A DNA stretch of 63,987 nucleotides, filler included, from Welwitschia mirabilis (lineage: Eukaryota): assembly GCA_051453625.1 (NCBI GenBank). It is 7 parts of one record of this genome, joined end to end, with 100 filler letters (N's around TTAATTAATTAA, not from the genome) between each part and the next. Parts side by side here need not be neighbours in the genome. Positions count along the whole stretch, not along the records: positions 1 to 19,003 come from JBOZIK010000001.1; 6 more parts are not named here. One strand, 5' to 3'. The position numbers and the translations under genes were made by a program. Numbering within the stretch: position 1 is the first letter of the stretch; every line of letters begins with the position of its first letter. Positions 1 to 63,987 of this stretch are shown piece by piece. The notes beneath the pieces were generated by a model that was not told the origin of the DNA, ran no database searches, and saw only the letters and a program-made list of their open reading frames with translations.

Positions 1-1038
1 AAAATATATGCATGAGAACTATAAAAATGATAGTTCTTACTATGACCTAAAATAATGGAAGAGGGTTTCAAGAAAATTCAAGAGTATCCAAAACAGAAAA
101 AAGAAAAGGAAAACCTATGATTTACAAACTAACAAGGTGATCCATTTTGATTAACTTAAATTTATGTTCAATAAAGTTTACAGTTTCAGCAATACAAACG
201 TGCCTTGATCAAGAGAGATTTCATATCATTTTTATACTTTTTACCTTGCTTTTCTTAGTAGTTCACTTCTATAGTTATGGAATCCCAGTAAAGGGTTTCT
301 TATCTAAAGTTTGCATCACCTTGTTATGCTAGCAAGATTTTTAATTTTACTATTTAACAAGTAAAGCTCAAACCTTATATTTACTTCAAGTTTAAGAACA
401 ATTGCCTTAAAATCTTTAAATTTGAGACATCTTGGGTATTTTTCAGAAATTTTAAGTTCTGGAATTAGCAAATAGATGTTGGAAAAATAACAAGTTTGAA
501 AATTGACATTCAACTAAAAATAAGAAAGGATTATAGAAAATAGGCATAATTTACAATAACATAAATTTTAGCAACAAGACCTAGATTAACTATCACAAGG
601 AAGAAAAAGGAGTGTGAACCATATTCAAACTTTAGAAAAAGTGTAGTTCCTAAGGTTTTAAAGCCTTCTTCTTAATTTTCAAAGTTCAAAAAGCTAAAGA
701 AGTTATTGAGAAGAATAGAAAAAGGACAAGGGCATCAAGATTGAACATATTTATAAAGAAGAGTTGATGAAGTATCACTTTTATAAGAGATCACTTCACT
801 TTGCCTAGACCTCCTCCTTCTCAAACATAACCTTTTGAGAAAAATTAAAAAATAAAATATTTATTAAATAAAAATAAATTAATAACTTTAAATAAATACT
901 TATAAATTTAGCAAATTTGAGATGAATAATTTCTCATAATAATTAACCACGTATCTTATTCATTAACCTTAAAACTTTTATTTTGTATGATTAATTTATG
1001 TTAAAAATTATTTTTCTTTGGAGAGTGTGGACATGACA
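1..1038 (-). repeat. 3' LTR (partial) of the chromovirus
   Basis: Aligns by eye with 8488-9482. Starts TGTCA on the minus strand immediately after the purine tract AGGGAGGATAGAAT. Confidence 0.85.
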
Positions 1039-1084
1039 ATTCTATCCTCCCTAAGAAGTTTCCTCTTAAAAATGTGCACAAAGT

Positions 1085-4000
1085 TTAGGTTTTCTACTAT
1101 AAAATGTTTATTTCAGAATTCCAAGTTGCTTTTGCTTCAGTTTGACTTAACCAATGCACTTTATATGGTTGAATTTTCCTCCCTCATAAGTTTAACTTGC
1201 TTTTTTTCTAGAATTCTAACTGGTTAAAACTTAAATATACAATCACATTGAATATTTCTTTCTTGCATAAGAATTATTTTTTTCATATTAGACATGCATT
1301 TTCTTAATAATGAAACATGAAAGACGTTATGAAGTGCTAATAATTGTGGTGGTAAAGCTAACTCATAAGCCATAAGACCAATCATTCGTATTATCTGATA
1401 TGATCTTATAAATCTTAGTGCCAACTTTTCATTCTTTCCAAGATAAAATATTCTTTTAAAATGAGATATATTAAGGAAAATAAGATCTTCTTTCTAAAAT
1501 TCTATATGCCTTCTTTTCCTATTTGCATATTTAGCTTGACTACCTTTTACTTTTTGTATTCTTCACTTGATTAAACTAACTGTTTTTTTAATTCTTAAAT
1601 AGATGAAATCTTTAATAGCTTCTTATTAGCTATATCAACTTAAGATATTAGTGTTCTACAAACTCTTCCATAAAGAGCTTTAAATAGTGCATACCTAATG
1701 GATTTCTGGTAACTATTATTATAGGTAAACTCAACTAAGGTTTTTTAATTATTTTAAGGATGAAATGTTATGCTTAAGTTTAATTTAGTACCAAACTCCT
1801 CATTAAATGTTGTCTAAACTCTGGATGTAAACTTACTATTCCTATTTGAAATAATCACTTTAGGAATTTTGTATTATTTTGCAATTCCTTTAGATTAAAA
1901 AAATTGTTTTGATTAGCTAAAAATCTGCACTTTTATTAAGAGATTAACTACCACAATTATGATATCAAATCCTTATTTTGATCTAGGTAAACCTATAATA
2001 AAATCCACCTAATGATCTTCCATTTTCATTTCGGCACTTTATGAGGATATAAAGTTCTTGTTAGGTGCCTATGATCTGCTTCAACTAGCTAATAAGTCAT
2101 ACGTTTTTCCACATTATTAGCTATTTTTGATTTCATTCATATCCACCGATAGTATTGCTTGACATCTCTACATATTTTGATAACTCCTAGGTAAATAGAG
2201 TACTTGGGTATATGAAATTCATTGAAAATCATCTTTTTAATATGCTTAATATTAGGTATTATAATTTTCTCCAAATGGTTTACTAAATCCATTTTAGAGG
2301 TATTAAATCCTTCTATTCCTTTTTCTCTAACCTTCTTGCATAAGGGATAATTTTGCTGAGTATCACCTATTATCTCATAAAAATTAGTATTTACATTAGG
2401 CTATAAATTGTATGTTTTCTTTTACTTAAAGCATCTACCATCACATTTGCTTTACTTACATGGAAATTTTCTATTATACCATACTCTTGCAAAAACTTCA
2501 ACCATGTTCTCTAGTGAAGATTAAGGTTGGGTTAGGTACGAATATACTTCAATCTTGTATGATTTTCTAGATTTTTACATGCTCTTCATAATGGTAATGC
2601 CTCCAAACTTTTAGTGCATGAATTAATGCAACTAAATTTAGATTATAAACTGGATAATATCTTTTATAATCCTTAATTTTTTAAAGGCAAATGTAATAAA
2701 TTTACAATCTTATATTAAAAATACTCTAGTTCTTTCTCCGAATGCATTAGAATAAACAACATAAGGCTTCCTTGGTTTTGACATCTTTAGGACAGAAGCT
2801 GAAGTATCAACTGAATTTAATATTTAAAAAGCTCCTTCACATCAATCATTCCACATGAATCGATTATGTTTTCTTAATAGAGAGGTTAAAGAAAAAGAAA
2901 TTTTAGAAAAATTGGTAATAAACCTTCTATAATAATCTTCAAGACTAAGAAAATTCCTTACTTCTGTCATTAATTTTGGTCTAAGTCAGTCCATCATTGC
3001 ATTAACCTTATTATAATTTATACTAACTTCTTATTGTGATATCACATGATCTAAAAATTTAATTTTTGATAGCCAAAACTCACACTTTTTTAGATTTGCA
3101 TAAAATTAATCTCTTCTTAAGGTATCCAACACTATTCTTAAATATTGTTTATGGCCTTACTTTGTTAAAGAGTATACTAGTACATCATTAATAAAAACTA
3201 TTACAAATTCATCTAGGTATTTTCTAAATATATTATTCATTACTACTATAAATGTTATTGGAGCATTGATGAGACCAAAAGAAACAACTTTGAATTTAAA
3301 ATTTTCATACTAGATTCTAAAAGAAGTTTTGAAAATATCCTCTTCCTCAGTTCAAAGCTAGTGCTATCATGATTTAAGATCAATCCTAGAGAATATTTTT
3401 ACATACTTTAGTTGATCAAATAAGTCTTTTATTCTTGGTAAGGGATATCTATTCTTGATTGTTACTTAATTTAACATTTTGTAATATACACAAAGCTTAG
3501 ACCTTCATTCTTTGTTTTGATAAATAAGACTAATGCACTCCAAGGAGATAACTTAGCCCGATCAGATTCTTATCTACTAAGGTTGTTAGATATGCTTTTA
3601 GTTCTACTAACTCAATTAGAGACATTTTGTAAGGGGCTATAGTAATGGGTTCTACACTAGGTTTTAAAAATATTTCAAAATCATCTCCCTTGCTAGAAGG
3701 GCATTTTGGTAATTCATCTGAAAACACCTCCATATACTCTTGCAATACTGAAAGTTATAAAATTTTTGGCTAAGATTAAAAGGAGGATAAGTATTTTACT
3801 AATTTAAATGCATTCTTTCTTTTGACTTTTCTTACTAGTTGCTTGCCTTTAGTTAGATTTAACATAATAAGACTAAACTTAATTAGCAACTGCATTATCT
3901 CATTGCTAGGATTTAAAATTATAACTTTTATAAAGAAGCAATCTATTTGAGCCTTTTTCTCCTATAGCTAATTAATGCCTAGAATGATATCAAAGTAGCC

Positions 4001-5650
4001 CAATTCTAAAACTAAAAGTTGCACTTGAAATGTATGACCAGCAATGCCATAATTACATATACAAGTTGTACTAAGAGTTTTGATTTTATTTCCATACAGA
4101 AGTTCCATTTCTAATTGCTTTCTATTCTTAATTATAGGAAAAAATCTTTAGGCTAAAAAAAGGAAATAAAGGATTCTCATGCTTTTGGATCTAATAAAAT
4201 TCTTACAAGGAGTTCTAATAATATACATGTGGTTTCTAATATTTTTAGAGGTTGAATACCTTCATCAAAAATTAAAGCATATAATTTTCTAATACTGTTG
4301 GGGGTCTCTTCTCTTTTCTTTTTTGAGGGTGGTTTCTGACTATATGAGGACCTCCATAATTATAACATCCTCTCTCTCTAGAATTTTTAGTTGTATTTTC
4401 TAATGAAGATTCTAATTTTGGCTGGCCTAAAGGTTTACTCCTTCCTTGAAAATGTTGGGACTTTATTACATTGACCTTAACTATCTTAAATCTAATATTA
4501 TTCATAACTAGTCCTAGATGCTTCAATAATGGCCTTTTTATTAGCTGCATCTGTCTACTCTCTTAAAGTGTCCTTTTCCTTTCCTGAAAGTTCTTACCCC
4601 TAATCCATAATTCTTTACTAAGTCTAATCTTCTCTAAAGCTTNNNNNNNNNNNNNNNNNNNNNNNNNNNNNNNNNNNNNNNNNNNNNNNNNNNNNNNNNN
4701 NNNNNNNNNNNNNNNNNNNNNNNNNNNNNNNNNNNNNNNNNNNNNNNNNNNNNNNNNNNNNNNNNNNNNNNNNNNNNNNNNNNNNNNNNNNNNNNNNNNN
4801 NNNNNNNNNNNNNNNNNNNNNNNNNNNNNNNNNNNNNNNNNNNNNNNNNNNNNNNNNNNNNNNNNNNNNNNNNNNNNNNNNNNNNNNNNNNNNNNNNNNN
4901 NNNNNNNNNNNNNNNNNNNNNNNNNNNNNNNNNNNNNNNNNNNNNNNNNNNNNNNNNNNNNNNNNNNNNNNNNNNNNNNNNNNNNNNNNNNNNNNNNNNN
5001 NNNNNNNNNNNNNNNNNNNNNNNNNNNNNNNNNNNNNNNNNNNNNNNNNNNNNNNNNNNNNNNNNNNNNNNNNNNNNNNNNNNNNNNNNNNNNNNNNNNN
5101 NNNNNNNNNNNNNNNNNNNNNNNNNNNNNNNNNNNNNNNNNNNNNNNNNNNNNNNNNNNNNNNNNNNNNNNNNNNNNNNNNNNNNNNNNNNNNNNNNNNN
5201 NNNNNNNNNNNNNNNNNNNNNNNNNNNNNNNNNNNNNNNNNNNNNNNNNNNNNNNNNNNNNNNNNNNNNNNNNNNNNNNNNNNNNNNNNNNNNNNNNNNN
5301 NNNNNAAATCCTTGCTTGAGACTATAGAACTCTTTTGTCATTGCATTTTTATAAAATTATGATATGTACCTAGCTCAAAATCTAGCCTCAAATTCTTTCT
5401 ATATTAGTTGATCTAGAAATTGGAGTCTTGTCTTTTTTGCTTTCCACCATAGTAAGACACCCTTCTTTAGTTGGTGAGTTGACAAGATAACATTTTACTC
5501 TGAAGTAAAATTAAATAGTTCTAATTCTCTTGATATGGATACTAACCATGCTTTAGCCTTAGTTGCATTATCTGATCCTTAAAAAATGAGAGGATTTGTT
5601 TATATGAATTGCATCATCAATTTCTTAGATAGTTCTGCATCATCCCTTCC
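1085..5650 (-). pseudogene. Degenerate gag-pol polyprotein with C-terminal chromodomain
   Basis: Motifs: APYKMSLIELVELK (pre-RT), RIDLKS and FINDVLVYS (RT), AYELALPPQLLALHNVFHVSLLRK (integrase C-terminus), IKVHW...ATW (chromodomain), CYNYGGPHIVRNH (gag knuckle remnant). Many stops and frameshifts; gap at 4643-5305. Confidence 0.85.
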
Positions 5651-5806
5651 ATTATTTGTCTCTTATAATTCAGAATTAAGTTGTTAACCACATTAGCTAG
5701 TGATCTAACTTTAAAAGAAAAAAATTACTTCTCTTCTAGATATCATCGATTAAATCTTGTTAGGCCTTAAATTTTGCTATTAGTAAATAAAATTTATTAA
5801 CCTAAG

Positions 5807-5818
5807 GCTTTGATACCA
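5807..5818 (-). promoter_or_regulatory. Primer binding site, initiator tRNA-Met type
   Basis: Reverse complement is TGGTATCAAAGC (canonical TGGTATCAGAGC), next to the LTR edge. Confidence 0.8.
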
Positions 5819-5821
5819 ATA

Positions 5822-8800
5822 GATAATGGCCTTGACCCTTATAAGGTCTAAGTAAATTTTATTAAACATTGACTGAATTAATATTATTTGGTAAAGCTTA
5901 CAAAATACACTCTTAGTATTATAATACTACTTACTTATTTATTAAAAATTTCTAAAAAGACTTAAGTGATTAGAATCCTTTTTATTTCTAGCTATTATTA
6001 GGGTTTTACAATAAAATAAGCATTAAGATTCTTTTAAAAGAATTAATGACAAAATAAATTCTCCCTTTTAAGATTTAACTTAAAATTTCCTATTTAAAGT
6101 AATTTCATTTATGAGATTATTTAATTAAGGAAATACGTCTCTACTAAATGCACACTTGTGACTTGAAGCCCTAGATTACAGTAGCATTTGTAGTAGTAAA
6201 GAAGGTAATGATTCCCCATTTTTAGTTATGGGACTAAATCTTTCCTAAATCCACAATTGTTATTTAAAGCCATAGCTTACAAGAGCATTTGTGGAAGTAA
6301 AGAAGGTGATGATTCCCTATTTTTAATTAAGAGATTACATCTCTCCTAGATGCTCTTTTACTGCTTTAAGCTATGGCTTACAAGAGCATTCAGAAAAGTA
6401 AAGGAGGTGATGATTTCCTGTTTTTAATTAAAAGATTACATCTCTTCTAAACCCACATTTGCTACTTAAAGTCGTTACTTAGAAGAGCATTTGTACAAGT
6501 AAAGAAGATGATGATTCTTTACTTTACCATGAATACATTTTTAGTTGGTGTTAGATTTTCTTCCCATAACTCAATTCATTTAAAGGTTTACACTTTTGTT
6601 AAAACCCACTTTTACCCCTTTTAATTTAGCTTCCAAAAATTTAGGCACTTCTAAAAGTAATACTAAAAGTGCTTATTGGGTTTAATTAATGTAAAATTTC
6701 CAATTTTCATTTGTTACAAAGATTCTCTCAAAGGATAAACTATAAATTTAATATAGATTTGAAAATAAATTAGGAGCCTACTACACTTACATTAAATAGA
6801 GCACAATAGTATATTACTTAAAGCATAACAATATATTACTCAAAACTAGAAAATCCATTCCTTTAGAGCTATAATATCTATATATAAAGAGCATTTCTAC
6901 AGTCTTAAAATAATTTCTAGGATTAAATATTTTAACTTGCTTTAGAAACACTCTGATAGGACAACATTCATTTAACATAAAATAGACCTAAATAAGAGTC
7001 TAATTCATATCCAAAACTAAATATTATCACTAAAACAGATTATAACTAGATACCCATTAATTGAAAGGAATTAAACAAAACTAAATCTTCCATTTTTAAG
7101 GTAAAAATCACTACAAAAATTAAATTAATCAAGAAATACATTTTTATATTACAAACTTATTGTGTTATTAACGTTGCTATTTTTAAATAGTTTGAAAAGC
7201 AAATAAATCTAATCAAAGCTAGCAAAATTAAATTTTAATATGATAGAAAGCAATAAGAGAAAAATTAAAAGTGGAAGGTTAATTTTTACAAACCATTACC
7301 AAAGTCCTATAAGTAGGGCTAAATTAAAAGAATAAATTACAAGGCCAAAAACTAAGTCCTATAAGAAGGACTTTACAGGAAATAAATTCTAAACTATAAT
7401 AGCATTAAAAAAAAAAACTATAATGCATCTATAATGGAGAGACCATTAGCATAATTTCTAAATGCCTTTTTACTCTTTTAATAAGCATTACAAATGTTCA
7501 AACAATTCTAAAAGCTATTTTAAAAGGCTTTTATAAGCATAAGAAGGGCTAAAATAATGGATGCACATATAATAAAAAATTCCACAGCACTAATCTTAAT
7601 TCATTTTATCCCTTTAATGAGTATTTTAAAAGCTTAAGTACTTTCAAAAGCTATCTTAAAGAAGTTATAAGTTAAGAAAGGCTGAAGAATAATAAAATAA
7701 ACGAGTGCTAGAAAAAGACAGTAAGAAATTATATAGAGAAAAATGGGGGAGTTTTAGAATCTTAGAGGCGAAGGTGATTGAGAACTTTGGAGGGGATTGA
7801 GAACTTTAAGAGAGTGTTAAGAAATTTTAGGGGGACAAAGTGGGGTCAAGCGAGGGATTGAGAATCTTGGGAGGGGAATTGAAAACTTCAGATTGGGCAA
7901 CAGAGGTAAGGTGGATTTAAGGACTTTGATGAGGATGAAAACTTTGGGTTGGAGGGAAGGAAACTAAGAAACTTGAGGGGTTGGGGAAGAAGTAGAGGGG
8001 AAAAGACTTTAGATGGGGGAAGGAGAAGTTAAGAACTTTTTTTGATGTTAGGGGAGGAAGTGAGGAGGGGGGGGTTTGTTTGAGAAATTCAGGAGGAGGA
8101 GGGTTCAGAAGTTAGAGAAAGAAGGTAGAAAATTATCAAAAGACTCAAAATTTTCTACTAGTTATTTATATAAGTAAATTAAAACTTACAAAAAGAAAAA
8201 GATACATAGAGTAAAGTATTTCAAGCAAATGGTAAATGTAAGAGTTTCCATTAAATAGTACACAATTTCACTATACAAATCTATTAGAGGTTTGCATTTT
8301 TTCTGGACATGCATTACAAAATTGATCCATAAAATAATTTTTATAGCGATGAATAACAACATATGAGGTTTTTACATTTTGATGATTACAAGACCTCAAA
8401 ATTTAAGAAGAAGATAGCAGATTATTTTTTAAAGTTCTACTACCACCACTTGATGACCAATTCGTATGTAGCTTCTACACCTATAAGAAAATATATGAAT
8501 GACAACTATGAAAAACATAGTTCTCAGTATGTCCTAGGATGAGAGGAAAGGGATTTGAGAAGATCCAAGAGTATCTAAAATAGAAACAAGAGGAGGAATA
8601 TCCATGATTTACAGACTAAGAAGGTGGTCCGTTTTAATTAACTTAAGGTTATGTTCAGTAAAGTTTTTAGTTTTAACAATATAGGTTTACCCTAACTAAG
8701 AGGGATTTCATATAATTTTTGTGCAATTTTCCCTACTCTTCTTAAAAGTTTGCTTACATGATTATGAAAGCCCAATAGAGGATTTCTCCTCTAAAGTTTA

Positions 8801-9482
8801 CACTACCAAGTTACCCTGGCCAAATTTTTTATTTTACTATTTAACAAGTAAAGCCCAAACCTTAGCTTTACTTCAGGGGCCAAGAAAAATTAGCCTAAAA
8901 TCTTTAGATTTGATAAAATTTGGGTAATTTTTAAAAATTTTTGATTCTAGAATTAGTCAATAGAGGTTGGAAAAACAATAAGTTTCAAAATAAATAATCA
9001 ACCGAGAATAAGGAAAGATTGCAGAAAATAGGCAGAATTTACAAGAACAAAAATTTTAGCATCAACAACTTGATTAACCACCATGAAAAAAAAAAGGAGT
9101 TTGAACCATATTTAAACTTGTAAAAAAAAAAAAGTTTAGATCCCAAGGTTTGATATCCTTCTTCTTAATTTGAAAATCCCAAAAAGTTAAAGAAGTTCTT
9201 GAGAAGAATAGAAAAAGGACAAAGTTTTCAAGATTTAACATATTTATAAAGAAGAGTTGATTAAGTGTAACTTTTACAACAGTCCACTATAATAAAATGA
9301 AAATATTTCTTAAATAAAAAGTAATGAATAGTTTTAGATAAACACTTTAGCAATTTCAAGATAATTAATTTCTCATAGTAATCACTCATCTATGTTATTC
9401 CTTAATCTTAAAACTCCTATTTTATATGATTAAGTTATGTTAAAAATAATTTTTCCTTGGTCATGAGAGTATGGGTGTGACA
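5822..9482 (-). repeat. 5' LTR (~3.66 kb) of the chromovirus
   Basis: Lies between the PBS and the GGGTGTGACA terminus at 9482; its distal kilobase matches 1-1038. The inner boundary is approximate. Confidence 0.75.
6170..6525. repeat. Tandem repeat, ~101-bp unit x ~4, within the LTR
   Basis: AGCATTTGTNNAAGTAAAGAAGGTGATGATT-like core recurs at ~6183, 6284, 6385 and 6486. Confidence 0.85.
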
Positions 9483-11029
9483 ATATACTTTTTAAAAGAA
9501 ATTGAAAAATGATAATGAAGCTATTATTTGTAAAATGATTCAAAAATAACTATTGAAAAATAAATAAGTTAGAAATATTTAGGAAGAATCTCTTTTTCCT
9601 CACAAAAATTATAAAACATAGGATTATTAAAATGATATCAAATGCCTACAATAGTATCACAATGATAAATGTCCACTTTAGTTGTAAACACAAAACAAAA
9701 ATAGAGTAAGGAGAAAAGGTAAGTAATAAACATATTAAATATAAAATGAAATGCAAAACTAGTCACTTGTTTTTAATGATTAATGTTATTCAACTAATAG
9801 AAACTTTAATGGAAAAAGGAAAACTAAATAAACATTTATTAGTAAGTATTAAAATGAAGTAGGAAATCAAATTAAGGATTGAGTGTTTAAGAATTACACT
9901 CTTTAGGAATTGTTCTTATTAGATTATTAAGATTAAAGGAATCTAATGAAAATCTTAACAATATATACTTTTCACTTGAAATTTCTAAAAATGATACATT
10001 GATTAGAATATAACTTATTTATTTGTGTATTATTATTGATATATTATCTAAATCATGCATAAGTGATAACATATCATTAAATATTAGTTATATTTTTCAA
10101 ATTCAAATCTTTTTAGAGATAACTAACTTTCACTAGAATTTCACTGAGGGTGAAAGTTGATAATTTCTTAATTGATACTTTAACTTTCAAAGTTTGCTTA
10201 GGTTGCTCTGAGACTTCTCTCATTAAACCTTAGGTTATTCCATTAACTTTTTCTTGAATTTTAGGTCTTTGATAAAACTTCACTTTATCCTTACTTATCA
10301 GACTTTCTTACTCCCACTTTTGCTTAGAATTCTCTCATGTTATGTGTGGCAAAATCTTACATACTTCATAAAAATGTAAATGGTAGAAATTTGAATGGAG
10401 TCAAATTCAATGAACTTTTACTAAAAATTAACTTTATAAAAATAACCATCATTCTTTTAGGGAAAATCATCATAGCTTATTATAAATTTTCATTGTTCAA
10501 TTCCCATCAAATTTGGGACTCTACATCTTTAAAAAACATAAAAAAAAATGCCTATGAATTATGATTTTCCATCATCTAGCAATAGATTTAATCCAGTATT
10601 CAAAGAATTAAATCCAATTACTTATTTTCTTACTATTTAGAAGCCTTAACATTTGTGAAGTTTACTTCTCATTAAATAATCTAAATTCATTTTTAAAAGG
10701 AATTAACGCAATTGTTCATTACATGATTAATTTACATATCATTAAGGTGTCATCTAGTGTGCATGATATTCCTTCTTTATATAGCTTTTCATATGGTTAG
10801 TGTAGTTTCTTAATGATTGTTGAAATTCATTTAGTTAACAAAACAAAATAACTAATTATTTTTCTTCTTTAATTTAATCATTAGTTAAGTTATATTGCTT
10901 TTATTTAAATTTTGATGTAAAGCTATCCCCACTGAGCTCCTTGGCCCTTATTTTTTCCTTTAAAATTAAACATGAACTCCAACTGAATACATTGGTTCTT
11001 CCTTTTGGCTACATAGCCAGATATGAGCT

Positions 11030-11330
11030 TACTTCTAGAACTTTGATAGCCTATTCTATCTCTAAGGTTAAATATTAGCTTTCTTTTACAATCTTGGTGT
11101 CTTGTATGATCTCAAATATAAGTATTTTCTTCATTTGAGAACCTTCACACTCTATCCAGTCTCCAACACTAAGTATTCACCCCCTTTTAGAATCTTGATG
11201 CCTTATGTAGCCTCCAAAGTTAATTACTAATTCCCTTCTAGAACCTTGACACTCTACATAGCGTTAAAGGTTAATTACTAGCTCCCATTCAAATCTAGAT
11301 GCTTAAATATAATTACTCTAAAAATTATTA
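11030..11330. repeat. Degenerate minisatellite, ~51-bp unit x ~6
   Basis: GAA(C/T)CTTGA-like cores at 11038, 11089, 11139, 11190, 11241 and 11291. Confidence 0.6.
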
Positions 11331-11830
11331 TCACCTTGCTGTCATGATTCTAATTTAATTAATGCTTAATTATTTTGATCTACTTTAAAGTGCTCTTTAT
11401 AATGTTAGGCTTAACCTCCCTAGCTTATTACCATCCCTAGTTTGTGTACTTACTTTGATATTTTGGATACAAAAATATCATCATCTCTCTCATAAGTGAT
11501 ATTATAATAATTGATCTATTACATTAAAAAAGTAAAAATGCATTTTTTTTAAAAAAAGTATATATATTAAACTAGTAAATCTACATCAAGGGACAACAAT
11601 GCTTGAGCGTTACAAAAGCATTGAAATGTTTATAATAGCAAGGACAGTAAACTAAACTAAAAAGGGGGCGAAACCACCCCTTAAGAAATGACATAACAAG
11701 AAGTTGCCTAAAGGGGTGCAAGCACTAATAAAAATAACCATACAAAAGGACTTAAGACCACTAAAGATTGGGGGCGAAACTGCCGTTAGAAACTAGAACT
11801 TACAAAAAAATCGGAATACTAGGAAAAAGA

Positions 11831-12081
11831 CTAAAAAAAAAAGAGGAGACCAGCCCTATACAATCCTCTGCAGAAAGGAAACATGCTATTATAATTGTGC
11901 TCGAGTAGAAATCTGCCCAGGTCATCTGAGAGCACGTCAAAAGCTTGATTGATTTCCTTGAATTCTTCAGCACTAGCTGGGTTCTTATCTAGATGAAGGC
12001 GGAGAGCTTTCTTTCTATACGTCAACTTTAAAGCCTGGGGTAGAGCTTAGTGAAAGAGACACGGAGTAACGAATAGGCATC
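11831..12081 (-). pseudogene. DnaJ/Hsp40 J-domain coding segment at the 3' end of the LINE reading frame
   Basis: Reads DAYSLLRVSF (adjacent frame) then ALPQALKLTYRKKALRLHLDKNPASAEEFKEINQAFDVLSD. This matches the J-domain consensus DyYevLgv..a...eikkAYrklAl..HPDkn....eefkeineAyevLsD. HPD reads HLD (CTA for CCA). Confidence 0.85.
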
Positions 12082-12089
12082 TTTTCAAA

Positions 12090-12545
12090 CCCTGTATCAT
12101 CACTAGAAGAACCTCCCTTTTGGTTATATTCATGTTAATATCTTGAGTTTGGAGTTGGAGTTCCGAATAAGAGGAATCAGATGTAGAGCTTTGGGTGGAA
12201 CTAGGGCCTGAAGCTAAAGAAGAAGTGTGCTAGGCATGCCCACCTTATTCCTGGGAAGGGTGAGCTGAGGAAGAAGGGCCTGAAGCTAGGAAGGAATGGG
12301 AAGGAAACTGAGCTTGAGCTGGTCTAGGGAGATGCTCCTAGGGAGATTTCTGTTGGTCTAGGGATGAATGCGGTCCTTCTGGATGAGCTGGGAGTGAAGA
12401 TGACCACCTATTGCTAGGGCTGGAACGAGTTGCTATTTCTTCAAGAATAGGGTTTCTAGCTGCGGAGGAACTTCTGGAATAAGTTATCTTAGGGATGGTC
12501 TAATGAGGACAGTGACAAGGAGGAGGGGGAGGGACCTCTCTGGCT
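12090..12545 (-). pseudogene. Pro/Ser-rich low-complexity linker, in frame with LINE ORF2 and the J-domain
   Basis: EVPPPPPCHCPH*...HSFLASGPSSSAHPSQE*GGHA*HTSSLASGPSSTQSSTSDSS; LASGPSS occurs twice. Confidence 0.65.
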
Positions 12546-12549
12546 CAGG

Positions 12550-13111
12550 CTTCTTGTGCTGCTCTCCAAAGGGCTAGGATTAAGCTTAAGTGCCTAGAAG
12601 AGTCCTTATGCTTGAGTATTTGAATGAAGAAATAGGGAAGATTCACCTGACATCCCAGGTCAAGAGCCTTAAGAAATGTAAAATGAATTCCAAAAAGCTT
12701 AGAACAATTACAAGATTAAATGAAATATCTGTCCACCAGTTCTGCTCCAAGGCCCCACAGGTGCGGTAACGCCTTCCTACTAATATACCTACTGGGCAAT
12801 TTAGGAATTCCACCTAGAAAGGAATGGAGGGCTTCTTGTTGGCCTCTGCTTCCAAATAGGATCCTCTCGCCTTCCACTGGGACCTCCATTAGTCTGACAA
12901 AAGATTCTTCAGAAATTTCTATCGGGATTCTTCTGAAAGTTGTTCATCCTCTTCTCCATCGCCTATTAAAAGGAGTAATATCAGCCCCAATGTCACCTCT
13001 CAGTTTATGCAGAAGGGTTTCCCATCCCACTGCCTGTATTTTCTCCCACATCTCCGGGCATCCCTCGAAGAGGCTTGGGTCAGCAGGCTCATAGTTTGGA
13101 GTGGCACTCAT
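12550..13111 (-). pseudogene. Globular domain resembling the 'putative plant transposon protein' (Transposase_32/Athila-ORF1-like) family, in the ORF2 frame
   Basis: MSATPNYEPADPSLFEGCPEMWEKIQAVGWETLL...FRRIPIEISEESFVRLMEVPVEG...ALPHLWGLGAELVDRYFI...FTFLKALDLGCQVNLPYFFIQIL. Motif order (GW, I.IS...P.eG, L...W, AL..G..VNL) resembles this family by eye only. Confidence 0.5.
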
Positions 13112-13179
13112 GGCGATTTTAATTTGAGAATGATTACAGATTATCTTTCTAGCTGTATAAATAGGGAAGGGAAAAGAGG

Positions 13180-16100
13180 CGTTATTGAAAATTATACTAT
13201 TTCTGATCTACCATATTTGCCATAGAGTCAAGCGAATCCCAGCTACTAAATGCATATCAGAGGTACCATAGCTTTGATAGCATTTTGTCATAATGGCAAT
13301 TAGCTCCTTGCTCTATGTGCATTGATGAAAGAAATGTTGTGCAGTTTTAAGATTAGACTAACAAATGGGACATTTAGCATCAACCTAAAATCCCCTTTTT
13401 GGTAATCACTCTCTTGTCAAAATTTGGTAATGCTCTTTTGGCCAATAGAATACTTTAATTTTTTCCTGTATTTATCCCCTCCAATGCTTCTTGTACCCAT
13501 ACTGTTTGCCGTATTTCGTGATCAAGATCTGCTTGGACTTTTCACTTTAAGAAATGTTCAATTTAAAAAGTTATTGGTGAGCTCTGCAAAGATGCTTCCA
13601 AAGATATGATACTCTATGCTCAATTGTTCAATTTTTGTACTTGTGAGTAATTAAGTTATTCCATGGTTTTCCTCCCTCTTGTAATCTCTTTAGAATCCTT
13701 TGAGCTCCTATGAGAATACAATCTTCAGATTTTTAAATTCCCCATCCTCCTGATTTCTCAGGATGAGCTATGATTCCCATTTATAGAGATGTATTCTGTG
13801 GTGGTTTTTTCCCCCTAACCAGATAAAATCTTTTAAGGTCCTATTAATTTTTTAAATGATATCCTTNNNNNNNNNNNNNNNNNNNNNNNNNNNNNNNNNN
13901 NNNNNNNNNNNNNNNNNNNNNNNNNNNNNNNNNNNNNNNNNNNNNNNNNNNNNNNNNNNNNNNNNNNNNNNNNNNNNNNNNNNNNNNNNNNNNNNNNNNN
14001 NNNNNNNNNNNNNNNNNNNNNNNNNNNNNNNNNNNNNNNNNNNNNNNNNNNNNNNNNNNNNNNNNNNNNNNNNNNNNNNNNNNNNNNNNNNNNNNNNNNN
14101 NNNNNNNNNNNNNNNNNNNNNNNNNNNNNNNNNNNNNNNNNNNNNNNNNNNNNNNNNNNNNNNNNNNNNNNNNNNNNNNNNNNNNNNNNNNNNNNNNNNN
14201 NNNNNNNNNNNNNNNNNNNNNNNNNNNNNNNNNNNNNNNNNNNNNNNNNNNNNNNNNNNNNNNNNNNNNNNNNNNNNNNNNNNNNNNNNNNNNNNNNNNN
14301 NNNNNNNNNNNNNNNNNNNNNNNNNNNNNNNNNNNNNNNNNNNNNNNNNNNNNNNNNNNNNNNNNNNNNNNNNNNNNNNNNNNNNNNNNNNNNNNNNNNN
14401 NNNNNNNNNNNNNNNNNNNNNNNNNNNNNNNNNNNNNNNNNNNNNNNNNNNNNNNNNNNNNNNNNNNNNNNNNNNNNNNNNNNNNNNNNNNNNNNNNNNN
14501 NNNNNNNNNNNNNNNNNNNNNNNNNNNNNNNNNNNNNNNNNNNNNNNNNNNNNNNNNNNNNNNNNNNNNNNNNNNNNNNNNNNNNNNNNNNNNNNNNNNN
14601 NNNNNNNNNNNNNNNNNNNNNNNNNNNNNNNNNNNNNNNNNNNNNNNNNNNNNNNNNNNNNNNNNNNNNNNNNNNNNNNNNNNNNNNNNNNNNNNNNNNN
14701 NNNNNNNNNNNNNNNNNNNNNNNNNNNNNNNNNNNNNNNNNNNNNNNNNNNNNNNNNNNNNNNNNNACAAAAGACTTTAACTTTCTCTGATATTTGTCCC
14801 CTCTAATGCTTCTTGTGGCCTTCCTGTTTGCCATGTTTCTTAATTAGGATCTGTTTAGATGTTTCACTCTGAGCAATGTTTAATTTAGAAAGTTGTTGAT
14901 TAGCTTTGCAGAGATGCTTCCAAAGATAAGACACTCCATGCTTAATTGTCCAGTTTCTGTACTTGTGATTCATTAAGTTACTCTATGGTTGTCCTTCCTC
15001 TTGTAATCTCTTTAGAATCCTTTGAGCTCCTGTGAGAATACAATCTTTAGGTTTTTTAATTTCTCATCCTCCTAATTCCTTAGGATGGGATATGATTTTC
15101 CATTTACATAGGTGTATTCTATGGTGGTCTTTTTCCCTTGACGATATAAAATATTTTAAGATCCTATCAATTTTTTGAATGATATTCTTTGAGGGGTAAT
15201 AATGGAAGCTATATACCAAAAGGAAGAAATTAGACAGGAATTTATAAAAATGATTTTAGCCTTTAAAGATAGAAAGTTATTGTGCCATAACCTGCACCTC
15301 CTTTGTATATATTCTAGAATGTAATTCCAATTACTTGTCCTATGTGAATTCCGTAGAGGAATGCCGAGGTAGATGTCCTAAAGGTCTCCTAACTTTACAT
15401 TCATGATGTGGGTGATTTTGCTCCTCTAATACATTATCAGTCTAAGATAGGTATTCTTGATTTGTTCTAATTAGTGTGAAGCCTTGTTGCCTCTGCAAAT
15501 GTGTTCATAGCATTTTTTATAACTTTTGCTTACTGACTGGTCACCTTAGTCATGATGATGGTATCATCTGCATAGTGATTATTAAGAAAAATTTGACCTT
15601 CAATTCTAATTCCTGTAACTCTGTTATTTCTTAAGAAAACCTGTAAAACATTCATCACAAATAAAAAAAGGTATGGCAATAGAGGATTCCCTTATCTCAA
15701 GCCTCTTCCTACTGAGAAGAAATTTGATCTATGACTATTGATCTCCACACTAAACTCAGCCAAAGCCTGCATGTCTAGCCATAGGTTAATAATATCTTAA
15801 GAGAAACCGATTTTCCTAAGAATGCACCCTAAAGCTTGCCAACTAACTGAGTTATAAGCTTTTGCAATATCTAGTTTAGCAATGAGAAGCAAAATCTTGT
15901 ACTTTTTAACAGAGTGCATAATCTCATGAGTTAAAAGGATTTGGTCTTGAATATACCTAGAATAAATGAAGCTAGTTTAATTCTATGAGATCACATTGGG
16001 AAGCAAGGGGGCGATTCGATCAACCACAACTTTTATGAAGATTCTATAAATGACGTTGCACATCCCTAAGGGCCTAAAGTCCTCTGGTCTACTGGCATCC

Positions 16101-17460
16101 CTATTTTTAGAATGAGGACTGCTCTAGTTCTGTTCATCTCTCTAAGAATCTGTCGATTGTGGAGTATTTCCTACATTGCATCATAGAGGTTATCCCCTAG
16201 GATATAGAAGTAGGTTTTAAAGAGTTCAACTGACCACCCATCCAAACTAGGTGCTCGGTTATTCTTCATCAATCTGACTACAGCTAGTATCTCCTCTCTA
16301 CTTAAGGGTTTACTCATTATTTGATTATCCTCCTCTAGAATCTTCTTGTTCTTTAGGGTTAGGCTGGGGGCAATATCGTCCAATTTTTAAAATTTTTGAA
16401 GATGGACCTACATTTCCTTTGCTATTTCTTCTTCGTTTTCTGTAACATAGCCTCCTATTGTGAGCTTTTTAATTCTGTTATCAGATCTATGCTGGTTGGC
16501 CTACTAGAAGAAGAATCTAGTATGTCTATCACCTTCTTTAAGCTACTTGATCCTTGATCATTCTCTCCAATAATGCTTTTCATCTTTATGAATTTCTTGG
16601 AGATCCATTAGGCACTGATATTTTCTATTTCTAAGGCTTTTTTGATTACCCCCCTTGTCCTGTTCAGTTTGAATGTAGTTAAGTTCCTCCTCGATTTCAG
16701 ATTTTGAGTCAAATATCTCCTTGTCTTTCCTTCTCCAATCTCTTATATGAGCCTTTAAAGTATTAAGGCCTTTGTATAAGAAGGTGACAGGTTGTATACC
16801 ATCGTATTGTGACTAGATTCTTTCTAGAAGCACTCTAGTTTCGGTTCTGCTGATTTAGTACCATTTCATATGAAACGGGGCTTTTAAGGGTGAAAAGGAC
16901 CCTGCTCTAAGAATAATGGGATGGTGATCCAAGACAATCTTATTCAGGCCACAAGCTTCAAGAGGAAGTTTAGCTAGATGTTTCTCAGCCATCACTCTAT
17001 CGATCTTGGACATTATTAGCTCTGCACATGCTCTTCTATTTGACCTAGTGTATTTACAACCAGTGATGGATATATTTGTGAGAGAATGTTTTACCAAAAA
17101 ATCTTTTAGGATAGAAGCCCCTTTAGAGTTCCAGTTGTTACCACCTAATTTTTCCCAGTGATGTAGGAATTGATTAAACTTACCCATAATTATTCATTTG
17201 GATTTGTCTACTACATTCCTTTGAGCTTCTTCCAATACCATAGCCTTATCTAGATTGTGTTGTGGACTGTAAATATTTGTAATGGTCCATCCTTCATTTT
17301 TAAGAAAAACTGTAATGTGATTCTGACTGCTGCAAATCAAATCTACTTCTTTCTTAGTAGAAACCAAAAGACCACCAGAGTTACTTTAGGCACCTACACT
17401 AAAAGAGGTCCATTGCTGTCATAGACTAGATCTATATTACGTTGAATAATCAGATTTTGT
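13180..17460 (-). pseudogene. LINE ORF2: APE endonuclease, reverse transcriptase, zf-RVT
   Basis: EN: SGGLL, TNIYSP, MGKFNQ, SKIDRV, LDHHPI. RT region: RAPSLDGW, LDIAKAYNS, GRGLR*GNPLLPYLF, HYADD (~15565-15577), YLGIPL. zf-RVT: CPIC...HFFHQC (~13318-13373) and LWQIW*IRNSIIFN. Interrupted by stops and by gap 13867-14767. Confidence 0.9.
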
Positions 17461-17479
17461 AGGGTCTTTTTCTTGTTTT

Positions 17480-18528
17480 TTTCAATGTTCTACGGTAGTT
17501 GCTTAGGAACTATTTGCAACATTCTTTGTAGTTTCTTACTCTCATAAGGTTTTGTTACTGGGCCTTCCCTTCATCTAAGTTTCCACTTCATTATATTTAT
17601 CGTCTTGAAGGTTTAGTTAGGTATCATTCTCATCCATGAGAGGTTGAAATGGGTTTTCCTATTTTGGATCTTTCTTTCTCTTACTTTTCTTTGGAAAAAT
17701 GGTGGTGCTTTTTCTAGTTTGTTCCTTTCTTTGCTTATGTCTGCATACATTATGATTATGACCAGTCTTCCCACAAAAAGTGCAAGTCTCCTTTTGTTAT
17801 CTTTAATATCAATCAACCTCTTCCAGCATTCTTCACATAGGTGACCCAATTTTCCACAGTGTAAGCATTTCTTCTTAGGAGGAGCACATCTTCCCGAGGG
17901 TGTCCCAATTTCCCACAGGTTGAGCAGGGAATCGGAAGGTTCTCATAAGTAACTTCTGGATCATAAGTTCCCCATTTGGATCTAAAATTTATGGATTGGA
18001 TTTCCTTAGTATCTTTGATACTTATCCACATATAGAATCTAGCTAAAACCAATCTAGTTTGTTTAATCGCGATTCGATTTAGCCTAATCAAATCCCTAAA
18101 CTGACAGGCCATCCTTCTTAGTAGACCTTCATCCCAAAACTCCAAAGGAAACTTGTGGATGTGGATCCAGATCAGAAGTTTCTTAAACAATTACAGGTTC
18201 AAGTGCATCGTCGGTATCCATTTGGCTAGGGCGAGGCCTCTAACTCCAAAAAACCATGATCCTCTTACTATATTTCATCCTGATCTTGCTTATTGTCTAG
18301 CTAGAATAAAACTAGCCCTTCTGGCATTGCAATAACATCCAACTTGTTGATCCCTGTCCATTTCATTGTGACCCAATCACGGATCTGATCTAACTATGAT
18401 CGAGAGCCGAATGAGCCAAACTTATCAATGAGATTGAATTTAAGTTTTTTCTCGATTTCACTATATGCATCTTTGTCGATGTCCAATACGAGGGATTTCC
18501 CCTCTATGGAGAGCTGGGTTTTCTCCAT
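17480..18528 (-). pseudogene. LINE ORF1 (DUF4283-type N-terminus and CCHC zinc knuckles)
   Basis: ATG at 18528 (MEKTQLSIEGK...), IWIHIHKFPLEFWDE, VTYENLPIPCSTCGKLGH, and a second knuckle CLHCGKLGHLCEEC. The 3' end is approximate. Confidence 0.85.
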
Positions 18529-19047
18529 CTTGGGGTTAAAACCTTTAAGAAAAACCTTAGAAACTAATCAAAACTACAAGACAAAAGAAGTCCCAAAACT
18601 TAACTGACAATAGCCTGTCTTATGGCCGAAAATGCCCCTCCTACTATGTGATTAGGGACCAAAACCACCCTCACTAAATCACAATCTCCAAGACCTACAA
18701 CCTTCTACTCTCCAGATCCGCTGAATCTTGCAGAGCTCAGAACCTTAGCAGAGCTCCTTCTCTCTCCGTCCTCCATGAAAAGGCATTTATCACATATGTT
18801 TAATGTGTTTAAATCTATATATGTACAAAATGGTATTCGATACAAAATACAAATCGCAAAGGAAAATTTTTCATTAAAATTATAAAGCAATTTCAAGTGG
18901 AGGGGAGGGGGGTTTGAGAACTCTGGAAGGTAAGGTGGAGTTTTGGGCAGTTGAGTAAGGTTCACATGTACATACATGGGTGTTAGGTATGAATCGACTA
19001 ATANNNNNNNNNNNNNNNNNNNNNNNNNNNNNNNNNNNNNNNNNNNN

Positions 19048-19059
19048 TTAATTAATTAA
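19048..19059. other. Artificial scaffold spacer TTAATTAATTAA (also at 34368, 40968, 50914, 58207, 62805)
   Basis: Identical 12-mer centred between runs of 44 N (100 bp in total), six times; it gives stop codons in all frames. Confidence 0.95.
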
Positions 19060-19103
19060 NNNNNNNNNNNNNNNNNNNNNNNNNNNNNNNNNNNNNNNNN
19101 NNN

Positions 19104-22100
19104 GATCTTCCTCCAAATCTAAAGTGTTAACTAAAACCTTTTTCTACTACCTCAAAGACTAATATTAACAATAATTTATTTCCAAAGTGAAATTTTATCA
19201 ATCCAATTCTAGTGTCTATGATGCAATGGGTTGTTGCACAGAAAGCTCTACTTAAGAGTATGGGATATCCATTTTGATTCTTAAGTTCTAAAACAACAAC
19301 ATCTATGGGGTAGAAAGCTTCCTCTATCTGAATAACTAANNNNNNNNNNNNNNNNNNNNNNNNNNNNNNNNNNNNNNNNNNNNNNNNNNNNNNNNNNNNN
19401 NNNNNNNNNNNNNNNNNNNNNNNNNNNNNNNNNNNNNNNTTCCACTCATAATTTTGATAATTTTTTCTTTTATTATTTGTGTTAGTTTTGAATGGTTTTA
19501 TAAAGATAGGCTAGGTTTTAGATTTTCCTCCAAATCTAAAATATTAACTAAATCTTTTTTGGCTGCATCAAAGACTTGTGTTGAAAATTGTTTATTTCTA
19601 AAGTGAAATTTTATTAATCCAGTTCTAGTATCTATGATGCAATGGGTTGTTACACAAAAAGCTCTACCTAAGAGTAGGGGATATCCATTTTGATTCTCAA
19701 GTTCTAAAACAACAACATCTATGGGGTAGAAAGCTTCCTCTATCTGAATAACTAAGTCCTCACATCTAAAGGTTTCTTTATGAATGCATCAGCTAATTCT
19801 AAGGTAACTGATGTAGGTTCTATTCATCCTTCTAATTCTAAAAGTTTATAAATATGCAAGGGCATGATATTAACATTAGCTCCTATATCTATCAATGCTT
19901 TCTTAATTTTTTGGTTCCCCTCTAAGGTGACACTAATAGTTATTGCCCTCGGATCTTTAAATTTTGGACACTTCTTGGAAATTAAATTGCAAATAAATTG
20001 ATCTAGGAAGACTTTAATAGGGATAGTCCATTTTTGTTTTCTTTTGATTAGGTCTTTCCATAGCTTTGAGTATTTGGAATTTTCTCAGAAAAGTTTCTAG
20101 AAAGGTAAATTAATACTCATGTCTTACATAAAGGCTTTCAGATAATCATCAAAGATAGGGTTTTCGTTAAGCCAATTAAGCCGTGAAGTAGTAGTTTTCC
20201 TTTGTGATGAATTTTTCTTTTTATTACTAAGTGAAGGAGGGAAGGAATGATTTTTTAAGATTTCTATGTCCTCTTCCTCATCGTTTTGTCATTTTGGGAA
20301 GTTGAAGCCTCATGAGTAGGGGGAGTTATGTCATTTTCACTCTTGTCACTACTTTAAAATCTTTTCATACTTCGTTAAGATTAGGTAAAGGTTGAGTGGC
20401 AAGGGTCCCTTGTAGTCTTTGATTGGTAAGCATGTTTTTTTACAATATGTTCACTAGATTTTCTATATTTGTATTTGTATTTTCTTGAGTTTTTTGTAAC
20501 TCACCAATAGAGTTNNNNNNNNNNNNNNNNNNNNNNNNNNNNNNNNNNNNNNNNNNNNNNNNNNNNNNNNNNNNNNNNNNNNNNNNNNNNNNNNNNNNNN
20601 NNNNNNNNNNNNNNNNNNNNNNNNNNNNNNNNNNNNNNNNNNNNNNNNNNNNNNNNNNNNNNNNNNNNNNNNNNNNNNNNNNNNNNNNNNNNNNNNNNNN
20701 NNNNNNNNNNNNNNNNNNNNNNNNNNNNNNNNNNNNNNNNNNNNNNNNNNNNNNNNNNNNNNNNNNNNNNNNNNNNNNNNNNNNNNNNNNNNNNNNNNNN
20801 NNNNNNNNNNNNNNNNNNNNNNNNNNNNNNNNNNNNNNNNNNNNNNNNNNNNNNNNNNNNNNNNNNNNNNNNNNNNNNNNNNNNNNNNNNNNNNNNNNNN
20901 NNNNNNNNNNNNNNNNNNNNNNNNNNNNNNNNNNNNNNNNNNNNNNNNNNNNNNNNNNNNNNNNNNNNNNNNNNNNNNNNNNNNNNNNNNNNNNNNNNNN
21001 NNNNNNNNNNNNNNNNNNNNNNNNNNNNNNNNNNNNNNNNNNNNNNNNNNNNNNNNNNNNNNNNNNNNNNNNNNNNNNNNNNNNNNNNNNNNNNNNNNNN
21101 NNTTAATCTGCTATAGAAATGGTCGATTAATTCTACTTCAAAAAAGACATCTATAGGGTTTGAGTGTAAAGCCACAAAGAATCTCTCATAGGCAGAGGCA
21201 TAGTCTTTATTAGGAAGTTATTGGAAGTTTGTAACTTCTTTCTTACATTTCTAGATGGTATTTTTTCTCATGAATCTCTTATCAAATGCTTCTTAAACTT
21301 GGTTCCAAGGTTTTAGGCTTTTATGAGGGATCGTTCTGATCCAAAGTTTAGCCTTATCTCATAATGTCATGGGAAAGATGATCATGTAAGTTCTATCAGT
21401 GATACACTTTTTACCATTTCTGGATGTAAGAATGAGTTATTCAATTTTTGTGATGTGTTATAGGGAGTTTTCATCAGGTTCTCCTCTAAAGATAGGATAA
21501 GCGTTTAGGTTTTTCAGTTCTACATCATCACTAGGAGGTAAGTCAAAGGGGTTTTGGATTTAAGTCTTTTATTTGCTATGAGATCTCTCAGAGTAGCACG
21601 AGTGTTTAGTTAAGAAGGAGTAGAAGTAGAAGTTCTAATGACTGGGGATGGATTCAGCGAGATAGGTTATTTTTGATGAGAGGTCGACATGGTATTAATA
21701 TCAGATTCTTCTACATAATTAAAATAAAAAATTTCAAGAAAATTTAAAGTTTGCATACCTAGGCTGTTTTGATTTTCAAATTCAAAATTTAGGAAACCTT
21801 CTCGGATATTTTCTGCAATGAACTACCTTTCTCTCTGGTATTTTTCACCTTTTTCTATTTTTACCATTTAGTTTTAGGTTCCTAAGAGGTATCATCCTGT
21901 ACGTTGTCTAGACAATAACTAGACGATAAAAACAAAAAACACAGACAACCATAGAATGAGGGAAAGTAGAAATTGGGACATTCATCTGACTGGGACGTCT
22001 AGATGACAAGGGGGATATCAGTGGTTAGTAAAAAATTAAAACTGAAATAAACTACTTATAAAGAATTGGTATACCAATGCTGCAGAAAACATTTAGAATA

Positions 22101-23368
22101 TCCACTAAAGCAATGACAACTCTCGATTTCCAAGTAGCCTTCCTCAGCAATTACACTAATTTGTTGCAATGCGTATTTATGCAATGTTTCACTCTTCAAT
22201 CTTAATCCTATTAATTATAAATAAGATGAAAAATATAGCATGCTAGTATAGTCATAGTGATCCGAATGTCGTAATTCTATCGAAGGCCAATGGTATGGAT
22301 AATAAAGAGGTGATTTCGAGAAAGCAATGTGTAATTCTAATCTATTGAAATAAATTGCAATGCATGGAAATAAAAGATGCTGATGCAAACTAGTCTAAGA
22401 ACGTAAACAATGATGCACCTAAACTAATTAAGCTTAACCTTAATAAAGGCTGCCCTCATAATCTATATAATTAAATAAACTTCTCATAAATCTAGAACAA
22501 CATAAACTATGAGGCATAAGTTCCTACAATTATTAATAAAATGGATAATTCATATTAAAGACATAAAAAGCATCTGTATCACAAAGTAGTCATTCCTCAA
22601 TGAAGGATACACTACCCAACACCAAGGTAACATCTCTCTAGATTACAAGATGGTTCTCCAGTCCCAAGATCTTCTATTACGAGAATATCAGGTACTATCG
22701 AAGATGATTAGGAATCGAGGGGGAGACCTTTATTTATAGATAGAAAGTAAAAGGGAATTAACAGAAAAGTAAAGTAGAAACTCTAGCTAACATGCATAAG
22801 AAAGTCGCAATAAACAGGCAATAACTTGGGAATACATTTTGTAAAAGTGATAGAGAACAGTGTCATCTTGGTCGTCTAGACGATTTAGGAGATGACAAGG
22901 ATTGACAATGAGTTATTTGCTTAGCTTCTAGTTTAATGCTTGTGATCTACATGCAAATTGTCGGTGATTGGTTCTAAAGATATCATCCACTAGTATTGTC
23001 TGGATGATTAGGTGGACGATAATGTCTGATAGCAAGATCTTTAGTTTAACTGCAAGTTATCTTGAAAGAACTCTATTTGTCGCTCAATTGAGGTTGTCGC
23101 CCTAACTATCGTGTGGACGACAGAGGGGATGACAGTCTTTTCTTAATCTTTTGTCAGTGGAATTGCTTTGCCATCTGTAGAATTATAATCCAAAAATGAT
23201 ACTCTTCTGAATCTGTATGAGTTACTTGTATTATATCTGATATTTGCATGTTTTCATCTTGTGCTCCTAGATTCTCGATTGTCATAGGAACTAAGTATTT
23301 ATCTATTAGTTTATCTACAAAACAACTCAAAATACTTTATCAAATACACCTAAGTTGGCATCGCAACA
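19104..23368 (-). mobile_element. Athila-like Ty3/gypsy element, 5' part (5' LTR, gag, protease)
   Basis: LTR 22162-23368 with TGTTGC...GCAACA termini; degenerate Asp-type PBS at ~22141-22159; gag remnant ~21100-21700; protease ALIDIGANVNIMP ~19860-19900. Homologous to the 25252-34320 element. Confidence 0.8.
22162..23368 (-). repeat. LTR (~1.2 kb) of the Athila-like element
   Basis: Inverted termini TGTTGC/GCAACA; a homologous LTR lies at 62861-63839. Confidence 0.85.
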
Positions 23369-23441
23369 GTATACTATAAGAGCTAATGTGATATTAGGCC
23401 ATCGCAACAGTATACTATAAGAGCTAATGTGATATTAGGCC
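23360..23441. repeat. Perfect 41-bp tandem duplication spanning the LTR end and its flank
   Basis: ATCGCAACAGTATACTATAAGAGCTAATGTGATATTAGGCC occurs at 23360-23400 and 23401-23441. Confidence 0.9.
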
Positions 23442-25251
23442 TTCATCAATACTTATATGGTGAATAAGATTATGTCATCATGATTAAGATTTAATGAATA
23501 CTTAACTTTTTAATTTCATTATAAAGTAAGGTTGTACTAATGGTTACTCATTTCATTATTATTATATTCATGATAGATTCTAATGTAATGTTTCATTCCT
23601 AGTTGTATTTATTGAGAAATAGCATAATCCAACTTTATAATATAGAACCACTCTATGATAATTATGAAAATTAGTCTTGTAAAAGATTTTACTATTTTCT
23701 TACTAATTAATGTAGTACAATGAACTAGATTTAAATCTAAATTTATACTTCGCTATCATTCTTCCTCAAGGATAACATGGGTTTAGGTTCAGAATTGCAC
23801 TAGCTAAAATTTAATGCAAGTTACAAATTTAAAAAAAAGAAAACAAGAGAAAGAGATGATTTTAATAATTAGGTTTGAAGTTCATCTTGAGAAATGAAAA
23901 GAGTAAACTAGCTTCAAGGTATTACTAATTCATCCTTAAGTAATACTTTACTCTAATGTTACCTAACCATCTTTTTGCAAAACACTTAAAAACATCAAGT
24001 GCTTTTGATCTAAGTCATGGACATAGTTTTATCCATTATATGATAAATGATGAATTTAATTAACACTCTATTCTTAGAATAATAGTAAAAAGTAAGGACT
24101 TCTAAAGTACTTAAGATCTATGAAATTAAAATACTTAGACTATGTGATCAAAAGAAATTCATACAATTACAATAATCTTGATGATTAAAGTATGTATCTA
24201 AGCATTTCAATTATAATTTTACTCATGAATTGAAATCAAAGAAAAATAATTTAATATATTATAAAGATAAATAACTTTATAGTAAATGAAAAAGAACCAA
24301 GAAGAACTCCTCAGCAATCCTCAAAGACTAGCTTACTCCCCTAAAGGGTTGCTTAGAAAGCCATTAAAAGTAAATACTTTAAGGTTCTACAATTCTCCAT
24401 GCCAAAGATAATACAATGAAGGGTTTAAGGCCCTTCCATAGTGAGATATAAGGGATAGGGATGGTTACAAGCACTTGGCTTATAGCTTTAGGCAAACAGT
24501 TACATTATTACATTAGGTAGGATAGTTTGTCTTATCTTCCATTTGGTGAAGATGCTTATGACAATGCTGATACTTAACTCTAACATGGTACAGTTGCCAC
24601 TAACTTCTAACAACACCATGTGTGTCCACCATCATCTTAAATAGCCCCATCAAATGTCTCTCTATGAATTCATATCATCACGACCATGTGTTATTAAGAA
24701 TGAAATTAACTTATGATGTGGAACTAGATTAGACCCATAATTGTATTTTATTCAAGTTTCTATGATAAGACAAGAATGTGAGTTTGAAGGGAGTATGCAT
24801 AGAAAGGATAATGGTATTAATGGTCCTAGGTACAAGAAATAGCATTTTAACTCTAATGATTATGAGATTAAGGCAAATTCTTTAATTAAGCATAAGTTTC
24901 TTGAAATTGTCATGGGAAAATAGTTAAGTACATAACTAATAAAAAAATCAATAGAAGAAATGTTTTTATGGTAAAATCAATTATATTAATGTCTTTTATT
25001 AAGGTTAACTGGTTATTTAAACTTAATCATAATGTCCATTTTTACATGTTAACAAACCCTCTAACTAGTTTGTTTTTAGTACCTTAGTAAAAGAATGATA
25101 ATGAATGGTTAAACATGGAAAATTATCAAAGTCAAATATGCTCAAGCATAAAAAAGATGTAACTTTGAAAATTATATAAATAATTTTATGTATTTTAGGC
25201 ATTGAAGTGAAATAAATTTAGTGAAAATTGAGATACTATACCTCCTAACCA

Positions 25252-26612
25252 TATTGTGATGCCAATTTGTAGGAATTTGATGGTGTATTTTGAGTACTTT
25301 TGTAGGACATTTAGACAAGTTTTGATGTAATAATGATGACTATGAAAATCTGACAGGATAATTAGTAAAACATGTAATCCTTAGCATTTTTAGTAGTTTC
25401 TCAGGTGTATTCTAACATTGCATATTTGGAAGAAGAACTTCATGATGCAAAAAGACTAACATACATTTGAGAGTAGACAAAAGGGAGACCATCATCCCTT
25501 ATGTCATTCCCATGATAGGTAGGATAATAATAGTAGCACATGGATAAAGGATGTGGGGCTAACAGCAACACATAGAGACATGTGGTACATGGCATCGTCC
25601 GATATGTCATCTCCATGACAAGCAAGATGATGACACTACTAACATGGATAGAAGTTGCAGGACTGATAGCAGGGCATAGAGACATGTGACACATGGTGAC
25701 ATCCCCTATGTCATCCTAATGACAGATGGGATGATAGCTATTTTTGCATATGTTTAGAATAAATACCTTTGCAATTGGGGTTAAGTGACTCATGTGGGTT
25801 ATTAAGGTTTTTTTTTCCTGCCTTTAGGGTTTTTGCTTCTACAACCTCAAATGTAAAATTATAAATACACTTCCCCTCCTTCATTTTTAGGCCATCTTTT
25901 TTACCTAATACTTGTGATGGAGGATCAAAGGGCAAGAGGTCAATCCAGAGCTATAGAAAGGAGGCTTCTTGGTGTTAGGCTAAGTCTTTTCCATTAAGGT
26001 GCTATTATTATTTTTATAAGTGGATGTAATATTCTTGAATATTCTTTAAATTAATACAATTTCGCTTTTCATTCCAATTATATGAATGTCCCTTATGGTT
26101 TACATTGATCATAGTTTATTGTGACGACTCTGTGATTTATCTAGATCGTAAAGGTAACCTTTATTAAGGTTAACCTTGGTTAGTAGTAGATTTGCTATTC
26201 CATTTCAATTACAAATTAAATATTACATATTTTTACTTAGATATATCTCACAGTTTATGTTGGTTAAGAACTAGTTAGATGCTATTATTAATTGATATAA
26301 GTTATAAAAAAGGTAGCCTTCATGATAGAAGGACTAAGATCTAAGTAGAATCCATTTCCATCTTCATTCACTACATTTCATATTCATTCATCTTACATTG
26401 CATTTCTTTATTATTTACTTTCAGTTACTAAAAGACAAAAGACTAAAAAATATCTTTAAAAATTAATTCTCTAACTCTAAGCCTAATGCCTTCATTAGGA
26501 TTATGACATTTGGATGAAATCTCATCTATACTCGCATATGTTTTTTTGCAAGTTATTTAATTTACAGGTTTACCTAAAGAGCTTTAAGATTGCATAAATT
26601 CACATCACAACA
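25252..26612 (+). repeat. 5' LTR (~1.36 kb)
   Basis: TATTGTGAT...ATCACAACA termini, followed by the PBS. Same family as 58263-59172 and 59574-60201 (inverted). Confidence 0.85.
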
Positions 26613-26615
26613 TTT

Positions 26616-26633
26616 TGGCACCGTTGCCAGGGA
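26616..26633 (+). promoter_or_regulatory. Primer binding site, tRNA-Asp type
   Basis: TGGCACCGTTGCCAGGGA vs the canonical Athila PBS TGGCGCCGTTGCCGGGGA. A second degenerate copy sits at ~26884-26900. Confidence 0.85.
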
Positions 26634-29600
26634 AGGTTGCAAGGAGTTAAGAGGATTGTCATTAACCAGATAAGTATCTTGAATCTCTTTGTTTCAGGTT
26701 ATTTATTTGAATTAATGCTGTATTTTTAGTGTATTTTAAGGTAGATTTATTTTCTGTAAAATTTNNNNNNNNNNNNNNNNNNNNNNNNNNNNNNNNNNNN
26801 NNNNNNNNNNNNNNNNNNNNNNNNNNNNNNNNNNNNNNNNNNNNNNNNNNNNNNNNNNNNNNNNAATTCACACAGCAACATTTTGGTACCATTGTCGGGA
26901 AAGGCCACAAGGAGCTAGGAGAATTGTCATTAATTATATAAGTACCTTGAATCTGTTATTCAAGTTATTTATTTAAGTTAATACTATATTTTTAGTGTAG
27001 TTCAAAGTATATTTTTTTTTTCATAATATTATTTTTCATAATTTTTCTTAAGAATCTTGTCATTTTCTCTATCATCGTAATAACCTAGGGCACAATAGTT
27101 TAAAATTTCAAAATTAGTTTCTAATTTTTTTATTTTTCTTTCATAAAAAACTATCATTATTTTTGTCATTTCCATGATAAGAAGGACAAAAATCCTGTAA
27201 ATTTTTCACTTTTGATATTTTCTTTTCCATAAGTTAAATAAACTATCATTCTTTTTGTCGTCCCCATGATAGTTTAGATAACAATCTAGATTTCTTCTAT
27301 CAGAATTTTTGTAGTTTTGGATTTTTGTTATTGTGATCATCGTCCTTCTCATTGTCCCCATGACTAGGTGGACAACAGTTTGCTATTTTGATTTTGGCTT
27401 ATTGTTAGTTGATTGAGCATACAGGGATATGGTGAAGTCTAGTAAAAAGACAAAATATCAGAAAGAACAAAACCTAATTAAAGAAAACATCAGAGAAGGA
27501 TTATTCAACTTTAAGATAAATTCAGGTATGCACACCCTAGGTATGCAAATTCCCAGAATTGAAGAAGAAGATTTTTCTACTTGTGTTGTTTTAGAATCAG
27601 ATTTTGTAAAAGAAAAGTGTAGTATAGAAGTAGATCACATTGTGTCTTCAAACATGTTAAATGTATTAAAATCGTTGCAAAAATAAAAGAAAGTTACTTC
27701 CCTAATACTCTAATTATGATAGGAACTTCTTCCTTGAATGAAAACATTACTCTTAGGAATTTAATTGCTAATAGAAAATGTGAAATTCAAAATTCTTTTG
27801 ATTTACCTCCTAGACATGATGTAGAATTAAGAAATTTAAGTGCTTATCGAACTTTTTTTGGGGAACCAGAGGAAGATCCTTTTCAACATTTAGCTAATAT
27901 TGAATAACTTATGCTTACCTCAAAAAATGAAAAAAAGGTATTAGTAATTGAACTTATATGATCATTTTTCTAGTCACCCTTAGAAGAACAGAAAATGTTT
28001 AGCTCAAAACTATCTCATATAAAAGCCTTAAATCTTGGATTTAAGTACAAGAAGTGTTTATTAAAAGATTTTTGAGTGATAGTTCTATGAGGAAGAGAAG
28101 AAAAGAAGTAACCAAATTTCAACAACAAACTCATAAGAATATGCAACAACTTATGAATGTTTTATAATCCTTATCCATTCCAACCCTATTGATGAATTTC
28201 ATAAAGAAGAGCTAGTAGATTATTTTTATAGTGGATTGAATGCTTCAATAAATAAAGTAATAGATCTTTATTGTGGAGGAAAATTATTAAATTTAGGCCT
28301 ATAAAATGCATAGAGTATGCTAAAAGATTTAGTAGAAATAAGTTAAACTTGATCTAAACCCACTAAAGAAAATTGCACTGTAGGATAAATTCTAAAGGAT
28401 TTAAAAGAAGTAAAACATGACAAGGAAGAAGAAAGGAAGGACTCAATCAACCTAATGAAAGATTTTACTACTACTTTAGAGAAGTATACATAACTGATAG
28501 TTGATGTAAAGGTAGTAAAGAATGAAAACTCAATTTCAAAGTGTGAAATTTGTGAAGATGATTCTCATCCAACAAAAGAATACCCTTTGTTACCTACTTG
28601 TAAGGAAAATATGTTTGAGGAAGTGTGTGCCTTCAACCAAAGAATACCTAAATTTAAAAACCAGCCACAANNNNNNNNNNNNNNNNNNNNNNNNNNNNNN
28701 NNNNNNNNNNNNNNNNNNNNNNNNNNNNNNNNNNNNNNNNNNNNNNNNNNNNNNNNNNNNNNNNNNNNNNTTTTCAAGTAGATTTATTTTTTTGTGATTT
28801 TATTTTCCATAAATTTTCTTAGGAATCCTATTATTTTCTTTGTCATCTGAATGACATAGGACACAATAATTTAAAATTTTAAAATTAGTTTCTATTTTTC
28901 ACAATTTTTCTTTGTTTTTCTTCATAATAAACTATTGTTTTATCTATCATCCCCACAACCAGAAGGATGACAATCCTAGAATTTTCTATATTTTTGATAT
29001 TTTCTTTTCTATAAATTAAATAAATTGTTGTTCTTCCTATCATCTCCATGATAGTCTGGATAATAGTCTAATTTCTTTTTGTCAGAATGTTTGTAGTTTC
29101 AGATTTTTATTATTGTGATCATCGTCCTCCCTGTCATATTCATGATTAGGTAGACGATGGTCTGCTATTTTTTATTTCATCTTTTTTTTGGCTATTTCAG
29201 CATGTAGGAATATGGTAAATTCTAGTAAGAAGACAAAATATCAGAGAGAATGGAACTTAATTGAAGAAAATATTAGAGAAGAATTATTCAACTTTGAGCT
29301 AATCCAGGTACACATCCCATGTATGCAAATTCCCAGAATTGAAGAAGAAAAATTTTCTACTTTTATCATTTTAGAATCAAATTTTGCAAAATAAAATTAT
29401 AGTATAGAAGTAAATATTATCATTTCTTCAAATATGTTAAACATATCGAAAACATCATAAAACAAAAAAGAAAGTTGCTTTATCTAATGCTTCAATCATA
29501 ATAGAAACTTCTTCCTCTAATGCGAACATTACTCTTAGGGATTTAATTGCAAATAAAAAACATGAAATTCAAAATCATTTTGATTTACCACCTAGATATA

Positions 29601-32600
29601 ATGTAGAATTAAGAAATTTAAGTATTTACTCAACTTTTTTAGGGGAAATTAGAGGACGACCATTTTCAACATTTAGCTGACATTGAATAACTTATGCTTA
29701 TCTTGGGAAATGGGAAGAAACATATTAGTGATCATACTTATAAGATTATTTTTCTAGTCACACTTAGGGGAAGATAAAAAGTTTGACTCAAAACTATCCC
29801 ACATAAAAGTCTTAAATCTTGCAGTCAAGTGTAATAAGTATTTAAAAAAGAGTTTTGAGTGACAATTCCATGAGGAAGAGAAGAAAATAAGTAACCAACT
29901 TTCAACAAAAAACTCACTTGGATTATGTAATAGCCTATGAACTTTTCATAATTACTAGCTATTCCAACCCTATTGATGAATTTTGTAAAGAAGAGCTAGT
30001 AGATTATTTTTACAGTGGATTGGATGCTTCAATAAAGCTATTGGTAGATTTTTCTTGTGAAGGAAACTTATTGAATTTAAGCCTAGATGATGCTTGGAGT
30101 GTGCTAGAAAATTTGGTAGAAGTTAAACTTGGCCTAAATCCACTAAAGAAAATTGCACTATAGGACAAAATATAAAGGATTTAAAAGAAGTGAAACATGA
30201 CAAGGAAGAAGAAAGGGAGGACTCAACCAACCTAATGAAATATTTTATAACTACTTTGGAAAAATATACATAAATGATAGTTAATGTAAAGGTAGTAAAA
30301 AAATAAAATTTTAAATTATAAAATTTGTGAAGATGACTCTCATCCAACAAAAGAATGACCTTTGTTACTAGTTTGTAAGGAAAATATGTTTGAGGAAGTG
30401 TGTTCTTTCAACCAAAGAACACCTAATTTTAAAAACCAACCACGATCCCAACAAAGATTAGGTGGGCAATCTTGATGAAAACCATATGAAAATAGATTCA
30501 ATAACTCTAACTTACAACCTAATTTTCAACAAAATTAGAATGATCCACTTAGAGAATCTATAGAGGAGATGAGAAAAGTATAGGAGAAAACTAAGAGCAA
30601 TATTAAAAACTTGGTAACTATGATTAAAAAAACAATGCTTACTAGCGAAAGACCACAAGGGTCTCTTGCATTTCAACCAATTCCCAATTCAAATGAAATT
30701 AGAAGGGATTTAAAAATAATGATAAGAAGTGAAAAGGATATAACCCTCCTAACTATAAGGTTCAACTTCTAAACAAAATAATGAAATAAATGGGGAAGAT
30801 GATGTGGAAATTTTAGATTCTTAAAATTTTCCATTTACATCATCTACTAAGGCCTCCACTAAAATAATTTAAAAGAAAACAAAAGAAATAAACCATATAC
30901 ACTTATCTTGATAAATTGAACACAAATCCTACCTTTGATGAATACCTAAAAGCTTTGATGCAAAAAGTCAATATCAACCTACACTTTTGGAAACTTTTAC
31001 AAGAAAATCCCAAATATTTTGGAAACTTTTACAAGAAAATCCCAAATATTCTAACTTATGGAAAGATTTATAAAGAAGAAAGAAAAAAATGTATCATTCC
31101 TAGCAAAGTTTTTCGTGCTCAATATCTTTCCAACTTAGTCATGCAAAAATATTATAAATTTAAAGACCCAGGGGATGCAACTATAATTATTACCTCAAAG
31201 AAAATAAAAGAATTCAAAAATATTTGATTGACATAGAAGCAAGTGTAAACATATGCCTCTTCACATATGTAAAATACTTGGATTAGAAAATAGAGTTGAA
31301 CCTACACCTATCATCTTAGAATTAGCTGATACCTTAATCAAGAAACCATGGGGAATTATCAAATACCTAGTTATCCAAATTTAGAAATCTTTTTATCCCA
31401 TTGATGTTGTCATAATTGAGATAGAATATGATAGAGAATATCCACTACTTTTAAGAAGAGCCTTTTATGCAACTGCCCATTATATCATTGACACATGATC
31501 TAGGATGATAGAATACCATTTTAATAATAAATAAATTACCATTAGAGTCTTTGATACTGTTGAGAAAGACATAGAAACTGAGTTTAACATTAAAGATGAA
31601 TTGAAACAAGCCTTGTTTTTACAACATCGACTAATAAAAGAGAGATTAATCATGTTACATGAACCAACTTTATATGATGAACCCAGTGAAATAAACTATC
31701 TTGAGTCTGAGGATGAATAACACATAGAATTGGAAGAAGCTCAACATCTTTACTCAATAGAAAAACTTTTTAAAGAGTATTGTTCCATGTTTATCATTCC
31801 CATAACATTTGGAATGATAGAACCGCATATCACCCATGAACTGAAGAAATTATTCCAAGGATTAAAATATATTTTTCTTTTTAAAAATCAAATACAACAT
31901 TTGATAATCAGTGACCTTCTCAATTTCAACAAGAATCTAATTTGATCTCACTTTTAAATTCAAATAAAAATGCCTTTGCTTGGATACATAAAGACTTAGA
32001 TGCCATTCCTCTTTCTATAGTTTNNNNNNNNNNNNNNNNNNNNNNNNNNNNNNNNNNNNNNNNNNNNNNNNNAAGAAGACTAAATTTGATCCTTAATCAA
32101 ATTGTCAAAGATGAAATCATTAAACTTATGGAGGCTGAAATTATATATGACATATCCGATAGTGAGTGAGTTAGTCCTTTAACAATAGTTTCAAATAAAA
32201 TGGGAATATGCATTGATTTTACAAAAATTAATGAGGTCACTAAATATGATCATTGCCCTTTACCCTTTCTTGATCAAGTTCTTAATAGAATCCAAGGTTA
32301 TGCCTACTATTATTTTCTTGATGGGTATAGTGGATATAATTAGATTTTAGTAGTAAGTAAAGATGAAGCTAAAACTACTTTCACCTCTTTCTTTAAAACC
32401 TTTGCTTTTAAACAAATGCACTTTGGACTTTGAAATGCCTCTGGAACCTTTCAACGAGCCATGATGGGAATTTTTTCTGATATGATAGAAGACTCTATTA
32501 AAAGTTTTATGAATGAATTTTCCATCTTTGATGATACTTTTGAACAAACTATTATGAGATTAGAAAAATTCCTAGATCGATGCATTGAAAGGGGTTTATA

Positions 32601-34423
32601 CTTGAATTAGGAAAAGAGTTTTCTCCTTGTCTAACATGGAATTATTTTAGGTAATAACATTTCAAAAAAAGGGATTATGATGAGCCCAACAAAAGTGAAT
32701 ATCATTAAAAACCTTAACCCTTCAACTAATATCAAATAAGTGAGATCTTTCCTTAGACATGTTGGCTTTTATTGACAATTCATTCATGATTATGTTAAAA
32801 CTTATAAACCTATCCACTTCTTACTTAAAAAAGATGTTAAATTTAATTGGAATGATTCATGCCAACTCACTTTTGAAACCCTTAAAGAACACATCTTTTT
32901 TAAACCTATTGTCATGAGTCCCAATTGGAACAAAGACTTTGAACTTATGTGTAATGCAAGCAACATTATTATAGGAGGGGTTCTTGGCCAAAAATATAAA
33001 AATGATTTCAAAGTCATATCTTATTTTAATAAAATTTTGTTAAGTAACCAATCTAACTATACTATCATTAAGAGAGAAATGCTTGCTATTATTTTTTGCT
33101 TAGATTATCTTCAAAATTATCTTCTTGTNNNNNNNNNNNNNNNNNNNNNNNNNNNNNNNNNNNNNNNNNNNNNNNNNNNNNNNNNNNNNNNNNNNNNNNN
33201 NNNNNNNNNNNNNNNNNNNNNNNNNNNNNNNNNNNNNNNNNNNNNNNNNNNNNNNNNNNNNNNNNNNNNNNNNNNNNNNNNNNNNNNNCTTTCTCCCATG
33301 ATGAAACTCCCATTAATGACTTCTTTTCTAATGAGTAACTTTTACAATTAAACAACTATATGTTATCTCATCTTCTCACCTCACTCCTTGGTATGTTGAC
33401 ATCATGAATTATCTTATGGATATGAAAAATCCTTAATAGTGGAATCATAATCAACATAAAACTTTTCTTCATAGGATCAGTGATATGAATGAAATGTACC
33501 CCATCTTTATCGACATTGCAAAGTTTAAATTATACATAAATGTATGCTTCAATGAGAAACATTAGAAATCTTAATACTTTGCCAAGGTGAAATATGTGGA
33601 GGACACTTTAGTGGCCAAAAGATCACCATGAAAATTCTTCACTCTAGTTTTTATTAGCCTACTCTTTTCAAAGATTCATTTGACTTTTCTAGGAAGTGAA
33701 ATGCATGTCAACGCTATGGTAGCCTAACTCATTCTCATGATATGCCCTTCAAACCCATACCTGAATGTGTACCTTTTAATTATTGGAAAATTGACTTTGT
33801 AGGCCTAATTCCACTACCTTCTAATGAGAAAAATTATATCCTTATCACTATGGGTTATGTTACTAATTGGGTAGAAAATGTTCCTACTACCAAAATGATG
33901 CCTAAACCATGTACAACTTTGTTCAGATGCATATTTTTCAATGATTCAGTTTTTTACACATTAGTATTAGTAATCAATGAACTCATTTCTTAATTACCTC
34001 TTTCAAAAACTTCTTTTATCTATTGGTGTTGAACATATAATTGATTGTGACTATCATCCTCAAACTAATGGTCAAGCTGAAAATGCAAATTGAGAAATAA
34101 AAAAAAATGCTTCAAAAATTAGTCTCTGTCAATAAGAAAACTTGGTCCTCTAAACTTAATAATGTTCTTTGGGTTACTATACCACTTAAGGTAACTCTCT
34201 AGGCTTCTCACCCTATGAACTTGTGTAGGGCAAAGTGTGTGTATGTTACCATTTGATGTTTGCTATAATTCTTATCAATTCACCCATTAACTTAACCTTA
34301 TTGATTTAAATGAAAATCTTAAANNNNNNNNNNNNNNNNNNNNNNNNNNNNNNNNNNNNNNNNNNNNTTAATTAATTAANNNNNNNNNNNNNNNNNNNNN
34401 NNNNNNNNNNNNNNNNNNNNNNN

Positions 34424-34846
34424 TTATACAATCTTGAAGTCCTTAAATAAACCTATAAATCATATAACTTGCAGAAAAACACACACTAGTATAGATGAAA
34501 GTTCACCCAAATGTAATAATCCTAACAAAGGCACTAGGATTAGAGTTATAGAATTGATTTACAAAGGTAGCTTTTGGTATTTTATCTTTTGCTTAACTGA
34601 ATGAAAATAGTAAAGCAAATGCAATGCAAAATGAAGATAAAATGCAAATAAATGGAAATAAAAATAAGATGNNNNNNNNNNNNNNNNNNNNNNNNNNNNN
34701 NNNNNNNNNNNNNNNNNNNNNNNNNNNNNNNNNNNNNNNNNNNNNNNNNNNNNNNNNNNNNNNNNNNNNNNACTGAATTGAGTTCCTGTTCCCTGCAAAA
34801 CACCATCAATTACACCATTAAAACATGATAATTTGGGATCGCAACA
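34424..34846 (-). repeat. Athila-like LTR fragments (probably a solo LTR split by a gap)
   Basis: Ends GGGATCGCAACA at 34846; 34772-34846 matches the reverse complement of ~61972-62045. Confidence 0.7.
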
Positions 34847-37800
34847 GTATATTAGCTTCCCTTGAGTTTGATATCCCTGTTAAAATGATATGACTAACAC
34901 ATCTCATATAGTCTTTACATTACTCCCTCTTTTGGTGTCATTAATTCTAAAATAAAAAAATTAATACATAAAATTACCCATAAAAAACATGTGAATAGGG
35001 TAATAATAATAAACATACATAATGAAAATAATAGATTATTATATTAACCATTAAACAAAAAGATGATTTAGATATTTATCAGTCTAGAGTACATAAGAGG
35101 GATCTTATACTAATAAATATACAAACATAATAGACAGAAAGACATAAAGACATAAAGACATAAGAGAAAATACTAGAAGAAGACACAAGAAAGAGAGAAA
35201 GTGGAAGACACATTTAGATAGATTCCATCACATTTTCCCACTATTACTATTGTTGCAAGAAGTGGATGTCATCTCCAAACTGAAATCAATAAGAGCCTTC
35301 TTTATCTTAAATAATTAAGATAAAATCCATTTGAGTCATTTACTAGTTGAGGAGGTATCCCTTGAAGACTCATTAAGTCACATGTAATTGAATCGCCTAG
35401 CAAGAAAATAAGTCAAGTTCTTAGGATTAGTACCTTTTATAATTTTCACCTAGATGAGAGAGGACTCATCAAATGGATTTGGTGGTTTTAGAATTTCATA
35501 TCTAACTTTTGGTAGAATTGCCTGATCATGATACATCTTAGTAATAAGACCTCCATATGGTAGTGTTACTAAACTCATAGATCTATAGGAAGCCATGTTT
35601 TGCAAAATTAGATGAGATAAGTTGCGTTAAATTCTTTGATCATAATAATACATAAGCACATAGAAGAGACACTTCATCCATGTGGCCAGGCTTTGGAATG
35701 AGATTGCTAGAAATAATGCAAAAAAGTACCTTAAAGATTGGCTTCAAAAACCAAGTGAGAATGTTGTCTACCATTCCTTTTATCTTTTACACAATACTTC
35801 ATTGAGTTCATTTCTAGAAACTAAACTATCTAAAATTAAAACTAAAAATACATGCACATATTCTACATAGTCTAATGAAAACCTAGTAGCATAAAAAATC
35901 ATTTCAAGATCAATCTCAATCTCAATACCATGTAGATTTGAAACAAACTAATTTTTCTCATGCTGATAGAAATCATTACAGTAAAAATATGAATCAAATT
36001 CACTAAAACATGAGTATGAGGGTTTAGAATATAAGTTCAATTTAACTCTTTCAACTTGGGCAAAAGATTGAAATAATTTCTGAAAGTGTCATACAAAATA
36101 ACCCTCTTTGAAGCAAGAGGATTCTTATTGAAGCTTTGAGTTCACATTGCCTTTTCCCTAGGAGTTATAAAAATGGGCTCTGCTTTCTCACCTTTACCTC
36201 TATCTTTTCTTGGAACTAGAATCTTCTATGTTGGCATGTTAGAAATGAAAAATAACAAGGAAAGAAACAAGCTATTGAAGAAGGGGTAAAAATTAAGAAA
36301 ATAAGCTAAGAGACAAACACTTACTTTTGAAGACTAGAGCACTAGAAAATGTCAATATGAGACAAAATAAAAGGGGAATGATAAAATTTATAAAGATGGA
36401 TAATTTAGGAGGGTTCGACAGAATAAAATGTAAATTTGCATTTCCCAGATGCATCGATGGCTGGCCTTTTAATTGATAGATGTTCAGCCTCCATTCATCT
36501 TAAGACCCACTCTTAGATGGGTAGACATTCAGCCTGTAGAGGAGATAAACATTTGGGTTCCTAGAGTATTAGAAAGGCCTAATGACAAGAAAGAAAATGA
36601 CAGGTTTAAACAGAAATAAAATCAAAATCACAAATGATATAGAAATGGTAAAATTATGCTTTTAATGCATTAAAAAACTTGATAAGGTGTATAAGTTTTA
36701 GTATTAAAGTTAAAAAATCATACCTTACTTGGACATTTTCCTATGTCCAACTCAATCTTTAAAAGCTTAAATATTACTTCTAAAAGAGGATTAGCCAATA
36801 GGTTGGCAATCTATTTGTCTAATCCATCCTTGCTGATTTTTGTGGATGTGGACATGGGATTGCAATCCTCTATTACTTGATTGAGTTTGTACATATTTAA
36901 AGGATCCTTAACATGCTTAGATTGGATAAAAAAATATCATTCCTAAGCTATTTATAGCATAATACTAAGAAGAAATTAAGCTCTCCATGCATTCTCATTT
37001 CAAATTCATTATGCGTAACCTTAGATAATTCAAGTACTAGTTTTTTATTGGTAGTCCTAAAATTTCTATAATTAGACTTGTCTTTCTTAATGGTGAGGCT
37101 TTTTCATTCTGAATCTTTCCATAAAGATGACAAAGCTTACCAAAAGCATCAGGTTTAGAAAGCAAAGATTCAATCCATATATAGGAAATAAAATCACCAA
37201 TCATCATCATAAAATATCTTTTACCACTTAGAATTTGAGCTTTTTTAAGCCCTACTAAATCTAAGTGCAATAAATCTAGATGTCCTTATGAGGATACCTC
37301 AGGCTTGGGTTTAAAAAAAATATTTTATGATTTTACTTACTTGATAATATTCATACAAGTTAGAATTTGAATAGCTAAGTTTAGCTAAATCTCTAATCAA
37401 CTCTTATTAAGAGATGGTCCTTAAGTTTGAAACATTTGAATAATAAATCCTTCTATCTTAAATATAATCTTAACATTCTAAAATAAATAACACATTTATT
37501 TATCATTATATTTGCCTCCTATAGAATACAAGTTTCCTATACGATGGATAATTAGTTTCTTATTACTAGAAATACTCTTTACCACACACTTATTTTTGTT
37601 AAAAATAACTATGTTCCCTTTATCACACATTTGATTAGTACTTAAAAGATTGTTCTTAATGTCATCTACATATAAAACATCATCAATTTTTGGAAGATCA
37701 TGTTCACAAACCATACCTTTTCCCTTAATGGCTGCTTTTTGATTGGCACTAAAGAAAACCTCTCCTCCATTATAGTTGATAAGTGTGTGAAACCTTCTTC

Positions 37801-40592
37801 TATTATCCATCATATGTATTGAATAACCACTATCCAAGTACCATCTAGAATGCTCCTTTACTTTAAGAGTACTCTAAATAAGCAACCCTTTGATAGATTC
37901 CTTTTTAACCCATATTTGCTTGAAGAGAGGTTGATTATTCATTGCTTTTGGTTTCCACAAAAATCTATCACTTGTAGAATTAAAAAAAATTTCTTTTTGA
38001 TGGAACAAGAAAGTCTAGCATGCCCTAGGCATCCATAATAAAAACATCAAATATGGAAAGAATTTATTATTAGACTTCAAATCATACCTCTTGTGATCAA
38101 ATTTTATCTTGTTGGAGTAACATAAGGTAGTAGCATTGAGTTTCCTTGCATCCTTCAACTTCCTTGATAAAAAATAAATAGTTTTATTTGTACTTGTAAG
38201 ACTTTTAGTAGCCTTATCTAACTCTTAATTGGCTAAGTTAAGTTTATTTTGTAAAGACAATAATTCAGATCTTAAATCCCTACTTTTACAAGCTAAAACT
38301 TCATAATGAAAATATACTTGTTCATAACCTTCTTTAATATTTTCAGAATTTTCAGATATTACCTTGTTCTCATTAGAGATTGCATGATCATCCTTGGTAG
38401 TTGGTATGAAAGCCTACTCATTAATGATAACTACCAATCCACACTTCTCTTCTTCATTTTGAGATGTCTCTAAGACAAATTCTTGCTCATCATTCCAAGT
38501 AACTTTGAGGGCTTTCTTCCCTTTGATTTTGGCTTTTCATGTATTAGCACATTCCACTATTGTGTGTCCAAAGACCTTGCACTTAAAGCATTGTAGAGGT
38601 TTCTTATTTCTACCAAAGTTCTTGAAAGAATATTTCTTCTTAATATAATCCTCTTTTGCATTGAATCTTATTCTATTAAATTATTTTTGTCGTTTAAAAA
38701 TCTTCTGAAATTTCTAGTCAAAAGAACTAAATCCTCATCATCTTCTTCATTGCTAAAACTTTCTTTACATTGACTTGAATACTTCAAAGTAATATTCTTT
38801 GTCTTAGATCCCTCATCATCCATAGTTATAGCTTCATATGTAATTAATAATCCCTTGAACTCCTCTAGACTTATGTTATCTAGACTTTTCCTCTCTTTAA
38901 TCATAGTAATCTTAGGTTTAAAATGCTTGGTCAAGCTCATTAATATTTTTCTTACAATTCTTTGTTCTAGAATATTTTCTCTAAGTTCCAACATTGTATT
39001 CACAGTGTTCATAACCTTGGTTGTGTATTCAATGATAGATTCATGTTCTTCCATTCTAATATTTTTAAATTGATTTATTAAGAATTGTAATTTGGAATTT
39101 TTCATAGTACTCATACTTTCATGAGTGATCTCAAGGGTATCCTAGATTTCCTTTGTCAAGGAACACTGAATTACTCAGTTATACTTCTTTGAACTAAGGG
39201 CACAAATAAGTTCATTCATTATTTTTGCGTTGAGTCATGCTTTCTCCTTTGTTAACCGAACCAACATGCCAATGAAATAGTGGATTCAAAGTAACTACAT
39301 GCAATACTATTCCAAATTTTTAAATCAAGATATTTTAGAAATATTAAAAAATAGTTTAATCCATTAAAATAAGATGGGCTTAAGATCAAATGGCCTTCAT
39401 CAATGATAGATCCAATTTGATCACTCAAAGTGGTGAAGTTCTATCAAGAGTACCAGCCTCCATAACCAATTGAAATTCCTTGGAGGGGGCACTGAATAGG
39501 AATAATGATAAATTTTAAATCTAAAAACCTATTCTTAAATGAAATTAATTAGCTTTATAAATGAAAACTATATCTGAGAAAAAAAAGCAAAATAGGAAAA
39601 TAATCAGCCCACAAGATTTATAGTGATTTGACAATATGAGTACTCAACTTTTCAAAGAGTGATAAGATGTCATCTTCCTTGATTCTCTTATTCCTTTTAA
39701 ACTAATCATTTTCTAGCTGATCATTAATTCCTTATACAATAGTGATGATTTTCCAGGCTTATCATAAACCTCTCATACTTGAAGTCTTTCAAACGCTCAA
39801 ACTCAACCATAAAGAGAAGAGAAGAAATTGAGTTGTGCCTCAAGCATGGATGCAATAGATTAGGATATAATCCAAATGATTATATAAGATAGGATTACCA
39901 ATTATAAATAGATTATCAAAGATTGATTTCAGTTTACTTCACAAAATCATATATGCATTTGTTTTTCTATAACTTTAACAAAACAAGTTTTACACCTTTT
40001 AAAGAGAATGAAAAAATAGTTGTTGAAGGGAAACCCTAAATGATGATTTTAAGACATGATAATCTGATATCATAATCAAATTCATATTTTCAATGCAATT
40101 GGATGACATGCCACAAGATAATAGCCATTAAAAACCATTGCGCATTCACTTAAAGAAGACTATTTTTTTAATAGTTCAAAGGGAGGACATCCACCTTTAA
40201 AATTAGGCACATCCTCACTCCCAAGGGATAGGAATGAGAACATCCATCTTAGAAAGGATAGACATCCACACTTACCATAGGTGCAAAATGAAAAAAAGCC
40301 TAAATCAAGGAGGGATGTTTGAGCTGTTTCAAGTTGGGACGTTTACGTCTGAGAACTGTAAATCATGTTTCTTATAAGAAGAGGCAATGTTCACCCTATT
40401 TGAGTGGGGATGTCTGGCTCTAAGATCTTTCACAGATATATTTTTTCCATAAGTTAAGGGAATGTCCATCCTATTTTAAGTGGGAACATTTGCATGTAAA
40501 GGTTAACTTCTGAACATAACTATGATGAATGATTGTCATCTTCTCACTTGACTCTTATGACTATTGGCATCATTAAAATATTATACTTATAA
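34847..40592 (-). mobile_element. SIRE/Maximus-like Ty1/copia element with a large internal pol deletion and an extra (env-like) ORF remnant
   Basis: 5' LTR ~39471-40592 and degenerate PBS ~39456-39468. Gag KLQFLINQFKNIRMEE with knuckle CFKCKVFGHTIVEC; PR WYLDSGYSIHM; INT start LHLDLVG; short RT remnant EFEMRMHGELNFFL; extra ORF ~35250-36240; several PPT-like tracts at 34850-34935. Confidence 0.8.
35250..36240 (-). pseudogene. Post-pol extra ORF of the SIRE-like element ('putative plant transposon protein'/env-like)
   Basis: FYCNDF...SNLHGIEIEIDLEMI and NLSHLILQNM...LPYGGLITKM motifs; boundaries approximate. Confidence 0.6.
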
Positions 40593-40599
40593 TAAGTAC

Positions 40600-40923
40600 T
40601 TTTACTGATTATTTATCTAAAAAATTTTATTATAGGTTTTTTAAATCATTTTTAAGGCTATCATCTCCCTATTATCTGGATGACACTTAGACAATTGTAT
40701 GACCAGTTCTTCAATTAGGTCAAACATTTAGTTTTTTAATTTTTCATAATTTAATCTATAACTCTAAAATTTCTAAAAAATTTTCTTAGATAATTTCTTT
40801 AATATCTTAGTTGTTTTTATTATTGAATAAGTTTGCTCACAATTACAATTTACTATCTAGTTTTGTTAGGGACTGATAAGGCTAAGTGGAGGGCTATGTT
40901 GTGCTACCAACTTGCATATATTT
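40600..40923 (+). mobile_element. Athila-like 3' UTR, PPT and start of 3' LTR
   Basis: GGGACTGATAAGGCTAAGTGGAGGGCTA followed by TGTTGTG at 40897. The same arrangement is inverted at 63831-63880. Confidence 0.65.
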
Positions 40924-41059
40924 NNNNNNNNNNNNNNNNNNNNNNNNNNNNNNNNNNNNNNNNNNNNTTAATTAATTAANNNNNNNNNNNNNNNNNNNNN
41001 NNNNNNNNNNNNNNNNNNNNNNNACTAAATAAGTAACATTCATAAGTTTAAAATAAGAA

Positions 41060-41310
41060 AAGAGGGTGTTATATTTTTGGATATCAAAGTGTTCAAGTAA
41101 GTTTGAAGTTTTCAAAATTAGCATTTTTGAAGTATTACAAAGTTTCAAAGATAAAGATTTCCAACTATAGAATTTGGGGTGTCACATTTTGGTATCAAAG
41201 CATCGAGTTTGAAGATTTTCAACGGTAGAGTTTTAGGACATTACATTTTGGTATCAGAGCATTAAGTCTTGAAGTTTTACAACTATTTAAAATTTGGACT
41301 CTACAATTGA
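41060..41310 (+). repeat. Short tandem array of chromovirus LTR-end plus Met-PBS units (~59 bp)
   Basis: GGGTGTTATA-TTTTTGGATATCAAAG (~41064), GGGGTGTCACA-TTTTGGTATCAAAGC (~41176) and GGACATTACA-TTTTGGTATCAGAGC (~41236), each followed by TGAAG(A/T)TTT. Confidence 0.7.
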
Positions 41311-41403
41311 GGAGAAGAATGTCATTCCTAAAGGTAATTTATAAGAGAAATATGCCTTAGTGATAAGACAAATATTCCTTTTAAGAGAATACTAGAAGGC
41401 CTA

Positions 41404-41427
41404 TGTGTGTGTGTGTGTGTGTGTGTG
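41404..41427. repeat. (TG)12 microsatellite
   Basis: Direct reading. Confidence 0.95.
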
Positions 41428-42852
41428 TATAATATTATCAAACAAATTCTCCATCATATTAATCCCCATTAAGGATTTAAGGAACATTTAAAAGAAATTA
41501 AGTTAGTTTCTAAATCACAAGACAACTCTTTTAAGAGGCTTATTTGGAGCATAAACTAAGGAAACTTTTTAAGAAGCTTTGTTTGAAGTATAAATGAAGA
41601 TTAAAAAAAAAAGAATTTAGCTAAATTGGTTCTATGAATTATGATCATTTTAAATTACTTTAGAGTGATAATGTGTGTAAATAATAATAAAATAATAACC
41701 TATACTAGTACATTTTTTGTTGTTAATGTTACAAGATTTTTAGTAAATCAATTTCCTATAAAAGTCATTTATTCCTTAGAGGTTTTACCTTTTACTAGTA
41801 GTATAAACTTAGGGAATAAGAAATGTTACTCATAAAATCCCTACCTATTCTTATTCAAAGAATTTTTGTAAGCCTTTAGACATTTTAAGAATATATAATC
41901 GTGAACATGTAGGGAATTAGACCTCATCTTATTAAATAAATTAACTATTAGATTATAGTTAATGCCTATGTAATTATCATAGTTTTATTCTAAAATCTAA
42001 AAATAATTATAGGAGTAAATCCTCCTTTAAGGATTATGTTATATTAGAAGTGTTTTTATTAAAAGACTTTGTTTTCTTTAAAGATCCATTAGAACTTGAT
42101 CCTATGTGATTTCACCATTTTGAAGTTTTCTACATTTAACTACTTTTTTTCTTTATAGCATCATTTCAAAGAGAAACACGTATCTTTTATGCAATTAAAG
42201 ACTTTCTACATAAAAGAGCATTAAAGTTTTTGATTTATTAGTTAAACAAAATAAATTTTTTTTTAGTATTATATGATTTTTATGAATAAAAGAAGTAGAT
42301 TATACAAATACAAATCATCCAAAAGGATGATTTTTAGCTTTGTTCTTATGAATTTCATTAGTTAAATACTCACTTTATAAGAGGGAATAATTATTAGATG
42401 AATGACCTTTTCTACGGTAATAATTTAAAGTAAAACCTCTTGTTGATGGATAAAAAACCAGTTTTAAGGGATACAGGTTTCTTTTTGTTATTTAATTCTA
42501 TATCATTGAGATACCTTATTTTAGTTTTAAGTAAGAAATAAACATTTGACTATCAATCATAATTTTAAGAAACTTCATAATATTAAGTTCAAATTTCTTA
42601 AAAATAAAAGATAAATTTTAGAACCCCATCAAATAGGATAAATAAAAGTGTTCAAAAGAGCTAATATCAAAATTTTATTTTAATCATTAAAATATTAAGA
42701 TAATTTAAGTATTTTTATAAAAAAACTACATAAAAAAATATGTTTCTTTACTATACAGATTTCATTGAACCTAATGAATAAAAATATTTTATAGATACGA
42801 CTATAATATTATAATGTGATATAATTCAATTTATATGTTCTAAGAAGAATGT

Positions 42853-45350
42853 TGTTGCACTGCGAAATTGTATGTATTTGATAGGATGTTTTTAGTAGTT
42901 TTGTAAAACATTATATAGGTTTATGCTAAGTTTAGATGATAATGGAGATCTAAAGCAAATGTCATGAAAACATGTGATCTTCATTATATTTGACAACATT
43001 TAAAGCAATTTATAGCACTTTTCATCTAATGCAATAGTCATATAATCAAAAAGGTTAATATGATACAAGAAATACTTTATGAAAGCCCATTATCTATTAA
43101 TCATCTAGATGATCATACAGATGATAGAAATACTTAAGTTAAGAAGGATGCTTACTAGATCAATCTAGTAGCTGGTGTGAAACTCATGTGATATGGCACC
43201 ATCTTATGTAATGTCTAGACAATCAACAGAATAACGCTTGAAATAAATACTTCACTAAACTTCACCAAACTCTNNNNNNNNNNNNNNNNNNNNNNNNNNN
43301 NNNNNNNNNNNNNNNNNNNNNNNNNNNNNNNNNNNNNNNNNNNNNNNNNNNNNNNNNNNNNNNNNNNNNNNNNNNNNNNNNNNNNNNNNNNNNNNNNNNN
43401 NNNNNNNNNNNNNNNNNNNNNNNNNNNNNNNNNNNNNNNNNNNNNNNNNNNNNNNNNNNNNNNNNNNNNNNNNNNNNNNNNNNNNNNNNNNNNNNNNNNN
43501 NNNNNNNNNNNNNNNNNNNNNNNNNNNNNNNNNNNNNNNNNNNNNNNNNNNNNNNNNNNNNNNNNNNNNNNNNNNNNNNNNNNNNNNNNNNNNNNNNNNN
43601 NNNNNNNNNNNNNNNNNNNNNNNNNNNNNNNNNNNNNNNNNNNNNNNNNNNNNNNNNNNNNNNNNNNNNNNNNNNNNNNNNNNNNNNNNNNNNNNNNNNN
43701 NNNNNNNNNNNNNNNNNNNNNNNNNNNNNNNNNNNNNNNNNNNNNNNNNNNNNNNNNNNNNNNNNNNNNNNNNNNNNNNNNNNNNNNNNNNNNNNNNNNN
43801 NNNNNNNNNNNNNNNNNNNNAATATCTCCTATGCTCTCAACTCCACTTTATCTTCATTTGCATAGGAAATTCTTGTGATAAGAAATTAAATAATTAGAGG
43901 TTCATTCATTATTATTACAAAGAGACGTCTTCCTTATTTTTGAACTATGTATCCTTCATTGAGGTGCTATTGCTTTATAACATGGATGTTGGTTCACTTG
44001 TAATTAAAACTCTATTTTTTTTTCATATCTTTTATTTTGTGCATCTTTCTTATTGTTTATGATACCTCTGATTTTGTGACATCTTCTTTGATGATATAGA
44101 TCATGAGGAAACCTTTATTAAGGTTGATATTATTAGTTTAGTTGAATTGCATTTCATTTCTTAGATGAATTTTGCATTGTTTTCATGTTCTATTCAATGC
44201 ACTTAATAGCTTAAGNNNNNNNNNNNNNNNNNNNNNNNNNNNNNNNNNNNNNNNNNNNNNNNNNNNNNNNNNNNNNNNNNNNNNNNNNNNNNNNNNNNNN
44301 NNNNNNNNNNNNNNNNNNNNNNNNNNNNNNNNNNNNNNNNNNNNNNNNNNNNNNNNNNNNNNNNNNNNNNNNNNNNNNNNNNNNNNNNNNNNNNNNNNNN
44401 NNNNNNNNNNNNNNNNNNNNNNNNNNNNNNNNNNNNNNNNNNNNNNNNNNNNNNNNNNNNNNNNNNNNNNNNNNNNNNNNNNNNNNNNNNNNNNNNNNNN
44501 NNNNNNNNNNNNNNNNNNNNNNNNNNNNNNNNNNNNNNNNNNNNNNNNNNNNNNNNNNNNNNNNNNNNNNNNNNNNNNNNNNNNNNNNNNNNNNNNNNNN
44601 NNNNNNNNNNNNNNNNNNNNNNNNNNNNNNNNNNNNNNNNNNNNNNNNNNNNNNNNNNNNNNNNNNNNNNNNNNNNNNNNNNNNNNNNNNNNNNNNNNNN
44701 NNNNNNNNNNNNNNNNNNNNNNNNNNNNNNNNNNNNNNNNNNNNNNNNNNNNNNNNNNNNNNNNCACTTGCATAGTGCATTTGTATTATTATTTTTTTAT
44801 TGTTACTTTGTTCTACTTTAAAGTTAGATAGTATTTCATTTTTTAAATTAATTCTCTTTCTTCTCCTCTATGCCTTCAATGAGATTATGACATTTGAGTC
44901 ACTCCCATCTATATTAGTGTGTTTTATTATACAAAACCTATATATATTTGTGATTTATAGGATTTATTTAAGAACATAATATTTACACAAATATGCATTA
45001 CAACATCTTAACATCATTACTTAGAAGGCTACTTAGAGTTTGAGGATTATCATTACTCAAGTAAGTGCTTGGATTTTGATTCAAGTATTTATCTACAATA
45101 GTATTATGTTCTTATAATAGAAACATAGGTTTTTATTTCCATAGTTTTTGTTTTGCATTCTTAAATAAATGCTCTATTGTACCCCTAATCGTCTAGATAA
45201 TCTGTGACAATGATAGCTTGTATATCTTAGGTTTTTGATTTTTCTTAAGAACTAGGGTCTTTTTCTTATTCTCCTTGTCATCCAAATAACTTAGCGGACA
45301 ATCATCTATTTTTATTCTTTGTTATTTCATGATTCTATTTTTCTACATTT
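42853..45350 (+). mobile_element. Athila-like LTR (gapped) with degenerate PBS and 5' UTR
   Basis: Starts TGTTGC at 42853 and ends TTACAACA at 45005. Followed by a PBS-like sequence and GAAGGCTACTT, as after the 22162 LTR. Confidence 0.65.
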
Positions 45351-45900
45351 TNNNNNNNNNNNNNNNNNNNNNNNNNNNNNNNNNNNNNNNNNNNNNNNNN
45401 NNNNNNNNNNNNNNNNNNNNNNNNNNNNNNNNNNNNNNNNNNNNNNNNNNNATTAATTTTAAAATTTAAGTAAATTATCTAAATTTAGGTATGTTTCTCT
45501 CTCCCTCTTTTTTTTTTCAAAAATTTTTTCTTCTATTTTTGAGCCTTTCAACATGTAGTTTTCACATATTTATCTAGTTTTTTGCACTCTTCTATTTGGG
45601 ACTTACAGATCTAGTTTTCATTATGTATTTTATAACTTATGATGAATTATGCACTTTATAAGGTAGAATTACATTTTTAACTTTACAACTCATTTTCTTA
45701 TAAACCCTAAAGTAAAATGTAGTGGTCCTTTAGGGAAAATTGATGATTATGATATACTCTACATTTCTAGTGGATTAGATTTTTCGTTTGAGTACTTTCC
45801 TTTTTTACTTTATATAGGGCCCACCTAAAATACATGTTTTAACGTTTTCGCATGTTTCATGTTTTTTTTTCACATGACTAGGTAATATGGGACATATTAA

Positions 45901-48900
45901 TAATAGGATCGAGAACCCTAAAGGGGGGAGGAGGGGAGGGTTGAATAGGTTCTTCAAAATTTTAATAATTAATCTAAAAGAAAACAATCTTAAATGAAAC
46001 TTGCATACATTAACTAAATTATTCTGGGAAGTGCTCAAAATGATAAAATACTGAAATAAAGAATCAAAATAGAAATCACAAAATGCAATTTAGATTTATA
46101 GTGGTTTAGAAAACTCTCCTACTCTACTTTCAATAATCAACTTCTCCCAAGATAGATCTTGGATCTCTATTACTTCTCCAAGTATTCTAGATTTACCTGT
46201 AACCTTTACAAATGGACTTTTCTAGGCTAAGTCTCAACCTATAGAATATACTTTTCAAGGCTTAGTCTCAAACTTTGGCAACAAACCTTTTAAGGCTTAG
46301 TCTCAGCCTTTAGCAATCTGAGTAGTGATGTAGTGATGCCTCAAAAACATAGATATCACTCGTTCTGAAATTAGTATAATAGATGGTGCTCTTCTCCTGG
46401 AGAAGTACAATCAATGAAGCTCTAGATCTGACTTTGAATGAAGTAAGTATGTCAATAGTAGATTTCATCTAGTTATAAATGTAGATGCCAAGATATAATA
46501 ACAATAGAAACACCAAAGCACAACTAGATCTTTTAGATCTAATAGATTAGGCCAAAAAAAAGTGGTTTCAAAAGATTAATTGGTTATCTATGGCTTAACT
46601 ATTTATAATGGAAGGCTATTAGGGTTTAATACATTTGAATTGCATCTTTAATGACTATAAACAACTAGAAAATGACTACCTAATGGCTAGATAATGGATA
46701 CATAATGTTTAAAAAAATTTCTTTCCTACTTTATCCAATCGACCCCATGAAAATCCGGTTGACCCCATGTAGTAACGTAAGTTACATAGGTTACCTAAGA
46801 AAAATATTCAGTCACCTTAAGTTTTTACATATCCCTATCTGGTTGACCCCATCTAGGTCTGATCAACCCTATTATGATCAACCCATTGTCTCTCAGTCTA
46901 GGAATACTATCTATCAGGTCCTCAAATCTGGTTAACCCCATGAAAGTCTAGTCGATCCCTTTCCATTTGATTTAGGGACACTGATTCTCCAAGTTACAGT
47001 TATGGTTGACCCCATAAAAATGTGATAGACCCCTTTAGATATAGCTCAGTTTCCTTTGATAGCTTTAAGTGTGGTTAACGCCTTAAGGATTCAATTGGTC
47101 CCTCTGGAGGATGAATGAATAAATAGGCTTTTGGTCCATATTTTAGTTTCATCTTTTAACTTGCAAAAACCTTAATATCTTTTGCATAAAGTATACAAAA
47201 TTGGCTATACAAAAGATATTATTTTAAAATCAATTAACGAAATATAATTTAACAATATCCCCCTTTAACATTGATGGCAAACAAATACTTAGTTATAATA
47301 AAATTAAAACTCATAGAAAAAATAACCCTTACAAAATGCTTATTTACAAAGTAATAATTCAAATTGAGATAAGTTAAGGAATTTTAAACAAACAATATTT
47401 TGTGCTTTGCATGTAAGTAATTTAATATGCACAATTTAGGAATTAAAAAGGCACAACTTTATGATAGTCATATAGTTATAATGTGATAAAGAACACTTAT
47501 TTAATTAGATGATACAAACATTTTGGTTTATTTCCAAATATTATAATGATTTTAAGCTTTAAAAAATAAGTACATATAATATCAAACTACGAAATGAGAT
47601 ATATCAAATGACATAAAGATTATACTAAAATAGATAATTGCATTACATTATGAGTAAAACATTGCAATTCTAACATGCAGGGATTACAAAATAAAAGTGC
47701 TCATCAAGAGTGTACAACTAAAATTTAACAGACAAATACAAAAAAAAAGAACTAATTCTTCCCCTTTTGACATTAATAACAAAGAAGAGAATACAAAACA
47801 TAATTTGAAATAAATTATTTCAATCGAAATCCTTCTCCTCCTTTTCTTCTTCTTTTTTAGAGTCTTCCTCTAATTCTTCTTCATCTGCTCCTGTGTGAGT
47901 AGATCTAGTAGCCTCTACTAAGGTATTTGCAATATCATATCCAACTATAATAAGGACTTCTTTCATATGTATAGTATGAGAGTCAAGCTATCTCAGATAT
48001 GAGAGAGTCTCATTAGGAGAGGCTTCCTTAGGAGTAGCAGTAGGATATTTCTTAGAGGAGGTAAAGATATGCATATGAGACAAGGTTGCACATCCAATAG
48101 ATAACATAGGCTAAAGAGTTTCCAACTTAGAATGGAAGCTGACTTAAAAATGATAGCCAATGCTAGTGATAAGCACAGAGTAGAGTAAAGCCCTAGTTTT
48201 TTGATACTTTAACTGTAAGGCCATATTCTTTAGTATTATCGTATGCATTAATATAATTCTCAATTCCTATCAAGTACATCAAATAGGCTTGATAGCTGGA
48301 GGCCTTGTCATAATAGCTAGCTAAAGGTAAGAAGTTATAGATGAAAATTAAATGAAAAAAATGATATTTAGGAGTCAATAAAAAATTAGACAAGGTGTGC
48401 TTCCAAGTGTGAAACCTACCACAAAGCTCCTTGATAATCATAGGCTTATCTTCCATTGTGTCTCTAAGAGGTTAAAACTCCTTATAGTCCCTCCTTAGAA
48501 GATTAGTCAATTAAGAGATGATATTTGTAGTTACTCTTATTCTCTTTTCCAAAAAAAGGGTTTCTAGAGTTCTAGATTTATGATTAAAAGAGGCATTACA
48601 CTAAAACATTCTAGTAAGAAAAGGATAAGCTAAACTTAAAACATCTAAAAAATGATCAAGATCTTATTCTCTCAGGAGTTAGATGACTTTCCTGAGTTCT
48701 TTGAGCTCTGAGGTAGCTATAGATCACTTTTGGCACATAGATTTCTTCTCAAAATTCTTAGAAAAATTGTCAATATCTTCTTCTGACATTCCTTGATAGA
48801 AGATTACTAGATTCCTAGAGGAAGAGTTCTTTACTCTTCTCTTGAATGAGCTTTCAGCCAATCTAGGACTCTTACAAGAAAAAGGACTAAGAAAATCATT

Positions 48901-50869
48901 AGATTTGGAAGTAAGCGCTCTGGATCTTTAAAGAAAATCACTAGATATGAGAGCTAAAGAGGGCTAGAATACAAGAAATCAAGTTAGGATTATATCTCTT
49001 TTATAGACTAAGGGAAATAAGGTAAAATGAAAAAAGAAATCAGGTTCACTAACTATACTTCCACACTGTAATCTATCAGGTTTGATCGACCCTTCAAGGT
49101 TTTGATTGACATGTCAAGACGTAGGTCTATAGTACTAGAAGGGATCCGAGTGAATGAGCTCTTAGTCTAGTCGATCGACTACATTCAGTTGACCGAATCA
49201 TAGATCTAATCGACTACCTTACAATCAGCCAAGGAATATTGACTTAACTCCTAGATCATTTTCATGATTAACAAATTGATTATAGACATGAGGTGTTACA
49301 TCAGAATTTGCTAGAAAACATTTAATTCTATCAAAAATTAGCCTACCATCATGATTTTCATGGAATAATTGATCAATCAAATTAATATATAATCTATAAG
49401 TATTATTAACATGTTTTGCAAAAAAAATAAAAACATTTATTTGTTCATCTACAACATTGCATTTCGATTTTTCAAAGATTACTTTGTGACCTTTGTCACA
49501 TAATTGAATCACACTTAATAAGATATATTTTAATCCTTTGACATAAAGCACATCGTCAGGTTTAGGTAACTTACCTCTCTTGATGTACCTAGTACCTTCT
49601 ATTTTTGTTGTTTCATTATTTTCAAAGATGAATTCTCCTCCGTTTATGCTCTTTAGATATTAAAGACTTGATTTCTCTCCTAACATATGCCTTGAGAAAT
49701 CACTATCTAAATACTAACTATTCATACATAATCCTTTGTAAGCTATCTATGTCAAAAAACTTTGAAGATTATTAGCTTTAACCCACTTAATCCTATTAAA
49801 TTTAGGTAATATACTTTTATTAGAAATAAATTTAAAAGGCAAGGTATTTATATGTTTAGAGAAAAGCATTAATTATCTAAATTTACGAAAAGAATTTGAA
49901 TAAATAAGTTTTCCACAAAAATTACGCAAAAGATTAGGCACATACTTACTTTTCTGGTTTACTTGGTCTTGTGATTTTTGTGACCTAAAGCTAATACCTA
50001 TTTTATCTTCAATGGGCTTTTGTACTTCAAGCATCTATTCCAATTTAGAAGAGGTATCGAAAAATTTATTTACAAAAAAAAGATCTCTTACTTGAGAAAT
50101 TAATTTAATATTGTTATATTTGAGCACATTATATTTCTTCTACTTCCTTGTTTTCTTTGATAATAGACTTCATTGTTTTGTTCAACTCATTTACTTTCTT
50201 AACTATCTTTTCACACTCCCCCTACAACTCTTGACATGTATCTTCTAACTCATCCTCTTCTTCATTGATCATATCCAAATCATCGAGAATTGATGTGCTA
50301 GGAACATCTGAAAGTGATGGCATAAAATTTATAAAAGATAATCTTATATCTCGGTCTAATTCATGATTTGAATAGTTTTCCTCATCCTCATCATTTTCAT
50401 TATCCCATGTAGTTATGAATAAGGTATTCTTTGACTTCTTATTATCTGTCTTAGTGTTAGGACATCCATTAGCTGTATGTCCAAATCCTTTGCCTGAGTA
50501 GCATTGGATTTCTTTTTCCTTTTCTTTCTCCCTTCTTTGTTTTGAATGACTTTTCTTTCCATTCATACTTGATTCTCCTTTCTTTTTCTTCCTATGAAGA
50601 AATTTTCTGAATCTTTTGGCTAAAAGAGCCACTTCATCATCATCAAATTCCTTATCTGATATATCAGATCTATAGTCTTCTTGCACACATTTTAAAGTAA
50701 TACATTTTCATTTATATTTAACAAATTTAAGCTTATAGGTTTGCAAATTACCTTAAAGTTCTTCCAATGCCATTGCATTAATACTCTTACTCTCTTGGAT
50801 GATTGTAACCTTCAGTTTGAATCTCTTGGATAGAGATCTCAAAATCTTTCTTACCACTTTTATTTCCTC
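45901..50869 (-). mobile_element. SIRE/Maximus-like Ty1/copia derivative: gag-PR, extra region, multiple PPTs and 3' LTR; INT/RT not seen
   Basis: 3' LTR ~45901-47254 (GGGTTGAATAGG and TTTATAGTGGTT motifs); PPTs at 47255-47266 and ~47757. PR *YLDSDFSRHM ~49685-49717 and LYVKGLKYILLSVIQLCDKG; gag VALLAKRFRKFL and CYSGKGFGHTANGC. Confidence 0.8.
46735..47105. repeat. Dispersed GGT(T/C)GACCC-type palindromic motifs in the SIRE-like LTR
   Basis: At least 8 variants (ATCGACCCC, GGTTGACCCC, GGTTAACCCC, GTCGATCCC). Related motifs recur at 49080-49218. Confidence 0.7.
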
Positions 50870-50969
50870 NNNNNNNNNNNNNNNNNNNNNNNNNNNNNNN
50901 NNNNNNNNNNNNNTTAATTAATTAANNNNNNNNNNNNNNNNNNNNNNNNNNNNNNNNNNNNNNNNNNNN

Positions 50970-51044
50970 GGTTCCGTTGTGCATGATAGTTAATAACGAA
51001 AAAAAATTATGGTTAATTAGGGTAATTAAAGTTGGGGTGTTACA
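50970..51044. repeat. Chromovirus-type LTR terminus abutting or inserted in a SIRE-like LTR
   Basis: Ends GGGGTGTTACA at 51044; the sequence immediately after aligns to the middle of LTR 54198-55316. Confidence 0.55.
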
Positions 51045-54000
51045 GAAAAGTATAATGGAGAGTGTGCCTTTTTCTTTTCACAATGCACTAGCATGTAATA
51101 CAATAATATCTTAAATAGATAATACAATATAAGAGTAGAGATAGAGAAGAAGAATATTTTTACATAGATTGATTATGCATTAGTCAGTTCTATCTCACTA
51201 TAGCTCAAATCATAACATTTTATATTAGGGCAAGGATATAGCTATTGAAGACAAACATGGAAGGAACTTATTCTTGACTTTTATGATGTAAATCCATGTC
51301 TATTATTCATTGGAAGTAGGTGTTCCTTGATTTCTATCTTATTAGACTAATTTAATTTTGTTTTTTACCTAATGTTCACTTAGCTTTGTATCCTAGATGT
51401 TCCATAAGAAATCCCAGACATCTTAACTACTTCTTAGTGATCTTATAAAAAATCCAAAATTCCCTACTTAAAAATCAAGACATTCATAATCTAGATGTCC
51501 AACCAAAATCTAGGATGATCTAGATCCTATTCTACTTGATTACATAGCTAAAAATCTTAGATGTCGCACAGAGAAACTAGGATGTCCCATGATCTAAATC
51601 TAACTTTAACTTTATTAAAACCTATGTTAATTTGATGAATAGATCATGAGATGTAATAGGAGTTTTCACTTCATATTTGATCTTCATAGGCTAGTTAGAC
51701 ACTTCATCTTATTTAGCACTAAAACTCTTCATTCATTTGCTTAATAATCACCCCTTTTTTAATGATGACAATCTTTGAAGTGCATTGTGAATGAGAAAGC
51801 AAAAATACAATGATTTGTTTACTTAGCTTCATCTAAATTAATGTTCCCTTGAGTTTAAAATTCATTCAAAGTTTAATGGGTACAAAACTTAGTTATTAAT
51901 TAATCCTATTTATGCTTTAATCCTAAAGATATCCTAAAAATAAGATCAACACATCAAATATTCCACACTACATAGCACATGTTTAGACCCCATGATATAT
52001 AAGCCATATGTTTAGCATCAAATCTATATTAAAACTTAACATTACATATTAAAAAAACTAATATACATATTTCCTTCCTTTGTCATAATTGAAAAATAAT
52101 GAATACTACTAAATAACACATAAAGTATTAGCTAATAAATAGTTAAGTAAAAACATATGCTAAACTTTCTATTATGATGAAAAAGAAATAGTACATGCCT
52201 TTCATTGAAGTTCATCTAAAATATCTAAGTAGCTGAGTATTAACCTAAGGCAAAAATTAAAGAGCAAAATGATAAGATAATAACATGATGAAAAGGATAT
52301 TTAAGAAAAGTTATTTAGGATAAGGTTTGCTTAGTGTATTAAACATAATTATGATGATTTCCAATGTAGGTTTCAATATAGCTTAATAATATAAATGATA
52401 GAGCATAAGGACATGTCCCAGTATCTGGATTTCTTCTCAAATACATGAATTGATCCTTAATTACTACTTTTATGATTATACTATCATGGTATAATCATAT
52501 ATTCTTGATAGTGTAATGTAAATCAAGAAATTGTTCCTAACCCATTGATAATTAATTTTTCTTCTATGATGTTTGTTTTGATTAGATAGAGCTTTATCTT
52601 TAAAGATGAAATTATGGTTATATGCAAAGTAGATAGCTTTGTTATATGGACATAAAACTTGTGTGTGTACATACTCTTTGAGAATAAAAACATTTAAGGC
52701 TAACCTTACTGAAAGAATGATATTTAGTACTTATAACAAAAATATTAAGGGGAAGAGGCATACCAAAAGATCTTCTAATACCTAATTTTTTGAAGAATCT
52801 CTTATCTAGTTCCAACAATTTGTTGATATTCTCTCTTACATTGGCTAGTCACTCAGATTTTACCTTCATATTATTTAATTCTTTGGAAAGAGTTTTAATT
52901 TTGACATTAGCTTATTTTTAAGTTAGATCTGAGATCAACTACTTGTCTATTTAAGAAAACATTTTTATTTCCATGATCTACACTAACTTTAAATTACTTC
53001 CCATAAGCCTCAGCTATTTTATTATCTTTAAAAGTAGATTCATTATAGTTTTTCATACTAATATTACCTACTTCATCCTCAATCATTACATGATCAAAAT
53101 TTAAAGAATCACATGTCTCATCCACATTGTCTATTAGTTCAAAGCTGAGAGACTCCTCATTATCACTTAACTAAGATGATTTGTCAACCTTTATCTCATT
53201 ATCATCCCATGTAGCTTTCAGTAGTTTTTCTTTCTGCTAGCACATTTAAATGTAACATGCCCAAAACTTTACATGTACAACATTATATTGGATTATAAGA
53301 ATCCTTATCTTTTGTTAATACTTCATTTGGAGTGATTTCTTAGCATTCTTCCTCCCTTTTTATAGAGAAATCTTTAAAGTTATTAGATCATGATTTTCAA
53401 GGTCTTTACTAGATGTGTTATCTTCCTCCTCTTCAATGCATATATTTAGACTAAAGTTTTTTTATTTAGAGATTTTTCTTTATGTTTAAGAGTAGCTTCA
53501 TATGCCATAATAGAACCTTTTAACTCTTTCACTTTGATTTTGTCAATATTCTTGTTCTCTTTGATAGCGGTGATCATGGATGGGAACTTCTTAGTAAGAC
53601 TTCTAAGTATTTTTTTATGCCACTCTATTTTTAGAGATCACTTCTTCTAGTTTCCACATGTCATTAATAATATCATGAATCTTACTAGTGTAGATAGCTA
53701 TGGATTCTAATTCCTCCATATTGATGATTTCAAATTTTTTTTACTACCATCTGAAGCTTTGCATTCTCACAACATTTTTTTCTTTATCAATTACCATTAG
53801 TGTCTTCCAAATGTCTTATGCAATTGAAAATTGAATCAATCTATTATCTTATTCTAGTGAAAGAACATAAATTAAGGCATTCATAACCTTACTATTTGAC
53901 TATGTAAATGTTTTGTCATTAGGATCCCATTCACTTAGATCTTTAAGCACTAGCTTTCCAATTTCCTCCTTCATAGATGGCAATACAATACTCTATTATA

Positions 54001-55316
54001 TCTCAAATTTCCTAATCCAGTTACTATAGGAATATGACCATATTCATTTTTCAACATGTTTAGTTTAATCTAGAGAAGAGAGGAAGTCTTTAGATACATT
54101 GCCCTTCTTCATAGCTTGCGAATGCCATTTAGGATTATCTTGTAATCATACAAGAAAAAAAATACAACAGTTTATAGCAACCAAAATCTAATGTCAATCA
54201 TTAGGATTGAAACGCCCTAGATGTAGGGGAATAGGATTTTTTTAAAATTAAAATCTTAAAAATAACTTAAAAAAATTAAAACAACTAAGATAAGGGAAAA
54301 TTAAACAAATCTTAAAATCATATAACATAGAAACTACATTGTAATATTTATAGTGGTTTAGCAATTTGGCCTACTCCACTCTTAGGGGATAGTAATAGCC
54401 TTCAACCTTTAGGTTTTCATATCTCTAAATCAACATTTGTAGCTCTTTTTAAACCCTTCTTATCAAGGAATTTTTTTAACTAACATAAAACACCTTACTC
54501 AATTCTCTGAGCAGGTCTTCAATCATTCCTTTTTAGAAATGGCTTACAACTATAATAAATAACTCAATCATCAAAGCTAAACTTCTTTCAATGAGGGTTT
54601 GATATAGAATGTGCATTTTTTTTGCATAATATACTAGCATTTAGTATAGTAATATCTCAAAGATATGATACAATGTACAGGAAGAGATAGAGAAGGAGAA
54701 GCTTTCAATACAAATTAATTATTCGCAGGTCATCTCTATCTCACTACAATTCAAATCACAACATTTTATATGGGTAAAAACATAGCTATTAAAATACAAA
54801 GGTGTATGATAGTCATTTTAAACCTTCATTATGCCAATGTATATCTAGTATACTTTGGGAGGAGGTTTGACTTGATTCCCTCTAATTTGCACTAATTTAA
54901 TTTTAATTTTACCCTACATTCACTTTACTCCATACCCTAGGCATCTTAAAATAAATCTTGGACATTCCAATTGCTTCTTGACAATGTTCTAAAAAATTTA
55001 TCTTGTTCCACTAAAAAATCCAAATGTTTTAACCTTGTTTTATCCTTTTTTCTACGAAGCTTAGATGTCTCATTAGAAACCTAGAACATCCTAGGTTCTA
55101 TTTAGTCTTATTGCATGATTGAAAATCCCAAATATCCCATAGAAAAACTATAATATCCCATGATTTAAATATACTTTAACTTCATTAAAGCTTAGGCTTC
55201 CTTATAAATAGATCATAAGAAATAGTAGGAGTCTTCACTTTAACTTTAATCTTCATGAGTTGATTAGACACTTCATCTTCTTTCTTATTTAAAATCCTCA
55301 TTTATTTGTTCTAATA
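51045..55316 (-). mobile_element. Short non-autonomous SIRE-like copia element (two LTRs, ~2.45-kb internal region with degenerate gag)
   Basis: 51045-51746 is homologous to ~54600-55316; PPT at ~51748-51760; gag remnant ~53000-54130 (ITAIKENKNIDKIKVKELKGSIMAYE); TTTATAGTGGTT motif at ~54347. Confidence 0.75.
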
Positions 55317-55519
55317 GAAGCAACCAATTGAAGTTAGGATCTTAGGTTGGGAAACACTTTATAAATAGAGAGATCACCATGTACAAGTTTGGATGCCCCA
55401 CTAACAAGTTAATGTAAGAAATAGTTTAAAACTTATGAAACTTAATCTTAAAAAATCTTAAAGGCTTCAAACATGATCTAAATAATCTTCAAATGTGAAT
55501 TTGCAAATCCTCATTTAAA

Positions 55520-57300
55520 TTTAAAATAAAATCTTATAATGGTCCTTCCATTTTAAATGATGACAATTTCTAGTAATAAATTGATAAGAAGTTCTCCCCT
55601 TGAGATGATACTCTTATGGAAGGAATTTGTATGAACTACCCTTGAGCATACTAAATTCAAAAGTAAATTAACTTTAATTTTTCTCATTTGATTCAATTGA
55701 ATTCCTAAACAGGAGTGCTCCACTGAATATAGGAGTCACAAAACTAATTAAAAGTTTCTATTTCTTCCTCTTTGGTATTATTAAAATCTAAAAACGACAA
55801 GTGAAAAGCATGAAATATTCCTTACAAAAAGAATATAACTTAAAATAACACAGAAATTCATAAGTTGCATTATCTTTTAATATTAAAAAGATGAATGTGA
55901 TTATTAAAAAGATAAAATAATAAAATAGAATTAAAATTGTAAATTTTCATAAAGCATAACTATTATATTACTTTATAGATAAGTTACAAAAGATACTACA
56001 TTAATCCATCCATTAATGACTTTATCAATAGAAGTAATAATAATGGATATAAAATAAGGCCTTTAATGGGCATTAATGATAAAAAATTCAAGTTTTATAA
56101 GGCTATAATCCCATTGGGAAGCATGAAAATGGAAGATACAAAGTGAATGTAAAAATTAGATAAAAAGTAAATGAAGTTGTTAAAGATAATAATGTAATTT
56201 CTTGCTATCATCTAACAACACAAGTAGTAATGCCTTCATTTATTAACATCTAATACATTACTACTTACCACTACCCAACAAGTGTATAGCTCTATCTTCT
56301 TATGTGATTATTGTCATTGCTTGTCACCCAATGATGAAGTAATAATGATACATTTTCTAAAATTATCACCACTTAGGATTACCCAATAACAATGTCTAGT
56401 AATGTCTTCTAGCTCTGATTTACTATCAGATAGTGATGCAAGTAGCAATGGTATAATTATATTACTACTTAATGTAACTTATCTTCTAACATACTTAGAA
56501 ACTCTAAGATATTTAAGAAAATGGCTTGTATTTAGAGAACTTCTTCTTGATCACGTAGATGATGTGACAGAAGTAACAAGTATTGAGAAGAATATTGGGA
56601 GATCCTTAAAAGTGGGTTCCTTACCTCATCTATTCAAATGGAATGAGATCCTTGCATCTGAGTTTTTCCTATAATTCATATACTTATTTGATATATAGAT
56701 TAATAAGATTCATTTCATCTTTCTCAAATTGTGAATTGTATTACATAATAGATTAATGATTTTTAGATTCCCATGTTTATATTATTCATAGTTTAATACT
56801 AATTAGGTAACAGCTAATTAGAATAATTTACTAAGTCACTTGTAATATTCAACTTTAATACATAGCTGTTTGCAATAGTTGTTTGCATTTATACTCTCCC
56901 AAATTTTTTTCTACTATCTAATCCCTTGTCTTTACTAGTTATAAGTCTTAAGATTATTGAATGGTATGAATTGAATATTTAAGAAGATACATAATAGTTC
57001 CATCAAATAATATATATTTTTAATATTGTAATACCAATTAAGAGAAACAATCCTAGAAAGGGGTTAAGAAAGGTTTTCTAGTGAATAGTTATTTGATTAA
57101 AAATTAATGTCCAAATTAAGCATTAATCATTAATATCTAATATTATGTGCTTATAAACATGAATAAATTAAAAACATAAACCATTTTAAAGAACCTTATA
57201 GTGGTTTATCTATGCCTACTCCACTCTCAAGGAAAAACACTCTAGCTTGGCTCCCTTAAAAAAATGAACAACAACCATAATATCATAATCTTTTATTTTA
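55520..57300 (-). mobile_element. Further SIRE-like remnant (PPT-like tracts, PBS remnant, LTR edge)
   Basis: PPT-like TCTCCCCT at ~55593; ATACCAATT PBS remnant at ~57031; TTATAGTGGTTT...CCTACTCCACTC LTR motif at ~57196-57227. Confidence 0.45.
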
Positions 57301-58262
57301 GGGTAATGTTTAAATGTTATTATTAGATAATTAATTTTTAGGCCACGATCCAAACACATGCAAGATGAAAACTTAGGTAATGAGGATGATTAAGTTCTTA
57401 TAGCTCTTAGTTATATTTCTTTTCTATAAAGCTTGAATGATATGTAGAATTTATGTAAGTTTTATTTTTCCTAAGAAATTATCTATAATAAAGATAAAAT
57501 AAATTTCTACAATTGGATTAGGTTTCTTTTATTAGGTAGAATAAAGATTATAGGTGTTAAATAACTCTAATGAGTTACCTATCTTAATCTCATAAAATTT
57601 GCACCTTGATTTTACTTGAAACTCCAAAATTTGATGACCTTAAACATGCAATTAGGCATTGATTAATAGCCAAGTGATTGAAGAGATTAATTTAATCCAA
57701 ACTAGAGTGTCTTAACATTCAAATTTGAGCTAAAAAATATCAATTACAAGTAGTTTGAATGGGCCACACAAGTGTGTGGGAGACCCACATTACATGGAAT
57801 TGTGTAAACAAAGCAGAGAGTTAGTGAAGATAGGTGGGCCATGTTCCATCAAAATGTTTGGCTTAAAAAATACTTTAAAGTTGATAAAATTTCCTAAAAA
57901 TATTTATAAGGATTTAAACATGATCAAAATAATCTTTGAAAATGAATTTTCACCTAGTTATTTAAATTGATTAGAAAATCTTACAAGATTGTCAATCCTT
58001 TTTTTTATTTCAAGAATGCACAATGCATGTCATACTTCACCACTTATTTCATTGATCTTTACCCCATGTTCAATGAAGATAAAAAAATTTTCAACACCTT
58101 ATGATTAATCATTAGTGCAGTCTATGACATTTGCACTACTAACAGCAATCCATACTAAGAAANNNNNNNNNNNNNNNNNNNNNNNNNNNNNNNNNNNNNN
58201 NNNNNNTTAATTAATTAANNNNNNNNNNNNNNNNNNNNNNNNNNNNNNNNNNNNNNNNNNNN

Positions 58263-59172
58263 AAACTATGAGATCTATCTAGCTAAGATAAGAATTGCAA
58301 TATTGAAATGGAATGGTAAAGCAATGCAAATCTACTACTAACCAAGATCAACCTTAATAAAGATTGCTCTTATGATTTAGATAAATCATAGAGTTATTAT
58401 AAGAAACTATGATTAATGTAAACAATAAGGGACATTTACAGAATTAAAATGAAAAGAGGAATTTTATTAATTCAAAGAGTATCCAAGAATATTACATTCA
58501 CTATAAAAAGAATAATAGCACCTCAATGGAAGAGACTCTGCCTAACACCAAGGAGACTCTTTCTTGTAGCTCTAGATAGACCTCTTGCTCTTTAATCCTC
58601 TATCACAAATATCAGGTATAAAAGATGGAGCTAGAAATGAAGGAAGGAAAGGATATTTATAGTTTTGCATAGGATATTTTAGAATCAAAACCCTAAAGGC
58701 AAGAAACAAATCCCTAATAACTAACATGAGTTGCTTGACCCCATTTACAAATATATTTCTTCTGAACATGTAAAAAATAGCTGTTGTCTAGTCTATCATT
58801 GGGATGACATATGGGATGATGCCATGTGCCACATGTCTCCATGTGCTTCATTTGCTACTGTTAGCCTTGCAGCTTCTATCCATGTTAGCAGTGTTGTCGT
58901 GCTGCCTGTCATGGGGGTGACATAAGGGATGACGATCTTTCTTTTCTCTAATCTTAAAGGTAAGTTAGTTTTTTTGCATTATGAAGTTCTTCTTTTAAAT
59001 ATGAAATGTTAGAATAGGCTTGAAAAACTATCAAAAATGCCAAGGATCACATGTTTTACTAATCATCCTATTAAATCTCCATAGTCATCAGTATTGCATC
59101 AAAACCTGTGTAAATGTCTTACAAAAGTACTTAATATACACCATCACATTCCTACAAATTGTCATCACAATA
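58263..59172 (-). repeat. Athila-like LTR (partial), same family as 25252-26612
   Basis: Reverse-complement match to ~25252-26270, ending CCTACAAATTGTCATCACAATA. Confidence 0.85.
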
Positions 59173-59573
59173 GTGTACTACTAGAGGGTATATTAAATCA
59201 TTATAATAAAACAAACTGTACTAGATAATCTAAAACTAGAAATAAGAAAAAAAACATTATTAAAATGTTTTTGAATACCTTCAGATCTTAATTATTCATG
59301 TTATTTGAGAAGAGGATAATAATCCAATGACATTATTCCATTAAAAATAATAGTAAAACCATGCTAGAAGATACAAAAGTATATGAAAAAGTATTAAATA
59401 CAAAGCAACATAAGTAGTCATTAAAAATGAAGTTAATTCATCTTAGTGAATGAATTTGTCTAAACTTTTCTCTNNNNNNNNNNNNNNNNNNNNNNNNNNN
59501 NNNNNNNNNNNNNNNNNNNNNNNNNNNNNNNNNNNNNNNNNNNNNNNNNNNNNNNNNNNNNNNNNNNNNNNNN

Positions 59574-60500
59574 GCCTAAAACAAAGGAGACTCCTTTTTG
59601 TAGCTCTAAATAGATCTCTTTCCCTTCAATCCTCTATCACAAGTATTAGGAACAAAAGATGAAGCTAGAAATAAAGAAAGGGAAGGATATTTATAGTTTT
59701 GCATATTATGTTCTAGAATCAAAACCTTAAAGGTAGGAAATAAAACCCTAACAATCCACATAAGTCACTTAACTCCATTTACAAATATATTTCTTCCGAA
59801 CATGTAAAAAATAGCTATTGTTCAGCCTGTTATTAGGATGACATAGTGGATGACACCATGTACCACATGTCTTCATGTGCTTCATGTACTGCTATCAGTC
59901 CCATATCTTCTGTCCATGTTAGAAGTGTTGTCATCCTATCTACTGTGGAACAACAAAGGGGACGATGATCTTTCTTTCCTTCAATCTTAAAGGTAAATTA
60001 GTTTTTTTTCATGAAGTCCTTCTTCCAAATATGTAGTATTAAAATAGGCTTGAGAAACTACCAATAATGCTAAGGATCACAACTTTATTGATTGTCCTAT
60101 CAAATATCCATAGTCATCAATATTGTATTAAAACCGATGTGAATGTCCTACAAAAGTACTCAAAAGACATCATCAAATTCCTATAAATTGGCATTACAAT
60201 AGTGTACTACTAGAGAATATATTAAATCATTATACTAAAAGAAAATCTAGTAGATAATATAAAACCAGAAAAAAGAAAATAAATATTATTAAAAAAATTT
60301 AATTACTTTAGATCTTAGTTAATCATGTTATTTGATAAGAGGATAATAATCGAATGATACTATTCTCATAAAAATGATAGTAAAACATACTAGAAGATAC
60401 AAAAGTATATGGAAAAGTATAAAATATAAAGTAATGTAAGTAGTCACTAAAAATGAAGTTAATCCACCTTAGTGAATGAATTTATCTAAATTTTTCTTCA
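59574..60500 (-). repeat. Second diverged copy of the LTR part plus flank (duplicate of ~58540-59473)
   Basis: Same LTR end at 60201 and the same downstream flank GTGTACTACTAGAG. Confidence 0.85.
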
Positions 60501-61971
60501 TCTAGAGAATGTGATGGATTTTTTCTATCTTAATTATTTATTACTAACTTTATCCTCCAAGATCTCTAATTAATCTTACTATTATTTCATCTTTAGTACT
60601 TATTTCTTCATGTATATATTCCTAAAATTAACCTTTTCTTAAATTCTTTATTTTTTAACTTTTAAATTAAGAGCCTTAACATTTGTTACCTTTACTACCT
60701 TCTTTATGGATTTTACTTATACTTATGCACAGTGTCATTATGTAAATTACAAATGGTAGGGTGGATTGTTAATGAATTGGTCAACGTAAGCGTGTGCAAG
60801 TAATCACGATACTAATGACTCATAGGAACAATCATTTTATGGATATCCGTGATGTGCTACTTTGGCACTGACTGTTCTTTATACTATTTATGGAAGAGCG
60901 AGAGAGGACCATACCATAGATGTACCAAATGGGTTGTACCGGCTACAGGGGATAAGAAGCATACAGAGGGCCATCATTCAGCCTTAAACTTTGGGTCCCA
61001 TGGAGGCCGGCTCAACCTATACTTCTTCCGCGGTCATGAGTTGTCAATCAGCAACAACATCCTTGTGATGCAAAATGAGCCATTTCTGTGGGAGAGTCAG
61101 GTAAGTAAATAATGTAGGAACGCCGCACTATACCACAAAGGGNNNNNNNNNNNNNNNNNNNNNNNNNNNNNNNNNNNNNNNNNNNNNNNNNNNNNNNNNN
61201 NNNNNNNNNNNNNNNNNNNNNNNNNNNNNNNNNNNNNNNNNNNNNNNNNNNNNNNNNNNNNNNNNNNNNNNNNNNNNNNNNNNNNNNNNNNNNNNNNNNN
61301 NNNNNNNNNNNNNNNNNNNNNNNNNNNNNATACATTATGCTAAGGGATATTAAATTAACATGAGTCCAAAATTATAGTAGATGCAACTGAAGCAATAGAT
61401 AACCAATAATTTCTCTAAAATTTCCAATTGTATAAGACTATGAATAGGACATTACATCATTTAAGAAAAGAGAATTTTCACTTATATCACACTCAAGATT
61501 CATTTAATAATTTTAGTCCATTCTTTTTTATAATTTCATGCATTCTTCTAAACCATGGATATATATATTATTCTAAGCTATAAAATCTAAGAAGAGCAAT
61601 AAAAATTTCTAATTTTCTATTTAATAATAAAAGAATAACTAATTAAGCATAATTTGCTTAGAGGCATAACTAATCTTTAGATCTAAACTCCCTCTACTCT
61701 AAAGAGTATTACTATTAATTTTTAACTATTTCAACCTACCTTCCTCTAACTTCTTATATTTTCTAGTAGAACTATAATTTTTGAGATTCTTCTAAGCAAC
61801 TACAATAGATCATGAATAGAAGTCTGGTCCAAACAAAATAGCAAAAATAATATAGTCTATTAAATACATGGTTTTAATGTCTTATATCATCATTATCATT
61901 TAATCTTTATTTCCTTAATAGTTATATTAAAGCTTAACAAGGTTAATAGGTTATATTATCAAGTAAGTGAA

Positions 61972-62760
61972 TGTTGGAATCCCAAATTGTCATGTTTTAA
62001 TGGTGTAATTGGCGATGTTTTGTAAGGAATAGGAACTCAATGCAATCATTTTCATGCACTTTATTATGAATTAATTTAACAGTATAATTATGATATGAAA
62101 TTTTATATTTCCATCTAAAAGGATAGGAATTTAATCAGGAAACAAAATGAGGCAAAAGAAAAAGGGATGGAAGGACCAATGAAATGGCTATCATTCCTCT
62201 TGTCATCCCCATGACATAGGACATGACAAATCATATAATCAAATTCAAAAGAGGCTAGCAACGTTGACACGGAAGACACTGACATGGACTACTAGCGTGG
62301 CTATCATGGGTTATGTCATCCCCATGACACAAGAGACGAAATAGCTGTTAATTGAAAATTTAAATAGCAACAGGATTCTGGTGTGATGATCTGTGATTGG
62401 ATGATGAAAGGTTGCCATGTCCACTATCGTGCCCACAACGACGATAATATAACAGTACCATAACTTATTTCTAATTGAGTTAATTAGGGTTTAGTTTACA
62501 CCTAATAATACCCCTTCACCTATACTGACCTCCCTGACCTGTAACCACCTTAGGAAAGCTATAAAAACCCCTATTTGCCATTATTTAGTCATCTTTTATC
62601 ATTGGAGGATTGTGTGACAAAGGCATCCAAGGAGTTAAGGATTCAATTCAGCATAGGAGAGATTGTTCTTGGTGTGAAGGCTGTGTTTCTGACATTGAGG
62701 AGTTACTACCTTGCTAAGGTGTTGTAAGACATTCCATTGATTTAATAAAATGTCTTTCTT
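61972..62760 (+). repeat. Athila-like LTR (partial)
   Basis: Starts TGTTGGAATCCCAAATTGTCATG, matching the inverted 34846 terminus. TATA-like CTATAAAA at ~62559. Confidence 0.7.
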
Positions 62761-62860
62761 NNNNNNNNNNNNNNNNNNNNNNNNNNNNNNNNNNNNNNNN
62801 NNNNTTAATTAATTAANNNNNNNNNNNNNNNNNNNNNNNNNNNNNNNNNNNNNNNNNNNN

Positions 62861-63987
62861 CTATGAAAAGAAATAGTGATGCACCTAATCTAATCAAGCT
62901 CAACCTTAACAAAGGCTGCCCTCATAATCTATATAATTAAAGAAACCTGTCGTGAATCTTAAACAACATAAACTATGAGGGATAAGTTCCTGCAAATATT
63001 AAATAAAAATGGTAATTCATATTAAAAGCATAAAAGACATCTATATCACAAAGTAGTCATTCCTAAATGGAGGATACGCTATCCAACACCAAGGTAATAC
63101 CTCTCTGAATTACAAGATAGTTCTATGGTTCTAAGATCTCCTATCACAAGAATGTTAGGTACTGTCGAAGAGGATTAGAGATCAAGGGGGAGACCTTTAT
63201 TTATAGACAGAAAGGAAAAGGGAACTAACAGAAAAGTAAAGGAGAAACCCTAGCTGACATGCATAATAAAGTGGCAAAGAAGTAGTGACAACTCAGGAAA
63301 ACATTCTGTAAAACTATGAGAAAACAGTGTCATCTCAATGGTCATCCAGATGAAGGAGAGAATGACAAGGATTAACAATGAGATATCTATTTGGCTTCTA
63401 GTTTAACTACTTATGAATTACATGTAAAGTTTTATCAACTAGTTATAGATCTGTCATCCAATAATGTCATCTAGATGATGAGGTGGATGATGATGTTTGA
63501 TAGGAAGATCTTTAGTTTAACTGGAAGTTATTTTAAAAGAACTCTGTCATATGCTCAATTGGGGTTGTCGTCCTGATTGTCGTGTGGACAACAGGGTGGA
63601 CGATAGTTTTTTCTTGATCTTTTCTTAATGAAATTGCTTTTTCTTCTAAAGAATCATGATCCAAAAATGATACTCTTTTGTTCCTGCATGAATTGCTTGT
63701 ATTTTATCTAATATTTGCATGTTTTCGTCTCGTGCTCCTTGATTCTTGATTGTCATAGGAACTAAGCAATTATTTATTATTTTATCTGCAAAACAACTCA
63801 AAATACCCTATTAAATACACATAAGTTAGCATCGCAACATAGCCTAACACCTAGCCTTGTCAGTCCCTAATAAAACTAGGTGGTAAACCATGTTTGAAAG
63901 CCAACTTTTCAATAATAAAAATAGCTAGGATATCTAAGGAGAGTATCTGAAATATATGTATTAGTAATGAACTAAATTTCTAAAAAT
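62861..63987 (-). mobile_element. Athila-like 3' LTR (partial, to 63839) with PPT region and 3' UTR
   Basis: Homologous to ~22400-23368 and ends ATCGCAACA at 63839; the adjacent sequence matches the inverted PPT region at 40857-40896. Confidence 0.85.

What the first reader, a model, noticed from the sequence alone, without database searches (positions are those of the whole stretch)
11831..13380. LINE whose ORF2 frame continues into a C-terminal DnaJ J-domain (chaperone-recruiting retrotransposon?)
Seen: translating the minus strand by hand from zf-RVT (CPIC...HFFHQC, LWQIW*IRNSIIFN), one frame (codon starts = 1 mod 3) runs ~460 more codons. It passes a globular domain and a Pro/Ser linker into ALPQALKLTYRKKALRLHLDKNPASAEEFKEINQAFDVLSD and stops at 11831. 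I counted 9 in-frame stops between 13258 and 11834. J-domain helix I (DAYSLLRVS) lies in an adjacent frame, consistent with two compensating indels. HPD reads HLD, a single C>T from CCA. A ~280-nt 3' UTR, an A-tail and a candidate TSD follow, so the J-domain lies inside the element. Established: plant L1 ORF2 normally ends after zf-RVT or carries RNase H there; J-domains stimulate Hsp70 via HPD; polyomavirus T antigens carry their own J-domain. Inference: an ancestral active LINE family encoded EN-RT-zf-X-linker-J (or a separate ORF3 from the ATG at 13111) and recruited Hsp70 to its RNP. I do not know of this architecture being described, but cannot verify novelty.
Basis: partly seen in the sequence, partly recalled or inferred. 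Interest (0 to 1): 0.88.

Follow-up and report, generated by a model that had tools for sequence, protein, structure and literature searches.

The report
LINE family carrying a J-domain module
This is a dead copy of an abundant plant jumping gene (a LINE) whose tail end encodes an extra protein built from a transposon-type, probably DNA-binding, domain joined to a chaperone-recruiting J-domain, a combination I could not find described.

Summary
On the minus strand, one frame runs from the LINE zinc-finger tail (zf-RVT) to a J-domain with 9 internal stops. The other five frames have 23-41 stops, and 0 of 2000 shuffles had 9 or fewer. Pfam finds DnaJ (E 5e-8) with HLD in place of HPD.

The J segment is not a one-off capture. 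Contigs from three DNA runs show that 11543-13866 is one high-copy repeat. It has a common A-tailed 3' end at 11543 and a low-copy flank. The J-domain bin has the highest depth, and other copies read HPD.

The "globular domain X" starts at ATG 13111. It is homologous to N-terminal domains of 3' accessory ORFs of Ty3/gypsy elements (weak Transposase_32 matches). A confident model of a homolog matches only VANC21, the DNA-binding anti-silencing factor of VANDAL21.

Best reading: an old L1-type LINE family, probably of Welwitschia, acquired a coding module of VANC/PMD-like domain, Ser/Pro linker and J-domain. Whether this is an ORF2 extension or an ORF3 is unresolved.

Hsp70 recruitment is inferred, not shown. 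No intact copy, full-length element or TSD was seen. I rate it a new variant of a known kind, with moderately high interest.

The parts
14767..18700 (-). Decayed L1-type LINE copy A. ORF1-type DUF4283 lies at about 18274-18038 and the reverse transcriptase at about 16087-15452. Its 3' part runs into the N gap.
   Evidence: RVT_1 E 1.6e-22, DUF4283 E 1.2e-8, read with X at stops.
13867..14766 (.). 900-N scaffold gap. It separates copy A from tail piece B.
   Evidence: N runs; the sequences on either side are homologous at 82.6% over 419 nt.
13208..13866 (-). LINE ORF2 C-terminal piece (copy B), with zf-RVT at about 13516-13304 and the LWQIW*IRN motif.
   Evidence: zf-RVT E 1.7e-11, 45.1 bits; 82.6% identity to 15189-14771 of copy A; high-copy.
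13112..13207 (-). Junction of 32 codons (IRNSIIFNN...SQIKIA). It is open and in the same frame as both zf-RVT and the module, with no stop before ATG 13111 in this copy.
   Evidence: bin 13107-13215 has depth 1160/7741/5674, and X1 record 7 spans 12962-13228.
12545..13111 (-). N-terminal domain of the module. It starts at ATG 13111 and resembles the Athila-type accessory ORF / Transposase_32 domain, with a VANC21/PMD-like fold inferred from a homolog. It has 2 internal stops.
   Evidence: P0002 E 2.7e-38, P0003 6.3e-8, P0006 1e-5; tblastn E 1.6e-10 to 4e-7 in 15 of 28 loci..
12131..12544 (-). Ser/Pro-rich linker, probably disordered. This is the most variable part of the family, with many length differences between copies.
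   Evidence: sequence; lowest depth inside the coding part (486/597/639 in 12344-12452) and many skip joints between 12261 and 12653.
11900..12081 (-). J-domain. Helix I (12081-12049) is in the adjacent frame. Helices II-IV start at 12046. HLD at 11995-11987 replaces HPD.
   Evidence: PF00226 E 5.1e-8; best solved relatives are the dnj-12 J-domain (2och, E 1.7e-10) and DNAJA1 (E 2.4e-9); highest depth bin, and HPD in other copies.
11831..11860 (-). End of the ORF. This copy stops at 11833-11831. Most other copies carry a stop at 11860-11858, where this copy has TAT.
   Evidence: at place 11858, depth with the other letter is 304.7 of 320.4 in X1.
11551..11830 (-). 3' untranslated region of 280 nt. 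No significant RNA structure was found.
   Evidence: z-score -0.79; no frame is spared of stops.
11543..11550 (-). A8 tail, the common 3' terminus of the repeat family.
   Evidence: at 11542-11543, 72 (X6) and 82+21 (X9) contigs continue into unlike, T-rich (+ strand) sequence with agreement 0.44-0.49. Flank 10927-11471 has depth 0 in X1 and 6-14 in X6 and X9.

Best explanation
Positions 11543-13866 (minus strand) are a dead, mutation-riddled copy of the 3' part of an old, high-copy L1-type LINE family. The host is an AT-rich gymnosperm, probably Welwitschia.

In this family the ORF2 tail (zf-RVT) is followed directly by an acquired coding module. The module has three parts:
1. A domain of about 190 aa, homologous to the N-terminal domain of 3' accessory ORFs of Ty3/gypsy (Athila-type) retrotransposons. 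By inference from a homolog it has the fold of VANC21, the DNA-binding anti-silencing factor of VANDAL21 (MAIN/PMD-like).
2. A Ser/Pro-rich linker.
3. A class-A-like J-domain.

After the module come about 280-310 nt of 3' UTR and a poly(A) tail.

Shown here: the module was coding in the family's ancestors, and other copies still read HPD.

Inferred: the protein, made either as an ORF2 extension or as a separate ORF3 from ATG 13111, used its N-terminal domain to bind a target. That target could be the element's own DNA or chromatin, or its RNP. The J-domain then switched on host Hsp70 at that target, either to help assemble or unload the RNP or to counteract methylation-linked silencing.

The window's copy is inactive: 8 stops after the ATG, a frameshifted helix I, and HLD in place of HPD.
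For: Coding frame:
- 9 stops in this frame against 23-41 in the other five frames; 0 of 2000 shuffles reached 9 or fewer.
- DnaJ E 5.1e-8 and zf-RVT E 1.6e-6 lie in the same frame.

Family level (three DNA runs, likeness 80% or more; 5551, 11773 and 9801 contigs laid):
- The whole of 11545-13866 has depth in the hundreds to thousands. The flank 10927-11471 has depth 0 (X1), about 7 (X6) and about 10 (X9).
- The J-domain bin 11908-12016 is the deepest of all 30 bins in X1 and X6 and the second deepest in X9 (2429/8645/6750).
- The only strongly supported break is at 11542-11543, after the A run. There 72-103 contigs per run go on into unlike A-rich (minus strand) sequence.
- None of the 20 best-supported loose ends lies at the ORF2/module junction.
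- Diverged contigs tile 11686-13228, including X1 record 7 (12962-13228), which crosses ATG 13111 into the LWQIW/IRN part.

Other copies are more canonical:
- HPD appears in the loose-end consensus at 11973.
- The majority letters give D>E at 11936 and L>I at 12031, both towards the usual J-domain.
- 12952 R>G and 12967 N>Y agree with the transcript protein P0002.

Module start and relatives:
- P0002 (Welwitschia transcriptome ORF, 75% identical) and distant homologs P0006, P0018, P0021 and P0036 start or carry their Met at the position of ATG 13111.
- In 4 of 7 long metagenome loci the homolog lies downstream of Ty3/gypsy pol-like ORFs on the same strand (by eye). Pfam confirmed RT, RNase H and integrase in L002 only.
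- PF20167 Transposase_32 gives sub-threshold hits on homologs, E 5.3e-5 to 0.037.
- PMC11728184 (passages read) places Transposase_32 in an Athila 3' accessory ORF.

Fold:
- The homolog model has pLDDT 87.7.
- It matches only VANC21-DNA complexes. Foldseek gives probability 0.90 and TM 0.51, with all other hits at 0.04 or below.
- VIA-align gives Z 7.5, rmsd 3.9 A, 179 of 200 residues aligned; the next best Z is 2.4 among 48161 chains.
Against: - No intact copy, no consensus and no dN/dS could be obtained. No genome is held, read laying allows one call, and it shows only 24 of about 27,250 contig pieces and 40 of 928 differences.
- Only one displayed contig bridges the ORF2/module junction by more than 31 nt on both sides.
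- The RT-bearing LINE body in the window is a different copy, separated from this tail by a 900-N gap. EN, RT, zf and the module are therefore not seen on one uninterrupted molecule.
- No TSD was found.
- No database protein combines RT, the N-domain and J. Searches found none and one search found only P0002. None of the 41 hits was seen to match both module parts.
- Relatives of the N-domain in other plants sit in LTR elements and lack a J-domain.
- The window copy itself gets no Transposase_32 hit even at E up to 10. Its own model is poor (pLDDT 59.6) and does not retrieve VANC21 (best Z 3.7).
- A VIA Z of 7.5 is within the range the tool warns can be a common arrangement.
- Expression evidence is thin: 59 RNA reads, all under 95% alike, on both strands.
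Confidence: 0.62

Rival explanations
1. Amplified passenger. A master LINE copy once picked up a foreign coding sequence, by read-through (3' transduction), by template switching, or by recombination with an LTR-element accessory ORF already fused to a J-domain. The chimera then spread, but the module never served the LINE. It looks like a decayed ORF only because it was intact when captured.
For: - The structure (LINE tail, then foreign ORF, then new UTR and poly(A)) is what 3' transduction or template switching gives. This is established knowledge of L1 biology, recalled.
- Relatives of the N-domain belong to LTR elements, not LINEs.
- The shortage of stops alone cannot tell past selection in the LINE from recent capture.
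- No dN/dS is available.
Against: - Copies are mostly 80-95% alike. Within that divergence the J-domain bin is the deepest in two of the three DNA runs and second deepest in the third.
- Two divergent contig groups keep HPD-K-N through silent differences (CTC/CTT, AAA/AAG, AAT/AAC against this copy, read by hand).
- The junction has no stop and keeps the ORF2 frame. By my rough estimate that is about 1 in 20 by chance.
Confidence: 0.25
2. Composite of separate repeats. The LINE tail and the module belong to different repeat families that merely lie next to each other here through a nested or adjacent insertion. Each is abundant on its own.
For: - Depth varies several-fold along the stretch.
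- Contigs are short (about 250 nt).
- Only a few bridging pieces are displayed.
- The LINE body and the tail are different copies.
Against: - None of the 20 best-supported loose ends lies near 13111-13215, while the true end at 11543 has 72-103 per run.
- A diverged contig (82% alike) crosses the junction.
- Bin 13107-13215 is among the deepest.
- There is no LTR. The unit ends in a poly(A)-type terminus next to low-copy DNA.
Confidence: 0.08
3. One-off event at this locus. A host DnaJ mRNA or gene fragment was transduced or retro-copied once, next to a LINE.
For: The J-domain is closest to ordinary class A/B cytosolic J-proteins.
Against: The J segment is the most abundant part of the stretch in two of the three DNA runs and second in the third. 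It lies in thousands of diverged contigs in all three runs.
Confidence: 0.02

Closest known systems
Plant L1-clade LINEs (ORF1 with DUF4283/zinc knuckle; ORF2 with endonuclease, RT and zf-RVT; some with an added RNase H domain)
   Same: DUF4283, RVT_1 and zf-RVT are present, and the 3' end is poly(A)-type. Gain of an extra C-terminal domain has a precedent in the RNase H of some plant L1s (PMC5203782, passages read).
   Different: The added part is not RNase H. It is an LTR-element-type accessory domain plus a J-domain. PMC5203782 has 0 occurrences of 'DnaJ' or 'ORF3' in its main text.
3' accessory ORFs of Ty3/gypsy Athila/Tat-type retrotransposons (Pfam Transposase_32 PF20167; Athila ORF-1 PF03078)
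   Same: There is sequence homology over about 190 aa, starting at the same Met. A low-complexity tail follows the domain in the homologs read. The position is downstream of the polymerase gene.
   Different: The host element here is a LINE, not an LTR element. The homologs examined have no J-domain. The Pfam score is below the cut-off of 45 bits: best homolog 23.6 bits, window copy no hit.
VANC21, the sequence-specific anti-silencing factor of the VANDAL21 (MuDR-type) DNA transposon (PDB 9LNJ/9LNK), and the MAIN/PMD fold
   Same: VANC21 is the only solved fold matched by the homolog model. Both are transposon-encoded accessory proteins of plants. VANC binds its own element's non-coding DNA and removes silencing (PMC8756742, passage; PMC5735166 and PMC10398659, abstracts in the search listing). 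VANC and MAIN are structurally homologous (PMC13547354, passage).
   Different: Sequence identity is 9-10%. DNA binding was not tested. VANC has no J-domain. The match was obtained for a 24%-identical homolog, not for the window copy.
J-domain co-chaperones coupled to DNA-methylation readers in plants (SUVH1/SUVH3 with DNAJ1/DNAJ2; MBD5/MBD6 with SILENZIO and HSP70). Also virus-encoded J-domains such as polyomavirus T antigen (recalled).
   Same: The logic is the same: a targeting module plus a J-domain that brings Hsp70 to chromatin or to a replication complex (PMC6923318 and PMC8616336, passages).
   Different: In those systems the two parts are separate host proteins, whereas here they are one transposon-encoded chain. 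No functional test exists. The T-antigen comparison is from memory only.
Accessory ORFs shared between LTR and non-LTR retroelements in bdelloid rotifers
   Same: The same accessory ORF family occurs in very different retroelement types (PMC5408684, title and abstract in the search listing).
   Different: Those are animals with other ORF families. No J-domain is mentioned in the listing, and I did not read the paper.

Membership tests
J-domain (DnaJ, Pfam PF00226) | Profile score above Pfam's gathering cut-off | tested here: met
   33.4 bits against 27.8, E 5.1e-8, profile positions 15-56 of 63; 36 solved J-domain sequences at E up to 0.01, the best at 1.7e-10.
J-domain (DnaJ, Pfam PF00226) | HPD tripeptide between helices II and III, needed to stimulate Hsp70 | tested here: not met
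   This copy reads HLD (CAT CTA GAT, 11995-11987). Other copies read CAT CCA GAT: consensus of 15 contigs in X1 and 14 in X9 at 11973. So the feature is met for the family and lost in this copy.
J-domain (DnaJ, Pfam PF00226) | Helix I in frame with helices II-IV | tested here: not met
   DAYSLLRVS lies in the adjacent frame at 12081-12055, with stops on both sides. The spacing to helix II is canonical if two extra bases at 12048-12047 are ignored (read by hand).
L1-type LINE | Reverse transcriptase plus C-terminal zf-RVT in ORF2; plant-type ORF1 | tested here: met
   RVT_1 E 1.6e-22 and DUF4283 E 1.2e-8 in copy A; zf-RVT E 1.7e-11 in tail B. Note that these lie on two copies separated by a gap.
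L1-type LINE | Apurinic-type endonuclease domain | tested here: inconclusive
   No Exo_endo_phos hit at E up to 0.01 in the three frames of 14767-18700. The copy is heavily decayed.
L1-type LINE | Poly(A)-type 3' end shared by copies, with variable flanks | tested here: met
   the break lies at 11542-11543, right after A8. There are 72-103 contigs per run with unlike A-rich continuations, and the flank is low-copy.
L1-type LINE | Target-site duplication | tested here: not met
   no shared word of 10 nt or more. The 5' end of this copy is hidden by the N gap, so the test is weak.
Transposase_32 (PF20167) / Athila-type 3' accessory ORF | Pfam score above the gathering cut-off (45 bits) | tested here: not met
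   Window copy: no hit at E up to 10. Homologs score 14.3-23.6 bits, E 5.3e-5 to 0.037. It is a remote relative, not a formal member.
Transposase_32 (PF20167) / Athila-type 3' accessory ORF | Located downstream of pol in a Ty3/gypsy LTR element | tested here: not met
   In the window it follows a LINE ORF2 tail. Its homologs do follow gypsy pol-like ORFs in 4 of 7 long loci examined by eye; Pfam confirmed pol domains in L002 only.
VANC / PMD (MAIN) fold | Structural superposition over most of the domain | tested here: inconclusive
   Homolog model: Z 7.5, rmsd 3.9 A, 179 of 200 residues, next best Z 2.4; Foldseek probability 0.90. The window copy's own model is poor (pLDDT 59.6) and gave no such match.
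VANC / PMD (MAIN) fold | Sequence-specific DNA binding and loss of silencing marks at the element's own copies | not testable with these tools
   Needs binding and methylation assays.

The most novel reading that the evidence does not exclude
A non-LTR retrotransposon that encodes its own counter-silencing factor. In this reading, a VANC/PMD-like domain recognises the LINE's own DNA or chromatin. It is fused through a flexible linker to a J-domain that fires host HSP70 there. This would mimic or hijack the plant methylation-reader/J-protein switches (SUVH1/3-DNAJ1/2, MBD5/6-SILENZIO). It would have allowed the family to reach very high copy number in one of the most heavily methylated plant genomes known.
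Probability: 0.15. Interest if true: 0.9.

Novelty: new variant of a known kind. Interest (0 to 1): 0.62.

Why it matters
LINEs are thought of as minimal two-gene elements, and in plants the only well-known added domain is RNase H.

A high-copy LINE family whose tail carries an accessory module shared with LTR retrotransposons would show two things. First, accessory genes move between retroelement classes in plants. Second, retrotransposons, not only VANDAL DNA transposons, may carry targeting proteins related to anti-silencing factors.

The built-in J-domain gives a concrete, testable biochemical handle: HPD-dependent stimulation of Hsp70. It also links to the recently found role of J-proteins in reading DNA methylation in plants.

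The four literature searches aimed at this question, listed under Tried and rejected, found no description of a J-domain in any retrotransposon.

Tried and rejected
Searches for the genome and for related proteins:
- Whole-genome search: no genome is held.
- The search for homologous proteins: near lengths found none, shorter lengths found only P0002, longer lengths found none. The tool itself calls the last result weak evidence.
- Other copies in the window: none by blastn or tblastn.
- LINE homology next to the homologs in 28 metagenome loci: 0 of 28.
- J-domain or any Pfam family in 7 ORFs downstream of those homologs: none at E up to 0.01. L024's 422-aa ORF has no DnaJ hit.

Structure:
- RNA structure in the 3' UTR: z -0.79, with 48 of 200 shuffles folding as well.
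- The window copy's own AF2 model has pLDDT 59.6. Its fold search gave best Z 3.7, and VANC21 is not among the 50 rows shown.
- The hhalign comparison is circular, because the alignment contains the query. I do not use it.

Ends and expression:
- TSD: none found.
- RNA: no RNA holder is listed for the stretch. The one RNA run laid gave 59 reads, all under 95% alike, on both strands. This does not decide expression.

Earlier scan notes: nothing relevant.

Literature searches for prior description:
- 2 papers, both irrelevant.
- 81 papers hold 2 or more terms. None of the 15 listed concerns a retrotransposon-encoded J-domain.
- 618 papers hold 3 or more of the 4 terms. None of the 15 listed concerns a retrotransposon-encoded J-domain.
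- 30 papers, 15 listed, none relevant.
- 5 papers mention Transposase_32, one of them relevant.
- One search failed because a term was too short.
- PMC7264820, a review of accessory ORFs in plant LTR elements, has 0 occurrences of DnaJ or Hsp70.
Tables of accessory-ORF domains in those papers could hold a DnaJ entry that I could not see.

Rejected readings:
- One-off capture of a host DnaJ.
- Exon 1 of a host DnaJ gene lying downstream of a LINE. It is multi-copy, has no start codon, and has an A-tailed common end.
- Part of an LTR element. There is no LTR, and low-copy flank follows directly.

Full report
**1. What is in the sequence**

The window is AT-rich (GC 0.30) and full of transposon remains. 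On the minus strand, the frame whose codons start at positions = 1 mod 3 runs from the zinc-finger tail of a LINE ORF2 to a stop at 11833-11831.

- Along this frame lie CPIC...HFFHQC, LWQIW*IRNSIIFNN, an ATG at 13111, a domain of about 190 aa, a Ser/Pro-rich stretch, and ALPQALKLTYRKKALRLHLDKNPASAEEFKEINQAFDVLSD.
- Between 13258 and 11834 the frame has exactly 9 stops. The other five frames have 23-41, and shuffles give 24.9 +/- 4.8, with 0 of 2000 at 9 or fewer.
- Pfam finds DnaJ (E 5.1e-8, 33.4 bits, above the cut-off) and zf-RVT (E 1.6e-6) on this one reading. On the longer tail piece zf-RVT reaches E 1.7e-11.
- The J-domain is closest to class A/B cytosolic J-proteins. The best solved relatives are the dnj-12 J-domain (E 1.7e-10) and DNAJA1 (E 2.4e-9).
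- HPD reads HLD. Helix I (DAYSLLRVS) sits in the adjacent frame.
- After the stop come 280 nt and then A8 at 11550-11543.
- I could not reproduce a target-site duplication.

**2. A caveat on the LINE**

The body with DUF4283 and RVT_1 (18700-14767) and the tail next to the module (13866-13100) are not one copy. A 900-N gap lies between them. The sequences on either side of the gap, 15189-14771 and 13866-13449, are homologous at only 82.6%.

The tail is therefore a second copy, truncated at its 5' end or interrupted by the gap. The window holds no further copy.

**3. Is the J segment a one-off?**

No. No genome is held, so I laid contigs of three DNA runs and reads of one RNA run on 10600-13866, at 80% likeness or more.

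- The flank 10927-11471 is low-copy: depth 0 in X1, about 7 in X6 and about 10 in X9.
- Everything from about 11545 to 13866 is covered by thousands of mostly 80-95% alike contigs: 5551, 11773 and 9801 were laid.
- The J-domain bin (11908-12016) is the deepest of the 30 bins in X1 and X6 and the second deepest in X9 (2429/8645/6750).
- The best-supported break in the whole stretch lies at 11542-11543, directly after the A run. There 72 contigs (X6) and 82+21 contigs (X9) continue into unlike sequence that is T-rich on the + strand, with agreement 0.44-0.49. That is the picture of poly(A) tails and different insertion sites.
- None of the 20 best-supported loose ends lies at the ORF2/module junction.
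- The displayed diverged contigs tile 11686-13228. One of them (X1 record 7, 12962-13228, 47 differences) crosses ATG 13111 into the LWQIW/IRN part of ORF2.

The unit 'ORF2 tail, module, UTR, poly(A)' is therefore a family-level structure.

There are limits. Only 24 of about 27,250 pieces and 40 of 928 differences are displayed. Contigs are about 250 nt long. I could make only one such call.

**4. What other copies say**

- The loose-end consensus at 11973, read on the minus strand, gives CAT CCA GAT AAA AAT, which is HPDKN, in 15 contigs of X1 and 14 of X9. Against this copy it shows silent differences in the neighbouring Leu, Lys and Asn codons.
- Among the 40 displayed majority differences, 11936 turns D into E and 12031 turns L into I. 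Both move towards the usual J-domain.
- Position 11858 creates a stop, so most copies end the ORF nine codons earlier than this one.
- 12952 (R>G) and 12967 (N>Y) agree with P0002.
- The stop at 12946-12944 (TGA) stands where P0002 has Arg.

This copy is thus a privately decayed member of a family whose module was more canonical.

**5. What 'domain X' is**

An exhaustive phmmer search gave 41 hits at E 0.001 or below.

- Six hits fall on the N-terminal domain. The other 35 fall on the J-domain, with or without the low-complexity linker.
- I saw no hit that matches both parts. Of the six hits with two matched stretches I read three: P0003 has two N-domains, and P0004 and P0005 have two J-domains each. 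The other three are 103-223 aa long, too short to hold both.
- The best hit, P0002, is a 91-aa ORF from a Welwitschia mirabilis transcriptome. It is 75% identical, E 2.7e-38, and starts exactly at the Met of 13111.
- The distant hits come from Ginkgo (P0003, two tandem domains), Taxus (P0036) and unnamed metagenome or run assemblies (P0006, P0018, P0021). All carry the conserved Met-Gly-Gly...Glu-Pro start at the aligned position.
- Together with the GC content (Welwitschia about 29%; PMC8275611, passages read), this points to Welwitschia or a close relative as the source.

A scan of metagenome contigs with P0018 returned 28 loci.

- The window's module protein matches 15 of the 28 by tblastn (E 1.6e-10 to 4e-7). 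The window's LINE frames match 0 of 28.
- I examined 7 long loci by ORF listing. In 4 of them (L002, L007, L016, L020) the homolog lies 1-2 kb downstream of pol-like ORFs on the same strand (by eye). Pfam confirmed these as Ty3/gypsy pol only for L002: RVT_1 2e-27, RT_RNaseH 1.5e-32, rve 4.4e-12.
- In L001 the neighbouring gypsy is on the opposite strand. In L008 and L011 the upstream region is missing.
- The homologs give sub-threshold Transposase_32 (PF20167) hits, E 5.3e-5 to 0.037 against a cut-off of 45 bits. The window copy gives none.
- A sunflower study places Transposase_32 in the 3' accessory ORF of an Athila element and relates it to Athila ORF1 (PMC11728184, passages read).
- None of the homologs or their downstream ORFs has a J-domain.

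**6. Fold**

- The window copy's own model is poor (pLDDT 59.6). Its fold search finds nothing clear: best Z 3.7, and VANC21 is not listed.
- A model of the intact homolog L001:7743-8342, built with a 15-row alignment, is confident (pLDDT 87.7, pTM 0.86).
- That model matches a single solved protein, VANC21 bound to its target DNA.
- Foldseek gives E 0.12, probability 0.90 and TM 0.51, with every other row at probability 0.04 or below.
- VIA-align against 48161 chains gives Z 7.5, rmsd 3.9 A and 179 of 200 residues aligned, with the next best at Z 2.4.
- The tool warns that Z under 8 can be a common arrangement. However, the match stands far above the rest, covers the whole domain, and is biologically coherent.

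VANC21 is the VANDAL21-encoded protein that binds its own element and removes DNA methylation and silencing (PMC8756742, passage; PMC5735166 and PMC10398659, abstracts in the search listing). VANC is structurally homologous to the PMD protein MAIN (PMC13547354, passage). This is fold similarity of a 24%-identical homolog. It is a lead for function, not proof.

**7. ORF2 extension or ORF3?**

This is unresolved.

- For a separate ORF: the conserved Met at the homologs' own N-termini, and the transcript ORF P0002 starting there.
- For a fusion: in this copy the module is in the same frame as zf-RVT, and the 32 codons between IRN and the ATG hold no stop. I estimate that at roughly 1 in 20 by chance (one frame in three, times about 0.16 for no stop). 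From memory, plant L1 ORF2s usually run some 50 aa beyond the W..RN motif, whereas here the module begins after about 25.
- P0002's upstream stop may itself be a decay product.

**8. How it most likely worked**

*Shown:* a LINE-tail-linked, multi-copy, once-coding module with a J-domain that keeps HPD in other copies.

*Established knowledge:* a J-domain with HPD stimulates the ATPase of Hsp70 and hands it a client.

*Inferred:* the N-terminal VANC/PMD-like domain supplies the target and the linker gives reach.

There are two candidate targets:
- The element's own DNA or chromatin. Plants couple methylation readers to J-proteins in both directions. SUVH1/SUVH3 with DNAJ1/DNAJ2 counteract the effect of methylated TEs on expression (PMC6923318, passage). 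MBD5/MBD6 with the J-protein SILENZIO and HSP70 silence (PMC8616336, passage). A transposon-encoded fusion of a VANC-like binder and a J-domain could act as a counter-silencing device.

I rank the chromatin reading slightly above the RNP reading because of the fold match. Neither was tested.

**9. Rivals**

- The module may have been a passenger, captured once by a master copy and amplified without serving the LINE (0.25).
- The LINE tail and the module may be separate repeats lying side by side here (0.08). Against this stand the junction-crossing contig, the absence of a junction among the 20 best-supported breaks, and the poly(A) end next to low-copy DNA.
- A one-off capture at this locus (0.02) is contradicted.

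**10. Novelty**

Four literature searches aimed at this question and checks inside two relevant papers found no retrotransposon-encoded J-domain. A separate search for Transposase_32 returned one relevant paper. PMC7264820 has 0 occurrences of DnaJ or Hsp70. PMC5203782 has 0 occurrences of DnaJ or ORF3 and gives RNase H as the known extra ORF2 domain in plants.

Supplements were closed, so domain tables there were not seen.

Sharing of accessory ORFs between LTR and non-LTR elements has a precedent in bdelloid rotifers (PMC5408684, listing only).

I class the finding as a new variant of a known kind: an L1-type LINE with an unusual acquired module. Interest is 0.62. Confidence in the structural reading is about 0.6. 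Confidence in any specific mechanism is much lower.

Noticed in passing
window 19004-19103, 34324-34423, 40924-41023, 50870-50969, 58163-58262, 62761-62860: Six identical spacers made of 44 N, then TTAATTAATTAA, then 44 N. This looks like an artificial all-frame-stop linker used to string separate contigs together. If so, pieces of the window on either side of each spacer need not be neighbours in the genome. The finding lies within one piece (5306-19003).
   Followed up: partly
window 13449-13866 and 14771-15189: The two sides of the 900-N gap are homologous LINE ORF2 segments at 82.6% identity over 419 nt. This means either two LINE copies in tandem or nested, or a scaffolding join inside a repeat.
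   Followed up: partly
L002, L007, L008, L011, L016, L020 (downstream of the accessory-ORF match): Long further ORFs follow the accessory domain in the gypsy-type loci. Examples are L011:2510-4522 (671 aa) and L008:2742-4091 (450 aa), with repetitive Pro/Glu/Gln-rich parts and no Pfam family at E up to 0.01.
   Followed up: partly
P0003 (Ginkgo, 593 aa): This protein carries two tandem copies of the accessory domain. One search shows two matched stretches, and both copies are visible in the sequence and partly in the alignment.
   Followed up: no
window 13781-13813: In RNA run X18, 11-12 reads share only about 32 nt with the LINE tail. Beyond that they continue on both sides into identical unrelated sequence, with agreement 1.0 (table 7). 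An expressed transcript probably holds a tiny LINE-derived piece.
   Followed up: no
window 30892-33351, 37496-39141, 49225-50707: By eye, open frames here look like Ty3/gypsy RT/RNase H and Ty1/copia gag/pre-integrase pieces. I did not run them against Pfam.
   Followed up: no
window 11690-11798 and 11640-11700 (minus strand 3' UTR): Two copies of a GTTTCGCCCCC motif lie in the 3' UTR. Folding gave no significant structure.
   Followed up: partly
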